Source: Escherichia coli (GTDB taxonomy: Bacteria > Pseudomonadota > Gammaproteobacteria > Enterobacterales > Enterobacteriaceae). From it: a stretch of DNA of 64,000 nt. This document shows, one piece after another, positions 1 to 64,000 of the stretch. Numbering within the stretch: the first letter of the stretch is position 1; each line of letters begins with the position of its first letter. The notes beneath the pieces are model-generated. The model worked only from the letters and a program-made list of their open reading frames with translations. It had not been told where the DNA came from and made no database searches. Location of the stretch: NCBI RefSeq assembly GCF_051903065.1, contig NZ_CP178438.1, one strand, 5' to 3'. The position numbers were made by a program, and so were the translations under genes.

Positions 1-263
1 AAGCATACCGCCTGGGCGGCGATGAATTCGCTATGGTGCTCTATGATGTACAGTCGGAATCTGAAGTGCAGCAGATATGCTCAGCACTGACACAAATCTT
101 TAATCGCCCGTTTGATCTTCATAATGGCCATCAGACCACCATGACATTAAGCATTGGTTACGCAATGACCATTGCGCACGCTTCTGCGGAAAAATTACAA
201 GAGCTGGCCGATCACAATATGTATCAGGCCAAACACCAGCGTGCCGAAAAGCTGGTGAGATAA
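1..263 (+). CDS. dgcN: Diguanylate cyclase, C-terminal fragment (5' end outside window)
   Basis: Frame is open from the window start and translates AYRLGGDEF (GGDEF motif) before the listed ORF; lies upstream of yfiB as in the yfiR-yfiN-yfiB locus. Confidence 0.75.
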   Translation, partial: AYRLGGDEFAMVLYDVQSESEVQQICSALTQIFNRPFDLHNGHQTTMTLSIGYAMTIAHASAEKLQELADHNMYQAKHQRAEKLVR

Positions 264-278
264 CAAGGATATATCGAT

Positions 279-761
279 ATGATAAAGCACCTGGTAGCAC
301 CCCTGATTTTCACCTCACTAATACTGACTGGCTGCCAGTCCCCTCAGGGAAAGTTTACTCCTGAGCAAGTCGCCGCTATGCAATCTTATGGATTTACTGA
401 ATCCGCCGGCGACTGGTCGCTGGGCTTATCAGATGCCATTCTGTTCGCAAAAAATGACTACAAATTGCTCCCGGAAAGCCAGCAACAGATCCAAACCATG
501 GCAGCCAAATTGGCCTCGACAGGGCTAACACATGCCCGTATGGATGGACACACCGATAACTATGGTGAAGACAGTTACAACGAAGGCTTATCATTGAAAC
601 GGGCGAATGTCGTGGCCGATGCATGGGCTATGGGTGGACAAATTCCACGCAGCAATCTCACCACACAGGGTTTAGGAAAAAAATATCCCATAGCCAGTAA
701 CAAGACCGCCCAGGGCCGCGCCGAGAACCGCCGCGTCGCAGTGGTGATTACTACCCCTTAA
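279..761 (+). CDS. yfiB: OmpA-family outer-membrane lipoprotein YfiB
   Basis: 160-aa ORF with lipoprotein signal (LTGC) and OmpA-like C-terminus (NRRV motif); conserved position. Confidence 0.85.
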   Translation: MIKHLVAPLIFTSLILTGCQSPQGKFTPEQVAAMQSYGFTESAGDWSLGLSDAILFAKNDYKLLPESQQQIQTMAAKLASTGLTHARMDGHTDNYGEDSYNEGLSLKRANVVADAWAMGGQIPRSNLTTQGLGKKYPIASNKTAQGRAENRRVAVVITTP

Positions 762-780
762 AACACGAGCAAACAGATAA

Positions 781-812
781 AAAAAGGGCCAGCCAATTGG
801 CCAGCCCTTCTT
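781..812. terminator. Putative stem-loop terminator between convergent yfiB and rplS
   Basis: A-tract, short GC-rich hairpin (ggcca/tggcc) and T-rich tail between two convergent gene ends; stem is short. Confidence 0.35.
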
Positions 813-837
813 AACAGGATGTCGCTTAAGCGAAATC

Positions 838-1188
<351 letters not shown>

Positions 1189-1226
1189 TTAATCTCTTAT
1201 CCTGGGTAAACTGATATCTCGGGGGC

Positions 1227-1994
1227 TTACGCCATCCCATCATGTTTATGTTGCTGTTGTGCGTGTTCCGTTTTGAACTCCGCCAGCAACCTTGCTTGCT
1301 CTTCAGTCAGAGCCAGGTTTTCCAGAAGTTCAGGTCTTCTAAGCCAGGTACGGCCCAGCGACTGTTTCAAACGCCAGCGACGTATCTCGGCATGGTTGCC
1401 CGACAGTAACACTGGCGGAACTTCCATCCCTTCTAACACCTCAGGCCGCGTATAGTGCGGGCAATCCAGCAATCCTTCAGCAAAGGAATCTTCCGTTGCC
1501 GAGGCTTCATGTCCCAGTACTCCCGGAATAAACCGGGAAACGGAGTCAATCAGCGTCATTGCTGGTAACTCACCACCACTGAGAACGTAATCGCCGATTG
1601 ACCATTCTTCGTCAATTTCGGTTTGGATCACGCGCTCATCTATACCTTCGTAGCGACCGCACACCAGAATCAATTTTTGATTCGTTGCCAGTTCGCTGAC
1701 GCCCGCTTGATCAAGCTTGCGTCCCTGTGGTGAAAGATAAATCACCTTTGCGCCTTCACCCGCCGCGGCTTTTGCTGCATGAATGGCGTCCCGCAAGGGT
1801 TGCACCATCATTAACATCCCCGGTCCGCCGCCGTAAGGACGATCGTCCACGGTACGGTGCCGGTCATGCGTGAAGTCGCGAGGACTCCAGCTCTGGATGC
1901 TCAGCAGGCCATTTTTAACTGCCCGGCCAGTTACCCCGTAATCGGTAATTGCGCGGAACATTTCAGGAAACAGGCTAATTATGCCAATCCACAT
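1227..1994 (-). CDS. trmD: tRNA (guanine37-N1)-methyltransferase
   Basis: 255-aa [16 protein letters not shown], recognised as TrmD; operon position upstream of rplS. Confidence 0.95.
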
Positions 1995-2024
1995 AGCGCC
2001 GTCTTTTACCGTTTATCCGGTGGT

Positions 2025-2573
2025 TTAAAAACCAGGATCCCAATCTACTTCGATTGAACGAGTAGTGAGATCGACTTTCTTGATAACCTGCCCATCGAGG
2101 AACGGTACGAGACGTTCCTTGATACCAAACGCATCTTTCAGGTTTGCCTTAATGACGAGAACGTCATTGGATCCGGTTTCCATCATATCGACGACTTTAC
2201 CGAGATCGTAGCCTTCAGTGGTTACTACCTGGCAGCCCATCAGGTCTTTCCAGTAGTAGTCACCCTCTTCAAGCTGAGGCAGCTGCGATGAATCCACGAC
2301 AATTTCACAATTCGTCAGCAGGTTCGCCGCATCACGATCGTCAACGCCTTTCAGCTTGATGATCATGTCCTGATTGTGGTGCTTCCAGCTTTCCAGCTGG
2401 ACTTGCTGCCACTGACCCGCCTTCTGGATAAACCAAGGCTGATAGTCAAAAATGCTTTCGGCGTCTTCGGTGGAAGAAAACACTCTGAGCCACCCACGAA
2501 TACCGTAAGACGAACCCATTTTTCCCAAAACGATGGGATCAACAGGTGCTTGCGCGGTGAGTTGTTTGCTCAT
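2025..2573 (-). CDS. rimM: Ribosome maturation factor RimM
   Basis: ORF containing [20 protein letters not shown]; start placed at the internal Met matching the known N-terminus. Confidence 0.9.
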
Positions 2574-2591
2574 CATGACCACCGTGACAGA

Positions 2592-2918
<327 letters not shown>

Positions 2919-2976
2919 TTACTGATTTCTGGAGAAAATGCAATCAGCAGTTAATAACTCTGTCGCATAAGGTCAT

Positions 2977-4338
2977 TTAGCGACCAGGAAATCCCGGCGG
3001 CATCATCCCCTTCATGCTTCTCATCATCTTCGCCATTCCGCCCTTCTTCATTTTCTTCATCATGCGCTGCATGTCGTCGAACTGTTTCAGAAGACGGTTA
3101 ACGTCCTGCACCTGCATACCGCAACCGGCAGCAATACGGCGTTTACGCGAACCTTTGATGATTTCTGGCTTAGCGCGCTCTTTCATCGTCATCGAGTTGA
3201 TGATGGCTTCCATACGCACCAGCACTTTATCGTCCATCTGTGACTTGACGTTATCCGGGATCTGCCCCATGCCCGGCAGCTTGCCCATCAGGCTAGCCAT
3301 GCCGCCCATATTTTTCATCTGGCGCAGCTGCTCAAGAAAGTCGTTGAGATCGAAGCCGTCACCTTTTTTCAGCTTGCTGGCTAATTTCTCTGCCTGCGCG
3401 CGGTCAACTTTGCTTTCGATATCTTCGATCAGCGACAGTACGTCGCCCATGCCGAGAATACGCGACGCGATGCGGTCCGGATGGAACGGCTCCAGCGCCT
3501 CAGTTTTCTCGCCAACACCGAGGAACTTGATCGGTTTGCCAGTGATGTGACGAATAGAGAGCGCCGCACCGCCGCGGGCATCGCCGTCCACTTTGGTCAA
3601 CACTACGCCGGTAAGCGGTAACGCTTCATTGAATGCTTTTGCCGTATTGGCCGCATCCTGACCGGTCATGGCGTCAACCACAAACAGGGTTTCAACCGGG
3701 TTAATCGACGCATGGACTTGTTTGATCTCGTCCATCATCGCTTCGTCAACGTGCAGACGACCAGCGGTATCCACCAGCAGCACGTCGTAGAATTTCAGTT
3801 TGGCTTCTTTCAGCGCCGCGTTAACGATATCTACCGGCTTCTGACCAACATCAGAAGGGAAGAAATCAACGCCCACCTGCTCTGCCAGCGTCTCAAGCTG
3901 TTTGATTGCCGCCGGGCGATAAACGTCGGCAGAAACCACCAGCACTTTCTTCTTGTGCTTCTCGCGCAGGAACTTACCGAGTTTACCAACGCTGGTTGTT
4001 TTACCGGCACCTTGCAGGCCCGCCATCAGCACGACCGCTGGCGGTTGCGCAGCCAGGTTCAGGGTCTGGTTCTCTTCGCCCATCGCCGCAACCAGTTCGT
4101 TACGGACGATTTTGACGAACTCCTGCCCCGGCGTCAGGCTCTTATTAACTTCATGACCAACCGCTTTCTCTTTTACGCGATTGATAAACTCACGCACTAC
4201 CGGCAGAGCGACGTCCGCCTCCAGCAGCGCCATGCGCACTTCGCGCAGCGTATCTTTTACGTTGTCTTCAGTGAGGCGTCCACGGCCACTGATATTGCGC
4301 AGCGTGCGCGACAAACGATCGGTTAAATTATCAAACAT
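2977..4338 (-). CDS. ffh: Signal recognition particle protein Ffh
   Basis: 453-aa ORF with GTPase P-loop (GLQGAGKTT) and Met-rich C-terminal M domain. Confidence 0.95.
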   Translation of the reverse strand: MFDNLTDRLSRTLRNISGRGRLTEDNVKDTLREVRMALLEADVALPVVREFINRVKEKAVGHEVNKSLTPGQEFVKIVRNELVAAMGEENQTLNLAAQPPAVVLMAGLQGAGKTTSVGKLGKFLREKHKKKVLVVSADVYRPAAIKQLETLAEQVGVDFFPSDVGQKPVDIVNAALKEAKLKFYDVLLVDTAGRLHVDEAMMDEIKQVHASINPVETLFVVDAMTGQDAANTAKAFNEALPLTGVVLTKVDGDARGGAALSIRHITGKPIKFLGVGEKTEALEPFHPDRIASRILGMGDVLSLIEDIESKVDRAQAEKLASKLKKGDGFDLNDFLEQLRQMKNMGGMASLMGKLPGMGQIPDNVKSQMDDKVLVRMEAIINSMTMKERAKPEIIKGSRKRRIAAGCGMQVQDVNRLLKQFDDMQRMMKKMKKGGMAKMMRSMKGMMPPGFPGR

Positions 4339-4504
4339 TGTCTCTCGCCTGGGGTGGAAACGGTTGGCCGCAATCGCGACACATCATCAGTATTTTGCCG
4401 CAGTATAACATGAAGGCGTCTTTGTTGTTATGCAACGGTTGGAGCAGCGTTCACCTGACGCTATACTGCTTCTCTTTCTTATTGCTCAAACTGTCGACAT
4501 TACT

Positions 4505-5296
4505 ATGCCCGTTTTTGCTCTGCTCGCGCTTGTCGCCTACTCCGTCAGTCTTGCGCTGATTGTTCCCGGTCTGCTGCAAAAAAACGGCGGCTGGCGGCGC
4601 ATGGCTATTATTTCTGCGGTCATTGCGCTGGTCTGCCACGCAATCGCTCTGGAAGCCCGCATCCTGCCCGACGGTGATAGCGGACAAAACCTCAGCCTGC
4701 TGAACGTTGGTTCATTGGTCAGTTTGATGATCTGTACGGTAATGACCATTGTGGCTTCTCGCAATCGTGGCTGGTTGCTGCTACCCATTGTCTATGCCTT
4801 TGCGCTTATCAACCTGGCGCTGGCGACCTTCATGCCCAATGAATACATCACCCATCTGGAAGCAACGCCTGGGATGCTGGTGCACATTGGCTTATCGCTC
4901 TTTTCCTATGCCACGCTAATTATCGCCGCCCTGTACGCGCTGCAACTGGCGTGGATTGATTACCAACTGAAGAACAAGAAGCTGGCGTTTAACCAGGAAA
5001 TGCCGCCATTGATGAGTATCGAGCGTAAAATGTTCCACATCACGCAGATTGGCGTGGTGCTGCTAACGCTCACGCTTTGCACTGGCCTGTTCTACATGCA
5101 CAACTTATTTAGCATGGAAAATATCGACAAGGCTGTGCTCTCTATCGTGGCGTGGTTTGTCTATATTGTGCTGCTGTGGGGACATTATCATGAAGGATGG
5201 CGTGGACGTCGCGTCGTCTGGTTTAACGTTGCGGGTGCAGTCATTCTGACACTGGCCTACTTCGGCAGCCGAATTGTCCAGCAGTTAATCAGCTAA
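4505..5296 (+). CDS. ypjD: Inner-membrane protein YpjD (cytochrome c assembly-like)
   Basis: Multi-TM ORF; start placed at MPVFALLALVAYS inside the listed 288-aa ORF; divergent from ffh. Confidence 0.8.
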   Translation: MPVFALLALVAYSVSLALIVPGLLQKNGGWRRMAIISAVIALVCHAIALEARILPDGDSGQNLSLLNVGSLVSLMICTVMTIVASRNRGWLLLPIVYAFALINLALATFMPNEYITHLEATPGMLVHIGLSLFSYATLIIAALYALQLAWIDYQLKNKKLAFNQEMPPLMSIERKMFHITQIGVVLLTLTLCTGLFYMHNLFSMENIDKAVLSIVAWFVYIVLLWGHYHEGWRGRRVVWFNVAGAVILTLAYFGSRIVQQLIS

Positions 5297-5340
5297 ACCC
5301 AGAAAAGGAGTTTCCCCTGGAACACATTTCTACTACTACG

Positions 5341-6603
5341 TTGATCATTATTCTGATCATCATGGTGGTCATTTCAGCCTATTTTTCCGGGTCCGAAACC
5401 GGAATGATGACCCTCAACCGCTATCGTCTGCGACATATGGCGAAACAGGGTAATCGCTCGGCCAAACGCGTCGAAAAATTGCTGCGTAAGCCAGACCGCC
5501 TGATAAGCCTGGTGTTAATCGGCAATAACCTGGTCAATATTCTTGCCTCCGCGCTCGGCACTATTGTTGGGATGCGTTTGTACGGCGATGCGGGCGTGGC
5601 AATTGCGACTGGTGTGCTGACTTTTGTCGTACTGGTTTTTGCTGAGGTATTGCCGAAAACCATTGCCGCGCTGTACCCGGAAAAAGTCGCTTATCCAAGT
5701 AGTTTTCTGCTGTCTCCGCTGCAAATTTTGATGATGCCGCTGGTCTGGTTGCTGAATGCTATCACCCGTATGCTGATGCGCATGATGGGTATCAAAACCG
5801 ATATCGTGGTTAGCGGCTCTTTGAGCAAAGAAGAGTTGCGCACTATCGTGCACGAATCGCGCTCACAAATTTCCCGTCGCAATCAGGATATGCTGCTGTC
5901 GGTGCTCGATCTGGAAAAAATGACCGTTGATGACATCATGGTGCCGCGCAGTGAAATTATCGGTATTGATATCAACGATGACTGGAAATCTATTCTGCGC
6001 CAACTCTCCCACTCACCTCACGGGCGCATCGTGCTCTACCGTGATTCGCTGGACGACGCCATCAGTATGCTGCGAGTACGTGAAGCCTGGCGGTTGATGT
6101 CGGAGAAAAAAGAGTTCACCAAAGAAACCATGCTGCGCGCCGCGGACGAGATCTATTTTGTGCCGGAAGGTACGCCGCTCAGCACGCAGTTGGTAAAGTT
6201 TCAGCGCAACAAAAAGAAAGTCGGCCTGGTCGTCAACGAGTATGGAGACATTCAGGGGCTGGTGACGGTTGAAGATATTCTGGAAGAGATTGTCGGCGAT
6301 TTCACTACGTCGATGTCGCCAACACTTGCCGAAGAGGTCACGCCGCAAAACGACGGTTCGGTGATTATCGATGGCACCGCCAACGTGCGGGAAATCAACA
6401 AAGCCTTTAACTGGCATCTACCGGAAGATGATGCCCGCACGGTTAATGGCGTCATTCTTGAGGCACTGGAAGAGATCCCTGTCGCAGGCACCCGCGTGCG
6501 TATTGGCGAGTACGATATCGATATTCTCGACGTACAGGACAATATGATTAAGCAGGTAAAAGTTTTTCCTGTGAAACCGCTGCGCGAGAGTGTGGCGGAG
6601 TAA
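5341..6603 (+). CDS. yfjD: CorB/YfjD-type Mg/Co efflux protein (CNNM TM domain, CBS pair, CorC_HlyC)
   Basis: 420-aa ORF with N-terminal TM region and a C-terminal domain typical of CorC/HlyC-type transporters. Confidence 0.85.
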   Translation: MIIILIIMVVISAYFSGSETGMMTLNRYRLRHMAKQGNRSAKRVEKLLRKPDRLISLVLIGNNLVNILASALGTIVGMRLYGDAGVAIATGVLTFVVLVFAEVLPKTIAALYPEKVAYPSSFLLSPLQILMMPLVWLLNAITRMLMRMMGIKTDIVVSGSLSKEELRTIVHESRSQISRRNQDMLLSVLDLEKMTVDDIMVPRSEIIGIDINDDWKSILRQLSHSPHGRIVLYRDSLDDAISMLRVREAWRLMSEKKEFTKETMLRAADEIYFVPEGTPLSTQLVKFQRNKKKVGLVVNEYGDIQGLVTVEDILEEIVGDFTTSMSPTLAEEVTPQNDGSVIIDGTANVREINKAFNWHLPEDDARTVNGVILEALEEIPVAGTRVRIGEYDIDILDVQDNMIKQVKVFPVKPLRESVAE

Positions 6604-6657
6604 CGAAAACGGCCCTGCATTCGCATGCAAGGCCGTGAATTATTACGAAAACAGAAA

Positions 6658-7284
<627 letters not shown>

Positions 7285-7296
7285 CTAACTTCGCTT

Positions 7297-7325
7297 ATTA
7301 TGGGGATCAGTTTCAGGGTTTCAAG
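7297..7325 (-). promoter_or_regulatory. sigma32 heat-shock promoter of grpE
   Basis: On the grpE strand reads CTTGAAA - 13 nt - CCCCATAAT, matching the sigma32 -35/-10 consensus about 45 nt upstream of the ATG. Confidence 0.75.
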
Positions 7326-7373
7326 GGAAGCACTCACATTGTCATCAATCTTCGCAACAAGGACCTCGGAAAA

Positions 7374-8252
7374 ATGAATAATCATTTCAAGTGTATTGGC
7401 ATTGTGGGACACCCACGGCACCCTACTGCACTGACAACACATGAAATGCTCTACCGCTGGCTGTGCACAAAAGGTTACGAGGTCATCGTTGAGCAACAAA
7501 TCGCTCACGAACTGCAACTGAAGAATGTGAAAACTGGCACGCTCGCGGAGATTGGGCAACTGGCTGATCTCGCGGTAGTCGTTGGTGGCGACGGTAATAT
7601 GCTGGGCGCGGCACGCACACTCGCCCGTTACGATATTAAAATTATTGGAATCAACCGTGGCAACCTGGGTTTCCTGACTGACCTTGACCCCGATAACGCC
7701 CAGCAACAGTTAGCCGATGTGCTGGAAGGCCACTACATCAGCGAGAAACGTTTTTTGCTGGAAGCGCAAGTCTGTCAGCAAGATTGCCAGAAACGCATCA
7801 GCACCGCGATAAATGAAGTGGTACTTCATCCAGGCAAAGTGGCGCATATGATAGAGTTCGAAGTGTATATCGACGAGATCTTTGCGTTTTCTCAGCGATC
7901 TGATGGGCTAATTATTTCGACGCCAACAGGCTCCACCGCCTATTCCCTCTCTGCGGGCGGTCCTATTCTGACCCCCTCTCTGGATGCGATTACCCTGGTG
8001 CCCATGTTCCCGCATACGTTGTCAGCACGACCACTGGTCATAAACAGCAGCAGCACGATCCGTCTGCGTTTTTCGCATCGCCGTAACGACCTGGAAATCA
8101 GTTGCGACAGCCAGATAGCACTGCCGATTCAGGAAGGTGAAGATGTCCTGATTCGTCGCTGTGATTACCATCTGAATCTGATTCATCCGAAAGATTACAG
8201 TTATTTCAATATATTAAGCACCAAGCTCGGCTGGTCAAAAAAATTATTCTAA
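7374..8252 (+). CDS. nadK: NAD kinase
   Basis: 292-aa ORF with GGDGN motif ([14 protein letters not shown]). Confidence 0.93.
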
Positions 8253-8271
8253 TTTTACGCCAGCCTCTTTA

Positions 8272-8287
8272 CTGTATATAAAACCAG
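8272..8287. promoter_or_regulatory. LexA box 1 upstream of recN
   Basis: CTGTATATAAAACCAG (CTGT-N8-CCAG), overlapping the promoter region about 50 bp upstream of recN. Confidence 0.7.
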
Positions 8288-8293
8288 TTTATA

Positions 8294-8309
8294 CTGTACA
8301 CAATAACAG
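8294..8309. promoter_or_regulatory. LexA box 2 upstream of recN
   Basis: CTGTACACAATAACAG, a perfect CTGT-N8-ACAG SOS box. Confidence 0.8.
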
Positions 8310-8337
8310 TAATGGTTTTTCATACAGGAAAACGACT

Positions 8338-9999
8338 ATGTTGGCACAACTGACCATCAGCAACTTTGCTATCGTTCGTGAGCTTGAGATTGATTTTCAT
8401 AGCGGCATGACCGTAATAACTGGCGAGACCGGCGCGGGTAAATCTATTGCAATAGATGCCCTCGGTCTTTGTCTCGGTGGTCGCGCTGAAGCCGACATGG
8501 TGCGTACCGGCGCTGCTCGCGCTGACCTGTGCGCCCGTTTTTCTCTGAAAGATACGCCAGCGGCTCTGCGCTGGCTGGAAGAAAACCAGCTTGAAGACGG
8601 GCATGAATGTTTGCTTCGTCGCGTGATCAGCAGCGATGGTCGCTCCCGTGGTTTCATCAACGGTACAGCTGTTCCTCTGTCACAACTGCGCGAACTGGGT
8701 CAGTTGCTGATTCAGATCCATGGTCAGCACGCTCATCAGTTACTCACCAAACCCGAGCACCAAAAGTTCCTGCTTGATGGCTATGCCAATGAAACCTCTC
8801 TACTCCAGGAAATGACCGCACGTTATCAGTTGTGGCATCAAAGCTGCCGTGACCTCGCGCATCATCAACAGTTAAGTCAGGAACGCGCCGCCCGTGCGGA
8901 ACTGCTGCAATACCAATTAAAAGAACTTAACGAATTTAATCCGCAGCCCGGAGAGTTTGAGCAAATCGACGAAGAGTACAAACGTCTGGCGAACAGCGGT
9001 CAATTGCTGACCACCAGCCAGAATGCTTTGGCATTAATGGCCGACGGTGAAGACGCAAACCTGCAAAGTCAGCTTTACACGGCTAAACAACTGGTGAGCG
9101 AATTGATTGGCATGGACAGCAAACTGTCCGGCGTACTTGATATGCTGGAAGAAGCTACCATCCAGATTGCTGAAGCCAGCGACGAACTGCGCCACTACTG
9201 CGATCGTTTGGATCTCGATCCCAACCGGCTGTTTGAACTTGAACAACGCATCTCAAAACAGATTTCGCTGGCACGTAAACATCACGTCAGCCCTGAGGCA
9301 TTACCACAGTATTACCAGTCGCTACTGGAAGAACAGCAGCAACTGGACGATCAGGCCGACTCACAAGAAACGCTCGCGCTGGCGGTAACGAAACATCATC
9401 AGCAGGCACTGGAAACCGCGCGCGCATTACACCAACAACGCCAGCAATATGCAGAAGAACTTGCACAGCTGATCACCGACAGTATGCATGCGCTCTCAAT
9501 GCCGCATGGGCAGTTTACGATCGATGTTAAATTTGACGAACATCACCTGGGCGCTGACGGTGCCGATCGTATTGAGTTTCGGGTAACCACCAACCCAGGT
9601 CAGCCAATGCAGCCTATTGCCAAAGTCGCATCCGGTGGTGAATTGTCCCGCATCGCACTGGCAATCCAGGTCATCACAGCGCGTAAAATGGAAACCCCGG
9701 CACTGATTTTTGATGAAGTGGATGTAGGGATTAGCGGTCCAACAGCGGCAGTTGTCGGCAAACTGCTGCGTCAACTCGGCGAATCAACTCAGGTGATGTG
9801 TGTTACCCACCTGCCACAAGTCGCGGGATGTGGTCATCAACACTATTTTGTCAGCAAAGAAACCGATGGTGCGATGACAGAAACGCATATGCAATCTCTG
9901 GATAAAAAAGCGCGGTTACAAGAGCTGGCGCGCCTGCTTGGTGGCAGTGAAGTCACACGTAACACACTGGCGAATGCGAAAGAACTGCTTGCGGCGTAA
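8338..9999 (+). CDS. recN: DNA repair protein RecN
   Basis: 553-aa SMC-like ORF with Walker A (GETGAGKS) and a long coiled coil; preceded by LexA boxes. Confidence 0.95.
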
Positions 10000-10147
10000 A
10001 CTTTTTTCCTGCTTCACGGTCAGAGTAAACAGCAAAACGCCGTAAGACCGGAAAGCAAAAGGTTTTAAAGTGATGAAAGGTCTATTATCATCGGCATATT
10101 ACAGATGAGCCACGTACTGCTCGGGCCCGAAAAGGAATCAAATCACT

Positions 10148-10489
10148 ATGCGCTGTAAAACGCTGACTGCTGCAGCAGCAGTACTATTGATGTTGACCGC
10201 AGGCTGTTCCACTCTGGAGCGAGTGGTTTACCGTCCTGACATCAACCAGGGGAACTATCTGACCGCTAACGACGTATCCAAAATACGTGTTGGCATGACG
10301 CAACAACAAGTTGCGTACGCATTGGGTACACCGCTGATGTCCGATCCATTTGGTACGAATACCTGGTTCTATGTCTTCCGCCAGCAACCAGGTCATGAAG
10401 GTGTAACGCAGCAAACGCTGACGCTAACCTTTAACAGTAGCGGTGTGTTGACCAATATTGATAACAAACCTGCGCTGAGTGGTAACTAA
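10148..10489 (+). CDS. bamE: Outer-membrane assembly lipoprotein BamE
   Basis: 113-aa lipoprotein (LTAGCS lipobox). Confidence 0.9.
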
Positions 10490-10514
10490 TAATAAAGTTG
10501 CTCTCAAAGACGTT

Positions 10515-10543
10515 AAAAAAGGTGCTCAATGAGCACCTTTTTT
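10515..10543. terminator. Bidirectional rho-independent terminator (bamE / ratB)
   Basis: AAAAAA + GGTGCTC-AAT-GAGCACC hairpin + TTTTTT between convergent genes. Confidence 0.85.
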
Positions 10544-10550
10544 CTGTCCG

Positions 10551-10841
10551 TTATTTATTCGCTGATTTTTCTGCTCGTTGCCTGCGAAGCTCTTTCGGAT
10601 CGGCAATGAGAGGGCGATAAATCTCCACCCGATCGCCATCATGCACACTATCGCTTAGTTTTGCCGGACGGCTGTAAATGCCGACTTTGTTTTTAGTTAA
10701 ATCGATATCGGTACGCAATTCCAGCAAGCCACTGGCGCGAATAGCTTCTTCAACCGTCGCGCCCTCCTGCAGCGTCACGCGCTGCAGGTACTGCTTCTCA
10801 GGTAGCGCATAAGCCACCTCAACGGCAATTTTACCTGGCAC
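10551..10841 (-). CDS. ratB: RatB/YfjF family protein
   Basis: Start placed at [20 protein letters not shown] within the listed 124-aa ORF; overlaps the ratA end. Confidence 0.75.
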
Positions 10842-11307
10842 TGTAAACCTCTTTCGCACGAACCGTAAAAGCCTGGACCATATTAGCCGCCAGCTCTTTA
10901 AACACGCGACCAAAGGCGAGTTCAATCAACTTATTGGTAAACTCAAAGTCGAGATGAAACTCGATACGACACGCCTCCTGGCTCAGCGGCGTAAACTTCC
11001 ATCCACCGATCAATTTCTTGAACGGCCCATCCACCAGATTCATAAGAATACTTTGGTTACTGGTCAACTGGTTGCGGGTAGTAAACGTTTTGCTGATCCC
11101 AGCCTTAGAGACATCTACCGCCGCAGTCATCTGCCCAGGAGTGGACTCCAGAATCCGACTTCCGGTACAACCCGGCAAAAACTGAGGATAAGACTGAACG
11201 TCATTCACTAACTGATACATTTGCTCCGCGCTGTAGGGTACCAGTGCGGTCCGGCTAATCTGAGGCATAACAATTTCCATCAACAAAAATCCAACAAATA
11301 ATATCAT
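10831..11307 (-). CDS. ratA: Ribosome association toxin RatA (SRPBCC fold)
   Basis: 158-aa ORF containing [34 protein letters not shown]. Confidence 0.85.
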
Positions 11308-11438
11308 TTATCCTGCTGTAAAAAAAACGCTATCCCGGCGCTGGGTAACATCGGGTTCATGCTAAGATAGAGCCTTGTCCCCCGCAGGATTGATATGGGG
11401 TGTTTTCGATTTCAGATTACCGATGATTCACGACGCTT

Positions 11439-11921
11439 ATGACGAAGAAAAAAGCACATAAACCTGGTTCAGCGACCATCGCGCTTAACAAGCGCGCCCG
11501 TCACGAATACTTTATCGAAGAAGAGTTCGAAGCGGGACTTGCCCTGCAAGGCTGGGAAGTTAAATCCCTGCGCGCAGGAAAAGCCAATATCAGCGACAGC
11601 TACGTCCTTCTGCGTGACGGAGAGGCATTTCTGTTTGGCGCTAACATCACGCCAATGGCCGTGGCCTCCACGCATGTGGTGTGCGATCCTACCCGTACCC
11701 GCAAGTTACTTCTCAACCAGCGCGAACTGGACTCATTGTACGGTCGCGTCAATCGAGAAGGCTATACCGTAGTGGCGCTCTCCCTGTACTGGAAAAATGC
11801 CTGGTGCAAAGTGAAAATCGGCGTCGCCAAAGGTAAGAAACAGCACGATAAACGTTCAGATATCAAAGAGCGCGAATGGCAGGTGGATAAAGCGCGTATC
11901 ATGAAAAACGCCCACCGTTAA
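11439..11921 (+). CDS. smpB: SsrA-binding protein SmpB
   Basis: 160-aa [37 protein letters not shown]; immediately upstream of ssrA. Confidence 0.95.
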
Positions 11922-12135
11922 ACCTGCACTCCAATTATTGACCAGTTCCTCACCGCGCCTCCCTCTCCGGCGGCGCGAATGAACATCTTATTGGTTATCA
12001 CATCCGACACAAATGTTGCCATTCCATTGCTTAATCGAATAAAAATCAGGCTACATGGGTGCTAAATCTTTAACGATAACGCCATTGAGGCTGGTCATGG
12101 CGCTCATAAATCTGGTATACTTACCTTTACACATT

Positions 12136-12498
12136 GGGGCTGATTCTGGATTCGACGGGATTTGCGAAACCCAAGGTGCATGCCGAGGGGCGGTTGGCCT
12201 CGTAAAAAGCCGCAAAAAATAGTCGCAAACGACGAAAACTACGCTTTAGCAGCTTAATAACCTGCTTAGAGCCCTCTCTCCCTAGCCTCCGCTCTTAGGA
12301 CGGGGATCAAGAGAGGTCAAACCCAAAAGAGATCGCGTGGAAGCCCTGCCTGGGGTTGAAGCGTTAAAACTTAATCAGGCTAGTTTGTTAGTGGCGTGTC
12401 CGTCCGCAGCTGGCAAGCGAATGTAAAGACTGACTAAGCATGTAGTACCGAGGATGTAGGAATTTCGGACGCGGGTTCAACTCCCGCCAGCTCCACCA
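12136..12498 (+). ncRNA. ssrA: tmRNA (SsrA), intact 363 nt
   Basis: Starts GGGGCTGATTCTGGATTCGACGGG, contains the tag-peptide reading frame region and ends ...GGTTCAACTCCCGCCAGCTCCACCA. Confidence 0.95.
12454..12498. repeat. Prophage attachment-site repeat, ssrA-proximal copy (45 bp)
   Basis: ATGTAGGAATTTCGGACGCGGGTTCAACTCCCGCCAGCTCCACCA is repeated exactly at 45935-45979. Confidence 0.9.
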
Positions 12499-12621
12499 AA
12501 TAAATCAAGGGGTTACGTGAAAGCGTAGCCCCTTTTTCTTTGGTAGTGGCGGCAAAATGGCGACAGACTTTTGCGTCCATCTTGCCTGTCGCCATCTTGA
12601 AATCATGCAAAGAGGTTTCAC

Positions 12622-13104
12622 ATGGAAGAACTTCACTTTGTTTACATCAATGCAAATGGTCGTATCGGTGTTCACTCAATACAGAGCATCAGTTATAGCG
12701 AAAATCATATACAGGGCATTTGTAAGAACACCGATCGAATAAAAACCTTCCGAAAAGACCGCATTCTTAAACAGTACGATTCACCAGAACAAGCCATTCA
12801 GGAATGCGCGTCATTCCTCCCCGAAAACTACTCACATCTCACTAAGCAGTCTGGTCCGAAAAAAAATACATTCGATGTGTGCTTCACCGGATTTAAGAAA
12901 GCAGATAAAGAAAGATTGGTTGATAAGGCGAATGAACAAGGATTAACGGTAAGAACCTCTGTAACCCAAAGCCTTCAGATGCTCTGTTGCGGTTACAATG
13001 CAGGCCCATCAAAAGTATCGGCAGCCAGGATGAAAGGCACAATCATCATAGATGAGCCTGGCTTTATACATTTTCTTGAAACGGGTGAGATCCCAGATGA
13101 ATAA
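12622..13104 (+). CDS. Prophage cargo protein with WYL-like N-terminal segment and BRCT-like C-terminal segment
   Basis: 160-aa ORF between ssrA and ogr; N-terminal ...KTFRKDRI resembles the WYL-domain signature; C-terminal VCFTGF...GTIIIDEPGFIHFL resembles BRCT; by-eye assignments only. Confidence 0.55.
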   Translation: MEELHFVYINANGRIGVHSIQSISYSENHIQGICKNTDRIKTFRKDRILKQYDSPEQAIQECASFLPENYSHLTKQSGPKKNTFDVCFTGFKKADKERLVDKANEQGLTVRTSVTQSLQMLCCGYNAGPSKVSAARMKGTIIIDEPGFIHFLETGEIPDE

Positions 13105-13130
13105 AAACCTGCCGTAGCAGGTTCTCTTTC

Positions 13131-13349
13131 TCAAAAATTCATATGCCCCTGACCACCTGGCAATGGATGTGGAGGGGCTGTAGCAATCAATGCAGGTGTC
13201 ACAATAAACCGGACCACTGTTTCATGGGTAACAAAAGTGCTCCCGCAGTTAATATTTTGGCACTGGCAGTAACGCTCTTTGGTGCTTTCTGTTACTTGAA
13301 AACTGCTCCTTGTGTGCGCCGCATGACCACACTTCGGACAATTCATCAT
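13131..13349 (-). CDS. ogr: Ogr/Delta-type zinc-finger late-gene activator
   Basis: CPKCGH...CQCQNINC four-Cys finger; start set at the internal Met of the listed 87-aa ORF; adjacent to gene D. Confidence 0.8.
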   Translation of the reverse strand: MMNCPKCGHAAHTRSSFQVTESTKERYCQCQNINCGSTFVTHETVVRFIVTPALIATAPPHPLPGGQGHMNF

Positions 13350-13417
13350 ATCCAGATCCCTACCTTTGCTATCAGAATCATTGTAATGATACACAAAATA
13401 TCAATATTGAGAACACT

Positions 13418-14518
13418 TTATTCCATTTCAAGATCATCAATCTTCACTTCGAGTTCAATACTGGTTGTAAAACCGTTATCCGGGCTGACGGTATGTGTCA
13501 GAGTCGTAATGGTCCATTCCGCATCATCTATCGGCTGTTTAAAGCCACTGACTTTCACTGGCATTTCCGTGTAGAGATCTGCCCGACCTTCCGCCAGTTG
13601 TAGCGAGAATGACGCAACGCCGCGTTGCAGGCGTTCCCACTGCATTTTCGCTGCCCGTTCAGCGTTGCTCCGGTTGGCATAAGTGCGATTAAGTACCAGC
13701 ACGTTTTCATCCGTACCCACCAGGTAATCGCCCTGCTTTGCTTCCGGCTCTTTCTTCTGCTTTGCGGTCCTGCGCTTACGCTTCACCGTGGTGCTTTCTT
13801 TCTTCGCGGGTTCGCGGGTATGCAACCAACTGGCAATTACGCCCGTATAGGCTCCGCGATCTGCCAGGGTAAAGCGGTGACTGTCGCCGTCCTTGCGTGT
13901 GATAGTGATCACCGGCAGAGGTTTACCGCTGGCGCTTTTGCCCTGTCCCTGCCGGATGAATAACAGATTGCCATTTTTCACCGACGCAATAGCACCGTAC
14001 TGGCGCGCCAGCCGCATCAGAAAACTGCCGTCACTCTCATTGGTCTGGTCTATATGTTCCACGGGCTTATCCGACAGGTCTTTACCCAGTGCCATCTTCA
14101 GCTTGTGCCGCGCGGCTATTTCCTTCACCACTTCCCCGACGGTGGTCTTGTGCCACGACTTTTCACGACGGGTATTCAGCGTTTCCCGAAAATCAGCACT
14201 TCGCGCCCGGATAGTCAGGCGGTCCGGTGCGCCAGTGTGTTCAATCTCGTCCACCGTGAATGCCCCTTTAGGGAAAAGCGGCTGCCCCTTCCAGCCCAGC
14301 GCCAGCGTAATGACCGCACCACGGCGCGGCAGCACGATTTTTCCGTCGGCGTCGTCCAGCTCCAGATCAAGCTGGTCCGCTTCAAAGCCCCGATTGTCCG
14401 TCAGAGTCAAACTCATCAGGCGGTTATCCAGCACAGTGGTGATATCCCTGCCCTCAATACTGATGCTGAATGCGGGAGTTTTGTTGCCTTTGTTAAGCAG
14501 TTCAGAGCTGAAATTCAC
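13418..14518 (-). CDS. Tail protein D (late control gene D family)
   Basis: 366-aa ORF at the P2 D position; overlaps the U stop. Confidence 0.85.
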   Translation of the reverse strand: MNFSSELLNKGNKTPAFSISIEGRDITTVLDNRLMSLTLTDNRGFEADQLDLELDDADGKIVLPRRGAVITLALGWKGQPLFPKGAFTVDEIEHTGAPDRLTIRARSADFRETLNTRREKSWHKTTVGEVVKEIAARHKLKMALGKDLSDKPVEHIDQTNESDGSFLMRLARQYGAIASVKNGNLLFIRQGQGKSASGKPLPVITITRKDGDSHRFTLADRGAYTGVIASWLHTREPAKKESTTVKRKRRTAKQKKEPEAKQGDYLVGTDENVLVLNRTYANRSNAERAAKMQWERLQRGVASFSLQLAEGRADLYTEMPVKVSGFKQPIDDAEWTITTLTHTVSPDNGFTTSIELEVKIDDLEME

Positions 14519-15000
14519 GACAGCAGCCCTCCCACCGTTTTACTGATATCACTTAAGGCAGATGTTGCCGTGTCCTGCAGATTATTCAGTTGCGTACTGA
14601 GATCACCGAACATATCGGACAGGGATTCATCCACCCGTTTGAGCGACAGGGTGAACTCAATCCGGCGCGGCATACCGTCGCGGAAAAACTCCGTTTTAGT
14701 CAGATTCAGTCCCTCAATCACATACATGCCGTAAATCGTGCCGCTGCCTTCAATCAGGGGCCATGCTTTTCCCTGTTCTGCCATCTGCTCCAGAGCCAGC
14801 AACGACAGCCTGCCGCCCGTTATCTCCGGCATAAGAACACCAGAAAGCGTCAGCATGTCGTTGTCCGGTCCCAGAAACTGCGTGGACGGACGACGGTTTA
14901 CCCGGCTGTTTGCCGCATGTCGCCAGCTGCGTTGATACTGCAGTTCCTGATACGGAACGGTGCGCAGCATAAACACGTACAATCCCAGCACCATCATCAT
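14515..15000 (-). CDS. Tail protein U
   Basis: 161-aa ORF between T and D. Confidence 0.8.
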   Translation of the reverse strand: MMMVLGLYVFMLRTVPYQELQYQRSWRHAANSRVNRRPSTQFLGPDNDMLTLSGVLMPEITGGRLSLLALEQMAEQGKAWPLIEGSGTIYGMYVIEGLNLTKTEFFRDGMPRRIEFTLSLKRVDESLSDMFGDLSTQLNNLQDTATSALSDISKTVGGLLS

Positions 15001-18000
15001 GCGTCGTATCCCCCCTGATCGCTGTAGTTACTCCTGGCTTTTGCCTTCAGCCTGCGTTCACGTTCATCAAGCTGGCGTGCCACCTCCCGCGCAATATCCT
15101 GCGCACTTTGTCCTGGCTGCGTCTGAATGATGATCTGCGTCGGTGCCTCAATCCGGTGAACGGGCGGCACAGTGGCTGCACGACTCACCATCGCTTCGCC
15201 GCCTTTCGCGGGAAGTGCCAAAGGATGCAACGGTGGAAGCTCTGCAGGCGCGGCAGCAACGCCCATCATTCCGGCAACAACGGCAGCCAGTGCAGCTGTA
15301 TTTCTCCGGCTGGTCACATTTGCCGGGCCGTTAACAATTTCCGGCCCGTTTTCACCGACGATGCCAAACTGCCCGCGCGGGATATAGCCGCCGCTGTCAT
15401 ACATCCCCGCAAAGCCATATCCCCATGACGGAAAACCACCCGGTGGCATCATCACTTTACCGTCTGCATTCACCGTCGCAGGTTGCTGACGCGTCACTCT
15501 TTCCGGCAGTTTCGCCTTTGCAGCCTCTTTACTGACAATGCCGAGTTTCTCCAGCAACCAGGAAACGCCGGATTTCAGGGAGTCCAGCGGATGCATGACC
15601 ATATTCAGCCCTTCCGCCAGTGCCTCCCCGAATCGTCGCCCCATTGCCGCTGCGCTCTGCAGTTCGGCAGAGGTCGACTTAACGGGCGTCAGCAGATCAG
15701 TAAACCAGCCCCACAACGCCTGCACTTTGTCGCCAATCCACTGAAACACAGGCTTAAGTGGTTCGAATGCTGCACTGATGGGACCTGCCGCCGCTTTGAA
15801 TCCTTCCACCACACCAGCGAGAAATGCGGTGATGGGTTGCCAGTATTTCCAGACAACCAGCGCCACGCCCGCCAGTGCAGTAACCACAAGACCTATCGGA
15901 CTGAGCAGAGCACCTAACAGACCAGATATGGCATACAGGGCAACGCGCAGCATCGCCAGCGGACCAGATGCAAGCACACGAAGCACCGCGCCTGCGGCAG
16001 CCAGTCCACCGCGCAGTACCGCCAGAGGATTCATAAACATCACAGCAACCGCACGTAAACCGGATAATCCAGACCGCAATAGTGCAACCGGCGCACCTGC
16101 TACAGTTTTCAGGACATTTCCCGTCAGTGATGCCGTACGGCGCAAAGACGACAACGGCGCAGTAAGTAAACCCGCTGCGTTACCCGATGAAGCAAGCCCG
16201 CGTCGCAGCACTGCCAGTGGTGCGCCTGCCAGCCAGGACAAAGCGTTGCTGGTTCGGGTTACTGCTGCCGTAACGGAAGGTAACGTTTTGATACCCAGCA
16301 CAGAGAGTCCCAGACGGATGACTGCCAGCGGCCCCAGCACTGCAGCCAGCGCCACCGCTAAGGTGCCGAGGCCCACGGTAACGGCAGCCACCACTGCGGC
16401 TACTTTCATCAGAGTGCCCGTCAGTTCCGGGTTAGCTTCCACCCAGCGACGCAACGCCCCCGTGACGCTTTTCACCGTGTACAGAATATCCATCAGCGGC
16501 TGGCGCAGCGTTTCGCCCAGGCTGCTGAAGGTGTTCTGTGCTCCGGTTTTGACCAGCAACCACTGAGCAGAAAGTGAGTCTTTGTTGATGTCGGATTCTT
16601 TCTGCATGGAGCCGAGCGCATCATTGCCCGCAGTCAGTTTTAGCTGGCGCTGTAGTTCCGGCAGGTTGTTTGCCAGTTTCGCCGCGTCATCGCCAAACTC
16701 TTTACCAAACAACATGGTCATGGCAGACAGACGCTTATCCTGCGGCAGTGCGTTCACCTTCTCCAGCACACGCTGGATAGTTCCCATCGCATCCTTCGTC
16801 ATCTGCTTTTCAATCACTTCAGGATTGAGTTTCAGCAGATTCATCCCTTCAAAGAAACTCTTGCTTTGCATGGTGGCAATGGACAATTCACGCACCATCG
16901 CGTTTGCTGCACTGGCTGCAACCTCCGGCGCAGCGCCCAGTGTCAGAAAGGTGGAACCCAGTGCCGCAGCTTTACGATAATCCAAACGGTCAGCCACACC
17001 ACCCAGGCGTTGCATGACATCAATAATGTCCGCCCCTTTCGACATGGCGTTATCATCCAGATAGTTCAGCGCATCACCGAGCTGTTCAATATTGCGGGTA
17101 GGGATTTTGTAGAGCTGGGCGATTTTCCCCAGACTTTCTGACAGTTCATCCGCTGGCAGCTCAAAGGCTGTTGCCGCCTTTGCTGCCGTACTGGCGAAGG
17201 CCAGCAGGTCACGTTTCTGGTCCTCCCAGCTGTCGTCAGGGTTTGCGACGTTCATGCGCGCCCCACCTTCAACCAGTGCAGCGAAATCCACCGCACCGTT
17301 TTCCATCGGCAACTGTTCGCTGGCAGCCTTGATGGCATCCTGCATTTCATAAAAACGTGCAGTGGGGTTGCCATTATCGTCACGCAGACCATTGACCTGC
17401 TTTGCCACACCTTTCATGGCATCTTCCATGCTGGTATAGATTTTTACTGCCGCCATCACTGGTGCGCCCATTGCCAGCCCTGCAGCCGTGGTGGTGGCTC
17501 CGGCACCTGCAATACGATCACGCACCTCCAGCGAACGGGCATAACTGGCACGCGCTGCATTCATCCTGCGCTGAGCTTCCCCCAGTCGCTTCAGCCGCGC
17601 CTCCTGTTTCGAAAGTTCCTGGTTATAACGTGATGTTTCACGGGCTAAACGGGCAGTTGCTCCCGCATCATCTTTCGCAGAAATTCCCGCCCGGTACAGT
17701 TCAGCACGCACAAGCGCCGTTTGCTTCTGCAAATATTTTTGTTGTTCTTCCAGGCGTTGGACTGCCAGCGTTTGCCGACCTAAAGCCACAAGATGCCTTT
17801 GTGATGGTTGCTCCATCGCCTCCAGCTCAGAGCTAAGCAAATTAGCCTTCTGTCTGGCATAGTTCAGCCTGTCGCCTAACTTCTTGTTATCAGCCTGCAG
17901 CTTGCGAAATTTTTCCAGGCTGTTACCCGCCTGATTGAGTTGCTTTAATGCGTCACGGGAGTTTCTGATTGCGCCAGCCAGCTCTTTCGAACTGGCCTGT

Positions 18001-18074
18001 GCAGCACGGAATGGGCGGGTGAGTTTGTCAACCGCATTAAGAATGACCTGCAGGCGCAGGTTGTTATCACTCAT
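14997..18074 (-). CDS. Tail tape-measure protein (gpT-like)
   Basis: 1025-aa Ala-rich protein with coiled-coil N-terminal part and hydrophobic central repeats. Confidence 0.9.
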   Translation of the reverse strand: MSDNNLRLQVILNAVDKLTRPFRAAQASSKELAGAIRNSRDALKQLNQAGNSLEKFRKLQADNKKLGDRLNYARQKANLLSSELEAMEQPSQRHLVALGRQTLAVQRLEEQQKYLQKQTALVRAELYRAGISAKDDAGATARLARETSRYNQELSKQEARLKRLGEAQRRMNAARASYARSLEVRDRIAGAGATTTAAGLAMGAPVMAAVKIYTSMEDAMKGVAKQVNGLRDDNGNPTARFYEMQDAIKAASEQLPMENGAVDFAALVEGGARMNVANPDDSWEDQKRDLLAFASTAAKAATAFELPADELSESLGKIAQLYKIPTRNIEQLGDALNYLDDNAMSKGADIIDVMQRLGGVADRLDYRKAAALGSTFLTLGAAPEVAASAANAMVRELSIATMQSKSFFEGMNLLKLNPEVIEKQMTKDAMGTIQRVLEKVNALPQDKRLSAMTMLFGKEFGDDAAKLANNLPELQRQLKLTAGNDALGSMQKESDINKDSLSAQWLLVKTGAQNTFSSLGETLRQPLMDILYTVKSVTGALRRWVEANPELTGTLMKVAAVVAAVTVGLGTLAVALAAVLGPLAVIRLGLSVLGIKTLPSVTAAVTRTSNALSWLAGAPLAVLRRGLASSGNAAGLLTAPLSSLRRTASLTGNVLKTVAGAPVALLRSGLSGLRAVAVMFMNPLAVLRGGLAAAGAVLRVLASGPLAMLRVALYAISGLLGALLSPIGLVVTALAGVALVVWKYWQPITAFLAGVVEGFKAAAGPISAAFEPLKPVFQWIGDKVQALWGWFTDLLTPVKSTSAELQSAAAMGRRFGEALAEGLNMVMHPLDSLKSGVSWLLEKLGIVSKEAAKAKLPERVTRQQPATVNADGKVMMPPGGFPSWGYGFAGMYDSGGYIPRGQFGIVGENGPEIVNGPANVTSRRNTAALAAVVAGMMGVAAAPAELPPLHPLALPAKGGEAMVSRAATVPPVHRIEAPTQIIIQTQPGQSAQDIAREVARQLDERERRLKAKARSNYSDQGGYDA

Positions 18075-18200
18075 CGTTGGCCCCGCATCTCTGAATCGCT
18101 TTATACCGCCATTCCAGCACTTCGGTCAGCGGCATAACGTCAGTAACGGATGGCGGCCAGTGAAAAATGGTGGCGATATCTGCCACCAGATCGTCAACCG

Positions 18201-18503
18201 TCAGGCTGTCGGTAAACCGGCAAGTACCGACTTCTTCAACAAAAAAGTGACAACCTCAACCGACATAGCGGTGAGATCTGCCGGGTCCATCTCTGCAATT
18301 TCCTGTGCAGTCAGTGCCGGGCTGGAGATGCGGGGGATCACGGTCATCATCGCGTTCACATCCATATCCATAATGGCCTGCAGGCGTGTACCGCGCAGTG
18401 CACCGGACTGCGGTTTACGCAGCACAATTTCGGTGATTTCCGTTTTACCGCGCTTGATAGGGGTATCCAGTTGAATAGTCTTTTCAGTCTGCTTATCGCT
18501 CAT
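18201..18503 (-). CDS. Tail assembly chaperone E (E+E' extension by -1 frameshift)
   Basis: 100-aa ORF ending ...TFLLKKSVLAGLPTA; T_TTT_TTG heptamer in frame near its 3' end. Confidence 0.8.
   Translation of the reverse strand: MSDKQTEKTIQLDTPIKRGKTEITEIVLRKPQSGALRGTRLQAIMDMDVNAMMTVIPRISSPALTAQEIAEMDPADLTAMSVEVVTFLLKKSVLAGLPTA
18240..18246 (-). other. Programmed -1 frameshift slippery site (TTTTTTG) for the E+E' product
   Basis: Minus-strand TTTTTTG falls in the X_XXY_YYZ frame of E (ACT TTT TTG); the downstream -1 frame stays open toward the T start. Confidence 0.7.
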
Positions 18504-18557
18504 TTTTCTGTCCTGTAAATTGGGTTCTGGCGCGGCATTCCGCGCCGTTCAGATACA

Positions 18558-19073
18558 TCAGAGGCCGAGTGCGTTGCGGTGCGCTTCCATCAGGTCCACA
18601 CCGTCCACAATTTCCACCATGTTGATAAGGTCCACTTCATAGAGCACCTCACCATTGATAGTCAGCTTCGCGTAGCTGTTGGTACTGGTCACTTTGGTGG
18701 TGTTGCTTTCGCCCGTCTTCCACTCGCCGGAATCCACTTCTTTGTGACGTCCACGCACCACAAGCTCCACGGCCTGCACTTCTCCGGTATCGTCACGCTG
18801 GATAGAGCCGGTGAAGCGCAACTGGATGCCATCCACCGTGGCTTTGCCCATCTGTTTAAACAGCAGCAGTTCAGTACCACCAATGGAAAATTCTGTGTCC
18901 AGCGCACTGTCATCAAGCCCCAGATCCACATCCACTGCACCCGGCATTCCGCCGCCGCGATACTTCTCATATTTGCGGGTGAATTTCGGCAGCGTCAGCG
19001 ACTCAACGATCCCCTGCCAGTTGTTCCCGTCATTAAACAGGTTCAGGTGTTTTAATTTGCGTGGTAAAGCCAT
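18558..19073 (-). CDS. Tail tube protein FII
   Basis: 171-aa ORF between FI and E. Confidence 0.88.
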   Translation of the reverse strand: MALPRKLKHLNLFNDGNNWQGIVESLTLPKFTRKYEKYRGGGMPGAVDVDLGLDDSALDTEFSIGGTELLLFKQMGKATVDGIQLRFTGSIQRDDTGEVQAVELVVRGRHKEVDSGEWKTGESNTTKVTSTNSYAKLTINGEVLYEVDLINMVEIVDGVDLMEAHRNALGL

Positions 19074-19082
19074 GTTGTCCCC

Positions 19083-20255
19083 TTACGCGCTGACCTGGCT
19101 GGAGAAATTCACCAGGTACTGATCGGTGATGCGCTGACGCAGCATCAGGTTTTCAAGTGGCGGCACTGGCGTGTAGTCGTAGTCGATGGTGAGTTTTCCG
19201 GCTTTCAGCGTGTCTTTGTCGTTCACCGACTCATCCAGCCAGCAATCACCACCAATGAGATAGCCCTGACTGACCAGGCTGCGCATTTTGGCGCGGATAC
19301 CCTCGATAATGTCGCGGGCCAGCGACGGATTCAGCGGTTTATCCACCGCCCACATGTGCGCTTCTGCCATCGTGTCCGTCAGCACCTGCGCCGTGCGGGT
19401 GTAGTTTTCGAAGGCAAAGAGCGGGTCATCACTCAGGCAGCGGGAACCCCAGAAGCGAAAACCGTCTTTGCGGATAAGGGTGGTGACGTCGTTCTGGTTC
19501 AGCAGTCCCGCATCGGTTGCCGGGTCCTGCAGATCCCAGAACACATCAGCAGAAATTCCGGTGACACCGTTAACGCCCACGTTGGACAGGCTTTTGTGCC
19601 ATCCGGTCTGCTCGTCAATTTTGGCGCGCAGACCAAGCGCACGGGCGGTGGCATAAGCCGTTGCTTCGGCATTCAGCACCGTGTCCCAGCCAGTAAAGTC
19701 GGGCCAGATCAGCATTCCTTCGCGCTGGCTGAAGTTTTCACGGTAAGTGATCGCCTCCTGTACCGTCTTGCAGCCATACGCTGACAGGTAGGCAAACCCA
19801 CGCAGGCTTTGCGCCACGCTCAGCAACTCAGTAGCAACGGCTTTGTTATCGTGACCTGGCACGCCGAGAATGCGCGGTTTAACGCCGAGCTGTGTCTGGG
19901 CAGATAACAGGGCTTTCATGCCTGTTTTTTTACCTTCAGCAGTCACTGCGCCGATGATATTGGTCGTGGTTTCTTCTTCCGTTTCACCCTGCGGCACACG
20001 CACAACAACGGTCACTGGTTTTGCCTGGTCAGCGATGGCATCCAGCGAACGGGCCAGCGTGCCGGACTCACCCGCTTTACCGCTGGCAGTCAGCACATCA
20101 GTGATCAGCACGGGTTTATTAAGAGGAAACATTTTTGCATCGGCATCATCGCCCGTGCAGACCATACCCACGATGGCGGTGCTCACCGTGGTAATGGATC
20201 GGGTGCCTTCGTTGACTTCAGCAACGCGCACCCCGTGGTGGTAATCCTGAGCCAT
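19083..20255 (-). CDS. Contractile tail sheath protein FI
   Basis: 390-aa ORF, size and position of P2 FI. Confidence 0.9.
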
Positions 20256-20397
20256 AGTGGCGAACCTCCTGATTGGATTAGGCTTCGCCCTATGTTGAAG
20301 TGATTGTGCCTGACAAACAGCTAAGCACAGTTGTGTCGTTATTCACACAAAATGACGGTATTTGTCCGCTTACAGGAAAAATCAAAATAATACTGAC

Positions 20398-20964
20398 TCA
20401 GGGCGATTCATTGCTCTCATTCGCCGGAAATTTTCTATAAATGGTAGAAACGCCCACATCAAAAATCAGTGCAATACGCTGTCTTGATTCTCCGGCCTCG
20501 AGTAAACGTCCAATCTGTGCCCACTGTTCGGTGGTCAACTTAGGACGGCGTCCACCTACTCTGCCTTTGGCACGAGCTGCAGCCAGCCCTGCTCTGGTAC
20601 GTTCAACTATCAGTTCACGTTCCATTTCAGCCAGAGCCCCCATGACGTGAAAAAAGAAACGGCCCATTGGGGTACTGGTATCAATACTGTCAGTCAGGCT
20701 TCGGAAATTCACACCACGCTGGCGCAACTCTTCTATCAGCGTAACAAGATGCCGCATACTGCGCCCCAGTCTATCCAGCTTCCAGACAACCAGCGTGTCT
20801 CCTGCCGATAGTGTCCTGAGCAGTTTTTTAAGCCCCGGTCTGTCGGACTTAGTGCCACTGATTTTATCCTCAAAAATCCGCTCACATCCCGCGCAGTTCA
20901 GTGCATTACGTTGCAAATCGGTGTTCTGGTCATTTGTTGACACGCGTACATAGCCAATAAGCAT
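20398..20964 (-). CDS. Serine DNA invertase (Hin/Gin/Cin/Pin family)
   Basis: Resolvase N-terminal catalytic motif (GYVRVSTNDQ) and C-terminal HTH; start placed at MLIGYVRVS; adjacent to the invertible tail-fibre segment. Confidence 0.9.
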   Translation of the reverse strand: MLIGYVRVSTNDQNTDLQRNALNCAGCERIFEDKISGTKSDRPGLKKLLRTLSAGDTLVVWKLDRLGRSMRHLVTLIEELRQRGVNFRSLTDSIDTSTPMGRFFFHVMGALAEMERELIVERTRAGLAAARAKGRVGGRRPKLTTEQWAQIGRLLEAGESRQRIALIFDVGVSTIYRKFPANESNESP

Positions 20965-20991
20965 GATCAATCCCCTGAATAAAAACCGGGG

Positions 20992-21468
20992 ATGATGCCA
21001 GTTAGCCATTATCTCTGCATTTTCTTAAACGTTGGTTTGGGAGAAGGTTCGGCATTACCCGTTGGTGTGCCTGTTCCGTGGCCTTCTGCAATACCGCCTA
21101 CTGGCTGGCTGAAATGTAACGGTGCGGCTTTTTCTGCCGTTGAATATCCTAAACTGGCGAGGGTTTACCCGACAAATAAATTACCTGATTTACGCGGTGA
21201 GTTTATTCGTGGCTGGGATGATGGGCGTGGAGTGGATAGTGGGCGCGCGTTATTATCAACTCAAACAGATGAATTTAAATCACATAGTCATTATTTCGAA
21301 AGAACATGGGCACAAACTGGATTTGATACAACAGGTGGATATTATCTTTTAGCCGCTGATGTTTCTGGCTCAGTAAATCAACAGAGATCCGATAGCACTA
21401 ACTCGGTGGGGGGGAGAGAATCTCGCCCTCGTAATATTGCATTTAACTATATTGTGAGAGCTGTGTAA
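20992..21468 (+). CDS. Alternative tail-fibre C-terminal variable segment (silent orientation)
   Basis: Open frame without its own start context; encodes ...LNVGLGEG... paralleling ...LAYLGLGEA... in H at the crossover site; followed by a tail-fibre assembly gene. Confidence 0.65.
   Translation: MMPVSHYLCIFLNVGLGEGSALPVGVPVPWPSAIPPTGWLKCNGAAFSAVEYPKLARVYPTNKLPDLRGEFIRGWDDGRGVDSGRALLSTQTDEFKSHSHYFERTWAQTGFDTTGGYYLLAADVSGSVNQQRSDSTNSVGGRESRPRNIAFNYIVRAV
21022..21045. repeat. Invertase crossover site (gix/cix-like), invertase-proximal
   Basis: TTCTTAAACGTTGGTTTGGGAGAA; its reverse complement matches 22555-22578 over about 17 nt. Confidence 0.7.
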
Positions 21469-22073
21469 TGGATAATGCTGTATTAAATAGCGAACATATT
21501 GCTACGAAGGCTGGAAATGTTACTGTTTATAACTTTGACGGTGAAACGCGAGAGTATATTTCCCCATCTATTGAATATATTGCCGTTGGTGTCGGTATTC
21601 CGGCATATTCATGTTTAGATGCTCCTGCCACACGTAAAGATGGTTATGCTATTTGCCGTTCTGCAGGCTTAAACTCATGGGAATATATACCAGACCATCG
21701 CAGTGAAATTGTCTATAGCACTGAAACAGGAGAATCAAAAGAAATCACAGCTCTGGGGGATTACCCTGAAAATACAACCATTATCGCCCCATTAACGCCA
21801 TACGATAAATGGGATGGTGAGAAATGGGTGACGGATACCGAGGCACAGCGTAGCGCCGCAGTAGACGCGGCAGAAGCACAGCGCCAGTCGCTGATTGATG
21901 CTGCTATGGCTTCCATTAGCCTGCTTCAACTGAAATTACAGGCCGGACGGAAGCTGACGCAAGCAGAAACAACCCGACTAAACGCCGTGCTGGATTACAT
22001 TGACGCGGTGATGGCAACGGATACCAGCAACGCGCCGGGGGTTATCTGGCCAGTTCCACCTGAGATGGTTTAA
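21468..22073 (+). CDS. Tail-fibre assembly chaperone for the alternative segment
   Basis: 201-aa ORF directly coupled to the alternative fibre segment inside the invertible region. Confidence 0.7.
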   Translation: MDNAVLNSEHIATKAGNVTVYNFDGETREYISPSIEYIAVGVGIPAYSCLDAPATRKDGYAICRSAGLNSWEYIPDHRSEIVYSTETGESKEITALGDYPENTTIIAPLTPYDKWDGEKWVTDTEAQRSAAVDAAEAQRQSLIDAAMASISLLQLKLQAGRKLTQAETTRLNAVLDYIDAVMATDTSNAPGVIWPVPPEMV

Positions 22074-22329
22074 TCTCAATCAGAATGGGTTCGCCCTTCT
22101 CGTTAACAGATATTTCCATTCCTTCAGGGATTTCAGATGCAGTAAAAAACCAGTTATCTTCTGGTAATTCAACAGCCCCGGTCACGTCATGAAGACCGGG
22201 GATTACTTCAGTCAAAGTAACAGGATTAAACAGGCGCACAATAAACTCTCCAAGAAAAAGCACTTGTTGATGGTCTTCCGTCGTACATCTGGCAGCGGAC
22301 ATAAAAACCGGTATTAGTGACCTGGTCAT
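22042..22329 (-). CDS. Possible short or degenerate tail-fibre assembly protein for the expressed orientation
   Basis: ORF downstream of H on the same strand, but overlapping the H 3' end in another frame; true start unclear. Confidence 0.3.
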   Translation of the reverse strand: MTRSLIPVFMSAARCTTEDHQQVLFLGEFIVRLFNPVTLTEVIPGLHDVTGAVELPEDNWFFTASEIPEGMEISVNEKGEPILIEIKPSQVELAR

Positions 22330-23617
22330 CCACGATCATTGAAACGTGAACGTTATTAGATGTGCTCCCGTAATCCGTTCTTATTCTTTCCGCTATGCTG
22401 ATAAAACGTGAAAGCTTAGGTAGCGCAATTGGATAAACGACTTTAGCCAGTCCATTATCATTAGAACCACCCGTTCCAAAGACTTCTATTGCACCATCTG
22501 ACCAGCGTATCCATGCACCATTGGCATTAGCTCCTCGTTGAATGACATATCTGGCTTCTCCCAAACCAAGGTATGCGAGAAGACCAGCTACATCCTTTCC
22601 ACTCAAATTGGTAAGCGTATTGTCCAGCGGTTGTTTACCTGCCAGCGCATTAAGCATTGTCGTGGCAAAGTTCGGATCATTCCCCAGTGCCGCCGCCAGT
22701 TCGTTCAGTGTATCCAGTGCCGCAGGTGCAGAACCCACCATTGCTGCAATCGCTGATTTCACAAAAGCCGTGGTGGCAATCTGTGTATTGTTGACCGACT
22801 GTGCCGCAGTAGGTGCGGTTGGCGTTCCGGTGAGTGCCGGACTCGACAGCGGCGCTTTCAGTGCCAGTGCATTGTTAATGGTGGTACTGAATTTCGGATC
22901 ATTGTTAATGGCTGCGGCTATTTCTTTCAGCGTGTCCAGCGTGGCTGGCGCACCATTAATAAGAGCCGTCAGAGCCGCCTGAACAAACGCGGTGGTCGCA
23001 ATCTGCGTGGTGTTATTCCCTGCTGCTGGCGTTGGCGCTTTGGGTGTCCCGGTAAACGTCGGACTTTCTTTGGGTGCATACTGTGAATGCGGGTCCGGTG
23101 CGGCAAGATGTTTTGCCATCTGATCATCCGCGTACACCTTCAGCTCCAGTGCCTTGTCATCCACATACTTGCGGGTTGCCAGCACTACAGCAGGGTCGAT
23201 TTTCAGGGTGATATTGTCCGTGCTGCTGGTAATCAGCACCATGCGCACGGTCTGAGTGCGCCCGCTACCTTCAGCCAGTTGCGGCTTATAGCTTTCCGGG
23301 CAGTTGCCCACGGCAATCAATGCCTCGGACTCATCAAACAGGCCCACTTCACGAATCCACCAACCGCCCTCGTTTTCAGGGATCACCTGTTCGGCAATAA
23401 TCTGGCTGCTGTTCTGCGGGTCGATATAGAGCATATTCAGCGCAGCCCGGCGTTTCTCATTTACCAGTGCAGTCTGCTTTGAGTCTGGCGTTGGCAATAC
23501 TCCGCCGCCATCGCCGACCGCCATATGGGTAATTTTTAGCGGCACACCGAGCGCGGCGGCGCTGGCAAGTTTCGCCGCGCCAATATCCGTCAGCAGGGTA
23601 TAAAATTTTGTGCTCAT
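22226..23617 (-). CDS. Tail fibre protein H (constant N-terminal part plus currently expressed variable C-terminus)
   Basis: 463-aa ORF with internal roughly 56-aa tandem repeat (NTTQIATTAFV...). Confidence 0.88.
   Translation of the reverse strand: MSTKFYTLLTDIGAAKLASAAALGVPLKITHMAVGDGGGVLPTPDSKQTALVNEKRRAALNMLYIDPQNSSQIIAEQVIPENEGGWWIREVGLFDESEALIAVGNCPESYKPQLAEGSGRTQTVRMVLITSSTDNITLKIDPAVVLATRKYVDDKALELKVYADDQMAKHLAAPDPHSQYAPKESPTFTGTPKAPTPAAGNNTTQIATTAFVQAALTALINGAPATLDTLKEIAAAINNDPKFSTTINNALALKAPLSSPALTGTPTAPTAAQSVNNTQIATTAFVKSAIAAMVGSAPAALDTLNELAAALGNDPNFATTMLNALAGKQPLDNTLTNLSGKDVAGLLAYLGLGEARYVIQRGANANGAWIRWSDGAIEVFGTGGSNDNGLAKVVYPIALPKLSRFISIAERIRTDYGSTSNNVHVSMIVDDQVTNTGFYVRCQMYDGRPSTSAFSWRVYCAPV
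22555..22578. repeat. Invertase crossover site inside tail-fibre gene H
   Basis: TTCTCCCAAACCAAGGTATGCGAG; inverted-repeat partner of 21022-21045; coincides with the LGLGE coding position of H. Confidence 0.65.
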
Positions 23618-24219
23618 GGATTCACTCTCATTGTGTCAATAACATGGACCGCCCCGCCTTCATGCGCGGTGCCGCCAGAAATAATTGTTTCGTTGATATA
23701 CGGATAGATCGTGATTTCTTCGCCAAGATAGCTGGCGGCTCCCACCCAATGCGGGCCGCTGGTCTGCAGATTGATGGACATGCCGATCATGTGGCGGCTA
23801 CATGGTTTGGCATCGCTTATCAGTCGCTCAAGTTCCAGATAGGTATCTTCAGTGATGCCCTGGTCCTGCACGCCGATATCCAGGCGAAACGTGCCCGGAG
23901 CCTCTCCGGTCTGCCACCACTCAATAATGCGGATCAGGAATCCGAACGGTTCCACCACCCGCCGCACGGCACTGGTGGTTCCTTTATGCTGATGAATATA
24001 AAAAGCATCCTTCACTACCTGGCGTTTGACGCTTTCTGTCCAGCCCTCGTCCCAGCGATCCACAGAGAACGCCCAGGCGAGATAAGGCAGGAAGCTGACC
24101 GGGCAGGTAGCCGGATTCCACAAGTCACGCAGCGGCACCTGCAGATCAGAAATCCCGCTACAGGTTTGCGCCAGTCGGCGCTCCAGTGAAGTTGAACCCG
24201 GTGGCAGCAGACTATTCAT
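23614..24219 (-). CDS. Baseplate protein I
   Basis: 201-aa ORF at the P2 I position, coupled to J and H. Confidence 0.8.
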   Translation of the reverse strand: MNSLLPPGSTSLERRLAQTCSGISDLQVPLRDLWNPATCPVSFLPYLAWAFSVDRWDEGWTESVKRQVVKDAFYIHQHKGTTSAVRRVVEPFGFLIRIIEWWQTGEAPGTFRLDIGVQDQGITEDTYLELERLISDAKPCSRHMIGMSINLQTSGPHWVGAASYLGEEITIYPYINETIISGGTAHEGGAVHVIDTMRVNP

Positions 24220-25159
24220 CCGTTCCTCCGTTGGTTACGCTCCACTGCGTACATGATGCCGCCTGTGTTTTGTTCAGGACCACATCCGCCAGAGGAGAAG
24301 CCAGCTCCACACGCTGCACACCCTCAACATGCAGGGCGGCAAAGATGGCGCTACGGCGAATATCCCGACCAAGACGCGTCTGACTGGCGATGTACTTCTG
24401 CAGGCTGGCTTTTGCCGCTGCCATTACCGGCTCTGCTTCCGGTCCCGGATAGAGAAAAATGGTGGCTTCCACGCGATACGGGATGATTTCTGCGCTGCGA
24501 ACCGTCAGACGGTCAGCCACCGGGCGGACGTTCTCACTGTTCAGAGCTTTTTCCACCACGTCCAGCAGGTCTTTTTCTGCAGTTCCATCGCCTTCGCGGC
24601 TAAGGACAGTCAGCACCACCTCTGCAGGTGCCGGGCTGGTTGCACTGGCATCCGCCACCCGACCGTCGGCGCTTCGGGCATGAAATTCATAAGCTGCAGT
24701 TGGCCCCGCAACAGAAAGCCCTTCAAAGGCTGCAGGCACACGCAGGCGTAACGCTTCATCGCTTTCCATCACAGCTGCAACGGGCGGCACAGCATCATTA
24801 TCAGCAGGCGTCACCGTCAGGCGTGTCACGTTGTAGTTGGCAGCGAGCTGGTCAAGATCGCCGCCCATCGCGTAAGCCACCATCACCGCCTGCGCGGCTT
24901 CGTTAATGCGCTGGCGCAGAAGCAACTCACGGTAAGCGTTCTCCTGCAACAATTTAGTGACGGGTTCAGATTCCAGTTCCAGCGTTCGGATCACGGCTTC
25001 CTGCTCATCTTTCGGATGAAGCGCCACAAATTCTGCCTTGCGTTCGGCAAGCAGCGTCTCAAAGTCCGGCACATCCACAATCTGCGGTGCAGGCAACTGC
25101 GAAAGGTCAATCACTGCCATTCTCTGCTCCTGTTGATACGGAAAGGGACACAGGCACAC
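24212..25159 (-). CDS. Baseplate protein J
   Basis: 315-aa ORF at the P2 J position. Confidence 0.85.
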   Translation of the reverse strand: MCLCPFPYQQEQRMAVIDLSQLPAPQIVDVPDFETLLAERKAEFVALHPKDEQEAVIRTLELESEPVTKLLQENAYRELLLRQRINEAAQAVMVAYAMGGDLDQLAANYNVTRLTVTPADNDAVPPVAAVMESDEALRLRVPAAFEGLSVAGPTAAYEFHARSADGRVADASATSPAPAEVVLTVLSREGDGTAEKDLLDVVEKALNSENVRPVADRLTVRSAEIIPYRVEATIFLYPGPEAEPVMAAAKASLQKYIASQTRLGRDIRRSAIFAALHVEGVQRVELASPLADVVLNKTQAASCTQWSVTNGGTDE

Positions 25160-25466
25160 CGTTATTCCGCCGCCCGGTCAGCTCCACCACCATAGAACCG
25201 TCAAAGTTGCTGTTGATGGTGATGGAATCCAGCGTCAGCCGTGGCTCCCAGCGACTCAGCGCCACATACACTGCCGACATGACCTGCAGGCGTAATGCCG
25301 GATTTTGTGGCTGATCTATTAAAACCGACAGGAGGGAACCATATTCCCGGCGGGCAATACGGCTACCCTGCGGTGTCAGCAGAATGTCCCGCACCGACTG
25401 GCGCAGATGATCAATATCAGTAATGACTTTGCCGCTGGTATTGTTCATCCCGCTATAAAGCGTCAT
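25107..25466 (-). CDS. Baseplate protein W (gp25-like)
   Basis: 119-aa ORF at the P2 W position. Confidence 0.8.
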   Translation of the reverse strand: MTLYSGMNNTSGKVITDIDHLRQSVRDILLTPQGSRIARREYGSLLSVLIDQPQNPALRLQVMSAVYVALSRWEPRLTLDSITINSNFDGSMVVELTGRRNNGVPVSLSVSTGAENGSD

Positions 25467-26041
25467 ACCGGGCCTCCGGTTGTATCGCCGCCTTTCAGGA
25501 CGCCAGTATGCTGATGCGCATCAACCACGATCCCGTTAGAACTCATCGCTCCGCCGCCCTGGGTAACGCCACCATTGATCACCACTTCGCTGTTAATGCG
25601 CGTGCGGTCAGCCTCCAGTACAAACTCACTGGTTTTCATGGTGATGTTGTCAGCAGCCTCAATGACCATTGATTTGATGCCCCTGACATACCAGCGCCCG
25701 GTGGCGGGTTCGTATTCAAACCAGCCACCGTCAGGATGTTCTGTCACGCAGGCGTCCGCCGACGTCGACGGTGGTGCGAACTGATTCGAATAGACAGCGG
25801 GCAGCGCAAAGGCGGTTTCCAGATTGCCGCCCAGACTCAGCAGCACCACCTGCTCACCTTCCGATGGTCGCCACCATGTACGGGCATTCCCGGCACGCAG
25901 CGTCAGCCAGCTGATCCAGTTGGTTTCAAGCTCGCCCGTTTTCACCCGGCAAAGCCAGTTTTCCCTGTCCACTTCGGTGACTACCCCTGTGCGGATCAGG
26001 TTGGTGATAAGGCGCATGATTTCGGTTAATTGTGCGTTCAT
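25463..26041 (-). CDS. Baseplate spike/assembly protein V
   Basis: 192-aa ORF at the P2 V position. Confidence 0.85.
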   Translation of the reverse strand: MNAQLTEIMRLITNLIRTGVVTEVDRENWLCRVKTGELETNWISWLTLRAGNARTWWRPSEGEQVVLLSLGGNLETAFALPAVYSNQFAPPSTSADACVTEHPDGGWFEYEPATGRWYVRGIKSMVIEAADNITMKTSEFVLEADRTRINSEVVINGGVTQGGGAMSSNGIVVDAHQHTGVLKGGDTTGGPV

Positions 26042-26109
26042 AGGGAAAGGTTGCCATCAGGGGAAGAAAGGCGGCAATGCTGCAACTTGTATCAGTGCTG
26101 ATACAAAGA

Positions 26110-26556
26110 TCACCCCGCCAGCCATTGCAGAATCATGTCACGGGTCATTGCCTCAACATCATCATTTACACCCAGAAGGCGACGCTCTGCGTAACGCACC
26201 TCCGGTCCCTTACGACTGACGCGATCTCGCAGGCCGTAATGGTGAACGCGGGCAATGCGCTGCACCTTGCCTTCAAACTGCACGCTGGCAGAGTCGGTGC
26301 TGGCGGCAGTTTTCAGGTATTTTGTGGTGCGCAGCTTTGCAAACATCTGACGTTTGATACGGCCTTTTTTACTGCGTGCTGTTACCCGTCGCGGTTCATA
26401 GCTGCTGCCGTCAGGGTTGCGCTGCATCCTGATATTCTGCTGCTGTGTCCGGCGAAGTTCCTGCGCCAGCTGGCGCATCATGCGGCTTCTCGTGGCTGGT
26501 TCCAGATTCGCCAGCAAGGCACTCAGCCAGTCGTCCACCTTCTGCAGTTCAGCCAC
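26110..26556 (-). CDS. Tail completion protein S
   Basis: 148-aa ORF at the P2 S position. Confidence 0.75.
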   Translation of the reverse strand: MAELQKVDDWLSALLANLEPATRSRMMRQLAQELRRTQQQNIRMQRNPDGSSYEPRRVTARSKKGRIKRQMFAKLRTTKYLKTAASTDSASVQFEGKVQRIARVHHYGLRDRVSRKGPEVRYAERRLLGVNDDVEAMTRDMILQWLAG

Positions 26557-27001
26557 GTTTCACCGTCCACATTTCTTCAGGTGCATCAGGTTCCGCTATA
26601 GCTTCAACGCTCGACACACTGCCGTCAGTGCTGACCAGCACACGCTCCGTCAGTTGCAGGTTCAGGCTGATATCACAGACATCGTTGCGCAGAATATCCA
26701 CCTCAAAGGTGAATAACTTTTCCCGTAAAGCTGGATTATTGATGGCATCGGGCTGGTTATCCCGCAGCCACAGCAAAACCGGGGCCATCAGCAGATTCTG
26801 GTCGCCGCTGAAATCCTCAATCACCACGTTCAGGGTGTAGCGGTACTCCCATGACATGGAGCTGGCCCCCGTGGCAACCAGCGAACCGTTATCCACAAAC
26901 AGATGCAGTTTGTCCGGGTTATTGCGGACATAAGGCACCGCCTTATTGAGTGCGTGGCGCAGGGATTGTGGTTTGTTCACTATTTCGCTCCTGACACGCA
27001 A
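26549..27001 (-). CDS. Tail completion protein R
   Basis: 150-aa ORF at the P2 R position. Confidence 0.75.
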   Translation of the reverse strand: MRVRSEIVNKPQSLRHALNKAVPYVRNNPDKLHLFVDNGSLVATGASSMSWEYRYTLNVVIEDFSGDQNLLMAPVLLWLRDNQPDAINNPALREKLFTFEVDILRNDVCDISLNLQLTERVLVSTDGSVSSVEAIAEPDAPEEMWTVKRG

Positions 27002-27233
27002 TAATCATGTCCACTTTGTCTGCACAGACCGCCCAGGCGGCCTCCGTTTCATCCAGCAACGCGTTCAGATCACCGTTAGTGTGCGGCGCTGTCTGATCCA
27101 GCCGACACGGCGTCACTCGCGGACAGCCACTGACGGTAAGCTGCACCTCCGGTGAATGCCGGGCGTTTCCGCAGCCGGATAATGTCAGCAGGCAAAGGAG
27201 TATCAGCCCAGCGGCGTAAATCCTCGTTCTCAC
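26943..27233 (-). CDS. Outer-membrane spanin lipoprotein (LysC/Rz1-like), embedded in lysB
   Basis: Signal peptide with LSGC lipobox; overlaps the 3' part of the Rz-like gene in another frame. Confidence 0.6.
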   Translation of the reverse strand: MRTRIYAAGLILLCLLTLSGCGNARHSPEVQLTVSGCPRVTPCRLDQTAPHTNGDLNALLDETEAAWAVCADKVDMIIACQERNSEQTTIPAPRTQ

Positions 27234-27504
27234 GTTTCAGTTCCTCGATCCGGTGTTGTCGTTGACTCAGCAGCGCGCTAGTCTGTTCTGCTTCGGCATA
27301 GAGCCGCGCCTGCTCCCGGTTATTGGTTTCAGCCAGAATGGACAGACCGATCAGCTGGCTGTTTTTCTTCGTCAGTTCCTGCGCTTTACTTTTCAGCGCC
27401 GTGCGCTGCGTTTCGATGGTGTGGCTGGCGCTGTTAAGCCGCCACGACTGCCAGCCCAGCGCAACGAGTGCCAGCGCCACCACTACTGCCAGTGCACGCG
27501 TCAT
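27076..27504 (-). CDS. Inner-membrane spanin (LysB/Rz-like)
   Basis: N-terminal TM helix followed by a charged coiled coil; downstream of the endolysin. Confidence 0.75.
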   Translation of the reverse strand: MTRALAVVVALALVALGWQSWRLNSASHTIETQRTALKSKAQELTKKNSQLIGLSILAETNNREQARLYAEAEQTSALLSQRQHRIEELKRENEDLRRWADTPLPADIIRLRKRPAFTGGAAYRQWLSASDAVSAGSDSAAH

Positions 27505-28016
27505 AGTCCAGCTCCTTTAAGGCACCAGGCCATCTCCCGCGCACGGCGGTTATCCAGCCCCTGATTAAACACACCTTTTACATACACCCAGCGCGGCAAC
27601 TGTCGGCACGCATCCGCCCAGCGCCGCTGATTGAGCAATTTCACCAGCGTGGAACTACAGGCATTGCCCGTCCCCACGTTGAAGGCAAACGACACCGTAG
27701 CGTCATACACCTTCTGCGGTGGCTGTTGCTTCACACACCTTTCCAGCGCCCGCTCCACACGTAGCACGTTGGAGATCAGCCCTTCCGCTGCCTGTCGTTC
27801 CGTAATGGTTTTGCCTGGAATGACGCCAGATGTATTACCAATGCCGTCGGTCCAGACACCCGCGCTGCACTGATACGGCTGCAGACGACAGCCTTCGTAA
27901 TCGGCAATCAGTTTCAGCCCCTCCACGGAGGTGTGAAGCTGCTGAAAACCCGGCAGCGTGGCAGCAATAGCCAGCACGGCCCCGACAAGGCAGCGTTTAA
28001 CGATTGATGGATTCAT
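27501..28016 (-). CDS. Endolysin, T4-lysozyme-type with signal-anchor N-terminus (SAR-like)
   Basis: EGLKLIADYEGCRLQPYQCSAGVWTDGIGNT catalytic motif; hydrophobic N-terminal segment. Confidence 0.85.
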   Translation of the reverse strand: MNPSIVKRCLVGAVLAIAATLPGFQQLHTSVEGLKLIADYEGCRLQPYQCSAGVWTDGIGNTSGVIPGKTITERQAAEGLISNVLRVERALERCVKQQPPQKVYDATVSFAFNVGTGNACSSTLVKLLNQRRWADACRQLPRWVYVKGVFNQGLDNRRAREMAWCLKGAGL

Positions 28017-28212
28017 AGTCCTCCCGCGAGATCTGCCCGTCGCGCAGAAGCTGGTAGGCTTTGTGTTTGTAGTACCAGTTGATAGCCAGCATCAGCACAC
28101 CAATCATCAGGCCGCCCAGCGTTGAGGCATCCTTGATGGACAAATCGCCCAGCCAGGCCAGCACAACGGCGATGCAGTACGTGATAAAGGCGCTGATTCG
28201 CTCAAGCGTCAT
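27997..28212 (-). CDS. Holin
   Basis: 71-aa protein with two TM helices and a charged C-terminus, immediately upstream of the endolysin. Confidence 0.75.
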   Translation of the reverse strand: MTLERISAFITYCIAVVLAWLGDLSIKDASTLGGLMIGVLMLAINWYYKHKAYQLLRDGQISREDYESINR

Positions 28213-28215
28213 AAT

Positions 28216-28419
28216 TCAGTCCCATAGCTGGACGGTCTGCACGGTGGTGGTGGTCGGAATGTCCGGCAGCTCCACCTGCAGCCCGTGAGGTAAAAAGGGG
28301 CCATATTCGGCAAGCCCCGGATTTGCCTTCAGTACCTGCTCCGTGACACCCTGCGTGCGCCCGTAATGACGCCAGCAAAGCGCGTCCACCGTGTCATACT
28401 GATGCGCACGCACTTTCAT
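28216..28419 (-). CDS. Tail protein X
   Basis: 67-aa ORF between L and the holin. Confidence 0.75.
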   Translation of the reverse strand: MKVRAHQYDTVDALCWRHYGRTQGVTEQVLKANPGLAEYGPFLPHGLQVELPDIPTTTTVQTVQLWD

Positions 28420-28946
28420 CAGATAAGCTCCACTGTGCAGTGCGGCGCATCCTGCACCCGGCTGATGGCCCAGCGGGCGTCACGCCACAAATCACCGCTT
28501 GATTCCGCCAGTTCCTCGCTCCGCTTCACACCGGATGCCGTGGCGTCATAGTCCTGGTAACGTTCGTTGAGCATGGCGCGAGCCCAGCAGTAAACCGCGT
28601 TGAAATAGTGCTGAATGCGCTCACTTTTCCCGTCCAGCTGTTCCGCCGGAACCTCAGCCAGCGACGCATACCCCAGCATCTGCTGGCGTCTGCGAAACTC
28701 ATACAGCTCTGCGTTAACCTCCGAAATTGCCGACAGCGCAACCTGCTTTAAACGCGGCTGCGTCACCGTGCCGTCAGTGCGCATGACACTGCGAAACTCC
28801 GACAGGTCCACATCAGGCCAGAACGGCGTATTCCTGATGATTTCCGCCTGTTCCGGTGCCTGTTCTGGCGCAACAAACTTCATGCTGCTTTCTCCTGAAA
28901 TAGAGGGCGGTGGACGGGGTTTTGATGTGGCAGTGCCTTTCGCCAC
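28419..28946 (-). CDS. Head completion/stabilisation protein L
   Basis: 175-aa ORF at the P2 L position. Confidence 0.8.
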   Translation of the reverse strand: MAKGTATSKPRPPPSISGESSMKFVAPEQAPEQAEIIRNTPFWPDVDLSEFRSVMRTDGTVTQPRLKQVALSAISEVNAELYEFRRRQQMLGYASLAEVPAEQLDGKSERIQHYFNAVYCWARAMLNERYQDYDATASGVKRSEELAESSGDLWRDARWAISRVQDAPHCTVELI

Positions 28947-28978
28947 CCCGTGCCGCCCGTGCGCGGGGGCACGTTCTG

Positions 28979-29629
28979 TCAGCGGCTGTCATTGCGCAGT
29001 CTGCGCTCCAGCTGCTGTTTGTCTTTTTTCACGCCACAGCGGGGATCGAGCTGTAGCGCATGGTTGAGATGATTAAGGGCGAACGCCGGATTGTTTTCAC
29101 TCAGAACAGCGCCAATCGCTTTATGCAGACGCGCCCGTGACTGGTCCGGCATATCCATACCGTCTGTCAGCTCCAGCGTCTGCAGCAACAGATCGGCATC
29201 AAAGCCGGTGGCGGCAAGCATTGCGCTCTGGGCTGCATCTGCCATTTCCTCTGCCAGCACGGTCTGCACGTTGCGGTTACCCAACGGCATCACCCAGCCA
29301 TGACGCAGGGCGTGACGCCCGATCTCCAGCGCCCCGGCATAATCTCCGGCATCAATGCGCCACAGCATCACGTACATCAGCACGTCATCCTGCTGTACGC
29401 CTCCGGCAGTCAGGACACCCTCTGCCCAGGCGGCGTACTTCGGCAGCAGTTCCACCTTAATTTCCGCTTTTTTGACCGTGGACTGAACGCCCTTGAGACG
29501 GCGGCGGTCTTCCGCCAGTTGCAGCAGCATCAGGTCATAGCCCGACGCGTGGCGAACGCTGCCGCCCTCGCGGGCGGCCTGTTCAGCCTGAACGCGCAGG
29601 CGATGCTGCCGTGCGGGACTCAGGCTCAT
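28979..29629 (-). CDS. Terminase endonuclease (small) subunit M
   Basis: 216-aa ORF at the P2 M position. Confidence 0.8.
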   Translation of the reverse strand: MSLSPARQHRLRVQAEQAAREGGSVRHASGYDLMLLQLAEDRRRLKGVQSTVKKAEIKVELLPKYAAWAEGVLTAGGVQQDDVLMYVMLWRIDAGDYAGALEIGRHALRHGWVMPLGNRNVQTVLAEEMADAAQSAMLAATGFDADLLLQTLELTDGMDMPDQSRARLHKAIGAVLSENNPAFALNHLNHALQLDPRCGVKKDKQQLERRLRNDSR

Positions 29630-29632
29630 GGG

Positions 29633-30691
29633 TTACGCTCCGGCTTCTGCTGCAGCGGCGCTGAAATCGCCAATCTGGATGTTTTCCACCAGTGCGGCGC
29701 AGCGGTAATCCTCAACCACATAGGCTTCGTTAACGGATTCAAAGTTTTCAATCCGGTCACGTTTCGGGTTGTCGATAACTGAACGGCGGCGGGTGTCTTC
29801 CTGCCAGTAGATGGACAGGTTATCCAGACGGGTGATCAGCAGCGCATTCGGCGGGAAGAACGGCGCACGCACGGCCTGCAGGCCACCCATGCGTTTCTGG
29901 CTGATGATCATATCGGCAGCCAGTTTTTCACTGTTTTCCTGCTCTTTGTTGACCAGCGGGAAATACTTGTCAGACAGCAGTTCACGACCGCAAATCACCA
30001 CCAGATCGTCATCGTCCTGGTAGACCACGTCGATAAGCTCATTGACGGCATCCATCACCACGGCGTCCAGGTTGGCATATTCGCCACCTTTACCGACTTT
30101 CACCGCACCCGGTGTGGTTTCACCGCCCGTGGTGGTGCTGCCCATGACGTGATCCGGTGCATCTTCACGGATTTTCTGCAGCCAGCCTTTGTTCACATCC
30201 TGCAGCAGCGGGCTTTCGCTACGGTTGGAGGTTTTCGCACGCTTCACGCCGTTAAAGCCGATCATGATGCGGTCCAGTGCCTGACGTTTTACGATGGCGT
30301 CACGGATACGCACCTGGAAATCCTGAAACTTCGCCCACAGGTCCAGCTTCGCGTAGGTCAGCACCGTGTCAAAGTTAGTCTGCTCGCATTTATATTCCAC
30401 ATCGACCATCAGCGTCGGATCGACAGGCTCACGCTCTTTAGCTGTGGTATCAGTGGTTCCGGCAATGGTGCTGCCAACACCCAGCCCCAGCAACTGACCA
30501 GACTGCTCAGTCACTGGCGTGACGTTAATCAGCGTCAGGAATGCGGCGGACTGCTGGATCTGATCTTCCAGCGTCTGCTGCACAGACGGCTCTACAGTGA
30601 ACTTGCTGGACAGTTCTTCAACGGCCACACCGTTCAGACGCGCCAGCTGCTGCAGGTAAGCGTTAAAAGCAAAGCGGGTATTCTTCTTCAT
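29633..30691 (-). CDS. Major capsid protein N
   Basis: 352-aa ORF at the P2 N position. Confidence 0.9.
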   Translation of the reverse strand: MKKNTRFAFNAYLQQLARLNGVAVEELSSKFTVEPSVQQTLEDQIQQSAAFLTLINVTPVTEQSGQLLGLGVGSTIAGTTDTTAKEREPVDPTLMVDVEYKCEQTNFDTVLTYAKLDLWAKFQDFQVRIRDAIVKRQALDRIMIGFNGVKRAKTSNRSESPLLQDVNKGWLQKIREDAPDHVMGSTTTGGETTPGAVKVGKGGEYANLDAVVMDAVNELIDVVYQDDDDLVVICGRELLSDKYFPLVNKEQENSEKLAADMIISQKRMGGLQAVRAPFFPPNALLITRLDNLSIYWQEDTRRRSVIDNPKRDRIENFESVNEAYVVEDYRCAALVENIQIGDFSAAAAEAGA

Positions 30692-30707
30692 CGGGTTTTG
30701 TGCTCCA

Positions 30708-31541
30708 TCAGCAATTGGTCAGAGTGTCAGCGTGGGCGTTACCGCCTGTTGCACGCTGGCGGTAGTCCTGGCGGCTGTCTTCATGACTCAGCTTATTCAC
30801 CAGTTCGTTAAAGGCGGTCTGCTGTGCCTGCAGGGCAGTCTCCAGCTCAGACAGACGTTCTTCCTGCTCAGACAGGGATTTTTCGGTGCGTGCGCTCAGG
30901 TTTTGCTGCTCAGTGGCGACCAGCTCCACGGCCTTATGCACATCAGAGAACCGGGCATCGTCGGACTGCTCTTTTTTGGTGAACAGCGCCGTGACGCGGG
31001 CAAACAGGGACGGCTTGTCCTCCTGGATTTCTTCCAGTTCGATCACCGTTTCCTCTGCGGCGGTAAAGAGATTGGCGGGATTCTGCTTGCGGTTTGCCAG
31101 CGGGTTATGGGCTGCACTGGCGCTGAATGTCAGCATTTCAGTGCCCAGACTGGCAGGGTCATCAGTGGCAGCCAGGCCGACCAGGTAGGCTTTGCCCGTA
31201 TCAGCAAACTTCGGGCTGACTTCCATAGAGGTGAATAATTTCTGGCCTTTTTTCACCAGTTCCACCAGGGATTCCGTTGGCTCAACGTCGGCATACAGCG
31301 CCATCTTGCCTGCCAACGGACCTTCCGTGATTTCTTCAGCAAACAGCGCCGTCACCTTGCCGTAGCGGTTAAAGGTGCTGTCCGGCAGATAAGACTTGAT
31401 GTGCTCAAGGTTAATCAGCGCGGTATACACCGCCGGGTTGTAGCTGGCTGCCATCTGTTCCAGCCATTCACGCTGGATTTCGCGTCCGTCGGTGGTGGCA
31501 CCTTCCACCCCGATGCGAAAACGCTTTGCTTTCACTGTCAT
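30708..31541 (-). CDS. Capsid scaffolding protein O
   Basis: 277-aa ORF with coiled-coil C-terminal part. Confidence 0.85.
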   Translation of the reverse strand: MTVKAKRFRIGVEGATTDGREIQREWLEQMAASYNPAVYTALINLEHIKSYLPDSTFNRYGKVTALFAEEITEGPLAGKMALYADVEPTESLVELVKKGQKLFTSMEVSPKFADTGKAYLVGLAATDDPASLGTEMLTFSASAAHNPLANRKQNPANLFTAAEETVIELEEIQEDKPSLFARVTALFTKKEQSDDARFSDVHKAVELVATEQQNLSARTEKSLSEQEERLSELETALQAQQTAFNELVNKLSHEDSRQDYRQRATGGNAHADTLTNC

Positions 31542-31683
31542 GAGCCGTGCTCCGTTAGAAAAAACTTACTGGAGCCTTATGGTTGCGGTGATGGGGGCAG
31601 TGAAACAATGCGCGGTATTTGTACCGACAACCACACAAACCGCAGGCGGGGAAAGCCTTCATTCAAGGCTGTAGGTTTGTGCC

Positions 31684-33450
31684 ATGAACACCACACTGAC
31701 ACCCGCAGATCTCGATCCCCGTCGGCAGGCCATGCTGCTGTACTTTCAGGGATACCGCGTCGCCCGCATTGCTGAAATGCTAGGCGAGAAAGTTGCAACC
31801 GTTCACAGCTGGAAAAAACGCGACAAGTGGGGTGACTATGGGCCGCTGGATCAGATGCAGCTCACCACCGCCGCACGCTACTGCCAGCTCATTATGAAGG
31901 AGCACAAAGAAGGGAAAGATTTCAAAGAGATTGACCTGCTGGCGCGCCAGTCGGAGCGCCACGCGCGGATCGGCAAGTTTAACAATGGCGGCAACGAAGC
32001 CGACTTAAACCCTAACGTCGCCAACCGCAACAAAGGCCCACGCCGTCAGCCGGAAAAGAATGTTTTCACCGATGAACAGATTGAGAAGCTGGAAGAAATC
32101 TTCCATTCCTCCATGTTCAACTACCAGCGCCACTGGTGGGAAGCCGGAAAAACCAACCGCATCCGCAACCTGCTGAAGTCACGCCAGATCGGCGCAACCT
32201 TCTATTTTGCCCGTGAAGCCCTGATTGACGCCCTGCTGACCGGACGTAACCAGATTTTCCTTTCCGCCAGCAAGGCACAGGCCCACGTCTTTAAGCAGTA
32301 CATCATCGACTTCGCCAAAGAAGTGGAGGTGGAGCTGAAAGGTGATCCGATGGTGCTTCCTAACGGTGCCACGCTTTACTTCCTCGGCACCAATGCCCGC
32401 ACTGCCCAGAGTTATCACGGCAACCTGTATCTGGATGAATATTTCTGGATACCGAAATTTCAGGAGCTGCGCAAAGTGGCTTCCGGTATGGCTATTCACA
32501 AAAAATGGCGACAAACCTATTTTTCCACGCCATCCAGCCTGACACACAGTGCTTATCCGTTCTGGTCCGGTGCGCTGTTCAACCGTGGACGCAACAAAGC
32601 CGACAAGGTGGACATCGACCTGTCCCACAGCAATCTGGCCCCCGGCCTGCTGTGCGCAGACGGGCAATACCGCCAGATAGTCACCGTGGAAGATGCGGTG
32701 CGCGGCGGCTGTAACCTGTTCGACCTCGACCAGCTACGCATGGAGTACAGCCCGGACGAATACCAGAACCTGCTGATGTGCGAGTTCGTGGACGATCTCG
32801 CGTCCGTGTTCCCGCTCAGCGAACTGCAGGCGTGCATGGTGGACAGTTGGGAAGTCTGGACCGACTTTCATGCACTGGCCCTGCGCCCGTTTGGCTGGCG
32901 CGAGGTGTGGATCGGTTATGACCCGGCAAAAGGTACGCAGAACGGCGACAGCGCCGGATGCGTGGTGGTGGCACCGCCAGCCGTGCCAGGCGGTAAGTTT
33001 CGCATTCTTGAGCGTCACCAGTGGCGCGGGATGGACTTCCGCGCCCAGGCTGACGCCATCAAAAAACTGACCGAACAGTACAACGTGACCTATATCGGCA
33101 TCGACTCGACAGGTGTCGGTCACGGGGTTTACGAGAACGTGAAAGCGTTCTTTCCTGCCGTCCGGGAGTTTGTCTACAACCCCAACGTTAAAAACGCCCT
33201 GGTACTCAAAGCCTACGACATTATCAGTCACCGTCGTCTGGAGTTTGACGCCGGACACACCGACATAGCGCAGTCATTTATGGCAATCCGTCGCGCCACC
33301 ACCGCCAGTGGCAACCGCCCGACCTATGAAGCCAGCCGCAGCGAAGAAGCCAGCCACGCCGATCTGGCCTGGGCAACGATGCACGCACTGTTTAACGAAC
33401 CGCTGCAGGGCGAGTCCGCCAATACCAGCAATATTGTGGAGATTTTTTGA
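31684..33450 (+). CDS. Terminase ATPase (large) subunit P
   Basis: 588-aa ORF; divergent from O and coupled to Q. Confidence 0.9.
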   Translation: MNTTLTPADLDPRRQAMLLYFQGYRVARIAEMLGEKVATVHSWKKRDKWGDYGPLDQMQLTTAARYCQLIMKEHKEGKDFKEIDLLARQSERHARIGKFNNGGNEADLNPNVANRNKGPRRQPEKNVFTDEQIEKLEEIFHSSMFNYQRHWWEAGKTNRIRNLLKSRQIGATFYFAREALIDALLTGRNQIFLSASKAQAHVFKQYIIDFAKEVEVELKGDPMVLPNGATLYFLGTNARTAQSYHGNLYLDEYFWIPKFQELRKVASGMAIHKKWRQTYFSTPSSLTHSAYPFWSGALFNRGRNKADKVDIDLSHSNLAPGLLCADGQYRQIVTVEDAVRGGCNLFDLDQLRMEYSPDEYQNLLMCEFVDDLASVFPLSELQACMVDSWEVWTDFHALALRPFGWREVWIGYDPAKGTQNGDSAGCVVVAPPAVPGGKFRILERHQWRGMDFRAQADAIKKLTEQYNVTYIGIDSTGVGHGVYENVKAFFPAVREFVYNPNVKNALVLKAYDIISHRRLEFDAGHTDIAQSFMAIRRATTASGNRPTYEASRSEEASHADLAWATMHALFNEPLQGESANTSNIVEIF

Positions 33451-34475
33451 TGGGAAAGAGTAAGAAAAACCGCGCTGCGGCGACGAATCAGCTCAAGCAT
33501 AAAAGCCAAACTTCAGCCGAAGCATTCAGCTTCGGTGATCCCATTCCAGTACTTGACCGCCGCGAACTGCTGGACTATGTGGAATGCGTACAGACGGATC
33601 GCTGGTATGAGCCACCCGTAAGTTTTGACGGACTGGCGCGAACATTCCGCGCCGCCGTTCACCACAGCTCACCGATTGCAGTGAAATGCAACATTCTGAC
33701 CAGTACCTACATCCCTCACCCGCTGCTCAGCCAGCAGGCTTTTTCGCGTTTTGTGCAGGACTATCTGGTTTTTGGTAACGCCTACCTGGAGAAACGCACG
33801 AACCGGTTCGGTGAAGTGATCGCCATTGAGCCTGCTCTGGCAAAATACACCCGACGCGGGTTAGACCTTGATACCTACTGGTTTGTGCAATACGGTATGA
33901 CAACCCAGCCGTATCAGTTCACGAAAGGCAACATTTTTCATCTGATGGAACCTGACATTAACCAGGAGATCTACGGCCTGCCCAGCTATCTTTCTGCTAT
34001 TCCGTCCGCCCTGCTCAACGAGTCCGCCACGCTGTTCCGCCGCAAGTATTACATTAACGGCAGCCATGCAGGTTTCATCATGTACATGACCGATGCCGCG
34101 CAGAACCAGGAGGATGTGAACAACCTCCGCAACGCGATGAAAAGCGCCAAAGGTCCAGGCAATTTCCGCAACCTGTTTATGTACTCGCCTAACGGCAAAA
34201 AAGACGGACTTCAGATCATTCCTCTGTCTGAAGTCGCGGCGAAGGATGAGTTTTTAAACATCAAGAACGTGAGCCGGGACGATATGATGGCTGCGCATCG
34301 TGTTCCGCCACAGATGATGGGGATCATGCCGAATAATGTTGGGGGGTTTGGGGATGTGGAGAAGGCCAGCCGCGTGTTTGTCCGAAATGAATTGATGCCG
34401 CTTCAAAAATGTCTTGAAGGTATCAATTGTTGGCTAGATGCAGATGTAATAAAGTTTAACCAATACATTTTGTAA
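33447..34475 (+). CDS. Portal (capsid vertex) protein Q
   Basis: 342-aa ORF, size and position of P2 Q. Confidence 0.9.
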   Translation: MMGKSKKNRAAATNQLKHKSQTSAEAFSFGDPIPVLDRRELLDYVECVQTDRWYEPPVSFDGLARTFRAAVHHSSPIAVKCNILTSTYIPHPLLSQQAFSRFVQDYLVFGNAYLEKRTNRFGEVIAIEPALAKYTRRGLDLDTYWFVQYGMTTQPYQFTKGNIFHLMEPDINQEIYGLPSYLSAIPSALLNESATLFRRKYYINGSHAGFIMYMTDAAQNQEDVNNLRNAMKSAKGPGNFRNLFMYSPNGKKDGLQIIPLSEVAAKDEFLNIKNVSRDDMMAAHRVPPQMMGIMPNNVGGFGDVEKASRVFVRNELMPLQKCLEGINCWLDADVIKFNQYIL

Positions 34476-34483
34476 ATTCCTTC

Positions 34484-34511
34484 GGTAAAAGGCCGCTATG
34501 CGGCCTTTTTT
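34484..34511. terminator. Bidirectional terminator between Q and the cargo operon
   Basis: AAAAGGCCGC-TAT-GCGGCCTTTTTT hairpin between convergent gene ends. Confidence 0.8.
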
Positions 34512-35202
34512 AATTTGCGTCATCATTTTTTTTATTTTCTAAAGACTCAATATACCCTCGCAAATTAAATTCTTTATTTTCTCTGAGTTTAGGTCCTTCT
34601 TTAGTATCTGAGCCTCGTTGCTCACGTAAACTTTTATTCAAAGCATCGATCAATTCTTGTCTAGAGATTTCCGTTGCAATTAACCCATCAAAATATCTCT
34701 TCATTTTTCTCGCGCTCTCGGTTACTTTAACAACTTCAAAACCAAGGCAGAGCAAATAAATTAGCGTTGTTATTGTAAATCCAGTATCTACAGAGATAAA
34801 ATAGCCAATATCGAGCACTTTCTTAAGTGATTCCAAGGGCATAACCATGCACAATAAAACCAAAAGCAAACCAGTGCCAAGATATAAATAAGTCATTGAG
34901 TTTCTTTCAATCAGCTTGAAGTACTCATCTCTCTGACCTTCAAAGCTAGCAACAATCTTAGGGGGTGTTTTTTTTGGAAGATCGAGGTCTCGAATTTTAT
35001 CCTGAAGATCTACGTATCTTTTAATAAGTAAACCGACTATGGCAGCAGTGATTAATGAAAGCGTTTTCGATAAAATATTGCCCATTTCCACGAGCACATT
35101 TAATTTATAATTAATCAGATATACTACACTCGATGCCAATACTCCACTTAAAATGGATAATATTATATAAAACGCATATCGCTCCACTCGATTTTTAATC
35201 AT
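34510..35202 (-). CDS. Cargo protein B: predicted 4-TM membrane protein with charged C-terminal tail
   Basis: 230-aa ORF with four hydrophobic helices (approx. residues 9-30, 43-60, 96-114, 133-149); AT-rich; start overlaps the stop of the upstream ORF (ATGA). Confidence 0.7.
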   Translation of the reverse strand: MIKNRVERYAFYIILSILSGVLASSVVYLINYKLNVLVEMGNILSKTLSLITAAIVGLLIKRYVDLQDKIRDLDLPKKTPPKIVASFEGQRDEYFKLIERNSMTYLYLGTGLLLVLLCMVMPLESLKKVLDIGYFISVDTGFTITTLIYLLCLGFEVVKVTESARKMKRYFDGLIATEISRQELIDALNKSLREQRGSDTKEGPKLRENKEFNLRGYIESLENKKNDDAN

Positions 35203-36230
35203 GGATTTATTACCCCATCAGCTAACAATCTGAGCAACCACTCTACCATTTCCTCACAAACGCTATCAATAACAGGCATCCCATTATTATATTCAATATT
35301 GACGGTGTCTTTTATTTGTATTTCGTCATTTCTTAAAATACCTGCGCCTTTTAACTCTATGGTTAATGCTTCATCACGGTTATCGATAAGAGCCTCCGTA
35401 ATTTTCCTTAAAATATTTTGTTCCTCATCATTAGCTTTATATTTATACCCTATAGAAACATCTATCGTTAAATGTTCTCGAGACATGTCAACTGAAACAT
35501 CCTGTGATGCATTGTGTTTACGCAACACATCAACTCTGTGCTCACCGATAAGAGATTTCAATAATTCACTAGCGACATCATCTACTCCATCTCCATAAGA
35601 GGATAGAGGCAGCTTCAAGCTTACATTTTTTACATTGCTACGCATCAGCAATTCATTAGTCAAACGTAAATTTCCTGCTTGTAATATAATAAAGTTATCA
35701 ACATCAACCCTTAGATTATCCTTCAAAATGTAATTAATATAATTTTCAATATCTTTAATTCTAATTGCACGACTTTGCAATATTATTACATGATTTTTGA
35801 CAATCCCGATATATGCAACACTATCTAAATATTCTTTCGGAACACTTCCAGTAAGCTTTAATGCTTCATAAGCCAATCGATTTTTTTTATATTCTGAAAC
35901 ATCAAAAACTGGCACACTATTCCCTGGCTCAATATAAACTATTTCACCAAAAAATATACCATTCCGTTCGAAGGAATCAGATAAAACCATGTGCGCGTGG
36001 CTGCTAACACAAGGGTCACTATCTCCAGTTTCAAGATAGTAAATTCTGTCCTCAACGGTTGGAAACTTGTGATTAACAATTTCGTTCATACGATTCTGCA
36101 AATCACTTGCTAAAAGAGCATCCTTTTTAGGAAGCATTACTGCGTGTCGATAGTGTAACGCTTTAACTTTTGAGGGATTACTGGCCATGAAACATCCATT
36201 ATTAATCTTAGATTTAGTGATATGGAACAA
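35199..36230 (-). CDS. Cargo protein A: soluble protein of unknown function
   Basis: 343-aa ORF (start may be the internal MASNPSK); AT-rich; no motif recognised; translationally coupled to the 4-TM ORF. Confidence 0.7.
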   Translation of the reverse strand: MFHITKSKINNGCFMASNPSKVKALHYRHAVMLPKKDALLASDLQNRMNEIVNHKFPTVEDRIYYLETGDSDPCVSSHAHMVLSDSFERNGIFFGEIVYIEPGNSVPVFDVSEYKKNRLAYEALKLTGSVPKEYLDSVAYIGIVKNHVIILQSRAIRIKDIENYINYILKDNLRVDVDNFIILQAGNLRLTNELLMRSNVKNVSLKLPLSSYGDGVDDVASELLKSLIGEHRVDVLRKHNASQDVSVDMSREHLTIDVSIGYKYKANDEEQNILRKITEALIDNRDEALTIELKGAGILRNDEIQIKDTVNIEYNNGMPVIDSVCEEMVEWLLRLLADGVINP

Positions 36231-36274
36231 TCATACAATCTGTTAATTTTTCTTGCCACAACTCCTTTTCGCGC

Positions 36275-36294
36275 GCTCGTATCCCCGCCACGCC
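36275..36294. other. Putative cos (cohesive end) site, P2/186-like
   Basis: Reverse complement GGCGTGGCGGGGATACGAGC shares GGCGTGGCGGGGA with the remembered 186/P2 cos core; match is partial. Confidence 0.35.
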
Positions 36295-36498
36295 TGCCCG
36301 CTTTATGTAGTGGTTTTCATGCAGGTGCATGATCTACGCAAAAGCCCGCCAGTTCTGGCGGGCCTTAGCAAAAACGATCCTCAAACGATCATGCGATCTC
36401 ATGCGGCATAGACATGCACTACAGAGCTAACGCCTCGCAAGGGCTCGTTGTTCAACCTTGCTGACGCCAGAAACAAGTTCAGACGCCAGCAACGTTTC

Positions 36499-36804
36499 TT
36501 AATGCAGCCAGCTGTCGTCTTCCCACACCTTCTGCATAATTTTCATCACTTGTTTTCTTTCTTCGTCCAGTTGCAGTCCGGTCAGTTCCACACCGTTAGA
36601 GCTACCTTTGCGGATACGAATTACCGTTTTGGGATACAGGGGGCGCAGATTGCGGTAAAGCTCGGATTCAAGGGCGTCCAGTGTAGACTGGCTAATCTTC
36701 TGCTCTTTATCGATCATTATTTCAATGCGCATAAAAGTCACCTCAGCTGATGACATCCATTGAGCGGTTGTATTCGTGGGTTCTGATTTTTGCCATGAGT
36801 TCAT
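36499..36804 (-). CDS. DinI-family protein (Tum/DinI-like, SOS module)
   Basis: C-terminal part MRIEIMIDKEQK...LDALESELYRNLRPLYP...QKVWEDDSW resembles DinI; true start may be the internal Met. Confidence 0.65.
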   Translation of the reverse strand: MNSWQKSEPTNTTAQWMSSAEVTFMRIEIMIDKEQKISQSTLDALESELYRNLRPLYPKTVIRIRKGSSNGVELTGLQLDEERKQVMKIMQKVWEDDSWLH

Positions 36805-36931
36805 CTGTCAGTTCAGAAACCCACTGCAGAGCCAGCCCCTTCTCTTCATCACTACACTCACTAGCCGCTACAAGCTTAAGAAAAAAATCAATGCGCTGGA
36901 GCTTCAAAGACTCCAAAAAATAGTCCTGCAT
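36743..36931 (-). CDS. Small hypothetical protein, first gene of the LexA-controlled operon
   Basis: 62-aa ORF starting about 43 bp downstream of the LexA box. Confidence 0.45.
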   Translation of the reverse strand: MQDYFLESLKLQRIDFFLKLVAASECSDEEKGLALQWVSELTDELMAKIRTHEYNRSMDVIS

Positions 36932-36973
36932 CTTTCCTCCTATGACACCAAAGCAATACTGTATATATAATCA

Positions 36974-36989
36974 CTGTTTATATTTACAG
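36974..36989. promoter_or_regulatory. LexA (SOS) box in the prophage
   Basis: CTGTTTATATTTACAG, perfect CTGT-N8-ACAG, in an AT-rich promoter-like region upstream of the minus-strand small ORF and DinI-like gene. Confidence 0.75.
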
Positions 36990-37083
36990 TATATAATAAT
37001 CTTACTGATGTAAAACGTTTTTTTACGTTCATCAGCCTGATATGCCTGGTATTATTAAGAGCACGAATTGTTAACCCGCGTAA

Positions 37084-39498
37084 TTAATACAGGTTTCGCC
37101 ACTTATCATCTTCCTGCAAACGCTGGTTCCGATAGAAGATACGCAGGCCTGCTCCTGACGGAATACTGCCACCGCGAAGGAGTAAATCGACCTCTTTCTC
37201 GCTGCCATCAAATCCTCTGGACTTCAGTTCATAGACGAGCTGCTGTCGCTGATGATCTGTAATTCGCTGTTTGTAGTCTTTACGCCGTTTCGGCTTAACC
37301 AGGCGTAACCTTGCTGCCAGTTCCCGGCGCTCTTTTTTGCTCATACTGTGCAGATAATCGTGCAACTCCTTGTCATCCATGCGGGTAATATCCGTTCTGG
37401 TGTCCCCATCAGCTGATTTATCTTTCTCCTGTTGGTTCAAATTTTCAGCAAGGGGACAGTTATTGCCACGAGTCCAAGGGGCGCAAGCGCCCTGGTCGGC
37501 TACCGCCTCCTGAACGTCAACGGCTTTACGAACCATTTTCCACTTCACTGCATGAGTGCAGATCTTGCCCTCTGCAATGGGTGACCAGATGCCATAAATA
37601 CGAATGCCGTGATCGCCATAGGCGGTCGGCTCTTCGTTAATTTCATAAGCAGTTCTGATGAGGTGATATTTGCGGGGAACCAGTACGCCACCCTGCTTCA
37701 TGATGTAAGTGGCAAAACAACCAGCATCAGCAGCAGCCAGGATGGCATCAAGGCGCGGGTTATCCAGTACCGGCGCACCTGCTTTTTTGTCGCCCTGTTG
37801 CCTTGCCGCCTGACCAGCCAGCAATCGCAGTTCACGGTAAGCCTGACGCCCCGGAATACCAAAGAAGCGGAATTGCTGAACACGATGCAGAGACGCCCAG
37901 GCATTAACGTATTCAGCGTTATCACGCAGGGATTTACCCGTTTCCTTGCTGATCTCGCCAGCCAGACCACGCCCGTCAATGTTCTTACTAATGTATTTCG
38001 CAATGTAGCTTGTCGGCGTTCCTTTGCGCGGGTTTATCAGCTCAGACTTAAAGCGTGGCCCCGTGTTATTGCCCAGCTCCTCGCGGTCTTCACGGATGGC
38101 AAACTTACGCAACAATGCAGTAATGGCGCGGCGGTCTTTTTTGCGCATGAAACACAACAGGTGCCAGTGAACTGTGCCGTCATGATGCGGCTCAGCCACC
38201 CGCACGCCATACCAGCGCAACCCGGCTTTGTGCATAGCCTTACGAAATGCAGCAAACATGCCGACCAGATAATCGCTGCTTTGTCTTACTGTCGCGTTGG
38301 TCCAGGTCGGGTTTGGCCTGCCGTTATTTAGCGTGGAATGGAAACGTGACGGACAGGTGATGGTGTAGAAAACGGCGCAGTCACCACGCATTTCCGCGAT
38401 AAGCTCCAGGCCTTTAACACAGGCCATCATCTCGTTGCGGCGATGCGCCGGGTTGCTGCTGCTGGCGTTTACCACATCCTCCATGTTCAGCGTGTCGCCG
38501 TCTTCGTTCACCAGTTCATGAGAACGGAAAAACTCCAGCGACTTACGGCGCTGCTCACGTTTATGCATCACGGCTTCATAGCTAACATAGGGAGATGCTT
38601 TTTTGCTGACCAGGCAGACAGCACGCAACTGCTCTTCCCGCAATTCGCAACGCATCTTCCATAATTTCCGATACCACCAGTCGGCGCACAGCATACGCGC
38701 CAGCGAACCCGGAATGAGTTCATAAGGCACAGGTTTGCGGCGGTTTCTTTTCCGGCGGAGTTGCTCAAACGCAGGCGGTATGACATCCAGTCGCAGGGTT
38801 TCTGCAGCCACCTTTTCCCATGTCTTGCGGATTTCTTCTGGCTTAACATCATCGGAGGCGTACAAATCACCACAAGCGGCATCAAGACACATGCTCATAT
38901 GCGCAGCGACAAGGGTAGACAGGCGTTTCACCTGATCCTGACTCATTTCAGGCAGGATCAGCAGACCGTCCAGCCCCTCATGGCTTGCCATAAAACGAAA
39001 AGATGCAGATAGCTGGCTGTCGCGTACATGCTCCAGTCGTTCCAGACATGGCTTAATCGTCTCACGCAAATAGCGGGAATAAGCCTTTGGCCTGCCCATG
39101 CTGCTGAAATATTCAATACGTTGCATCAGCGGCTTGCTGATATGGGAAGGCTGGGCGTTGACGTCAGCCAGAATGACCATGTCTGGATTAAAACGCTGCT
39201 GCTCATGCGCCATCTTTGCCCGGCTAATGAGCTTATCCTGCTCCATTTCGCGTTGGACAGGATCACGGGATTCATTAAAGAAATAATGCTCCCAGACCTG
39301 ATCACTCAGTGCCTCGCGGCGCAGTTGTTCCTGCTCGTTATCGGTAGCGTACAGAGTGATCAGGTTTGAAAGCGCAGAAACCGGCGCAACTTCCGCCGGG
39401 TCCAGATAAGGGTTAATGGCCTTTTTCGGGCTGTTCCATGAGAACGCTGCGGCAGCCTCGTTAAAGCCGCAGCAGTTGTTCATATCGGCATGACTCAT
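37084..39498 (-). CDS. Replication initiation endonuclease A (rolling-circle, HUH-type)
   Basis: 804-aa ORF with HxH motif (GTVHWHLL); P2 gene A position. Confidence 0.88.
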
Positions 39499-40352
39499 GC
39501 ACGTACTCCGTACACGGCAGAACTATCCACGCCACGCGAATAATCAAATCCCACCCAGCAGCGCGGCCCGGAAACAGCAATGATTTCTGTTGCTGATTTA
39601 CCCTCGCCAGCTGCCACACCGATGCTGCGTTTTACCTTGATATAGTGGTGAATAAAATTGCGATACAGCGAACGGATCAGGGATGTGTCACTGTTAGAAA
39701 CAATGACCGGATGTCCTTCTGATGACCGATGTTCAAGAACGGATGCCAGGTGATACTGATCATCTTCAGTGAAACCATCAGTGTGATAGCCGGAAAACGT
39801 ACCGTCATACGGCGGATCGCAATACACCACATCCCCCGCCTTCAACATCGCCAGCGTTTCATCAAAGCTGGCGCAGATAAACGTTGCTCGCTGGGCTTTT
39901 TCTGCAAATGCGCGAATTTCTTTTTCAGGGAAATACGGATTTTTATAATTACCGTAGGGAATGTTGAAATGCCCGCTCTTGTTATAGCGACATAAACCAC
40001 GGTAACCGTGACGATTGAGATACAGGAAATATACCGCTTTCATGAAATCAGTAATTTCAGTTGAGTAATTAAACTCCTGCCTTATGTTGTAATAAGCCAC
40101 CTCCCTGTTTGCGATCTCAAATAAAACTCTGGCGCGAGATATAAACGATTCACAATCAGCAGCAACCTTTTTATAGAGGTTGATTAAATCAGGATTAATA
40201 TCCGCAACAAGATAGCTGGGGTACTCCGTCTCCATCATCACTGCACAGGAACCCGCGAAAGGTTCAACCAGTCGCGGGCCAGCAGGAAGGTGTTTTTTCA
40301 GTTCGGACATAATTGCGGTTTTATTTCCCGCCCATTTCAGGATGGTGCTCAT
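39495..40352 (-). CDS. DNA adenine methyltransferase (Dam-like orphan MTase)
   Basis: KWAGNK and DPPY motifs; stop overlaps the A start. Confidence 0.85.
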
Positions 40353-40576
40353 ACAGCACCTCCGTTGTAATGTTTGCCTTTCAGCTCTGCGATTTCCTGA
40401 CAGGTAATGCAAAGCTGCACTCCAGGAATGGCGCGGCGGCGTGCTGGCGGAATTGGCACTTCACATTCAATGCAAAGCACGCGAGACACGCCCGGTGTTT
40501 TGGCACGGGCAGCACGGATATGGCGCTGGCGTTCTTCTTCAACGCGCTGCTGTACGAGATCCATTGCATCAGCCAT
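40349..40576 (-). CDS. TraR/DksA-family C4 zinc-finger protein
   Basis: 75-aa ORF with CIECEVPIP...CITCQ four-Cys motif. Confidence 0.7.
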   Translation of the reverse strand: MADAMDLVQQRVEEERQRHIRAARAKTPGVSRVLCIECEVPIPPARRRAIPGVQLCITCQEIAELKGKHYNGGAV

Positions 40577-40815
40577 TAGTGGATCTCCTGCGCTTCGTTC
40601 TGGATTGCTTCAGCGGTCACACGCAGCAGTTCTGCCGCTTCGACGTGGTTTAGCTGGCGGGATGTGATATGACACGCAAGACTATCAAGGCGGGCAGCCA
40701 TTGCTTCAGCCCTTGCCCGGCGTTCTTCCAGACGAGCCTCTGTCAGTAAAATATTAAGCCCTACGTCATCCGGTCCGGTTTTAGTCGTGAGGGTTTCAAT
40801 ATTACGCATAATCAA
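40576..40815 (-). CDS. Hypothetical early-region protein
   Basis: 79-aa ORF coupled to neighbours. Confidence 0.45.
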   Translation of the reverse strand: MIMRNIETLTTKTGPDDVGLNILLTEARLEERRARAEAMAARLDSLACHITSRQLNHVEAAELLRVTAEAIQNEAQEIH

Positions 40816-40876
40816 TTCTCCTGAATTTAGATAAAGGGATGCCCGGCGGGTTTACGCCATTAATTTCATTAGTTGG

Positions 40877-41218
40877 TTAATTCGGCATGGTTAGCCGTCT
40901 GGGAAATAAGCTCACTACTGCACGAAAATGATTCATTGCTTTAATCAACTCCCGCTTTTCGTCAGTGGTCAGCTCATTAATGCTGATGCTATGACGTTCA
41001 GCTGGAATTTTTGCCATAAAGAATATGGCAGCCAGTGCCCGTTTATTTTGTTCGCTATTAATATCCCGTGGATCACGCATATCTTTAATAAACCGTTCAA
41101 GCTCTGACTCAATATTAAGACCAAAAACTTTCGCCCTTAACTCCGCAATATGATTAAGTCCATTCAGGCGTTCACCGGGGCTTAATGGAACAGTCGCCGC
41201 AGCGCCTTCAATAGCCAT
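40877..41218 (-). CDS. Hypothetical early-region protein
   Basis: 113-aa ORF in the early operon. Confidence 0.45.
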   Translation of the reverse strand: MAIEGAAATVPLSPGERLNGLNHIAELRAKVFGLNIESELERFIKDMRDPRDINSEQNKRALAAIFFMAKIPAERHSISINELTTDEKRELIKAMNHFRAVVSLFPRRLTMPN

Positions 41219-41412
41219 TTGTTCCCCCGTTTTTTCGTAGATAGTTCTGCCAGCAATTCATCTTGTGAACGGCACGGATGCCAGCGTTTACCATCCTCAC
41301 CCATGATCCAGCCGTGACCGTAGTGCATTGCCGGGCTTTGTTTAACCAGCAGCGATGCAAATGATGGTTCTTTCGTAAGCATAAGCACCTCACAGCAAAC
41401 CGAATGAAGCAC
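41182..41412 (-). CDS. Hypothetical small early protein
   Basis: 76-aa ORF overlapping neighbours; start uncertain. Confidence 0.3.
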   Translation of the reverse strand: MLHSVCCEVLMLTKEPSFASLLVKQSPAMHYGHGWIMGEDGKRWHPCRSQDELLAELSTKKRGNKWLLKALRRLFH

Positions 41413-41899
41413 CGAGGCCAGTCACGGTATCAACTGCACTCGCCATCGCAGGGTTAGCCTGTAAACGGGCCTGCAGTGAAACAGCAGCCAGCGCCATCAG
41501 TCGTGTTACAGAGTTAATGCTGCTGATAGCATCACGACGACCTGCACTGGTTTTTACATCGCCAGATACCGCACCTGCAGCAACACGCCCGATCTCTGCG
41601 GTTGCACTCATGACGTAATGCGGCAGTTTCTCTTTTGCTACCTCATTAATCGGTACACATGGCAGGCAGTGAATCTGTGCCAGAAAACCATCTATCAGCG
41701 TTGAATCTTCAGTCAGATCGGTAAGCAGCCAGATTTCTGGCGCATTGAGCTGATGCGGTTGATCTGGGTTGAGTTTGTTTCGCAGAGTCTGGACATTCAT
41801 TCCTGCACGTTCTGCCAGCTTCGCCATATTGTGACGAAGTGCAAAAGCTCTACAGGCTTCATCAAAATGCGGGTGTTTGGAAATCTTATAATCAAACAT
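41390..41899 (-). CDS. CII-like lysogeny establishment regulator (186 CII-type)
   Basis: 169-aa ORF with HTH (AERAGMNVQTLRNKLNP); resemblance to 186 CII from memory. Confidence 0.7.
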   Translation of the reverse strand: MFDYKISKHPHFDEACRAFALRHNMAKLAERAGMNVQTLRNKLNPDQPHQLNAPEIWLLTDLTEDSTLIDGFLAQIHCLPCVPINEVAKEKLPHYVMSATAEIGRVAAGAVSGDVKTSAGRRDAISSINSVTRLMALAAVSLQARLQANPAMASAVDTVTGLGASFGLL

Positions 41900-41931
41900 G
41901 CTACCCCCTTAGAAAGTTCTCATAATTGAAC

Positions 41932-52468: not shown

Positions 52469-52690
52469 TTTAATGTTATATCTGCCCCGCTAAAACGGGG
52501 CAGATAATATGTTTAGTTTACTGACGGTCATTTTGCAGTGAAGCCATTTACTGTTTTTTATCGACCAGATAATCTGTTCTCTGATGGTAATTCCCCCCTA
52601 ACCTGTTGCTTTAGTTATTCATTTCCTGTCTCACTTTGCCTTAATACCCTACGTTAAATGTTACTAATTTGTTGTTTTTGATCACAATAA

Positions 52691-53782
<1,092 letters not shown>

Positions 53783-53800
53783 CGCAAAGGAATTGAGCGG

Positions 53801-55069
53801 ATGTATGATTTTGTGATTATTGGCGGTGGCATCATCGGCATGTCGACCGCCATGCAACTGATTGATGTCTACCCGGATGCCCGCATTGCGTTGCTGGAGA
53901 AAGAGTCCGGCCCGGCCTGTCACCAGACGGGCCACAACAGCGGCGTGATCCATGCCGGGGTTTATTACACGCCCGGCAGTCTGAAGGCGCAGTTTTGCCT
54001 GGCGGGAAACCGCGCCACCAAAGCCTTTTGCGATCAAAACGGCATTCGCTACGACAACTGCGGCAAGATGCTGGTCGCCACGTCTGAACTCGAAATGGAA
54101 CGGATGCGCGCCTTATGGGAACGCACGGCCGCGAACGGTATCGAGCGCGAGTGGTTAAACGCCGATGAACTGCGCGAGCGCGAACCGAATATCACCGGGC
54201 TTGGCGGTATTTTTGTGCCGTCCAGCGGCATTGTCAGCTACCGCGAAGTCACGGCGGCGATGGCAAAAATCTTCCAGGCCAGAGGCGGCGAGATTATCTA
54301 TAACGCCGAAGTCAGCGGCCTTAGTGAGCATAAAAACGGCGTGGTGATACGTACCCGTCAGGGTGGCGAATACGAAGCGTCAACGCTGATTAGCTGTTCC
54401 GGGCTGATGGCTGACCGGCTGGTGAAAATGCTCGGCCTCGAACCGGGCTTTATTATCTGCCCGTTCCGTGGCGAGTATTTCCGCCTGGTGCCGGAGCATA
54501 ACCAGATTGTTAACCACCTGATTTACCCCATCCCCGACCCGGCAATGCCGTTTTTAGGCGTTCATCTCACCCGCATGATCGACGGTAGCGTCACCGTTGG
54601 GCCAAACGCAGTGCTGGCGTTCAAACGCGAAGGCTATCGCAAGCGCGACTTCTCGTTTAGCGACACGCTGGAGATTTTAGGCTCGTCGGGGATTCGCCGG
54701 GTGCTGCAAAACCATCTACGCTCAGGACTGGGCGAGATGAAAAACTCGCTGTGCAAAAGCGGCTATCTGCGGCTGGTGCAAAAGTATTGTCCCCGGCTTT
54801 CGTTAAGCGATCTCCAGCCCTGGCCCGCCGGTGTGCGGGCGCAGGCGGTATCGCCGGACGGCAAGCTGATTGACGATTTTCTGTTTGTCACTACCCCGCG
54901 CACGATCCACACCTGCAATGCGCCCTCCCCGGCAGCGACATCAGCAATTCCTATTGGTGCGCATATTGTCAGCAAGGTACAAACGCTGTTGGCAAGCCAG
55001 AGTAACCCCGGACGCACGCTGCGAGCGGCACGTAGTGTGGATGCCTTACACGCCGCATTTAATCAATAA
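53801..55069 (+). CDS. lhgO: L-2-hydroxyglutarate oxidase/dehydrogenase
   Basis: 422-aa FAD enzyme, MYDFVIIGGGIIGMSTA. Confidence 0.9.
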   Translation: MYDFVIIGGGIIGMSTAMQLIDVYPDARIALLEKESGPACHQTGHNSGVIHAGVYYTPGSLKAQFCLAGNRATKAFCDQNGIRYDNCGKMLVATSELEMERMRALWERTAANGIEREWLNADELREREPNITGLGGIFVPSSGIVSYREVTAAMAKIFQARGGEIIYNAEVSGLSEHKNGVVIRTRQGGEYEASTLISCSGLMADRLVKMLGLEPGFIICPFRGEYFRLVPEHNQIVNHLIYPIPDPAMPFLGVHLTRMIDGSVTVGPNAVLAFKREGYRKRDFSFSDTLEILGSSGIRRVLQNHLRSGLGEMKNSLCKSGYLRLVQKYCPRLSLSDLQPWPAGVRAQAVSPDGKLIDDFLFVTTPRTIHTCNAPSPAATSAIPIGAHIVSKVQTLLASQSNPGRTLRAARSVDALHAAFNQ

Positions 55070-55091
55070 CCTTTGTAAACAGGATGTAGCG

Positions 55092-56540
55092 ATGAAACTG
55101 AACGACAGTAACTTATTCCGCCAGCAGGCGTTGATTAACGGGGAATGGCTGGACGCCAACAATGGTGAAGTCATCGACGTCACCAATCCGGCGAACGGCG
55201 ACAAGCTGGGTAGCGTGCCGAAAATGGGCGCAGATGAAACCCGCGCCGCTATCGACGCCGCCAACCGCACCCTGCCCGCATGGCGTGCGCTCACCGCCAA
55301 AGAACGCGCCAACATTCTGCGCAACTGGTTCAATTTGATGATGGAGCATCAGGACGATTTAGCGCGCCTGATGACCCTCGAACAGGGTAAACCGCTGGCT
55401 GAAGCGAAAGGCGAAATCAGCTACGCCGCCTCTTTTATTGAGTGGTTTGCCGAAGAAGGCAAACGCATTTATGGCGACACCATTCCCGGTCATCAGGCCG
55501 ATAAGCGCCTGATTGTTATCAAGCAGCCGATTGGCGTCACCGCGGCCATCACACCATGGAACTTCCCGGCGGCGATGATTACCCGTAAAGCCGGCCCGGC
55601 GCTGGCGGCAGGCTGCACCATGGTGCTGAAGCCCGCCAGTCAAACGCCGTTCTCTGCGTTGGCGCTGGCGGAGCTGGCGATCCGCGCGGGCATTCCGGCA
55701 GGCGTGTTTAACGTGGTCACCGGTTCGGCGGGCGCGGTGGGTAACGAACTGACCAGCAATCCGCTGGTGCGCAAACTGTCGTTTACCGGTTCGACCGAAA
55801 TTGGCCGCCAGTTAATGGAACAGTGCGCGAAAGACATCAAAAAAGTGTCGCTGGAGCTGGGCGGCAACGCGCCGTTTATCGTCTTTGACGATGCCGATCT
55901 CGATAAAGCCGTGGAAGGCGCACTGGCTTCGAAATTCCGCAACGCCGGGCAAACCTGCGTCTGCGCCAACCGTTTATATGTGCAGGACGGCGTGTATGAC
56001 CGCTTTGCCGAAAAATTGCAGCAGGCGGTGAGCAAACTGCATATCGGCGACGGGCTGGAGAAAGGCGTCACCATCGGGCCGCTGATCGATGAAAAAGCGG
56101 TAGCAAAAGTGGAAGAGCATATTGCCGATGCGCTGGAGAAAGGCGCGCGCGTGGTTTGCGGCGGTAAAGCGGATGAACGCGGCGGCAACTTCTTCCAGCC
56201 GACCATTCTGGTGGACGTTCCAGCCAACGCCAAAGTCTCGAAAGAAGAGACGTTCGGCCCCCTCGCCCCGCTGTTCCGCTTTAAAGATGAAGCCGATGTG
56301 ATTGCGCAAGCCAATGACACCGAGTTTGGCCTTGCCGCCTATTTCTACGCCCGTGATTTAAGCCGCGTCTTCCGCGTGGGCGAAGCGCTGGAGTACGGCA
56401 TCGTCGGCATCAATACCGGCATTATTTCCAATGAAGTGGCCCCGTTCGGCGGCATCAAAGCCTCGGGTCTGGGTCGTGAAGGTTCGAAGTATGGCATCGA
56501 AGATTACTTAGAAATCAAATATATGTGCATTGGTCTTTAA
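55092..56540 (+). CDS. gabD: Succinate-semialdehyde dehydrogenase (NADP+)
   Basis: 482-aa aldehyde dehydrogenase starting MKLNDSNLFRQQALINGEW. Confidence 0.92.
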   Translation: MKLNDSNLFRQQALINGEWLDANNGEVIDVTNPANGDKLGSVPKMGADETRAAIDAANRTLPAWRALTAKERANILRNWFNLMMEHQDDLARLMTLEQGKPLAEAKGEISYAASFIEWFAEEGKRIYGDTIPGHQADKRLIVIKQPIGVTAAITPWNFPAAMITRKAGPALAAGCTMVLKPASQTPFSALALAELAIRAGIPAGVFNVVTGSAGAVGNELTSNPLVRKLSFTGSTEIGRQLMEQCAKDIKKVSLELGGNAPFIVFDDADLDKAVEGALASKFRNAGQTCVCANRLYVQDGVYDRFAEKLQQAVSKLHIGDGLEKGVTIGPLIDEKAVAKVEEHIADALEKGARVVCGGKADERGGNFFQPTILVDVPANAKVSKEETFGPLAPLFRFKDEADVIAQANDTEFGLAAYFYARDLSRVFRVGEALEYGIVGINTGIISNEVAPFGGIKASGLGREGSKYGIEDYLEIKYMCIGL

Positions 56541-56553
56541 CTGGAGAACGCGA

Positions 56554-57834
56554 ATGAGCAGCAATAAAGAGTTAATGCAGCGCCGCAGTCAGGCAGTTCC
56601 TCGTGGCGTTGGGCAAATTCACCCCATTTTCGCTGATCGCGCGGAAAACTGCCGGGTGTGGGACGTTGAAGGCCGTGAGTATCTTGATTTCGCGGGCGGC
56701 ATTGCGGTGCTCAATACCGGGCACCTGCATCCTAAAGTGGTTGCGGCGGTGGAAGCGCAGTTGAAAAAATTGTCGCACACCTGCTTCCAGGTGCTGGCTT
56801 ACGAGCCGTATCTGGAGCTGTGCGAGATTATGAATCAGAAGGTGCCGGGCGATTTTGCCAAGAAAACGCTACTGGTCACCACGGGTTCCGAAGCGGTGGA
56901 AAACGCGGTGAAAATCGCCCGCGCCGCCACCAAACGTAGCGGAACTATCGCCTTTAGCGGCGCGTACCACGGGCGCACGCATTACACGCTGGCGCTGACC
57001 GGCAAGGTGAATCCGTACTCTGCGGGCATGGGGCTGATGCCTGGGCACGTTTATCGCGCGCTTTATCCTTGCCCGCTGCACGGCATCAGTGAAGATGACG
57101 CTATCGCCAGCATTCACCGAATTTTTAAAAATGATGCTGCGCCGGAAGATATCGCCGCCATCGTGATTGAGCCGGTTCAGGGCGAAGGCGGTTTCTACGC
57201 CGCGACGCCAGCCTTTATGCAGCGTTTACGCGCGCTGTGTGACGAGCACGGGATCATGCTGATTGCCGATGAAGTGCAGAGCGGCGCGGGGCGTACCGGC
57301 ACGCTGTTTGCGATGGAGCAGATGGGCGTTGCGCCGGATCTTACCACCTTTGCGAAATCGATCGCGGGCGGTTTCCCGCTGGCGGGCGTCACCGGGCGCG
57401 CGGAAGTGATGGATGCCGTCGCTCCAGGCGGTCTGGGCGGAACCTATGCCGGTAACCCGATTGCCTGCGTAGCTGCGCTGGAAGTGTTGAAGGTGTTTGA
57501 GCAGGAAAATCTGCTGCAAAAAGCCAACGATCTGGGGCAGAAGCTAAAAGACGGATTGCTGGCGATAGCCGAAAAACACCCGGAGATCGGCGACGTACGC
57601 GGCCTGGGAGCGATGATTGCCATCGAGCTGTTTGAAGATGGCGATCACAGCAAACCGGACGCCAAACTCACCGCCGAGATCGTGGCTCGCGCCCGCGATA
57701 AAGGCCTGATTCTTCTCTCCTGCGGCCCGTATTACAACGTGCTGCGCATCCTTGTACCGCTCACCATTGAAGACGCTCAGATCCGTCAGGGTCTGGAGAT
57801 CATCGGCCAGTGTTTTGCTGAGGCGAAGCAGTAG
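56554..57834 (+). CDS. gabT: 4-aminobutyrate aminotransferase
   Basis: 426-aa class-III aminotransferase starting MSSNKELMQRRSQAVPRGV. Confidence 0.92.
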   Translation: MSSNKELMQRRSQAVPRGVGQIHPIFADRAENCRVWDVEGREYLDFAGGIAVLNTGHLHPKVVAAVEAQLKKLSHTCFQVLAYEPYLELCEIMNQKVPGDFAKKTLLVTTGSEAVENAVKIARAATKRSGTIAFSGAYHGRTHYTLALTGKVNPYSAGMGLMPGHVYRALYPCPLHGISEDDAIASIHRIFKNDAAPEDIAAIVIEPVQGEGGFYAATPAFMQRLRALCDEHGIMLIADEVQSGAGRTGTLFAMEQMGVAPDLTTFAKSIAGGFPLAGVTGRAEVMDAVAPGGLGGTYAGNPIACVAALEVLKVFEQENLLQKANDLGQKLKDGLLAIAEKHPEIGDVRGLGAMIAIELFEDGDHSKPDAKLTAEIVARARDKGLILLSCGPYYNVLRILVPLTIEDAQIRQGLEIIGQCFAEAKQ

Positions 57835-57844
57835 CACCGCCCCC

Positions 57845-58110
57845 ATGCCGGAGGCGACGCTGCGCGTCTTGTCCGGCCTACAGGTATCAGGTCGGATAAG
57901 GCGTTTACGCCGCATCCGACATTCGGCGCACCATGCCGGAGGCGACGCTTACGCGTCTTGTCCGGCCTACGGAAATGTAGGTCGGATAAGGCGTTTACGC
58001 CGCATCCGACAATCGGCGCACCCATGCCGGAGGCGACGCTTTGCGTCTTGTCCGGCCTACGGGGATCCAGGTCGGATAAGGCGTTTACGCCGCATCCGAC
58101 AATCTGTACG
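57845..58110. repeat. REP/BIME palindromic element cluster (three units)
   Basis: Three copies of GCCGGATGCGGCGTAAACGCCTTATCCGACCTAC-type REP units in alternating orientation between gabT and gabP. Confidence 0.85.
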
Positions 58111-58250
58111 TGAACAGGAATAAATCTATGTTGGCCGGGTAAGGCGGAGCCGCTCTCCGGCAAAAAGAATCAATAACAATTAAACGCGTGACCCGACGCG
58201 GGAAATGTCGGGGCGCTCTCCCAAGTGACACACTTTCGAGAGGATTCAGG

Positions 58251-59651
58251 ATGGGGCAATCATCGCAACCACATGAGTTAGGCGGCGGGCTGAAGTCACG
58301 CCATGTCACCATGTTGTCTATTGCCGGTGTTATCGGCGCAAGTCTGTTTGTCGGTTCCAGCGTCGCCATCGCCGAAGCGGGCCCGGCGGTATTACTGGCC
58401 TATCTGTTCGCCGGGCTACTGGTGGTTATGATTATGCGGATGTTGGCGGAAATGGCGGTTGCCACGCCCGATACCGGTTCGTTTTCCACCTATGCCGATA
58501 AAGCCATTGGTCGCTGGGCGGGCTATACCATCGGCTGGTTGTACTGGTGGTTTTGGGTACTGGTTATCCCGCTGGAAGCCAACATCGCCGCCATGATCCT
58601 GCACTCGTGGGTTCCAGGCATTCCCATCTGGTTATTTTCCCTCGTCATTACCCTTGCCTTAACTGGCAGTAATTTATTAAGCGTTAAAAACTACGGCGAA
58701 TTTGAGTTCTGGCTGGCGCTGTGCAAAGTCATCGCTATCTTGGCCTTTATTTTCCTTGGTGCAGTCGCAATTAGCGGTTTTTACCCGTATGCCGACGTGA
58801 GCGGGATCTCAAGATTGTGGGATAGCGGCGGCTTTATGCCCAACGGCTTCGGTGCGGTATTAAGCGCGATGTTGATCACCATGTTCTCGTTTATGGGCGC
58901 AGAAATTGTCACCATTGCCGCCGCGGAATCCGACACGCCGGAAAAACATATTGTCCGCGCTACCAACTCGGTTATCTGGCGTATTTCTATCTTCTATTTG
59001 TGCTCTATTTTTGTCGTAGTGGCGTTAATACCGTGGAATATGCCGGGGCTGAAAGCCGTTGGTTCTTATCGCTCGGTTCTGGAATTGCTCAATATTCCCC
59101 ATGCGAAATTAATCATGGACTGCGTGATATTACTTTCCGTAACCAGCTGTCTGAACTCGGCGCTGTATACCGCGTCAAGGATGCTCTACTCCTTAAGCCG
59201 TCGCGGTGATGCGCCCGCGGTAATGGGCAAAATCAATCGCAGTAAAACCCCGTATGTGGCGGTGTTACTCTCCACCGGAGCGGCATTTTTAACGGTGGTG
59301 GTGAACTATTACGCACCTGCGAAAGTGTTTAAATTCCTGATAGACAGCTCCGGTGCTATCGCCCTGCTGGTTTATTTAGTCATCGCCGTTTCACAGTTGC
59401 GGATGCGTAAAATTCTGCGAGCAGAAGGAAGCGAAATTCGCTTGCGCATGTGGCTTTACCCGTGGCTCACCTGGCTGGTAATAGGCTTTATTACCTTTGT
59501 GTTGGTGGTGATGTTATTCCGCCCGGCGCAACAGTTAGAAGTGATCTCTACCGGCTTATTAGCGATAGGGATTATCTGTACCGTGCCGATTATGGCGCGC
59601 TGGAAAAAGCTGGTATTGTGGCAAAAAACACCCGTTCATAATACGCGCTGA
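58251..59651 (+). CDS. gabP: GABA permease (APC family)
   Basis: 466-aa multi-TM transporter starting MGQSSQPHELGGGLKSRHVTML. Confidence 0.92.
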   Translation: MGQSSQPHELGGGLKSRHVTMLSIAGVIGASLFVGSSVAIAEAGPAVLLAYLFAGLLVVMIMRMLAEMAVATPDTGSFSTYADKAIGRWAGYTIGWLYWWFWVLVIPLEANIAAMILHSWVPGIPIWLFSLVITLALTGSNLLSVKNYGEFEFWLALCKVIAILAFIFLGAVAISGFYPYADVSGISRLWDSGGFMPNGFGAVLSAMLITMFSFMGAEIVTIAAAESDTPEKHIVRATNSVIWRISIFYLCSIFVVVALIPWNMPGLKAVGSYRSVLELLNIPHAKLIMDCVILLSVTSCLNSALYTASRMLYSLSRRGDAPAVMGKINRSKTPYVAVLLSTGAAFLTVVVNYYAPAKVFKFLIDSSGAIALLVYLVIAVSQLRMRKILRAEGSEIRLRMWLYPWLTWLVIGFITFVLVVMLFRPAQQLEVISTGLLAIGIICTVPIMARWKKLVLWQKTPVHNTR

Positions 59652-59671
59652 TAATGATCAGGAGTCACACC

Positions 59672-60334
59672 ATGACCATTACGTCTCTGGATGGCTATCG
59701 CTGGCTGAAGAACGATATTATTCGCGGTAATTTTCAACCGGATGAAAAATTACGAATGAGTTTGCTGACATCGCGTTATGCACTTGGCGTTGGGCCGTTA
59801 CGGGAAGCTCTTTCGCAACTGGTGGCGGAACGGCTGGTCACGGTGGTGAATCAAAAAGGGTATCGGGTGGCGTCTATGTCAGAGCAGGAGCTGCTCGATA
59901 TTTTCGACGCCCGCGCCAATATGGAAGCGATGTTAGTGAGTCTGGCGATTGCCCGCGGTGGCGATGAGTGGGAGGCAGACGTTCTCGCAAAAGCGCATCT
60001 GCTGAGTAAGCTTGAGGCCTGTGACGCCAGCGAGAAAATGCTTGATGAGTGGGATCTGCGTCATCAGGCGTTTCATACTGCAATTGTGGCGGGCTGTGGT
60101 TCTCACTATTTGCTGCAAATGCGTGAACGGTTGTTTGATCTGGCGGCGCGTTATCGATTTATCTGGCTGCGGCGAACGGTGCTTTCGGTGGAAATGCTGG
60201 AGGATAAACACGATCAGCACCAGACCCTGACTGCGGCGGTACTGGCGCGAGATACCGCGCGCGCCAGTGAGTTAATGTGCCAGCATTTACTGACGCCAAT
60301 TCCCATTATCCAGCAGGCGATGGCTGGCAATTAA
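59672..60334 (+). CDS. csiR: GntR-family transcriptional repressor CsiR
   Basis: 220-aa ORF starting MTITSLDGYRWLKNDIIRGNF. Confidence 0.88.
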   Translation: MTITSLDGYRWLKNDIIRGNFQPDEKLRMSLLTSRYALGVGPLREALSQLVAERLVTVVNQKGYRVASMSEQELLDIFDARANMEAMLVSLAIARGGDEWEADVLAKAHLLSKLEACDASEKMLDEWDLRHQAFHTAIVAGCGSHYLLQMRERLFDLAARYRFIWLRRTVLSVEMLEDKHDQHQTLTAAVLARDTARASELMCQHLLTPIPIIQQAMAGN

Positions 60335-60784
60335 CTACTCTTCAGGAATACGCAACACTTGCCCCGGGTAAATTTTATCCGGGCTTTTTAGCATCGGTTT
60401 ATTCGCTTCGAAGATTTTATTGTACAGATTGGCGTTACCGTAGACCTGTTTGGAAATGGCACTCAGAGTGTCGCCAGACTTAACGGTATAAAACTGGCTG
60501 GCAGTGGCTGGTGTCGCCGTTTTCACCTGATCATCGACACTGGCAATACCGGAAATATTCCCCACCGCAACAAGGATTTTCTCCTTCGCCTCCTGACTCA
60601 GGCCGTCACCAGTGACCGTCGCTTTGCCGTCGGCAATTTGAATGTTCACTTTATCGGCATCCGGTATACCGGTTTTGTTCAGATGCTCCTGCACCTTCTT
60701 CGCCTGATCGTCTTTATCGTGCTGACCTGTAACCGCGTCCCAGAGTTTTTCTCCGGCATCTTTCACAAAATTGAACAGACCCAT
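60335..60784 (-). CDS. ygaU: LysM/BON-domain protein YgaU
   Basis: [15 protein letters not shown]... with C-terminal LysM ([18 protein letters not shown]). Confidence 0.88.
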
Positions 60785-60867
60785 AGCTACCTCATTCGTT
60801 AACGGAAACACTCAGAAAGTGTAGCAGAGGAACGCGGCGCGTTAACGCCGCGGGGATGAGCACAGGT

Positions 60868-61026
60868 TTAATCGCGGGTTTGCACCCAGAACGCGTGAAT
60901 CAAACCGGGGATATACCCAAGCAGTGTCAGCAGAATATTAATAATGAACGCCCAACCGAACCCTTTACCGAGCAGCACGCCGAGCGGCGGCAGAATGATG
61001 GTGATGACGATTCTCCAGAAACCCAT
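60868..61026 (-). CDS. yqaE: Small membrane protein YqaE (Pmp3/UPF0057 family)
   Basis: Minus-strand 52-aa ORF MGFWRIVITIILPPLGVLLGKGFGW..., hand-translated; not in the ORF track because it is under 60 aa. Confidence 0.8.
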   Translation of the reverse strand: MGFWRIVITIILPPLGVLLGKGFGWAFIINILLTLLGYIPGLIHAFWVQTRD

Positions 61027-61208
61027 ATGTACTCCCTATAAGAAAATTACTCATTGTTTAAAAAGAGATTTTATCTCTTAAGCGTAGTAATTTTAGCGGA
61101 GGCTGCCAGTTTCAGCTTACGCTTTTACTCTCATTTACGCTGCTGATGCTGGTATATGTTGCATTTTTAGTTTAGAGTTTACTTAATTTAGAAAATACTT
61201 AAATAAAT

Positions 61209-61508
61209 ATGACTGAACTCGCGCAATTACAGGCCAGTGCCGAACAGGCAGCGGCCTTATTGAAAGCAATGAGCCACCCTAAACGGTTGCTGATTCTGTG
61301 CATGCTTAGCGGTTCCCCCGGCACCAGCGCGGGAGAGCTGACGCGCATTACCGGACTGAGTGCCTCTGCGACATCACAGCATCTCGCCCGTATGCGGGAC
61401 GAAGGGCTTATCGACAGCCAACGGGATGCCCAACGCATTCTATATTCCATTAAAAATGAGGCGGTAAATGCCATTATCGCCACCCTGAAAAATGTCTATT
61501 GTCCGTAA
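61209..61508 (+). CDS. ygaV: ArsR-family transcriptional regulator
   Basis: 99-aa HTH ORF; upstream of ygaP. Confidence 0.85.
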   Translation: MTELAQLQASAEQAAALLKAMSHPKRLLILCMLSGSPGTSAGELTRITGLSASATSQHLARMRDEGLIDSQRDAQRILYSIKNEAVNAIIATLKNVYCP

Positions 61509-61517
61509 GGAGTCACT

Positions 61518-62036
61518 ATGGCTTTGACAACCATTTCGCCGCATGATGCACAAGAATTAATCGCACGCGGCGCAAAGTTAATCGATATTCGTGACGCTGA
61601 TGAATATCTTCGTGAACATATTCCTGAAGCAGATCTGGCTCCATTATCCGTGCTGGAACAGTCAGGTCTCCCGGCTAAATTACGTCGCGAGCAAATTATA
61701 TTCCACTGCCAGGCAGGTAAACGCACCAGTAATAACGCCGATAAATTAGCAGCGATTGCCGCCCCCGCAGAAATCTTTTTACTCGAAGATGGGATTGATG
61801 GCTGGAAAAAAGCAGGATTGCCAGTAGCGGTAAATAAATCTCAACCCTTGCCGTTAATGCGCCAGGTGCAGATCGCTGCGGGTGGTTTAATATTAATCGG
61901 CGTTGTACTGGGTTATACCGTAAATAGCGGTTTCTTCTTATTAAGCGGCTTTGTTGGTGCCGGGTTACTGTTTGCAGGAATTAGCGGTTTTTGTGGGATG
62001 GCAAGGTTGTTAGATAAGATGCCGTGGAACCAATGA
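61518..62036 (+). CDS. ygaP: Membrane-anchored rhodanese-domain protein
   Basis: Rhodanese active-site Cys (HCQAGKRTS) plus C-terminal TM helices. Confidence 0.85.
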
Positions 62037-62088
62037 GCTTGAGAAGCGACGCCGGACGCGCCATAGCAGCGACATCCGGCCTCAGTAA

Positions 62089-62493
62089 TTAGATCAGGAA
62101 ATCGTCGAGAGATTTACCTTCTGCCAGCGCCTGAGCGATTGGCTTCGGTGTACGGCCCTGACCGGTCCAGGTTTTAGTTTCACCGTTAACATCGGTGAAT
62201 TTATATTTCGCCGGACGCGGCTGGCGTTTTTTACCAGCACGTGGTGCAGCAGCAGAGCTATTACCCAATAACTCTTCCGGGTTAATTCCGTCAGCTTTCA
62301 TCAGCTCCAGCCAGGTGCTAATTTTTTCCTGGCGCTCTGCCAGTTCACGCTGCTGCTGTTCTTCTTCTTCACGTCTTTCTTTAGTGACAACCCTGAATTT
62401 TTCGAGCATTTCTTCAAGAACGTCAATGGAGAATTCGCGAGCCATCGCACGGAGGGTGCGAATGTTATTTAAACTTTGTAACATTACGGACAT
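62089..62493 (-). CDS. stpA: H-NS paralogue StpA
   Basis: 134-aa ORF with H-NS-type C-terminal DNA-binding motif ([10 protein letters not shown]). Confidence 0.92.
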
Positions 62494-63160
62494 AATAAAG
62501 AAAACCTTTTAACGCCAAAACAAAAAAGTATTTCGTCGCGTAGTGTAAGCGATCACTTATTATATTTCCACAAAATTTAATCTATTTACAGTCCTGCGCG
62601 AGATTATTTCAGCTGTTATTTTCTGAAACTCTCAGAATAATTTCAAGATTATATATTAGCCATTTTGATGAGTAATTTAGGTTATTGGTGAACAGAGTGG
62701 CGCTCTCTGCTCGCTAATTCCGCAAGCCTGACAAAACCGAAGTGAATAAAAATGCAATATAACAGAATAAAAGAAAACACCACTCACTGGTGCTTTCTGC
62801 TGTTAATGTACATTTTCTGGCATAAAAAATGCTGTAAATGACCCGGTCACGACATACACCGAATTCTCTACGCTTATAGCGTTACCTCACCCCCAAACTT
62901 TCATTAGTGAAATTAAAGGAAAGGTCATATCTAATTGATTTAATTGAAAATAAATCATATCGGCATGTAAAAATCCACAATGTACAAAAAACGAGCCGTT
63001 ACGGAATATTTTATCTACAAAAACTGACTAAATAAAAATTTTTCACTAATTGATTAGTCATAGTCAGCGATATACGCTATGCGAAAATGCAGATGGCAAT
63101 GAGATCCACTGCTTTCATCTCCATTAACATCCCATTACGCTTTTATTAAGGAGCATTAGC

Positions 63161-63610
63161 ATGTTCTCACCGCAGTCACGCTTGCGTCATGCAGTTGCAG
63201 ATACGTTCGCGATGGTTGTTTACTGTTCTGTCGTGAACATGTGTATTGAAGTTTTCCTCTCCGGAATGAGCTTCGAACAGTCTTTTTATTCCAGATTGGT
63301 AGCGATTCCGGTGAACATCTTAATTGCATGGCCATACGGTATGTACCGCGATCTGTTTATGCGCGCGGCACGCAAAGTTAGCCCGTCGGGCTGGATAAAA
63401 AATCTGGCGGATATCCTGGCTTATGTGACGTTCCAGTCACCGGTGTATGTGGCGATCTTGTTAGTGGTGGGCGCAGACTGGCATCAGATTATGGCGGCAG
63501 TCAGTTCAAACATCGTTGTTTCGATGTTGATGGGGGCGGTTTATGGCTACTTCCTCGATTATTGCCGCCGACTGTTTAAAGTCAGCCATTACCAGCAGGT
63601 AAAAGCCTGA
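63161..63610 (+). CDS. alaE: L-alanine exporter AlaE
   Basis: 149-aa small membrane protein [21 protein letters not shown]. Confidence 0.88.
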
Positions 63611-63620
63611 CTCTTCTTTT

Positions 63621-63643
63621 CGCGACTGGCATCGCCAGTCGCG
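63621..63643. terminator. Stem-loop between convergent alaE and ygaC
   Basis: CGCGACTGGC-ATC-GCCAGTCGCG perfect 10-bp stem; weak T tract. Confidence 0.5.
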
Positions 63644-63646
63644 TCT

Positions 63647-63991
63647 TTAACTGGCTTCGCCAAATAAACCATTCAAATAACGTTCAAGCGCAACACGCGA
63701 ACTAAAGCCATGCGGGATACCGTAATGCTCGTGTCGCTCGCCTGCTAAATAGAGCGGAAATTGTTGATAATGATCGCAAGTTTTAATATCGGAAGCGGGT
63801 TCAGCCAGTGTCGAACTACGTTCTTTTAATGTTGGATGAATTACCAGTGCGGTACGTCCCATTCGCGCTTCGCGATTAACATAGACATAATTTTCCCCAC
63901 GGCGGTAACCATACGCTTTCTGGGTTACCACATCGACAGTAAAACCGACTTTTTCAAGTACGCGCGCCACCTCGTCTGGTCGTAAATACAT
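63647..63991 (-). CDS. ygaC: Uncharacterised protein YgaC
   Basis: 114-aa ORF at the conserved position. Confidence 0.8.
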
Positions 63992-64000
63992 ATTTGATCC

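What the first reader, a model, noticed from the sequence alone, without database searches (positions are those of the whole stretch)
36275..36294. cos-like sequence places the cargo operon between cos and the portal gene
The reverse complement of 36275-36294 begins GGCGTGGCGGGGA, matching the first 13 nt of the 186/P2 cohesive-end core as I remember it. If this is the true cos, the cargo operon lies at the far left end of the packaged genome, an unusual moron position compared with P2, where Q is about 200 bp from cos.
Basis: partly seen in the sequence, partly recalled or inferred. Interest (0 to 1): 0.4.

Follow-up and report, generated by a model that had tools for sequence, protein, structure and literature searches.

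The report
P2-type phage cos packaging site
The flagged sequence is almost certainly the DNA-packaging cut site (cos) of a P2/186-like prophage of E. coli, and the accessory genes wedged between it and the portal gene occupy a long-known insertion hotspot, so the layout is ordinary for this phage family.

Summary
The reverse complement of window 36294-36276 is GGCGTGGCGGGGATACGAG, whose first 13 nt equal the 186 cohesive end.

It is not an isolated 13-mer. It lies in a 151-bp block (36269-36419) that is homologous to the cos regions of 186, P2, P4 and Salmonella phage SEN8. The SEN8 authors annotated this identical 19-mer as cos. No other significant cos match exists in the window, and both terminase genes and the portal gene are intact.

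The claim that this position is unusual does not hold:
- In 115 non-identical viral contigs carrying a P2-family cos core, 50 of 89 with a scorable portal gene have more than 400 bp between cos and the portal gene.
- For this cos subtype the figure is 26 of 28.
- Fels-2, SEN8, Cartapus and P4 share the layout.
- The slot was described as a hotspot by Dodd and Egan (1996), Nakayama (1999) and Rousset (2022).

The parts
36276..36294 (-). Predicted 19-nt 5' cohesive end, GGCGTGGCGGGGATACGAG. Nicks are predicted between 36295|36294 on the minus strand and 36276|36275 on the plus strand.
   Evidence: In register with the annotated cos of P2 and 186. Identical to the 19-mer named as cos in phage SEN8 (PMC5427200). 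The cut positions are inferred by homology and were not measured.
36269..36323 (-). 55-bp cos core, positions -29 to +26 relative to the first base of the cohesive end. This is the segment shared by P2 and P4.
   Evidence: Ungapped identity to the window is 53/55 for SEN8, 43/55 for 186, 42/55 for P4 and 41/55 for P2. The 55-bp core concept comes from Ziermann and Calendar 1990, as cited in PMC5694545 and PMC9594776.
36269..36419 (-). Whole conserved cos module, -125 to +26, flanked on both sides by non-conserved DNA.
   Evidence: Column information is 1-2 bits across -125..+26 and about 0.1 bit outside it, in 42 non-identical IMG/VR loci with the same 19-mer. Matches in 1280 of 5426 E. coli genomes stop at about window 36270.
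36390..36419 (-). Distal cluster of three direct GCATG repeats, starting at 36417, 36404 and 36394. Candidate terminase recognition repeats.
   Evidence: TGCAT/ATGCA motifs occur about 3 times per locus at -140..-101 in 107 unique loci of all cos subtypes, against about 0.05 per 20-nt bin elsewhere. The repeats are also visible in P2, P4, 186 and SEN8. Their function is inferred.
36318..36331 (-). Proximal CATGC / GCATG pair at -37 and -28. The GCATG lies inside the 55-bp core; the CATGC lies just upstream of it.
   Evidence: About 2 motifs per locus at -40..-21 in 107 loci.
36340..36363 (-). Stem-loop plus T-run (GCCCGCC AGAACT GGCGGGC TTTT). Likely the terminator of the SOS/DinI operon. It is positionally equivalent to 186 t95b.
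   Evidence: Read directly from the sequence. 186 has an annotated t95b at the same offset from cos. The scan tool did not flag it.
36499..36804 (-). DinI/Tum-like gene, the last gene before the right end. NCBI's PGAP annotation of a 99.5% identical prophage calls a shorter 77-aa version of it.
   Evidence: Pfam DinI, E 1.3e-22. PGAP annotation.
36974..36989 (+). Perfect LexA-box-like palindrome, CTGTTTATATTTACAG, upstream of the small ORF and DinI operon.
   Evidence: It corresponds by position to the 186 p95/LexA site upstream of tum. Pattern match only.
36230..36259 (-). Promoter-like site (GTGGCA, 18-nt spacer, TATGAT) for the cargo operon, starting 10 nt after the cos core.
   Evidence: It matches 9 of 12 consensus positions, and the number of such sites in the region is at chance level, so this is weak.
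35199..36188 (-). Cargo gene 1, 329 aa, with a predicted RexA-like fold.
34510..35202 (-). Cargo gene 2, 230 aa, with four hydrophobic segments and a charged C-terminal tail. It overlaps gene 1 by 4 nt.
   Evidence: It is paired with gene 1 homologues in every context examined.
34487..34509 (.). Terminator hairpin with A/T runs on both sides (likely bidirectional), between the cargo operon and the portal gene.
   Evidence: 10-bp stem with 6 GC pairs.
33447..34475 (+). Portal gene (P2 Q / 186 W homologue), transcribed toward cos.
   Evidence: Pfam Phage_portal. PGAP annotation of the near-identical prophage.
31684..33450 (+). Large terminase subunit (P2 gpP homologue).
   Evidence: Pfam Terminase_5, Terminase_6N and Terminase_6C, all matched over their full length.
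28979..29629 (-). Small terminase / endonuclease subunit (P2 gpM homologue).
   Evidence: Pfam Phage_term_smal matched over profile positions 1-130 of 130, E 2e-40.

Best explanation
Window 36269-36419 (minus strand) is the functional cos site of an apparently intact P2/186-like (Peduoviridae) prophage of E. coli. The prophage spans roughly 13.4-44 kb of the window and is inverted relative to the P2 map.

Inferred mechanism, by homology with P2 and 186. After induction, the terminase (gpP homologue 31684-33450, gpM homologue 28979-29629) binds the module. Binding is probably through the GCATG repeats at -125..-95 and -37..-24, all of which lie on the side that becomes the right end. The terminase then makes staggered nicks 19 nt apart, giving 5' overhangs of GGCGTGGCGGGGATACGAG.

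Consequence for cargo. Only 7 bp beyond the overhang (CGCGCGN, up to +26) are conserved on the left-end side. Foreign DNA is therefore tolerated from +27 onward. Here a two-gene cassette with its own promoter-like site and terminator fills the 1.8 kb between cos and the portal gene. In the virion chromosome the order is: left end, cargo, Q, P and so on to A, the SOS/DinI operon, the terminator, the cos recognition repeats, right end.

For: - Exact register with the annotated cos of P2, 186 and P4. The upstream 130 nt shows the same motif order in each: GCATG repeats, a stem-loop in 186, P4 and the window, TGCATNAAAACC, then the 19-mer and (T/C)GCGCGC.
- The window holds a single significant match to cos modules.
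- The 19-mer is identical to the one annotated as cos in the plaque-forming phage SEN8.
- A sharply bounded conserved island at -125..+26 sits between unrelated flanks in 42 non-identical loci.
- TGCAT motifs are positionally enriched in 107 loci of all subtypes.
- 1280 of 5426 E. coli genomes share the DinI-cos segment, with homology ending at about 36270. Only 2 share the cargo.
- The terminase genes and the portal gene are full length. The prophage is collinear with an annotated prophage that carries no pseudogene flag on any phage gene.
- Cargo lies between cos and Q in Fels-2, 813R9, SEN8 and Cartapus, and in 50 of 89 surveyed loci.
- Portal identity to the window's portal separates by cos subtype. 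It is 77-95% in loci with the ATACGAG subtype and 55-68% in the others.
- The literature already describes the hotspot.
Against: - No virion-end data exist for this prophage. As far as I could find, none exist for any phage with the ATACGAG subtype either; the SEN8 and Cartapus cos features are annotations by homology.
- 4 of the 19 overhang positions differ from 186.
- Position +26 is A here, where most relatives have C. That column is variable among relatives.
- The role of the GCATG repeats is inferred from conservation only. Part of the -125..-30 conservation could reflect the terminator or something else rather than packaging.
- The promoter call is at chance level.
Confidence: 0.88

Rival explanations
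1. The site is a relic. The prophage is defective, or its cos no longer works because of the divergent overhang (ATACGAG instead of AAAGCAT) or because the cargo insertion removed sequence that packaging needs on the left side.
For: 4 of 19 overhang positions differ from 186. Everything beyond +26 is unrelated to P2 and 186. No experimental end mapping exists.
Against: - The same 19-mer and the same +26 boundary occur in phages isolated as virions: SEN8, Cartapus and Yersinia phage MLG42.
- They also occur in 42 non-identical loci under strong conservation.
- P4 likewise diverges from P2 right after +26 and is packaged by P2 terminase (PMC9122126).
- The packaging genes are intact.
Confidence: 0.07
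2. The true cos lies elsewhere in the prophage, for example at the 13-nt match AGGCGGGGAAAGC at 31644-31656 in the intergenic region between O and P. On this reading the 36294 site is a coincidental or secondary copy.
For: The 31644-31656 site matches positions 5-17 of the P2 cohesive end exactly, including the AAAGC part that the 36294 site lacks.
Against: - That match has E 0.1-0.3, which is chance level for this window.
- It has no flanking similarity to any cos module.
- The sequence is not found in the corresponding intergenic region of 186.
- The 36270-36423 match scores E 3e-58 to 8.6e-15 and sits at the canonical map position.
Confidence: 0.02
3. One reading: the placement of cargo between cos and the portal gene is an unusual, possibly new, genome architecture for a P2-like phage.
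For: P2 and 186 themselves have only about 190 bp between cos and the portal gene. P2 carries its morons old and tin on the other side of cos.
Against: - 50 of 89 surveyed loci, and 26 of 28 with this cos subtype, have cargo in this slot.
- Four named phages have the same layout, and P4 carries its variable genes directly after the cos core.
- Rousset et al. 2022 surveyed 18,150 occurrences of the locus between gpA and gpQ.
Confidence: 0.03

Closest known systems
cos of coliphage 186 (Eganvirus), 19-nt end GGCGTGGCGGGGAAAGCAT
   Same: - The first 13 nt of the overhang are identical, and 43 of 55 core positions match.
- Same upstream order: GCATG repeats, terminator stem-loop (t95b), TGCATNAAAACC.
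- Same right-end neighbours: LexA-controlled DinI/Tum operon, then gene A.
- Portal and terminase genes are transcribed toward cos.
   Different: - Overhang positions 14 and 16-19 differ overall (ATACGAG against AAAGCAT; position 15 is the same).
- 186 has 196 bp of non-coding DNA with terminator tW between cos and the portal gene. Here there are 1819 bp carrying two genes.
cos of Felsduovirus phages (Salmonella phage SEN8, Fels-2) and Elveevirus Cartapus
   Same: - Identical 19-mer, and 53 of 55 core positions match SEN8.
- Homology stops at +26.
- Accessory genes lie between cos and the portal gene (PMC5427200).
   Different: The cargo differs in each phage: a 565-aa hypothetical protein in Fels-2, a hypothetical protein plus an HNH endonuclease in SEN8, and a DUF4145 protein in Cartapus. 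None of these is related to the cassette here.
[quoted passage not shown] 2022, PMC9122126)
   Same: A variable cassette lies directly next to a conserved cos core, between gpA and gpQ. Turnover is very high: the cos module is in 1280 E. coli genomes and this cargo in 2.
   Different: Nothing in the architecture differs. The text of Rousset et al. 2022 that I read does not say on which side of cos the P2 cargo lies. This survey shows that both sides are used: of 59 loci scorable on both sides, 14 had cargo on the Q side only, 21 on the A side only, 21 on both and 3 on neither.
Lambda RexA/RexB exclusion system (for the cargo, not for cos)
   Same: - A prophage-borne two-gene operon.
- The second product is a small membrane protein with four hydrophobic segments (PMC11077077).
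   Different: - No detectable sequence similarity to RexA or RexB: hhalign probability 0.2, BLASTP E 2.8.
- No Pfam or PADLOC hit.
- Both proteins are larger: 329 against 279 aa, and 230 against 144 aa.
- The model is of medium quality (pLDDT 64), and its C-terminal half is poor.

Membership tests
P2-family cos site | 19-nt cohesive-end sequence of the type GGCG(A/T)GGCGGGGA... | tested here: met
   13/13 with 186 over the first 13 nt, 15/19 over the whole end, and 19/19 with the SEN8-annotated cos.
P2-family cos site | 55-bp core shared by P2 and P4 (-29 to +26), including TGCATNAAAACC upstream and (T/C)GCGCGC downstream | tested here: met
   41-43 of 55 identical to P2, P4 and 186, ungapped. 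Both flanking motifs are present.
P2-family cos site | Map position between the gene A / SOS operon side and the portal-terminase operon of a P2-like genome | tested here: met
   The gene order in the window is gpA, small ORF, DinI, cos, cargo, Q, P, then O, N, M.
P2-family cos site | Cognate terminase subunits present and intact | tested here: met
   The Pfam profiles for the large and small subunits are matched over their full length.
P2-family cos site | Terminase cleavage producing 19-nt 5' overhangs in virion DNA | not testable with these tools
   This needs end sequencing of packaged DNA.
[quoted passage not shown] | Unrelated gene cassettes in different genomes at the same point next to a conserved cos core | tested here: met
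   Information content drops from 2 bits to about 0.1 bit after +26 in 42 loci. 1280 genomes hold the cos module and 2 hold this cargo.
[quoted passage not shown] | The cargo provides anti-phage defence or another accessory function | tested here: inconclusive
   There is no hit to known defence models. The RexA-like fold and membrane partner suggest exclusion but do not show it.
RexAB-type exclusion system (cargo) | RexA fold in the first protein | tested here: met
   [not shown]
RexAB-type exclusion system (cargo) | Sequence membership in the RexA and RexB families | tested here: not met
   No Pfam or PADLOC hit. hhalign and BLASTP against lambda RexA and RexB give no signal.
RexAB-type exclusion system (cargo) | Co-encoded small polytopic membrane partner | tested here: met
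   Four hydrophobic segments. The partner gene is conserved next to homologues in E. coli and Aeromonas.
RexAB-type exclusion system (cargo) | Exclusion of superinfecting phage | not testable with these tools
   This needs plaque assays.

The most novel reading that the evidence does not exclude
The cos itself is ordinary, but the cassette beside it (34510-36188) may be a previously unrecognised, highly diverged RexAB-like abortive-infection system. In this reading a RexA-fold sensor is paired with a four-helix membrane effector. The cassette moves between the cos-adjacent slots of P2-like phages with different cos subtypes and a satellite-like element in Aeromonas.

A weaker second point is that the GCATG repeat clusters on the right-end side could be the still poorly defined recognition sites of the P2-family terminase. 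That would explain why cargo is tolerated from 7 bp beyond the left end of the overhang.
Probability: 0.45. Interest if true: 0.45.

Novelty: already known. Interest (0 to 1): 0.15.

Why it matters
For the finding as stated, it matters little. It correctly locates cos and so fixes the ends of the packaged genome and the map position of the cargo. However, the architecture is the textbook cos-adjacent hotspot of P2-like phages.

It has two practical uses.
- The sharply bounded 151-bp module (36269-36419) is a convenient landmark for delimiting hotspot cargo on either side of cos in P2-like prophages.
- The cargo it delimits here is rare and unannotated, has a RexA-like predicted fold, and is worth testing as a defence system.

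Tried and rejected
- **Alternative cos sites.** I searched for a second or better cos in the window with the 13-mer at up to 2 mismatches and with four cos modules. Only chance-level hits turned up, including a 13-mer at 31644-31656 that I rejected.
- **Conserved hairpin.** I looked for a conserved hairpin just upstream of the cut. P2 has CCGCCC...GGGCGG, but 186 and the window do not keep it, so I dropped the idea (by eye).
- **Boundary on the Q side.** I expected the boundary of the variable region to fall at the terminator, as the title of Dodd and Egan suggests. In these loci, homology to the window ends inside the last 20-85 nt of the portal gene instead, and the window's terminator is not shared.
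- **Cargo identity by sequence.** PADLOC, Pfam and NCBIfam gave nothing. A PDB sequence search with the single protein and with the profile gave only chance-level hits (E 0.2 and 1.1). PHROGs gave only a family of unknown function.
- **Profile comparison with lambda RexA and RexB.** No signal.
- **Papers not held.** Ziermann and Calendar 1990 and Odegrip 2006 could not be read. What I say about the 55-bp core and about Dodd and Egan 1996 is second-hand, through PMC5694545, PMC9594776 and PMC9122126.
- **Direction of packaging.** I did not establish which end is packaged or injected first, and I make no claim about it.

Full report
**1. Observation**

The minus strand of window 36294-36275 reads GGCGTGGCGGGGATACGAGC. 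The records of 186 and P2 begin with GGCGTGGCGGGGAAAGCAT and GGCGAGGCGGGGAAAGCAC, and both are annotated as cohesive ends.

The exact 13-mer is unique in the window. Hits at up to 2 mismatches are at chance level, with 4 found and 1.89 expected.

**2. Context**

The surrounding genes form a P2/186-like prophage, inverted relative to the P2 map.

| Feature | Window coordinates | Strand |
|---|---|---|
| Small terminase | 28979-29629 | - |
| Capsid | 29633-30691 | - |
| Scaffold | 30708-31541 | - |
| Large terminase | 31684-33450 | + |
| Portal | 33447-34475 | + |
| Cargo gene 2 | 34510-35202 | - |
| Cargo gene 1 | 35199-36188 | - |
| cos-like site | 36276-36294 | - |
| DinI-like gene | 36499-36804 | - |
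| Gene A replication protein | 37084-39498 | - |
| CI repressor | 42294-42926 | + |
| Integrase | 42928-43941 | + |

A LexA-box-like palindrome at 36974-36989 precedes the small-ORF/DinI operon, as in the 186 p95-tum operon.

The host flank is E. coli. The prophage is collinear over about 28 kb with an annotated E. coli prophage in which no phage gene carries a pseudogene flag.

**3. The site is a whole cos module, not a 13-mer**

I aligned the circular junctions of P2, P4, 186 and SEN8 with the window, anchored on the first base of the overhang. All five show the same order of elements:
- a cluster of (T)GCAT(G) repeats at about -125 to -95;
- a stem-loop at about -75 to -50 in 186, P4, SEN8 and the window (the annotated t95b terminator in 186);
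- TGCATNAAAACC at -29 to -18;
- the 19-mer;
- (T/C)GCGCGC up to +26.

All similarity ends after +26.

The 55 bp from -29 to +26 are the segment that P2 and P4 share. This fits the 55-bp core attributed to Ziermann and Calendar 1990 in PMC5694545 and PMC9594776. The window matches it at 43/55 for 186, 42/55 for P4, 41/55 for P2 and 53/55 for SEN8.

Searching the whole window with the four cos modules gives one significant place, 36270-36423, with E from 3e-58 to 4e-6. A 13-nt match at 31644-31656 in the intergenic region between O and P has E 0.1-0.3. It has no cos-like flanks, and the sequence is not found in the corresponding intergenic region of 186, so I treat it as chance.

**4. Comparative evidence that the module is functional**

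A pattern scan of IMG/VR returned 120 loci with a P2-family cos core.

- *Sharp boundaries.* Among 42 non-identical loci carrying exactly the window's 19-mer, column information is 1-2 bits from -125 to +26. It falls to about 0.1 bit on both sides, without any gaps being needed. That is a 151-bp island, window 36269-36419, between two unrelated flanks.
- *Motif enrichment.* Across 107 unique loci of all subtypes, TGCAT/ATGCA motifs are concentrated at -140..-101 (about 3 per locus) and -40..-21 (about 2 per locus). The background is about 0.05 per 20-nt bin.
- *E. coli genomes.* 1280 of 5426 complete genomes hold the DinI-cos segment, and the alignments stop at about window 36270. Only 2 genomes hold the cargo.
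- *Co-segregation.* Loci with the ATACGAG subtype have portals 77-95% identical to the window's. Other subtypes have portals 55-68% identical. The cos subtype therefore travels with the packaging-gene lineage.
- *Annotation.* The SEN8 genome announcement names ggcgtggcggggatacgag as the cos site, and the record starts at that base. This is by annotation, not by end mapping.

**5. Mechanism**

What is shown: the homology, its register, the boundaries of conservation, and intact terminase and portal genes.

What is inferred from the biology of P2, 186 and P4:
- terminase nicks 19 nt apart, at 36295|36294 and 36276|36275, giving 5' overhangs;
- the recognition determinants lie almost entirely on the side that becomes the right end, with the GCATG repeats as candidates;
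- only 7 bp are needed beyond the overhang on the left-end side.

This asymmetry explains why foreign DNA can begin at +27. In the window a promoter-like site starts 10 nt after the core (36259-36230; weak). The cassette ends in a strong hairpin at 34487-34509, with A/T runs on both sides, that abuts the portal stop codon.

**6. Is the position unusual?**

It is not.
- Fels-2, vB_EcoM-813R9, SEN8 and Cartapus all carry one or two unrelated genes between cos and the portal gene.
- P4 carries gop, beta and cII immediately after the core.
- In the IMG/VR sample, 50 of 89 scorable loci have more than 400 bp between cos and the portal stop (range 192-4145 bp). For the window's subtype the figure is 26 of 28, with a median of 1496 bp. 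The window has 1819 bp.
- Of 59 loci scorable on both sides of cos, 14 had cargo on the Q side only, 21 on the A side only, 21 on both and 3 on neither.
- Rousset et al. 2022 analysed 18,150 occurrences of the locus between gpA and gpQ and stressed its adjacency to cos.

P2 and 186 are members with the slot between cos and Q empty. P2 carries old and tin on the other side of cos.

**7. The cargo (by-product)**

*Gene 1* (329 aa; ATG at 36188, as in the PGAP annotation of the near-identical prophage):
- It has no Pfam, PADLOC or NCBIfam hit and falls in PHROG 3482, of unknown function.
- Only 18 homologue clusters were found in 5.8 billion proteins.
- An AlphaFold2 model built on their alignment is of medium quality. 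Mean pLDDT is 64; the N-terminal half is good and residues 172-290 are poor.
- Foldseek against the PDB puts lambda RexA (8twq) first, with E 2.9e-6 but a TM-score of only 0.34-0.39.
- Profile and pairwise sequence comparisons with RexA and RexB show nothing.

*Gene 2* (230 aa) has four hydrophobic segments and a charged tail.

*Distribution.* Every context read shows the gene paired with a 226-228 aa partner:
- the pair occurs at the same slot between cos and Q in an E. coli 186-like prophage that has a different cos subtype (GGCGTGGCGGGGATAGCAT, 90 nt upstream of the gene);
- it also occurs next to a P4-alpha-like primase in Aeromonas.

I read this as a candidate, strongly diverged RexAB-like exclusion module. 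It works like Rex on paper, but it fails sequence-level membership and has not been tested.

**8. Verdict**

The identification as cos is supported at about 0.88 confidence. The claim that the position is unusual is not supported. The feature is already known in kind and, for this exact 19-mer, already annotated in a published phage. Interest in the finding itself is low. The neighbouring cassette is the part that deserves follow-up.

Noticed in passing
[not shown]
   Followed up: partly
L134 4911-6667; L135 5001-6661: Homologues of the same cassette (63% and 45% identity) occur in two other settings. One is the slot between cos and the portal gene of an E. coli 186-like prophage with a different cos subtype. 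The other is next to a P4-alpha-like primase and a P2-type capsid gene in Aeromonas hydrophila. This suggests cassette exchange between phage and satellite hotspots.
   Followed up: partly
window 36390-36419 and 36318-36331: GCATG/TGCAT repeats sit at fixed distances upstream of the cut. They are conserved in position across 107 loci of all P2-family cos subtypes and in P2, P4 and 186. They are likely terminase recognition repeats on the right-end side. I could not check whether they have been mapped experimentally.
   Followed up: partly
window 36253-36411 (plus strand, 52-aa ORF): An ORF spans the cos module. Related records annotate 'hypothetical protein' features here, and PGAP calls a pseudogene with an internal stop in a 99.5% identical prophage. 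These are probably spurious gene calls caused by conservation of the cos DNA.
   Followed up: no
window 43955-45712 (minus strand): A 585-aa protein with a cytidine/deoxycytidylate deaminase domain lies directly beside the prophage integrase. In matching E. coli genomes it is annotated 'anti-phage dCTP deaminase'. [quoted passage not shown] I did not determine whether it is inside the prophage.
   Followed up: no
window 36974-36989: A perfect LexA-box-like palindrome, CTGTTTATATTTACAG, lies between gene A and the small-ORF/DinI operon. This mirrors the SOS-controlled tum operon of 186 and suggests the prophage is SOS-inducible through an antirepressor.
   Followed up: no
window 34390-34478: Homology between the window and other loci of the same cos subtype ends inside the last 20-85 nt of the portal gene rather than at the downstream terminator. 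The portal C-terminus and the terminator therefore appear to be exchanged together with the cargo.
   Followed up: no
L133 22451-23973 versus window about 26048-26222: The otherwise collinear prophage of E. coli 2017.17.03CC carries a SIR2-family gene plus a hypothetical gene between the tail-completion and baseplate genes, and an IS2 in the tail-fibre region. The window's prophage lacks both. This is a second variable slot in this phage lineage.
   Followed up: no
window 8272-8309: Two adjacent LexA-box-like sites (CTGTATATAAAACCAG and CTGTACACAATAACAG) lie outside the prophage, presumably upstream of a host SOS gene.
   Followed up: no

Follow-up and report, generated by a model that had tools for sequence, protein, structure and literature searches.

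Several phage operons that couple prophage induction to DNA damage have been described, and they differ in how the antirepressor is encoded. In the Escherichia coli HS prophage DuoHS, deletion of tum (ECHS_RS04495) and a lexA(Ind-) background each abolish mitomycin C induction, as reported in the Phollow study (PMC12055606). In the Salmonella LT2 prophage Fels-2, the mutagen MX induces the STM2726-STM2727-STM2728 operon; STM2727, which corresponds to the STM2726.1 named below, goes up 5.5- to 14.8-fold (PMC2225428). [quoted passage not shown] Double LexA boxes are known from colicin operons, where two LexA dimers are bound and repression is very tight (PMC2994835).

The window analysed here is a stretch of 64,000 nucleotides of E. 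coli (contig NZ_CP178438.1, assembly GCF_051903065.1), and all positions are counted within it. It contains a prophage flanked by the tmRNA gene (ssrA), which we take to be the integration site of Fels-2 as well. Between the replicase gene gpA (37084-39498; Pfam Phage_GPA, E 2.4e-126) and cos this prophage carries a short minus-strand operon, an arrangement also seen in 186 (Table 1). A first-pass annotation, made from the sequence alone, had likened it to the tum operon of 186, which is SOS-inducible, and this parallel is borne out by the position, the promoter geometry, the presence of both Tum halves and the 186-type switch genes. The locus is very probably the already-described tum operon, that is, the SOS induction switch, of a Fels-2/186-like P2-family prophage at ssrA. 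The region was found in 1280 of 5426 complete E. coli genomes, about one quarter. An Rfam scan of positions 33000-46500 returned no family. This ssrA prophage carries the gene set that SOS induction would call for and may be inducible; in the relative BTP5, tum is expressed but the phage is undetectable (PMC7067206).

Table 1. Features of the tum operon and its surroundings, with positions in the window
Feature	Position	Strand	Basis or remark
186-type CI immunity repressor gene	42294..42926	+	33% identical to 186 CI, E 6e-36; presumed antirepressor target
-35 hexamer TTTACA of the putative tum (p95-type) promoter	37009..37014	-	placed 17 nt upstream of TACTGT
-10 hexamer TACTGT, left arm of LexA box 1	36986..36991	-	as in the annotated 186 p95
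LexA box 1, TACTGTAAATATAAACAGTG	36972..36991	-	predicted; core CTG-N10-CAG at 36974-36989
LexA box 2, CAGTGATTATATATACAGTA	36957..36976	-	predicted; core GTG-N10-CAG at 36959-36974
Shine-Dalgarno AGGAGG of ORF1	36936..36941	-	read from the sequence; conserved in relatives
ORF1, tumA-type antirepressor gene, 62 aa	36743..36931	-	homology to DuoHS tum and Fels-2 STM2728
ORF2, tumB / DinI-like gene, 77 aa	36499..36732	-	true start 36732, not 36804
Hairpin right after the DinI stop, no U-tract	36454..36496	-	-23.5 kcal/mol, z -5.45
Conserved block GGTTGAACAACGAGCCCTTGCGAGGCGTTAGC	36426..36457	-	alignment of relatives
Intrinsic terminator predicted for the tum operon: GC-rich stem, loop of 4 nt, UUUU	36340..36366	-	folding, -23.4 kcal/mol, z -3.76
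cos cohesive-end sequence GGCGTGGCGGGGATACGAG	36276..36294	-	likeness to the 186 terminus
Cargo promoter-like site GTGGCA-18-TATGAT, 9/12	36230..36259	-	consensus scan; variable DNA beyond cos
Two-gene cargo: 329 aa (ATG 36188), then a 230-aa hydrophobic protein	34510..36188	-	context, outside the tum operon

Promoter and LexA operator

The SOS box that the first-pass annotation had singled out, CTGTTTATATTTACAG, is present at 36974-36989, and the distance of about 43 bp that it had given to a small minus-strand gene agrees with the 42 nt measured from the end of the box to the ATG of the 62-aa ORF (ORF1). As a 20-mer read on the minus strand, this box (box 1) equals the LexA consensus at 17 of 20 positions. 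The spacing of 17 nt between the putative -35 hexamer and the -10 hexamer that lies within box 1 is kept in MLG42, SEN8 and ST437-OXA245phi4.1 despite differing spacer sequences, and each of the 11 loci compared has a full CTG-N10-CAG ahead of the homologous gene, even where protein identity falls to 41%. The motif CTGT-N8-ACAG occurs twice in the window, against 0.67 occurrences expected; the second copy belongs to the host recN promoter. Sites were ranked with a LexA matrix built from 19 E. coli sites and used solely for ranking within the window, as its scores do not reproduce published heterology index (HI) values (for example, umuDC 0.69 against a published 2.77, lexA2 4.43 against 8.31). 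In this ranking box 1 is the top-scoring site of the window outside the matrix training set.

A second predicted LexA box, which the first-pass annotation had overlooked, overlaps box 1, the two 16-nt cores having one base pair in common, and the composite pattern CTG-N10-CAGTG-N10-CAG is present at 36959-36989 with 0 mismatches. In box 2 the C expected in CTG is missing, which on its own would make it a poor LexA site; in the matrix ranking it outscores every background 20-mer of the window. Over the 21 nt CAGTGATTATATATACAGTAT, box 2 is identical to the box that lies nearest the promoter in the ColE1-type cea operator, and the double operator is about 86% identical to the colicin E1 operator over 48 nt. 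This resemblance between the ColE1 and tum operators may reflect either common descent or convergence. In a first MAFFT alignment box 2 had appeared as the counterpart of the 186 LexA box, an assignment that was overruled by the -35/-10 spacing in favour of box 1. The double LexA box operator, as predicted here, is a detail new for this locus.

The two genes and their products

Both ORFs described in the first-pass annotation, a small minus-strand ORF followed by an ORF of the DinI family (ORF2), are real and correctly placed. The out-of-frame overlap reported between them does not hold, as it arises only if the ATG at 36804, the first in frame, is taken as the beginning of the DinI ORF. The start of ORF2 is set at 36732 because DinI homology begins at MRIE. 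A Shine-Dalgarno GAGG overlaps the ORF1 stop codon, and a 234-nt ORF2 coding sequence is annotated alike in Fels-2, 813R9, MLG42, SEN8, ST437-OXA245phi4.1 and E. coli HS. Taken together, the annotated 234-nt coding sequence, the MRIE start and the GAGG motif place the two genes next to each other with a 10-nt gap. The first-pass annotation had allowed for either two genes or a Tum-like gene with a frameshift, and of these it is the former, as two intact adjacent genes, that is retained; annotation need not provide for an overlap or a frameshift.

ORF2 belongs to the DinI family (PF06183, E 6.6e-23, 81.3 bits, cut-off 24.2) and matches DinI of PDB entry 1ghh (E 2.7e-6). It is identical to DuoHS ECHS_RS04500 at 77 of 77 positions and aligns with PsP3 TumB end to end. 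It fails the NCBIfam model NF007893 of the E. coli DinI equivalog (42.7 bits, cut-off 111), and, judged by its sequence, is a phage DinI-like paralogue of the TumB type and not an orthologue of host dinI.

Alignment with 186 Tum, which the first-pass annotation had suggested, gives a plain result for ORF2, 41% identical to Tum residues 71-145 (E 3e-24), and a mixed one for ORF1, for which BLASTP finds no alignment with 186 Tum, nor with PsP3 TumA, whereas profile methods are positive. ORF1 matches phrog_698 (E 3.6e-38), which 186 Tum also matches (2.4e-5), and phrog_8554 is matched by both proteins; in hhalign the ORF1-family profile is aligned to 186 Tum with 95% probability (E 4e-8, residues 3-44 to 3-44), the comparison of the family with the single PsP3 TumA sequence being weak (8.7%). 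By these profile methods ORF1 and the N-terminal half of Tum are remotely homologous. It is identical at 61 of 62 residues both to E. coli HS ECHS_RS04495 and to Fels-2 STM2728, and the AlphaFold model is a two-helix hairpin (pLDDT 89.5). A 62-aa "hypothetical protein", elsewhere mislabelled "levan regulatory protein", that is present in about one quarter of complete E. coli genomes can thus be named a Tum-type antirepressor.

Two other readings of this gene pair have to be weighed. Since 186 Tum is a single 146-aa protein joining both halves, and the longest-ORF reading yields two overlapping frames, the locus might be taken for a decayed, frameshifted tum pseudogene of the 186 type with both halves non-functional. 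This is scarcely credible: the two genes, each with its own Shine-Dalgarno sequence, are conserved across six genera of Peduoviridae, the ORF1 family is large (484 database relatives) and has conserved columns, deletion of the 62-aa gene abolishes DuoHS induction (PMC12055606), and it is 186 Tum that has been described as the fused form (PMC3121763). The small gene moreover stands alone in ESSI-2-type phages, behind a LexA box and without DinI, which also speaks against the other reading, a very improbable one, in which the DinI-like protein would be the induction effector, for example via RecA, and ORF1 an unrelated small leader peptide. A curated family assignment does exist for ORF2 only, ORF1 having no match in Pfam or NCBIfam and its family none in a PDB sequence search; but the DuoHS deletion is in frame and confined to the ORF1 orthologue, and the profile that matches the N-terminal half of Tum is that of the ORF1 family. 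The locus is therefore read as two intact genes, the first of them probably encoding the antirepressor.

Downstream hairpins, cos and the cargo genes

Two hairpins lie between ORF2 and cos (Table 1). The position of the first is also filled by hairpins with other stem sequences in 186, PsP3 and MLG42, and the conserved block GGTTGAACAACGAGCCCTTGCGAGGCGTTAGC is found in 186, PsP3, MLG42, 813R9 and 500465-1 and is missing from Fels-2 and DuoHS. The second, which has the features of a terminator and had been overlooked by the first-pass annotation, keeps its stem in Fels-2, 813R9 and DuoHS, where alignments show variation in the loop alone. A consensus terminator scan did not list this hairpin, probably because its stem rule absorbs the U-tract, and it was found by folding. 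Further downstream, the cos sequence is identical in Fels-2, 813R9, MLG42 and DuoHS; its flank, cataaagcgggca, matches cataaagtgggca at the right end of 186. Sequence conservation among relatives ends about 10 nt past cos, from which it follows that the DNA upstream of the cargo comes with the cassette itself.

The cargo occupies the known P2 gpA-gpQ defence hotspot (PMC9122126). Its two proteins have no match in Pfam, PADLOC or NCBIfam, and the first matches phrog_3482, a family of unknown function. The first-pass annotation had put the cargo some 270 bp further on, in agreement with the 269 nt that separate the DinI stop at 36499 from the start of the longest cargo ORF at 36230 on the same strand. 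It had also proposed that SOS transcription from the tum promoter could pass the hairpins and cos, and so make the candidate defence operon SOS-inducible. This is unlikely in our assessment, although several observations agree with it: the cargo shares its strand with tum and follows the DinI stop at a distance of 269-311 nt; a U-tract is absent from the first hairpin and is only four U long in the second, so that termination may be incomplete; the cargo promoter-like site is weak, with such sites being as numerous in the region as expected by chance; in 186 the first p95 terminator, t95a, carries the annotation partial, and orf97 beyond it still belongs to the SOS operon; and the third Fels-2 gene, STM2726, has been placed in the MX-responsive operon (PMC2225428). 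Against read-through stand the conserved GC-rich hairpin of about -23 kcal/mol with its U-tract between dinI and cos, the p95 terminator t95b annotated for 186 in the corresponding dinI-to-cos interval, and the upstream DNA with which each cargo comes. Systems of this hotspot have also been found active on plasmids from their native promoters (PMC9122126), the gene after dinI is oriented oppositely in SEN8 and ST437-OXA245phi4.1, and the matrix scan of the window gave no LexA-like site near the cargo. The evidence favours a cargo under its own promoter rather than under SOS control.

It is conceivable, if doubtful, that the Fels-2/DuoHS lineage took up, or converged on, a colicin-type double operator, or that leakage through the four-U terminator boosts the cargo under strong SOS induction. 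If true, the double operator would lead to induction at a higher threshold and at a later time than in the single-box phages 186 and PsP3, and neither its acquisition nor a terminator leak would change the basic known mechanism. The colicin-like double operator amounts to a small, testable refinement of how the induction threshold may be set in such phages.

Proposed mechanism and comparison with described systems

The prophage has the switch genes that such a mechanism involves, with a CII next to CI that is 70% identical to 186 CII and a gene in the Apl position. In the lysogen, LexA bound to both of the overlapping operators would mask the -10 hexamer and the transcript start and so keep TTTACA-17-TACTGT silent, and upon DNA damage the RecA-stimulated cleavage of LexA would derepress the promoter. 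The short transcript is predicted to code for two separate proteins. The 62-aa helical-hairpin antirepressor of the TumA type probably inactivates the 186-type CI, a kind of repressor that answers to an antirepressor and not to RecA-mediated cleavage, by protein-protein binding and so leads to lytic growth, and the 77-aa DinI-like TumB presumably modulates RecA filaments and, through them, the SOS signal. In all likelihood the transcript stops at the GC-rich hairpin with its U-tract, about 50 nt before cos.

DuoHS has essentially the same promoter, double operator, 62-aa gene, DinI-like gene, terminator hairpin and cos, the locus being about 98% identical; it differs in that a further gene, ECHS_RS25360 (225 aa), separates dinI from the terminator, in its cargo beyond cos and in its integration near rcdA/ybjL instead of ssrA. 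In Fels-2 (STM2728/STM2726.1) box 1 is identical and box 2 near-identical, and terminator and cos are the same, whereas a third operon gene, STM2726 (243 aa), is present and the cargo beyond cos is STM2723.1.

PsP3 tumA/tumB share the split layout, the position and LexA control, with the antirepressor upstream and the DinI-like gene downstream; PsP3 TumA, however, falls into PHROG 1993 and not into 698 as ORF1 does, the relation being remote only, and a single LexA box lies 20 nt from the start codon. The likeness to 186 tum extends to the location between gene A and cos, the TACTGT -10 inside the LexA box and the CI/Apl/CII-type switch. The annotated p95 promoter reads TTCACA-18-TACTGT, against TTTACA-17-TACTGT in the window, and 186 differs further in having one LexA box, one fused Tum with internal starts, and an operon that crosses the partial terminator t95a into orf97 before reaching t95b. 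The genes orf97, STM2726 and ECHS_RS25360 occupy the same third-gene slot, and neither STM2726 nor ECHS_RS25360 has detectable similarity to orf97; an orf97 deletion was not called for the window, since the slot genes STM2726 and ECHS_RS25360 are unlike orf97. According to the 186 annotation, orf97 expressed from a plasmid blocks 186 infection.

Outside this family, the cea operator of ColE1 likewise has two LexA boxes whose 16-nt cores have one base pair in common, but there the boxes are downstream of a separate -10, whereas box 1 of the window contains the -10. The Gifsy gfoA/gftA genes form a comparable LexA-controlled operon, in which a DinI homologue is combined with a small antirepressor directed against a non-cleavable repressor (PMC3121763); they differ in that dinI comes first, in belonging to lambdoid phages, and in having an antirepressor and a repressor from unrelated families (PMC3121763).

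A two-gene SOS operon between gpA and cos

The window carries recN, smpB and the tmRNA gene, the latter being the likely integration site of the P2-family prophage that follows it. On the minus strand, the order is a Dam-like methylase, gpA, the promoter/operator, ORF1 (62 aa, tumA type), the DinI-like ORF2 (77 aa, tumB type), two hairpins, cos and a two-gene cargo, past which the portal gene gpQ lies on the plus strand. Genes of the immunity region include those for a 186-type CI (33% identity, E 6e-36), a CII sharing 70% identity with 186 CII, and an integrase; an 80-aa ORF occupies the Apl position. From gpA to cos, the DNA shares 95-98% identity with many Peduoviridae, Fels-2 among them, and of 5426 complete E. 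coli genomes, 1280 carry this region.

Features of the locus and third genes of related phages
Feature	Sequence	Position	Strand	Remarks
recN	window	8338-9999		host; three LexA boxes in front, 8270-8329
smpB	window	11439-11921
tmRNA gene	window	12136-12498
cos GGCGTGGCGGGGATACGAG	window	36276-36294	minus	flank matches 186 right terminus
Terminator-like hairpin	window	36340-36366		GC-rich stem, 4-nt loop, UUUU; -23.4 kcal/mol, z -3.76
First hairpin	window	36454-36496		no U-tract; -23.5 kcal/mol, z -5.45; directly past ORF2 stop
ORF2	window	36499-36732	minus
ORF1	window	36743-36931	minus
LexA box 2 CAGTGATTATATATACAGTA	window	36957-36976		core GTG-N10-CAG, one base pair shared with box 1 core
LexA box 1 core CTGTTTATATTTACAG	window	36974-36989
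-10 hexamer TACTGT	window	36986-36991	minus
-35 hexamer TTTACA	window	37009-37014	minus	17 nt upstream of TACTGT
Replicase gpA	window	37084-39498	minus	Phage_GPA 2.4e-126
orf97	186 (L003)	3105-3836		third gene
STM2726	Fels-2 (L001)	3662-4393		third gene
ECHS_RS25360	DuoHS (L014)	5166-5843		third gene

The first-pass annotation had described an SOS box, then a small ORF and a DinI-family ORF, and the sequence matches this description (ORF2 belongs to Pfam PF06183, E 6.6e-23). The out-of-frame overlap that it reported between the ORFs is an artefact of a longest-ORF call (36499-36804): DinI homology begins at MRIE, with an ATG at 36732, a GAGG Shine-Dalgarno sequence overlaps the ORF1 stop codon, and a 234-nt CDS of identical length is annotated in Fels-2, 813R9, MLG42, SEN8, ST437-OXA245phi4.1 and E. 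coli HS. The alternative of a frameshifted Tum gene was rejected, since both genes are intact and adjacent, 10 nt apart.

ORF1 is identical at 61 of 62 residues to Fels-2 STM2728 and likewise to ECHS_RS04495 of E. coli HS, and ORF2 at 77 of 77 to the DinI-like gene of the HS prophage DuoHS. The supplement of the Phollow study lists its tum deletion under the locus tag ECHS_RS04495; its authors showed that mitomycin-C-induced lysis and virion formation of DuoHS are abolished by delta-tum and likewise by lexA(Ind-) (PMC12055606). Microarray work has listed STM2726-STM2727-STM2728 as an operon responsive to the mutagen MX, with STM2727 induced 5.5- to 14.8-fold by MX alongside the classical LexA regulon (PMC2225428). 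ORF2 is a DinI family member and not an equivalog of host DinI, scoring 42.7 bits against a cut-off of 111. ORF1 is predicted by AlphaFold to form a two-helix hairpin (pLDDT 89.5); a sequence search of solved structures gave no entry related to it.

Elsewhere in the window, a 585-aa protein (43955-45712, minus) scores 420.5 bits (cut-off 400) with NF041025, the NCBIfam equivalog named 'anti-phage dCTP deaminase'; the stop codons of its gene and of the prophage integrase are 13 nt apart, and a 1046-aa ORF (46140-49280) follows it. Two ORFs of 160 and 143 aa (12622-13574), the first with only a weak DEDDh-exonuclease-like match, lie between the tmRNA gene and a gpD-like gene (13418-14518) and may be att-proximal cargo.

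SOS promoter and double LexA operator

The 20-mer of box 1 on the minus (coding) strand, TACTGTAAATATAAACAGTG, agrees with the LexA consensus at 17 of 20 positions; the box 1 core ends 42 nt before the ORF1 ATG (36931). The 64-kb window has two matches to CTGT-N8-ACAG where 0.67 would be expected; besides that of box 1, the other copy (8294-8309) is one of the three boxes 5' of recN (named by NCBIfam), and therefore both matches lie at SOS promoters. The 186 p95 promoter is annotated as TTCACA-18-TACTGT with the LexA site beginning at the -10 hexamer, a layout that the window promoter copies. MLG42, SEN8 and ST437-OXA245phi4.1 share the 17-nt spacing of the window promoter despite differing spacer sequences.

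A single SOS box had been claimed here; box 1 is indeed present, but the tum operator consists of two overlapping boxes, matching the composite CTG-N10-CAGTG-N10-CAG with 0 mismatches. Ranked by a matrix of our own construction, boxes 1 and 2 exceed every 20-mer of the window outside the matrix's training set. In contrast, 186, PsP3 and ESSI-2 phages have a single box. A 56-nt operator query matched 563 plasmids, mostly mobilizable, the matches lying directly upstream of the colicin gene in ColE1-type plasmids; the colicin operator is ~86% identical to the tum operator over 48 nt, with box 2 identical over 21 nt. In colicin operons, such double boxes are occupied by two LexA dimers, and repression is very tight (PMC2994835); by analogy, the double box would keep the tum promoter tightly repressed and set a high threshold for its induction. 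No mention of a double LexA box in P2-like phages was found in the literature covered, from which the primary Fels-2 paper was absent.

The operon end and the cargo beyond cos

The first-pass annotation had raised the possibility that SOS transcription reads through from the tum operon into the cargo. The geometry would permit this, the cargo lying on the same strand, 269-311 nt from the DinI stop. Such read-through is quite unlikely and remains unsupported, the short U-tract of the terminator-like hairpin being what leaves some room for it. Past the first hairpin, the terminator-like hairpin stands between ORF2 and cos; its stem is kept in Fels-2, 813R9 and DuoHS, with changes confined to the loop, always ~50 nt before cos, and in 186 the annotated terminator t95b ends the p95 transcript in the same interval. 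A consensus terminator scan did not list this hairpin. Conservation among relatives ends ~10 nt beyond cos, where each phage carries different cargo; no LexA-like site lies near the cargo in the matrix ranking of the window, and a promoter-like site in the variable DNA (36259-36230, 9/12) offers weak evidence of separate expression. Moreover, the cargo sits in the cos-adjacent gpA-gpQ defence hotspot of P2-like phages, systems of which were active from native promoters (PMC9122126).

The cargo (34510-36188, minus) consists of two genes that overlap by 4 nt. The first product, of 329 aa, matches phrog_3482 (unknown function); the second, of 230 aa, is hydrophobic. Pfam, PADLOC and NCBIfam gave no match for either, so they constitute a candidate defence pair that is as yet uncharacterised. 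Between cargo and gpQ, a hairpin (34487-34509) has an A-run on one side and a T-run on the other, a pattern seen in bidirectional terminators.

Within 36426-36496 the first hairpin is followed by a conserved block, GGTTGAACAACGAGCC..GCGAGGCGTTAG. Hairpin and block mark where the SOS operon ends in 186 (~3840-3915), PsP3 (L004, ~3955-4030), MLG42 (L010, ~1632-1708), 813R9, 500465-1 and the window, and are missing from Fels-2 and DuoHS; the stem sequence varies between phages with pairing retained, and no Rfam match was obtained.

Comparison with known tum operons

A third gene stands between dinI and the terminator in 186 (orf97), Fels-2 (STM2726) and DuoHS (ECHS_RS25360), the latter two showing no detectable similarity to orf97, whose expression from a plasmid blocks 186 infection. 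SOS-controlled accessory genes therefore exist in the tum-operon family; their slot, a second variable one that lies to the gpA side of cos, is empty in the window.

Residues 71-145 of 186 Tum (146 aa) are 41% identical to ORF2, while BLASTP detected no similarity between Tum and ORF1. ORF1 belongs to phrog_698 (3.6e-38), with weaker matches to phrog_8554 and phrog_1993; 186 Tum matches phrog_1993, phrog_8554 and phrog_698 (2.4e-5), and PsP3 TumA is phrog_1993. An exhaustive search yielded 66 representative ORF1 relatives, nearly all of 50-75 aa, and a profile built from a 30-sequence alignment drawn from them matched Tum residues 3-44 in hhalign (probability 95%, E 4e-8); as judged by profile methods, ORF1 and 186 Tum are connected. 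A stop codon has been described as dividing tum in Fels-2 and PsP3, the upstream PsP3 gene encoding the antirepressor (PMC3121763). The PsP3 record annotates the split genes as tumA and tumB, and in ESSI-2-type phages the small gene stands alone behind a LexA box without a DinI gene, the antirepressor and DinI modules therefore being separable.

The TumA-like genes of ESSI2_ev015 (L008, 1201-1413) and Cronobacter phage ESSI-2 (L009, 1201-1425; unannotated in its record) are 41-49% identical to ORF1, each with a single LexA box upstream and no DinI-like gene downstream. In Escherichia phage 500465-1 (L013, 1201-1731), the start of the DinI-like gene has lost 1 nt (GAAATAATG to GAATAATG), tumA is altered locally (EERGWLCSG), and the replicase is truncated and adjoins a transposase; the induction module of this phage may be decaying.

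The first-pass annotation correctly recognised a tum operon: every feature of the 186/PsP3/Fels-2 operon that sequence can address is found, namely the LexA-controlled promoter, the gpA-to-cos position, the antirepressor and DinI-like halves and a cognate 186-type CI. The functional features have been demonstrated in loci ~98% identical to that of the window. The module is already known, is common and has been characterised by experiment, and the colicin-like double operator is the sole increment over it.

What the first reader, a model, noticed from the sequence alone, without database searches (positions are those of the whole stretch)
39495..40352. Prophage-encoded orphan Dam-type methyltransferase coupled to replication gene A
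The ORF has the DPPY catalytic motif and KWAGNK AdoMet-region motif, and its stop overlaps the start of gene A, implying co-expression during replication. A phage orphan adenine methylase can protect against host restriction or alter host gene expression in lysogens.
Basis: partly seen in the sequence, partly recalled or inferred. Interest (0 to 1): 0.4.

Follow-up and report, generated by a model that had tools for sequence, protein, structure and literature searches.

The report
Known prophage Dam methylase before replication gene
This is an ordinary, already-annotated Dam-type DNA adenine methylase of a Fels-2/186-like prophage of E. coli, made with the phage replication protein during lytic growth; relatives that carry it keep normal numbers of GATC sites, while relatives that lack it have purged them.

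Summary
A 285-aa ORF on the minus strand (40352 to 39495) has DPPY and KWAGNK, and its stop overlaps the gene A start (ATGA).

It is a Dam-family methylase: PF02086 at 1e-75, and TIGR00571 at 318 bits against a cut-off of 115. It is 47% identical to E. coli Dam, with the catalytic, AdoMet-binding and main GATC-reading residues conserved. It is under purifying selection (dN/dS 0.15).

It is not new. The exact protein is in NCBI. The DNA is 97-98% identical to annotated dam genes of Felsduovirus/Elveevirus phages, and it occurs in 1,238 of 5,426 complete E. coli genomes.

The gene sits in a 33.5-kb prophage at ssrA, inside the early lytic operon that CI represses in phage 186. E. coli makes its own GATC Dam (established knowledge). 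Reprogramming of the lysogen is therefore unlikely.

One useful new result came out. In 12 Peduoviridae genomes, the six with dam have host-like GATC content (O/E 0.72-0.90). The six without it are GATC-depleted (0.12-0.48).

This suggests the enzyme tops up methylation of replicating phage DNA and so removes the cost of unmethylated GATC sites.

The parts
39495..40352 (-). dam: 285-aa Dam-family N6-adenine DNA methyltransferase (stop codon included)
   Evidence: ORF and translation; PF02086 1.2e-75; TIGR00571 318 bits, above cut-off; 47% identity to E. coli Dam structures; 97-98% nt identity to annotated phage dam genes
40320..40337 (-). KWAGNK, aa 6-11 (N-terminal motif; K6 corresponds to EcoDam K9, W7 to W10, K11 to K14)
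   Evidence: Alignment to EcoDam; invariant or nearly invariant in 16 family members
40245..40265 (-). EPFAGSC, aa 30-36: AdoMet-binding motif I (FxGxG with the third G replaced by C)
39945..40004 (-). DNA-recognition loop, aa 117-136 (YRGLCRYN...NIPYGNY). Y117, L120, R122, P132 and Y136 correspond to EcoDam Y119, L122, R124, P134 and Y138. R118 replaces N120 and N135 replaces R137.
   Evidence: mapping; residue roles from PMC4417163; invariance in the family
39807..39818 (-). DPPY catalytic motif IV, aa 179-182
   Evidence: Sequence, alignment, invariant in the family
39495..39498 (-). ATGA overlap: dam stop TGA and gene A start ATG
   Evidence: The same 4-bp overlap is annotated in RE-2010, Cartapus, KP12, 4LV2017 and six of the eight E. 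coli prophages examined. Of the other two, LS45 has a 10-bp overlap and XYEH3783 has an extra ORF between dam and A.
40349..40352 (-). ATGA overlap: stop of the TraR/DksA-type gene and dam start; GGAGG at 40359-40363
37084..39498 (-). Gene A: replication endonuclease (nicks at ori), 804 aa
   Evidence: PF05840 2.4e-126; annotated gpA homologs
40349..40576 (-). TraR/DksA-type C4 zinc-finger gene, 75 aa, immediately upstream in the operon
   Evidence: PF01258, TIGR02419
42253..42281 (-). Candidate early lytic promoter (pR-like): TTGACG, 17 nt, TAGTAT, with a GATC at 42260-42263 directly before the -10 hexamer. This is the only promoter-like site found upstream of dam on its strand.
   Evidence: scan; position equivalent to the annotated pR of phage 186; comparison across relatives
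12454..12499 (+). Prophage att repeat, left copy (3' end of the tmRNA gene ssrA)
   Evidence: 46-bp exact direct repeat; tmRNA at 12136-12498
45935..45980 (+). Prophage att repeat, right copy

Best explanation
The ORF encodes an active, orphan, GATC-specific Dam-type N6-adenine DNA methyltransferase. It is a standard gene of the early lytic operon of Fels-2/186-like (Peduoviridae) prophages.

It is transcribed from the CI-repressed early promoter together with apl, cII, fil, a TraR-like gene and the replication endonuclease A. It is translationally chained to its neighbours by ATGA overlaps. The enzyme therefore appears only on infection or induction, at the same time as the protein that starts phage DNA replication.

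Its substrate is the phage's own replicating DNA. Host Dam cannot keep up with a burst of phage replication, so the phage enzyme tops up GATC methylation. That prevents the harm done to un- or hemi-methylated GATC sites by host functions: most plausibly MutH-dependent cleavage, possibly SeqA binding or GATC-cutting restriction enzymes.

Shown here: the enzyme family, intact motifs, purifying selection, operon position, gene overlaps, and the association between carrying dam and keeping GATC sites.

Inferred: GATC specificity (from conserved contact residues), repression in the lysogen (by homology to 186), and the physiological benefit and the nuclease involved.
For: Family and integrity:
- PF02086 and TIGR00571 score above their cut-offs.
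- The protein is 47% identical to EcoDam. The equivalents of K9, W10, K14, F35, G37, D54, R95, Y119, L122, R124, N126, N132, P134, Y138 and DPPY are conserved.
- PMC4417163 assigns roles to several of these: R124 (fourth base pair), L122/P134, Y119 (intercalation), K9/Y138 (first base pair).
- The tested residues that are conserved here are also invariant in 16 sequences down to 71% identity. dN/dS is 0.145 against RE-2010.

Operon:
- Same-strand genes run from apl to A with overlaps. No promoter-like site lies between 42250 and dam.
- The 186 record annotates pR as repressed by CI and Apl. It also notes that translation to the end of the gene preceding A is needed for A translation.
- Synteny traR-dam-A holds in every relative examined.
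- dam is in 1,238 E. coli genomes and this gene A lineage in 1,288.

Acts on phage DNA at GATC (12 Peduoviridae genomes):
- The six with dam (dam lineages 100%, 72%, 42% and 37% identical) have GATC O/E 0.72-0.90, like the host flanks (0.77).
- The six without dam have O/E 0.12-0.48, and GATC is the most depleted palindromic 4-mer in five of them.
- In seven shared core genes the figures are 3.8-6.1 against 0.24-2.55 GATC/kb, with complete separation.

Background:
- GATC counter-selection in enterobacteriophages is attributed to MutH acting on unmethylated sites, and phage DNA is under-methylated (PMC5014478).
- Lambda DNA is only about 50% Dam-methylated because replication outruns the host enzyme (PMC10644984).
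Against: - No methylation or expression data exist for this gene.
- The dam/GATC association rests on 12 genomes from about eight genera. It is not corrected for phylogeny, and the direction of causation is open.
- Two dam-less genomes are only moderately depleted (P88 at 0.48, Kp4887-2 at 0.35).
- Engineered phiX174 with 20 GATC sites showed no obvious growth defect under standard conditions (PMC5014478). T5-like phages keep many GATC sites completely unmethylated (PMC10644984). So unmethylated GATC is not always costly.
- Two DNA-contacting positions differ from EcoDam (N120 to R, R137 to N). The protein also scores below the cut-off of the host-Dam equivalog model (287 against 441). Altered or relaxed specificity is therefore not excluded.
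- The promoter scan is a weak negative. A low constitutive level in lysogens cannot be ruled out.
Confidence: 0.6

Rival explanations
1. Classical anti-restriction. The phage pre-methylates its progeny DNA so that it survives methylation-sensitive, GATC-cutting restriction enzymes (MboI/DpnII type) in the next host.
For: It is an orphan methylase on a mobile element. Near-identical genes are found in phages of Klebsiella, Salmonella, Escherichia and Yersinia, so the phage group meets varied hosts. The GATC census fits equally well if the selective agent is a restriction enzyme rather than MutH. A review notes that mobile-element orphan methylases protect DNA to be exported (PMC12707154).
Against: All listed hosts are enterics that, to my knowledge, have their own Dam. 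GATC-cutting, methylation-sensitive systems are, to my knowledge, not typical of them. Full methylation would also sensitise the DNA to DpnI-type methyl-dependent enzymes. No data here distinguish this nuclease from MutH.
Confidence: 0.2
2. Self-regulation. Methylation of particular GATC sites on the phage, notably the one directly before the -10 hexamer of the early promoter, tunes early transcription or repressor binding. The phage enzyme sets that state during lytic growth.
For: A GATC occupies spacer positions 13-16 of the pR-like promoter in six of nine switch types, although the rest of the spacer has diverged. This includes PSP3, whose whole genome has only 25 GATC sites. A review reports that SopEPhi excision is favoured by Dam methylation (PMC7380047).
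Against: The promoter GATC does not track phage-borne dam. SopEPhi (dam-plus) has GATT and 4LV2017 (dam-plus) has GAAC, while PSP3 (dam-less) has GATC. Phage 186 lacks it. Host Dam would methylate a single site anyway. No experiment links this site to promoter activity.
Confidence: 0.12
3. Lysogenic conversion. The enzyme is made in lysogens and changes host gene expression epigenetically.
For: There is a precedent in another host: the prophage Dam-like methylase PamA changes adhesion and biofilm in S. aureus (PMC13076061).
Against: The gene lies inside the operon that CI represses in 186 and has no promoter-like site of its own. E. coli already methylates GATC (established knowledge) and the enzyme keeps the GATC-reading residues. 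As far as I know, the PamA precedent is in a host that lacks Dam (not checked here). Cargo genes in these phages sit at other hotspots, not in the early operon.
Confidence: 0.05
4. The reading frame matters mainly as a translational coupler that delivers ribosomes to the gene A start (as orf84 does in 186). The methylase activity is dispensable.
For: The 186 record says that translation to the end of the preceding ORF is needed for A translation. That slot holds unrelated 'not essential' genes in 186, P2 and PSP3.
Against: Coupling alone would not keep the catalytic and DNA-contact residues invariant or give dN/dS 0.145. It also does not explain the GATC census. In one E. coli prophage another ORF sits between dam and A, yet dam is retained. 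The two roles are compatible, and coupling is part of the main explanation.
Confidence: 0.03

Closest known systems
Dam of Fels-2-type phages and prophages (Felsduovirus/Elveevirus: RE-2010 gp10, Cartapus gp42, KP12, 4LV2017, SopEPhi orf8) and the 'retron Ec67 DNA adenine methylase' of the 186-related prophage that carries retron Ec67
   Same: It is the same gene. It is 97-98% identical in DNA to RE-2010, Cartapus and KP12, with the same 858-bp length and the same traR-dam-A order and overlaps. SopEPhi orf8 is 72% identical and is annotated 'similar to retron EC67 DNA adenine methylase'. One member of its 90% cluster carries that name. The Ec67 element is described as a 34-kb 186-related prophage with a Dam gene (PMC7826664, citing Hsu et al. 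1990 and Dodd & Egan 1996).
   Different: Nothing of substance. There are eight amino-acid differences from RE-2010. The immunity region and cargo genes of this prophage differ from those phages.
E. coli chromosomal Dam (EcoDam; PDB 2G1P, 2ORE, 4GOL)
   Same: D12-class alpha-group fold by full-length alignment and 47% identity. DPPY, motif I, D54 and the GATC-contact residues K9, Y119, L122, R124, P134 and Y138 are all conserved.
   Different: It is not the host ortholog: it scores 287 bits against the 441-bit cut-off of the equivalog model NF008152. N120 becomes R and R137 becomes N; G39 becomes C (nearly invariant in the phage family). There is a C-terminal extension of about 22 residues. 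It is expressed from a phage lytic operon, not constitutively.
Dam enzymes of other phages (T4 Dam, PDB 1YFJ/1Q0S; P1 Dam)
   Same: These are phage-encoded orphan GATC methylases made during lytic growth. T4 Dam is a detectable homolog (E = 8e-18). That T4 encodes its own Dam is noted in PMC10644984.
   Different: They are much more distant in sequence. The requirement of P1 Dam for pac-site cutting is my own knowledge, and no such packaging role is indicated here (this group uses cos-type ends, as annotated for P2, 186 and PSP3).
orf84 of phage 186 (the gene occupying the same slot before A)
   Same: It lies immediately upstream of A with overlapping stop and start. The 186 record states that translation to its end appears necessary for translation of A.
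   Different: It is an unrelated protein (PAPS-reductase-like) marked 'not essential'. Phage 186 has no dam and is strongly GATC-depleted.
PamA, the prophage Dam-like methylase of S. aureus
   Same: It is a prophage-borne Dam-like orphan methylase (PMC13076061).
   Different: It acts in the lysogen and changes the host phenotype. As far as I know that host has no Dam of its own (not checked here). In this case the host already methylates GATC and the gene is in a repressed lytic operon.

Membership tests
D12-class N6-adenine DNA methyltransferase (Pfam PF02086) / Dam family (TIGR00571) | Full-length match to the family models above their curated cut-offs | tested here: met
   PF02086: 254.9 bits against 22, profile positions 1-253 of 253. 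TIGR00571: 318.2 bits against 114.85, positions 1-266 of 267.
D12-class N6-adenine DNA methyltransferase (Pfam PF02086) / Dam family (TIGR00571) | Catalytic motif IV (D/N)PP(Y/F) | tested here: met
   DPPY at aa 179-182, aligned to EcoDam D181-Y184; invariant in 16 sequences.
D12-class N6-adenine DNA methyltransferase (Pfam PF02086) / Dam family (TIGR00571) | AdoMet-binding elements: N-terminal KWAGxK, motif I FxGxG, and the acidic residue of motif II | tested here: met
   K6, W7 and K11; F32 and G34 (the third Gly is Cys36); D51 corresponds to EcoDam D54. C36 is nearly invariant in the phage family.
GATC-specific Dam (works like EcoDam) | Residues that read the GATC base pairs in EcoDam: K9, Y119, L122, R124, P134, Y138 | tested here: met
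   All six are conserved and invariant in the family. Roles are from PMC4417163. Two further DNA-contact positions differ (N120 to R, R137 to N).
GATC-specific Dam (works like EcoDam) | Demonstrated N6-methylation of the adenine in GATC | not testable with these tools
   Needs expression in a dam-minus host with a DpnI/MboI digest, or SMRT/nanopore sequencing. There is indirect support only: dam-carrying relatives are not GATC-depleted.
Chromosomal Dam ortholog (NCBIfam equivalog NF008152) | Score at or above the equivalog cut-off | tested here: not met
   287.2 bits against a cut-off of 441. It is a phage paralog, not the host housekeeping Dam.
Orphan methyltransferase (no cognate endonuclease) | No restriction endonuclease gene adjacent or elsewhere in the element | tested here: met
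   The neighbours are a TraR-like gene and gene A. The best PADLOC model is the orphan methyltransferase model, 1e-110. The prophage cargo ORFs tested have no endonuclease, Pfam or PADLOC match.
Type II restriction-modification system | Methylase paired with an endonuclease of the same specificity | tested here: not met
   No partner was found. The same orphan arrangement is seen in all relatives examined.
Early lytic operon gene of a 186/Fels-2-like (Peduoviridae) prophage | Synteny int-cI / apl-cII-fil-...-traR-[slot]-A-tumA/dinI, with att repeats at a tRNA-like gene | tested here: met
   Pfam identifies CI, integrase, CII, Fil, DUF5347, DUF2732, TraR and GPA. The 46-bp att repeat lies at ssrA. 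The gene order matches RE-2010, Cartapus, SopEPhi and 186.
Early lytic operon gene of a 186/Fels-2-like (Peduoviridae) prophage | Silent in the lysogen (repressed by CI), expressed on induction | not testable with these tools
   Inferred from the 186 annotation of pR and from the absence of a nearer promoter-like site. It needs RNA-seq of lysogen versus induced culture.

The most novel reading that the evidence does not exclude
Within one phage family (Peduoviridae of Dam-positive enterics) there are two alternative solutions to the same problem: either purge GATC from the genome (P2, 186, PSP3) or carry a dam gene in the slot before the replication gene and keep host-like GATC content. Dam would then be the factor that removes GATC counter-selection, most likely by preventing MutH attack on under-methylated replicating DNA. 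Its placement and translational chaining to gene A would match enzyme supply to replication. I did not find this dam/GATC dichotomy for P2-like phages in the papers I could search, but the general idea of GATC counter-selection dates from 1984-1991.
Probability: 0.5. Interest if true: 0.4.

Novelty: already known. Interest (0 to 1): 0.22.

Why it matters
The gene itself matters little: it is a routine, widely annotated prophage gene, and a scan should not rank it highly.

Three points are worth keeping.
- A prophage methylase is not automatically a lysogenic-conversion or anti-restriction factor. Operon position and the host's own methylation repertoire must be checked first.
- The comparison of dam-plus and dam-minus relatives gives a cheap genomic read-out that such an enzyme is active on the phage's own DNA at GATC.
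- It offers a natural system, with closely related phages, for testing the old hypothesis that mismatch-repair nuclease MutH drives GATC avoidance in phages.

Tried and rejected
1. The longer TTG start at 40412 (305 aa). Rejected: homolog lengths are mostly 282-286 aa, reference annotation is 858 bp, and GGAGG precedes the ATG.
2. A partner endonuclease. None is adjacent. The tested cargo ORFs (34510-36230, 20995-23617) have no PADLOC match, and 34510-36230 has no Pfam match.
3. An internal promoter that could express dam in lysogens. None was found on the minus strand between dam and the cI/apl switch. This is only a weak negative.
4. GATC clustering as a sign of a regulatory target. The only cluster (four sites at 36331-36395) flanks a terminator-like hairpin downstream of the dinI-like gene and is not clearly beyond chance. 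There is no cluster in gene A.
5. The idea that the conserved GATC in the early promoter is linked to phage-borne dam. Rejected: SopEPhi and 4LV2017 (dam-plus) lack it, and PSP3 (dam-less) has it.
6. A 186 tM1-like terminator just inside gene A. A GC-rich hairpin exists at 39446-39475, but the region's folding energy is not unusual (z = -1.5) and no T-run follows.
7. Reading Hsu et al. 1990 (PMC55184) for the experimental test of the Ec67-element Dam. The paper is not held.
8. Literature on a specific role for Dam in P2-like phages. Seven of the nine full-text searches targeted this and found only annotations, no functional study.
9. I could not align T4 Dam or DpnM at the N120 position, because only the top five alignments are printed and all five are EcoDam variants.
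Full report
**Observation.** The ORF exists at the stated coordinates but on the minus strand. Its ATG is at 40352 and its TGA ends at 39495, giving 285 aa. DPPY is at residues 179-182 and KWAGNK at residues 6-11. The stop overlaps the ATG of an 804-aa gene A homolog in the sequence ATGA (39495-39498). The start overlaps the stop of an upstream TraR/DksA-type zinc-finger gene in the same way (40349-40352), and GGAGG lies 6 nt upstream. A longer TTG-initiated version listed mechanically (305 aa) is not credible, because homologs are almost all 282-286 aa and reference phages annotate 858 bp.

**What it is.** The protein matches Pfam PF02086 over the whole domain (E = 1.2e-75). It matches the Dam family model TIGR00571 at 318 bits against a cut-off of 115. 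It falls below the cut-off of the model for the chromosomal Dam ortholog (287 against 441).

- It aligns end to end with solved E. coli Dam structures (E = 4e-73, 47% identity).
- Mapped onto EcoDam numbering, these residues are conserved: the catalytic DPPY; F35 and G37 of motif I; D54; and the residues that read GATC, namely K9, Y119, L122, R124, P134 and Y138. Their roles are taken from Horton et al. 2015 (PMC4417163).
- Three positions differ: N120 to R, R137 to N, G39 to C.
- In an alignment of 16 sequences down to 71% identity, the catalytic and base-reading residues are invariant. R118 is a family feature, and the family has a poorly conserved C-terminal extension of about 22 residues that host Dam lacks.
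- Against the Salmonella phage RE-2010 ortholog, dN/dS is 0.145.
- PADLOC's best model is its orphan-methyltransferase model, and no endonuclease gene is nearby.

**Where it is.**
- The flanks of the window are E. coli chromosome.
- A 46-bp exact direct repeat (12454-12499, the 3' end of the tmRNA gene, and 45935-45980) bounds a 33.5-kb P2/186-like prophage.
- The arm around the finding reads int, cI / apl, cII, fil, DUF5347, DUF2732, traR-like, dam, A, then a tumA-like ORF and a dinI-like gene.
- That is the order in RE-2010, Cartapus, KP12, 4LV2017 and SopEPhi, and in eight E. coli prophages sampled across the identity range.

**How common it is.**
- The DNA is 97-98% identical to genes already annotated as Dam in Klebsiella, Escherichia and Salmonella phages.
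- The exact protein is in NCBI as WP_439691011.1.
- Its 90% cluster has 4,038 member sequences, one of them named 'retron EC67 DNA adenine methylase'.
- SopEPhi orf8 is annotated the same way.
- The gene is present in 1,238 of 5,426 complete E. coli genomes, and this gene A lineage is present in 1,288.
- A paper on a Klebsiella Fels-2-like prophage lists the same traR-dam-A block. It recalls that the 186-related prophage carrying retron Ec67 was reported in 1990 to encode a Dam methylase (PMC7826664). I could not read the 1990 paper itself.

**When it is made.**
- Every gene from apl to A is on one strand with short gaps or overlaps.
- The only promoter-like site upstream of dam on that strand is at the cI/apl switch (42281-42253).
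- The curated record of phage 186, which has the same switch design, annotates this promoter (pR) as driving the early lytic operon and as repressed by CI and Apl.
- The same record notes that translation to the end of the ORF preceding A 'appears necessary for translation of A protein', and that a terminator inside A acts when A is not translated.
- 186, P2 and PSP3 have no dam. The slot holds other small genes, marked non-essential in the 186 record.
- In one E. coli prophage an extra ORF sits between dam and A. In LS45 and SopEPhi the overlap is 10 bp.

**What it probably does.** E. coli has its own GATC Dam (established knowledge). A GATC methylase in a repressed lytic operon is therefore unlikely to change the lysogen's methylome or gene expression.

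The informative result came from a control. While checking phage 186, I saw that it has almost no GATC. A census of 12 Peduoviridae genomes from Dam-positive enteric hosts followed, with dam detected blind by tblastn. It gives two non-overlapping groups.

| Group | Genome | GATC sites | O/E |
|---|---|---|---|
| dam present | this prophage | 117 | 0.75 |
| dam present | RE-2010 | 116 | 0.79 |
| dam present | SopEPhi | 120 | 0.81 |
| dam present | Kp4850-2 | 114 | 0.72 |
| dam present | Kp4861-1 | 165 | 0.90 |
| dam present | Kp4874-2 | 167 | 0.89 |
| dam absent | 186 (first 28.5 kb of 30.6) | 11 | 0.12 |
| dam absent | P2_AC1 | 15 | 0.12 |
| dam absent | P2 | 25 | 0.20 |
| dam absent | PSP3 | 25 | 0.22 |
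| dam absent | Kp4887-2 | 52 | 0.35 |
| dam absent | P88 | 75 | 0.48 |

- The dam genes in the first group are 100% to 37% identical to this one. Their GATC content is like the host flanks in the window (0.77).
- In the second group, GATC is the most depleted palindromic 4-mer in five of the six genomes.
- The split holds inside seven shared core genes: 3.8-6.1 against 0.24-2.55 GATC/kb. The separation is complete, with Mann-Whitney p = 0.002, not corrected for phylogeny.

GATC avoidance in enterobacteriophages is a classical observation. It is attributed to MutH acting on unmethylated sites in phage DNA that host Dam methylates poorly (McClelland 1984 and Deschavanne & Radman 1991, as cited in PMC5014478). 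Lambda DNA is only about half methylated because replication outruns host Dam (PMC10644984).

The simplest reading is that the phage enzyme, made together with the replication initiator, keeps replicating phage DNA methylated at GATC. That removes the cost that forces dam-less relatives to purge the site. This also argues independently that the enzyme is active and GATC-specific. It remains a correlation in a small sample, and two dam-less genomes are only moderately depleted.

**Rivals.**
- *Anti-restriction.* Protection against GATC-cutting restriction enzymes in other hosts would produce the same genomic signature. It differs only in the nuclease involved, and I cannot separate the two here.
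- *Self-regulation.* A role through the GATC that sits directly before the -10 hexamer of the early promoter is suggested by its presence in six of nine switch types, including the GATC-poor PSP3. However, it does not track phage-borne dam (SopEPhi and 4LV2017 lack it, PSP3 has it), so it is more likely a target of host Dam, if it is functional at all.
- *Lysogenic conversion.* This is disfavoured by operon position and by redundancy with host Dam. The S. aureus PamA precedent (PMC13076061) is, as far as I know, in a host without Dam; I did not check that here.
- *Pure coupler.* A purely structural role as a translational coupler is contradicted by purifying selection on the catalytic residues.

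**Verdict.** The one result of some wider interest is the dam/GATC-content dichotomy among P2-like phages, which makes an old hypothesis about GATC counter-selection testable in closely related phages.

Noticed in passing
window 43955-45712 (minus strand): A 585-aa gene lies between the integrase and the right att repeat. It matches the PADLOC dCTP-deaminase defence model (E = 2e-146) and is annotated 'anti-phage dCTP deaminase' in matching E. coli genomes. It is a defence cargo gene at the int-att hotspot; RE-2010 and Cartapus carry different genes there.
   Followed up: partly
window 34510-36230 (minus strand): Two cargo ORFs (230 aa, with predicted hydrophobic stretches; 343 aa, phrog_3482 of unknown function) lie between the portal gene end and the dinI-like gene. 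They have no Pfam or PADLOC match. In relatives the same hotspot holds an AIPR protein, SIR2 plus an ATP-binding protein, HNH plus PIN, S8 peptidase plus AAA ATPase, an HsdR-like protein, or a GTP pyrophosphokinase. These may therefore be an undescribed defence pair.
   Followed up: partly
window 36499-37000 (minus strand): Two LexA-box-like CTGT...ACAG sequences (about 36950-37000) precede a 62-aa ORF (36743-36931) and a dinI-like gene (inside 36499-36804). This matches the split tumA/tumB arrangement annotated in PSP3 and described for Fels-2 (PMC3121763), so it is probably the SOS-inducible antirepressor module.
   Followed up: partly
window 42253-42281; also L001, L002, L003, L006-L012, L022: A GATC occupies the last positions of the 17-nt spacer of the pR-like early promoter, directly before the -10 hexamer, in six of nine switch types whose remaining spacer sequence has diverged. 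PSP3, which has only 25 GATC in its genome, is among the six. It is absent in 186, SopEPhi (GATT) and 4LV2017 (GAAC). The promoter may be Dam-sensitive.
   Followed up: partly
window 36331-36395: Four GATC sites lie within 65 bp, flanking a terminator-like hairpin (GGCCCGCCAGAACTGGCGGGCTTTTG) downstream of the dinI-like gene. This is the only GATC cluster in the prophage and is not clearly beyond chance.
   Followed up: no
window 39446-39475 (minus strand, codons 9-18 of gene A): A GC-rich hairpin lies just inside gene A, recalling the 186 terminator tM1 that is said to act when A is not translated. The folding energy of the region is not unusual (z = -1.5) and no T-run follows.
   Followed up: partly
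window 39495-39563 (dam residues 264-285): A family-specific C-terminal extension of about 22 residues is absent from host Dam. It has a loosely conserved W-x-G-x-D...G-x-D pattern and is less constrained than the rest: three of the eight differences from RE-2010 fall here. Its function is unknown.
   Followed up: partly
proteins P0008, P0009, P0072: Some E. coli database proteins of 456-496 aa combine the Dam domain with PF05954 (phage late control gene D). They are probably products of deletions in decaying prophages that fuse dam to gene D.
   Followed up: no
hit H92, Salmonella phage SI7: In this P2-like phage, a gene annotated as DNA cytosine methyltransferase lies under or next to the replication endonuclease match. 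The region next to gene A may therefore hold methylases of other types.
   Followed up: no

Follow-up and report, generated by a model that had tools for sequence, protein, structure and literature searches.

No other repeats are as abundant in E. coli as the REP/BIME elements. Those located between malE and malF are said to shield the upstream segment of the message from 3' exonucleases, with differential expression of the operon as the outcome, as Newbury et al., cited in PMC12306157 and PMC6061677, reportedly found in 1987. The array between gabT and gabP discussed here resembles them in that its REP hairpins also lie between two genes of one operon, and differs from them in the operon itself and in the arrangement of the REPs, this comparison being made via the literature.

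In the Gilson/Bachellier nomenclature, BIME-2 elements consist of y and z2 REPs, inverted with respect to each other, separated by a short linker and present in tandem copies; the number of copies differs between strains, while the copies at one locus stay alike (PMC3333891). One BIME-2 has been dissected experimentally in K-12, namely REP325, a six-unit element between yjdM and yjdN. Its deletion lowers the expression of the upstream yjdM approximately 3-fold and raises that of the downstream yjdN approximately 10-fold, its transcripts make up a ladder of species ending in hairpins, and the read-through about doubles in the presence of bicyclomycin, this sensitivity being partial (bioRxiv 10.64898/2026.03.23.713779).

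Structure of the gabT-gabP intergenic region

The analysis covered a 64-kb stretch of E. coli DNA (hereafter the window; all coordinates refer to it). The genes flanking the array were identified as gabT, encoding 4-aminobutyrate--2-oxoglutarate transaminase (NCBIfam NF005985, 912.6 bits with a cut-off of 713), and gabP, encoding GABA permease (NF007566, 1062.5 bits with a cut-off of 871, residues 1-466), because both products score above the cut-offs of the respective NCBIfam equivalogs and agree with the RefSeq record NZ_CP083585.1, which is 100% identical. Over a 601-bp stretch, this locus shows 100% identity with three complete E. coli chromosomes, in the RefSeq annotation of which the gene order is lhgO-gabD-gabT-gabP-csiR, all on a single strand. 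The two co-oriented genes are separated by a 416-bp spacer with the following features:

57832..57834, + strand: stop codon TAG of gabT (ORF 56530..57834)
57835..57846, + strand: 12 nt separating the stop codon of gabT from the foot of the first REP hairpin
57847..57881, + strand: y-type REP of unit 1 with its CTAC end (exact pattern match; -20.3 kcal/mol)
57882..57890, + strand: short (S-type) linker of unit 1, AGGTATCAG, with GTAG degenerated to TCAG
57891..57920, + strand: z2-type REP of unit 1, in the opposite orientation to the y REP (exact match; -18.8 kcal/mol)
57921..57934, + strand: inter-unit linker ATTCGGCGCACCAT, aligning to the "l" linker of the naRNA4 model
57935..57970, + strand: y-type REP of unit 2 (regular-expression match, spacer positions 101-136; -21.5 kcal/mol)
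57971..57980, + strand: S linker of unit 2, with GTAG intact at 57977-57980
57981..58010, + strand: z2-type REP of unit 2 (exact match; -18.8 kcal/mol)
58011..58025, + strand: inter-unit linker AATCGGCGCACCCAT, within the Rfam alignment
58026..58060, + strand: y-type REP of unit 3 (exact pattern match; -20.3 kcal/mol)
58061..58070, + strand: S linker of unit 3, GGGGATCCAG, with GTAG degenerated to CCAG
58071..58100, + strand: z2-type REP of unit 3 (exact match; -18.8 kcal/mol)
58134..58161, + strand: seventh, degenerate z-like REP GCCGGGTAAGGCGGAGCCGCTCTCCGGC (hairpin of -15.4 kcal/mol)
58166..58250, + strand: gabP leader, about 85 nt, identical in every allele type including the one without a BIME (four allele types aligned)
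58251..58253, + strand: start codon ATG of gabP (RefSeq annotation and NCBIfam NF007566)

Thus, in each unit a y-type REP is followed, after a short linker, by a z2-type REP in inverse orientation, and the array as a whole is made up of six full REP palindromes in alternating orientation, organized as three tandem y/z2 pairs of about 90 bp. The search for tandem repeats (TRF) delineated it at 57838-58104, with a period of 90, 3.0 copies and 90% matches. The y palindromes follow the pattern GCCGGAGGCGACGC-(loop)-GCGTCTTGTCCGGCCTAC, and the z2 palindrome GTCGGATAAGGCGTTTACGCCGCATCCGAC is present in three identical copies, each of them 9-10 nt after its y REP. Neither the y-type nor the z2-type core was matched in any of 100 dinucleotide-preserving shuffles of the window, so the array is far beyond chance.

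The sequence-only reading, which had placed REPs in alternating orientation between gabT and gabP at 57845-58110, was right as to the genes, the place and the alternation. Its count of three REPs has to be corrected to six, three being the number of pairs, and its span leaves out the seventh, degenerate REP. It had also described the REPs as filling the intergenic space; the six REPs in fact cover 254 of the 416 bp, and the remainder is taken up by the seventh REP and the conserved gabP leader.

According to the Rfam search and blastn-short, the array is the sole REP cluster within the 64-kb window; beyond it, blastn-short returned one partial y-like match, at about 51018, within an IS1 copy. 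This copy, assigned to IS1A, is situated at 50700-51400 beside an alpha-amylase-like gene (the ygaQ region), about 7 kb upstream of the array, in a segment that is 100% identical to strain 23CRST027; the 26-nt stretch inside it that is similar to the inner portion of a y REP (GGCGACGCTGGGGCGTCTTATGAGCC) occupies approximately 51015-51042. Elsewhere in the window, the tmRNA gene (ssrA) was recognized at 12136-12498 (Rfam RF00023, 295.8 bits).

In the K-12 RefSeq feature table, the gabT-gabP spacer carries no REP feature. Three ORFs overlap the array (57752..58123 on the + strand, 57786..58163 on the - strand and 57958..58113 on the + strand), and none of them is annotated in any RefSeq record. 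These ORFs, found on both strands within 57752-58163, would encode 123, 125 and 51 aa and look like artefacts of a stop-poor, G+C-rich repeat.

A consensus scan of 57500-58500 revealed neither a sigma-70-like promoter nor a plus-strand intrinsic terminator; the scan was confined to sigma-70-type sites, and promoters of other types could escape it. By inspection of the sequence, no T-run follows any of the REP hairpins, and a G+C-rich hairpin directly succeeded by a U-run does not occur on the + strand of the array. Since the spacer has no such promoter or terminator, the array is most simply regarded as an intercistronic element of the csiD-lhgO-gabDTP transcript, sitting on the transcribed strand inside the csiD(glaH)-lhgO-gabD-gabT-gabP transcription unit.

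Assignment of the array to BIME-2

The element is a canonical BIME-2 of three units. The gap between y and z2 amounts to 9-10 nt in every unit, as is expected of a BIME-2 pair, and the units are tandem and variable in number, with 3.0 copies here and 1, 2, 3 or 4 units elsewhere in E. coli. Like other BIME-2, the array is extragenic, differs in copy number between strains and consists of copies that are highly similar within the locus. The earlier designation of the element as a typical BIME is therefore correct and can be narrowed to BIME-2 on account of its y/z2 pairs, short linker and tandem copies. The comparison with the REP consensus, which the sequence-only reading had itself proposed as a check, bears it out: the z2 core is identical to the z2 consensus at 26 of 26 positions, within three identical 30-mers, and two stretches of the array, 57890-57967 (77.1 bits) and 57980-58057 (68.7 bits), exceed the gathering score of the Rfam naRNA4 family (RF02564, 59.5), the scores on the + strand being higher than those on the - strand. 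The naRNA4 match denotes a sequence class and not a function, because the Rfam model in effect recognizes any y/z2 BIME-2 unit.

The y REPs are imperfect palindromes, present in three copies of 35-36 nt with internal mismatches and folding energies of -20.3 to -21.5 kcal/mol. All three carry CTAC (GTAG on the opposite strand) at the foot on the + strand, are aligned with the y half of the covariance model for naRNA4 and are about 90% identical to the y consensus over 21-29 nt (blastn-short), with two locus-specific changes in the stem; a non-canonical pair in the y stem is flagged by the Rfam alignment. The array deviates from the BIME-2 consensus in three respects. In the z2 stem, GTCGGAT...ATCCGAC replaces GCCGGAT...ATCCGGC, which is a compensated pair; in the y stem, GCCGGAGG...TTGTCCGGC replaces GCCTGATG...TTATCAGGC; and the GTAG adjacent to z2 on its 5' side is intact in unit 2 only, with TCAG in unit 1 and CCAG in unit 3. 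The stem changes (C:G to U:A in z2; U:A to G:C plus one extra mismatch in y) are common to all copies and all strains. In the other alleles, GTAG is kept in the proximal units and lost in the last one.

With REP325/naRNA4 of the K-12 yjdM-yjdN locus the gab array shares the z2-l-y unit type scoring above the gathering threshold, the position between two co-oriented genes of one operon and the orientation relative to transcription. It differs in its locus and in its size, three units (six hairpins) versus six units (twelve hairpins) of REP325. BIME-1, RIB and RIP elements are likewise inverted REP pairs in intergenic DNA. BIME-1, however, combines y and z1 REPs through a long linker with an IHF site and occurs as a single copy, whereas the gab array has z2 REPs, linkers of 9-10 nt and repeated units. 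No match to the IHF consensus (WATCAANNNNTTR) was found on either strand of 57835-58250, and the identity with BIME-1 or RIB was rejected because of the lack of the IHF site and of the long linker and the z2 nature of the partner REP.

RNA folding and conservation of the stems

The folding energy is -18.8 to -21.5 kcal/mol for each of the six REP hairpins and -144.5 kcal/mol for the array; the fold of the whole spacer RNA has a z-score of -8.6 relative to shuffled sequences, and the minimum-energy fold also contains long y:z2 helices that span the short linkers. From 10 alleles we aligned 24 units, of which 19 are distinct. In the 19 distinct units, 99.8% of the stem cells are paired; there is one broken pair and one compensatory change (G:C to A:U, in UTI89). 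Across the alleles the stems are nearly invariant and the loops and linkers vary, the S linker of unit 1 being one of the variable blocks: 3 of the 46 paired columns are variable versus 22 of the 38 unpaired ones (Fisher p = 4e-7, calculated for units that are not independent of each other). As duplication and probably also gene conversion connect the units with one another, the conservation of the stems is not clean evidence for selection on RNA structure; it could instead be the product of recent duplication and gene conversion. The distance between the gabT stop codon and the first REP is exactly 12 nt in 10 of 10 BIME alleles, though several bases of this stretch vary between alleles.

Alleles of the gabT-gabP spacer among E. 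coli genomes

The population sample consisted of 5,426 complete E. coli genomes, in which the following types of the spacer were distinguished:

BIME-type spacer, all copy numbers (various lengths): 4,050 genomes at ≥80% coverage (about 75%)
One unit (237 bp; K-12 MG1655, UTI89): the large majority of the sampled BIME-type matches
"One and a half" units, fused to the seventh REP (263 bp): seen in Ecol_316
Two units (331 bp): seen in OZ197100
Three units (415-417 bp): at least 21 genomes
Four units (507 bp): at least 8 genomes
Unrelated spacer without a BIME (310 bp): 1,304 of 5,426 genomes (24%)

Because BLAST pieces of a single unit join to cover all three units of the query, coverage cannot serve for counting copies, and we used the spans of the records and junction-specific 60-mers instead. 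The 60-mers covering the z2-then-y junction occur in only 74-82 genomes, i.e., two or more units are present in about 1.5% of the sample (a few of these matches were checked, and those were confirmed to be at the gab locus). The sampled matches suggest that nearly all BIME carriers have one unit, and the three-unit allele of the strain studied is rare compared with the single unit of K-12. The latter looks as if units 1 and 3 of the window array had been fused inside the y REP, and its linker is identical to the S linker of unit 3. The number of units would change by recombination between the repeats or by the activity of TnpA(REP), and such changes would be expected to alter the strength of any effects that the array has.

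The carriers of the 310-bp spacer include O104:H4, O111 and a T7 Express strain (an example is E. coli CRE10, L003:636-945). This spacer consists of a stretch rich in A/T and, after it, a long G/C-rich palindrome (…GGGGAGAGGGTTAGGGTGAGGGG…CCCTCACCCC…CCCTCTCCC…), part of which is dispersed at 1-6 places per genome. The z-score of its RNA fold is -7.4. The palindrome seems to resemble the "boxC" repeat family.

The seventh REP and the leader of gabP

The degenerate REP downstream of the array matches the left arm of z2 at 13 of 14 positions and is also present in K-12 and UTI89. In the Ecol_316 allele (L009:636-898, the 263-bp spacer), it forms a fusion with a z2 REP, about 64 nt being deleted; since a z2 REP has recombined with it, the seventh REP is a genuine homologue, and REP-REP recombination occurs at the gab locus.

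The gabP leader lies outside the BIME. It can form two hairpins, at 58186-58216 and 58217-58241, and in the second of these CUCUC is base-paired to GAGAG, with which the Shine-Dalgarno sequence GAGAGGA (58238-58244) starts. As the beginning of the Shine-Dalgarno sequence is paired in this model, the leader structure may limit the translation of gabP. We know of no annotation of it.

Discussion

By analogy with REP325, mRNA stabilization together with attenuation of read-through, which the sequence-only reading had already suggested, is the best-supported functional reading, and the BIME-2 array probably fine-tunes how much of the gabT and gabP messages survives. More specifically, we suppose, with a probability of about 0.6, that it protects the gabD-gabT message, partly attenuates the read-through into gabP and thereby sets the expression of gabT above that of gabP, and that it may in addition lower the output of GabT. 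Its transcript would form either six hairpins of high stability or longer y:z2 helices. Such structures would bar 3'->5' exonucleases, giving the upstream gabD-gabT segment of the message a longer life than the gabP segment, and they would also make some of the transcription end or pause before gabP, possibly aided by Rho; the exonuclease block and the attenuation would together determine the ratio of gabT to gabP expression. As to the translation of gabT, a gene is reported to be translated less when a REP lies less than 16 nt from its stop codon (Liang et al. 2015, as summarized in PMC12306157). The 12-nt spacing in gab is below this limit, and the first hairpin may thus hinder the terminating ribosomes and slightly decrease the output of GabT.

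Several facts count against a strong effect of the array. Fragments of REP325 with 2-4 hairpins displayed no dependence on Rho, and in the same study terminal REPs were not generally tied to longer half-lives, their effects being context dependent (bioRxiv 10.64898/2026.03.23.713779). There is no C-rich, G-poor rut-like stretch downstream of the array, the C/G ratio being 0.8-1.2 in the spacer and the start of gabP. No particular dose of the BIME appears to be required, as 24% of the genomes lack it and the number of units ranges from 1 to 4 in the others. In the literature search, no paper was found that mentions gabT, gabP and REP together or links the gab genes to Rho or bicyclomycin, nor were expression, half-life or 3'-end data for the gabT-gabP spacer.

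It is quite possible, although we consider it less probable than not by a good measure, that the array is a neutral or selfish non-autonomous element, which changes by unequal recombination, slippage or the action of TnpA(REP) and has no selected function at this locus. The polymorphism of the spacer in both the presence and the copy number of the BIME (237, 263, 331, 415-417 and 507 bp, with an unrelated element in 24% of the genomes), the rarity of multi-unit alleles, the likeness of the K-12 unit to units 1 and 3 joined and the recombinant between z2 and the seventh REP in Ecol_316 are all in line with this, as are the general variability of BIME-2 copy number and the ability of TnpA(REP) to recombine BIMEs in vitro (PMC3333891). 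What a purely neutral repeat accommodates less readily is that the stems are almost invariant while the loops and linkers diverge, that the slot is always occupied by a strongly structured element, be it a BIME or the other palindrome (z = -7.4), that the spacing from the stop codon is fixed, and that the comparable array REP325 has measurable local effects. A role at the level of DNA is somewhat more doubtful still, and it would be compatible with a role of the RNA: the array could act, independently of transcription, as a strong site of gyrase binding and cleavage or as a topological barrier, with the y REPs as targets. The array does have three y REPs of standard architecture, BIME-2 have been proposed to be supercoiling barriers (PMC10592627), and gyrase cleavage sites are over-represented in BIME-2, mainly in y REPs, with a signal that increases after rifampicin (PMC6379681). 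However, only a subset of BIME-2 is cleaved, the text supplements of that study mention neither gabT nor gabP (PMC6379681), and the y REPs of gab carry locus-specific changes (GCCGGAGG in place of GCCTGATG).

Two further explanations appear very improbable to us. According to the original naRNA4/HU model, the RNA of REP325 binds HU and condenses the nucleoid (PMC4550694), and the gab array, with its two z2-l-y stretches above the Rfam gathering score, might by extension be a source of naRNA4-like small RNAs that bridge DNA cruciforms together with HU and condense the chromosome. Yet the Rfam model matches any y/z2 BIME-2 unit, the gab locus is not yjdM-yjdN, and for REP325 itself neither deletion nor over-expression changed the volume of the nucleoid and no HU-dependent REP-REP contacts were detected, in a study co-authored by the senior author of the original naRNA4 paper (bioRxiv 10.64898/2026.03.23.713779). 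We give equally little credence to the array being a full terminator of the csiD-gabT transcript, with gabP expressed from its own promoter in the spacer. The length of the spacer (416 bp) and the conserved stretch of about 85 nt just upstream of gabP could be taken to favor it, but 57500-58500 contains no sigma-70-like promoter and no hairpin with a U-run on the + strand, and a T-run is absent after every REP hairpin; both the intrinsic terminator and the separate gabP promoter were rejected on these consensus scans, which covered sigma-70-type sites only.

Protection of the gabD-gabT message with partial attenuation before gabP remains our preferred reading, and the gab junction behaves like a textbook case of a BIME and matters little alone: the array is an element of an already known kind in a known place, the only local twist being the rare three-unit allele. 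The practical value of the analysis consists in the corrected count (six REPs, forming a BIME-2) and in the recognition of this rare allele as opposed to the single unit of K-12. A bolder interpretation, which we put forward as speculative and rather unlikely, is that the number of BIME-2 units (1, "1.5", 2, 3 or 4) is a heritable dial of the GabT:GabP ratio, and that the sharing of the slot reflects selection for any strong RNA structure 3' of gabT. The occurrence of a BIME and of an unrelated palindrome in one and the same slot could mean that selection acts on the structure rather than on REP as such, and, were the dial to exist, the uptake of GABA/glutarate relative to its catabolism would be set differently across the lineages of E. 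coli. The locus offers a natural allelic series at a single operon junction, from no BIME to one, two, three and four units, and this series could serve as a ready-made test of the effect of REP dose on expression within an operon.
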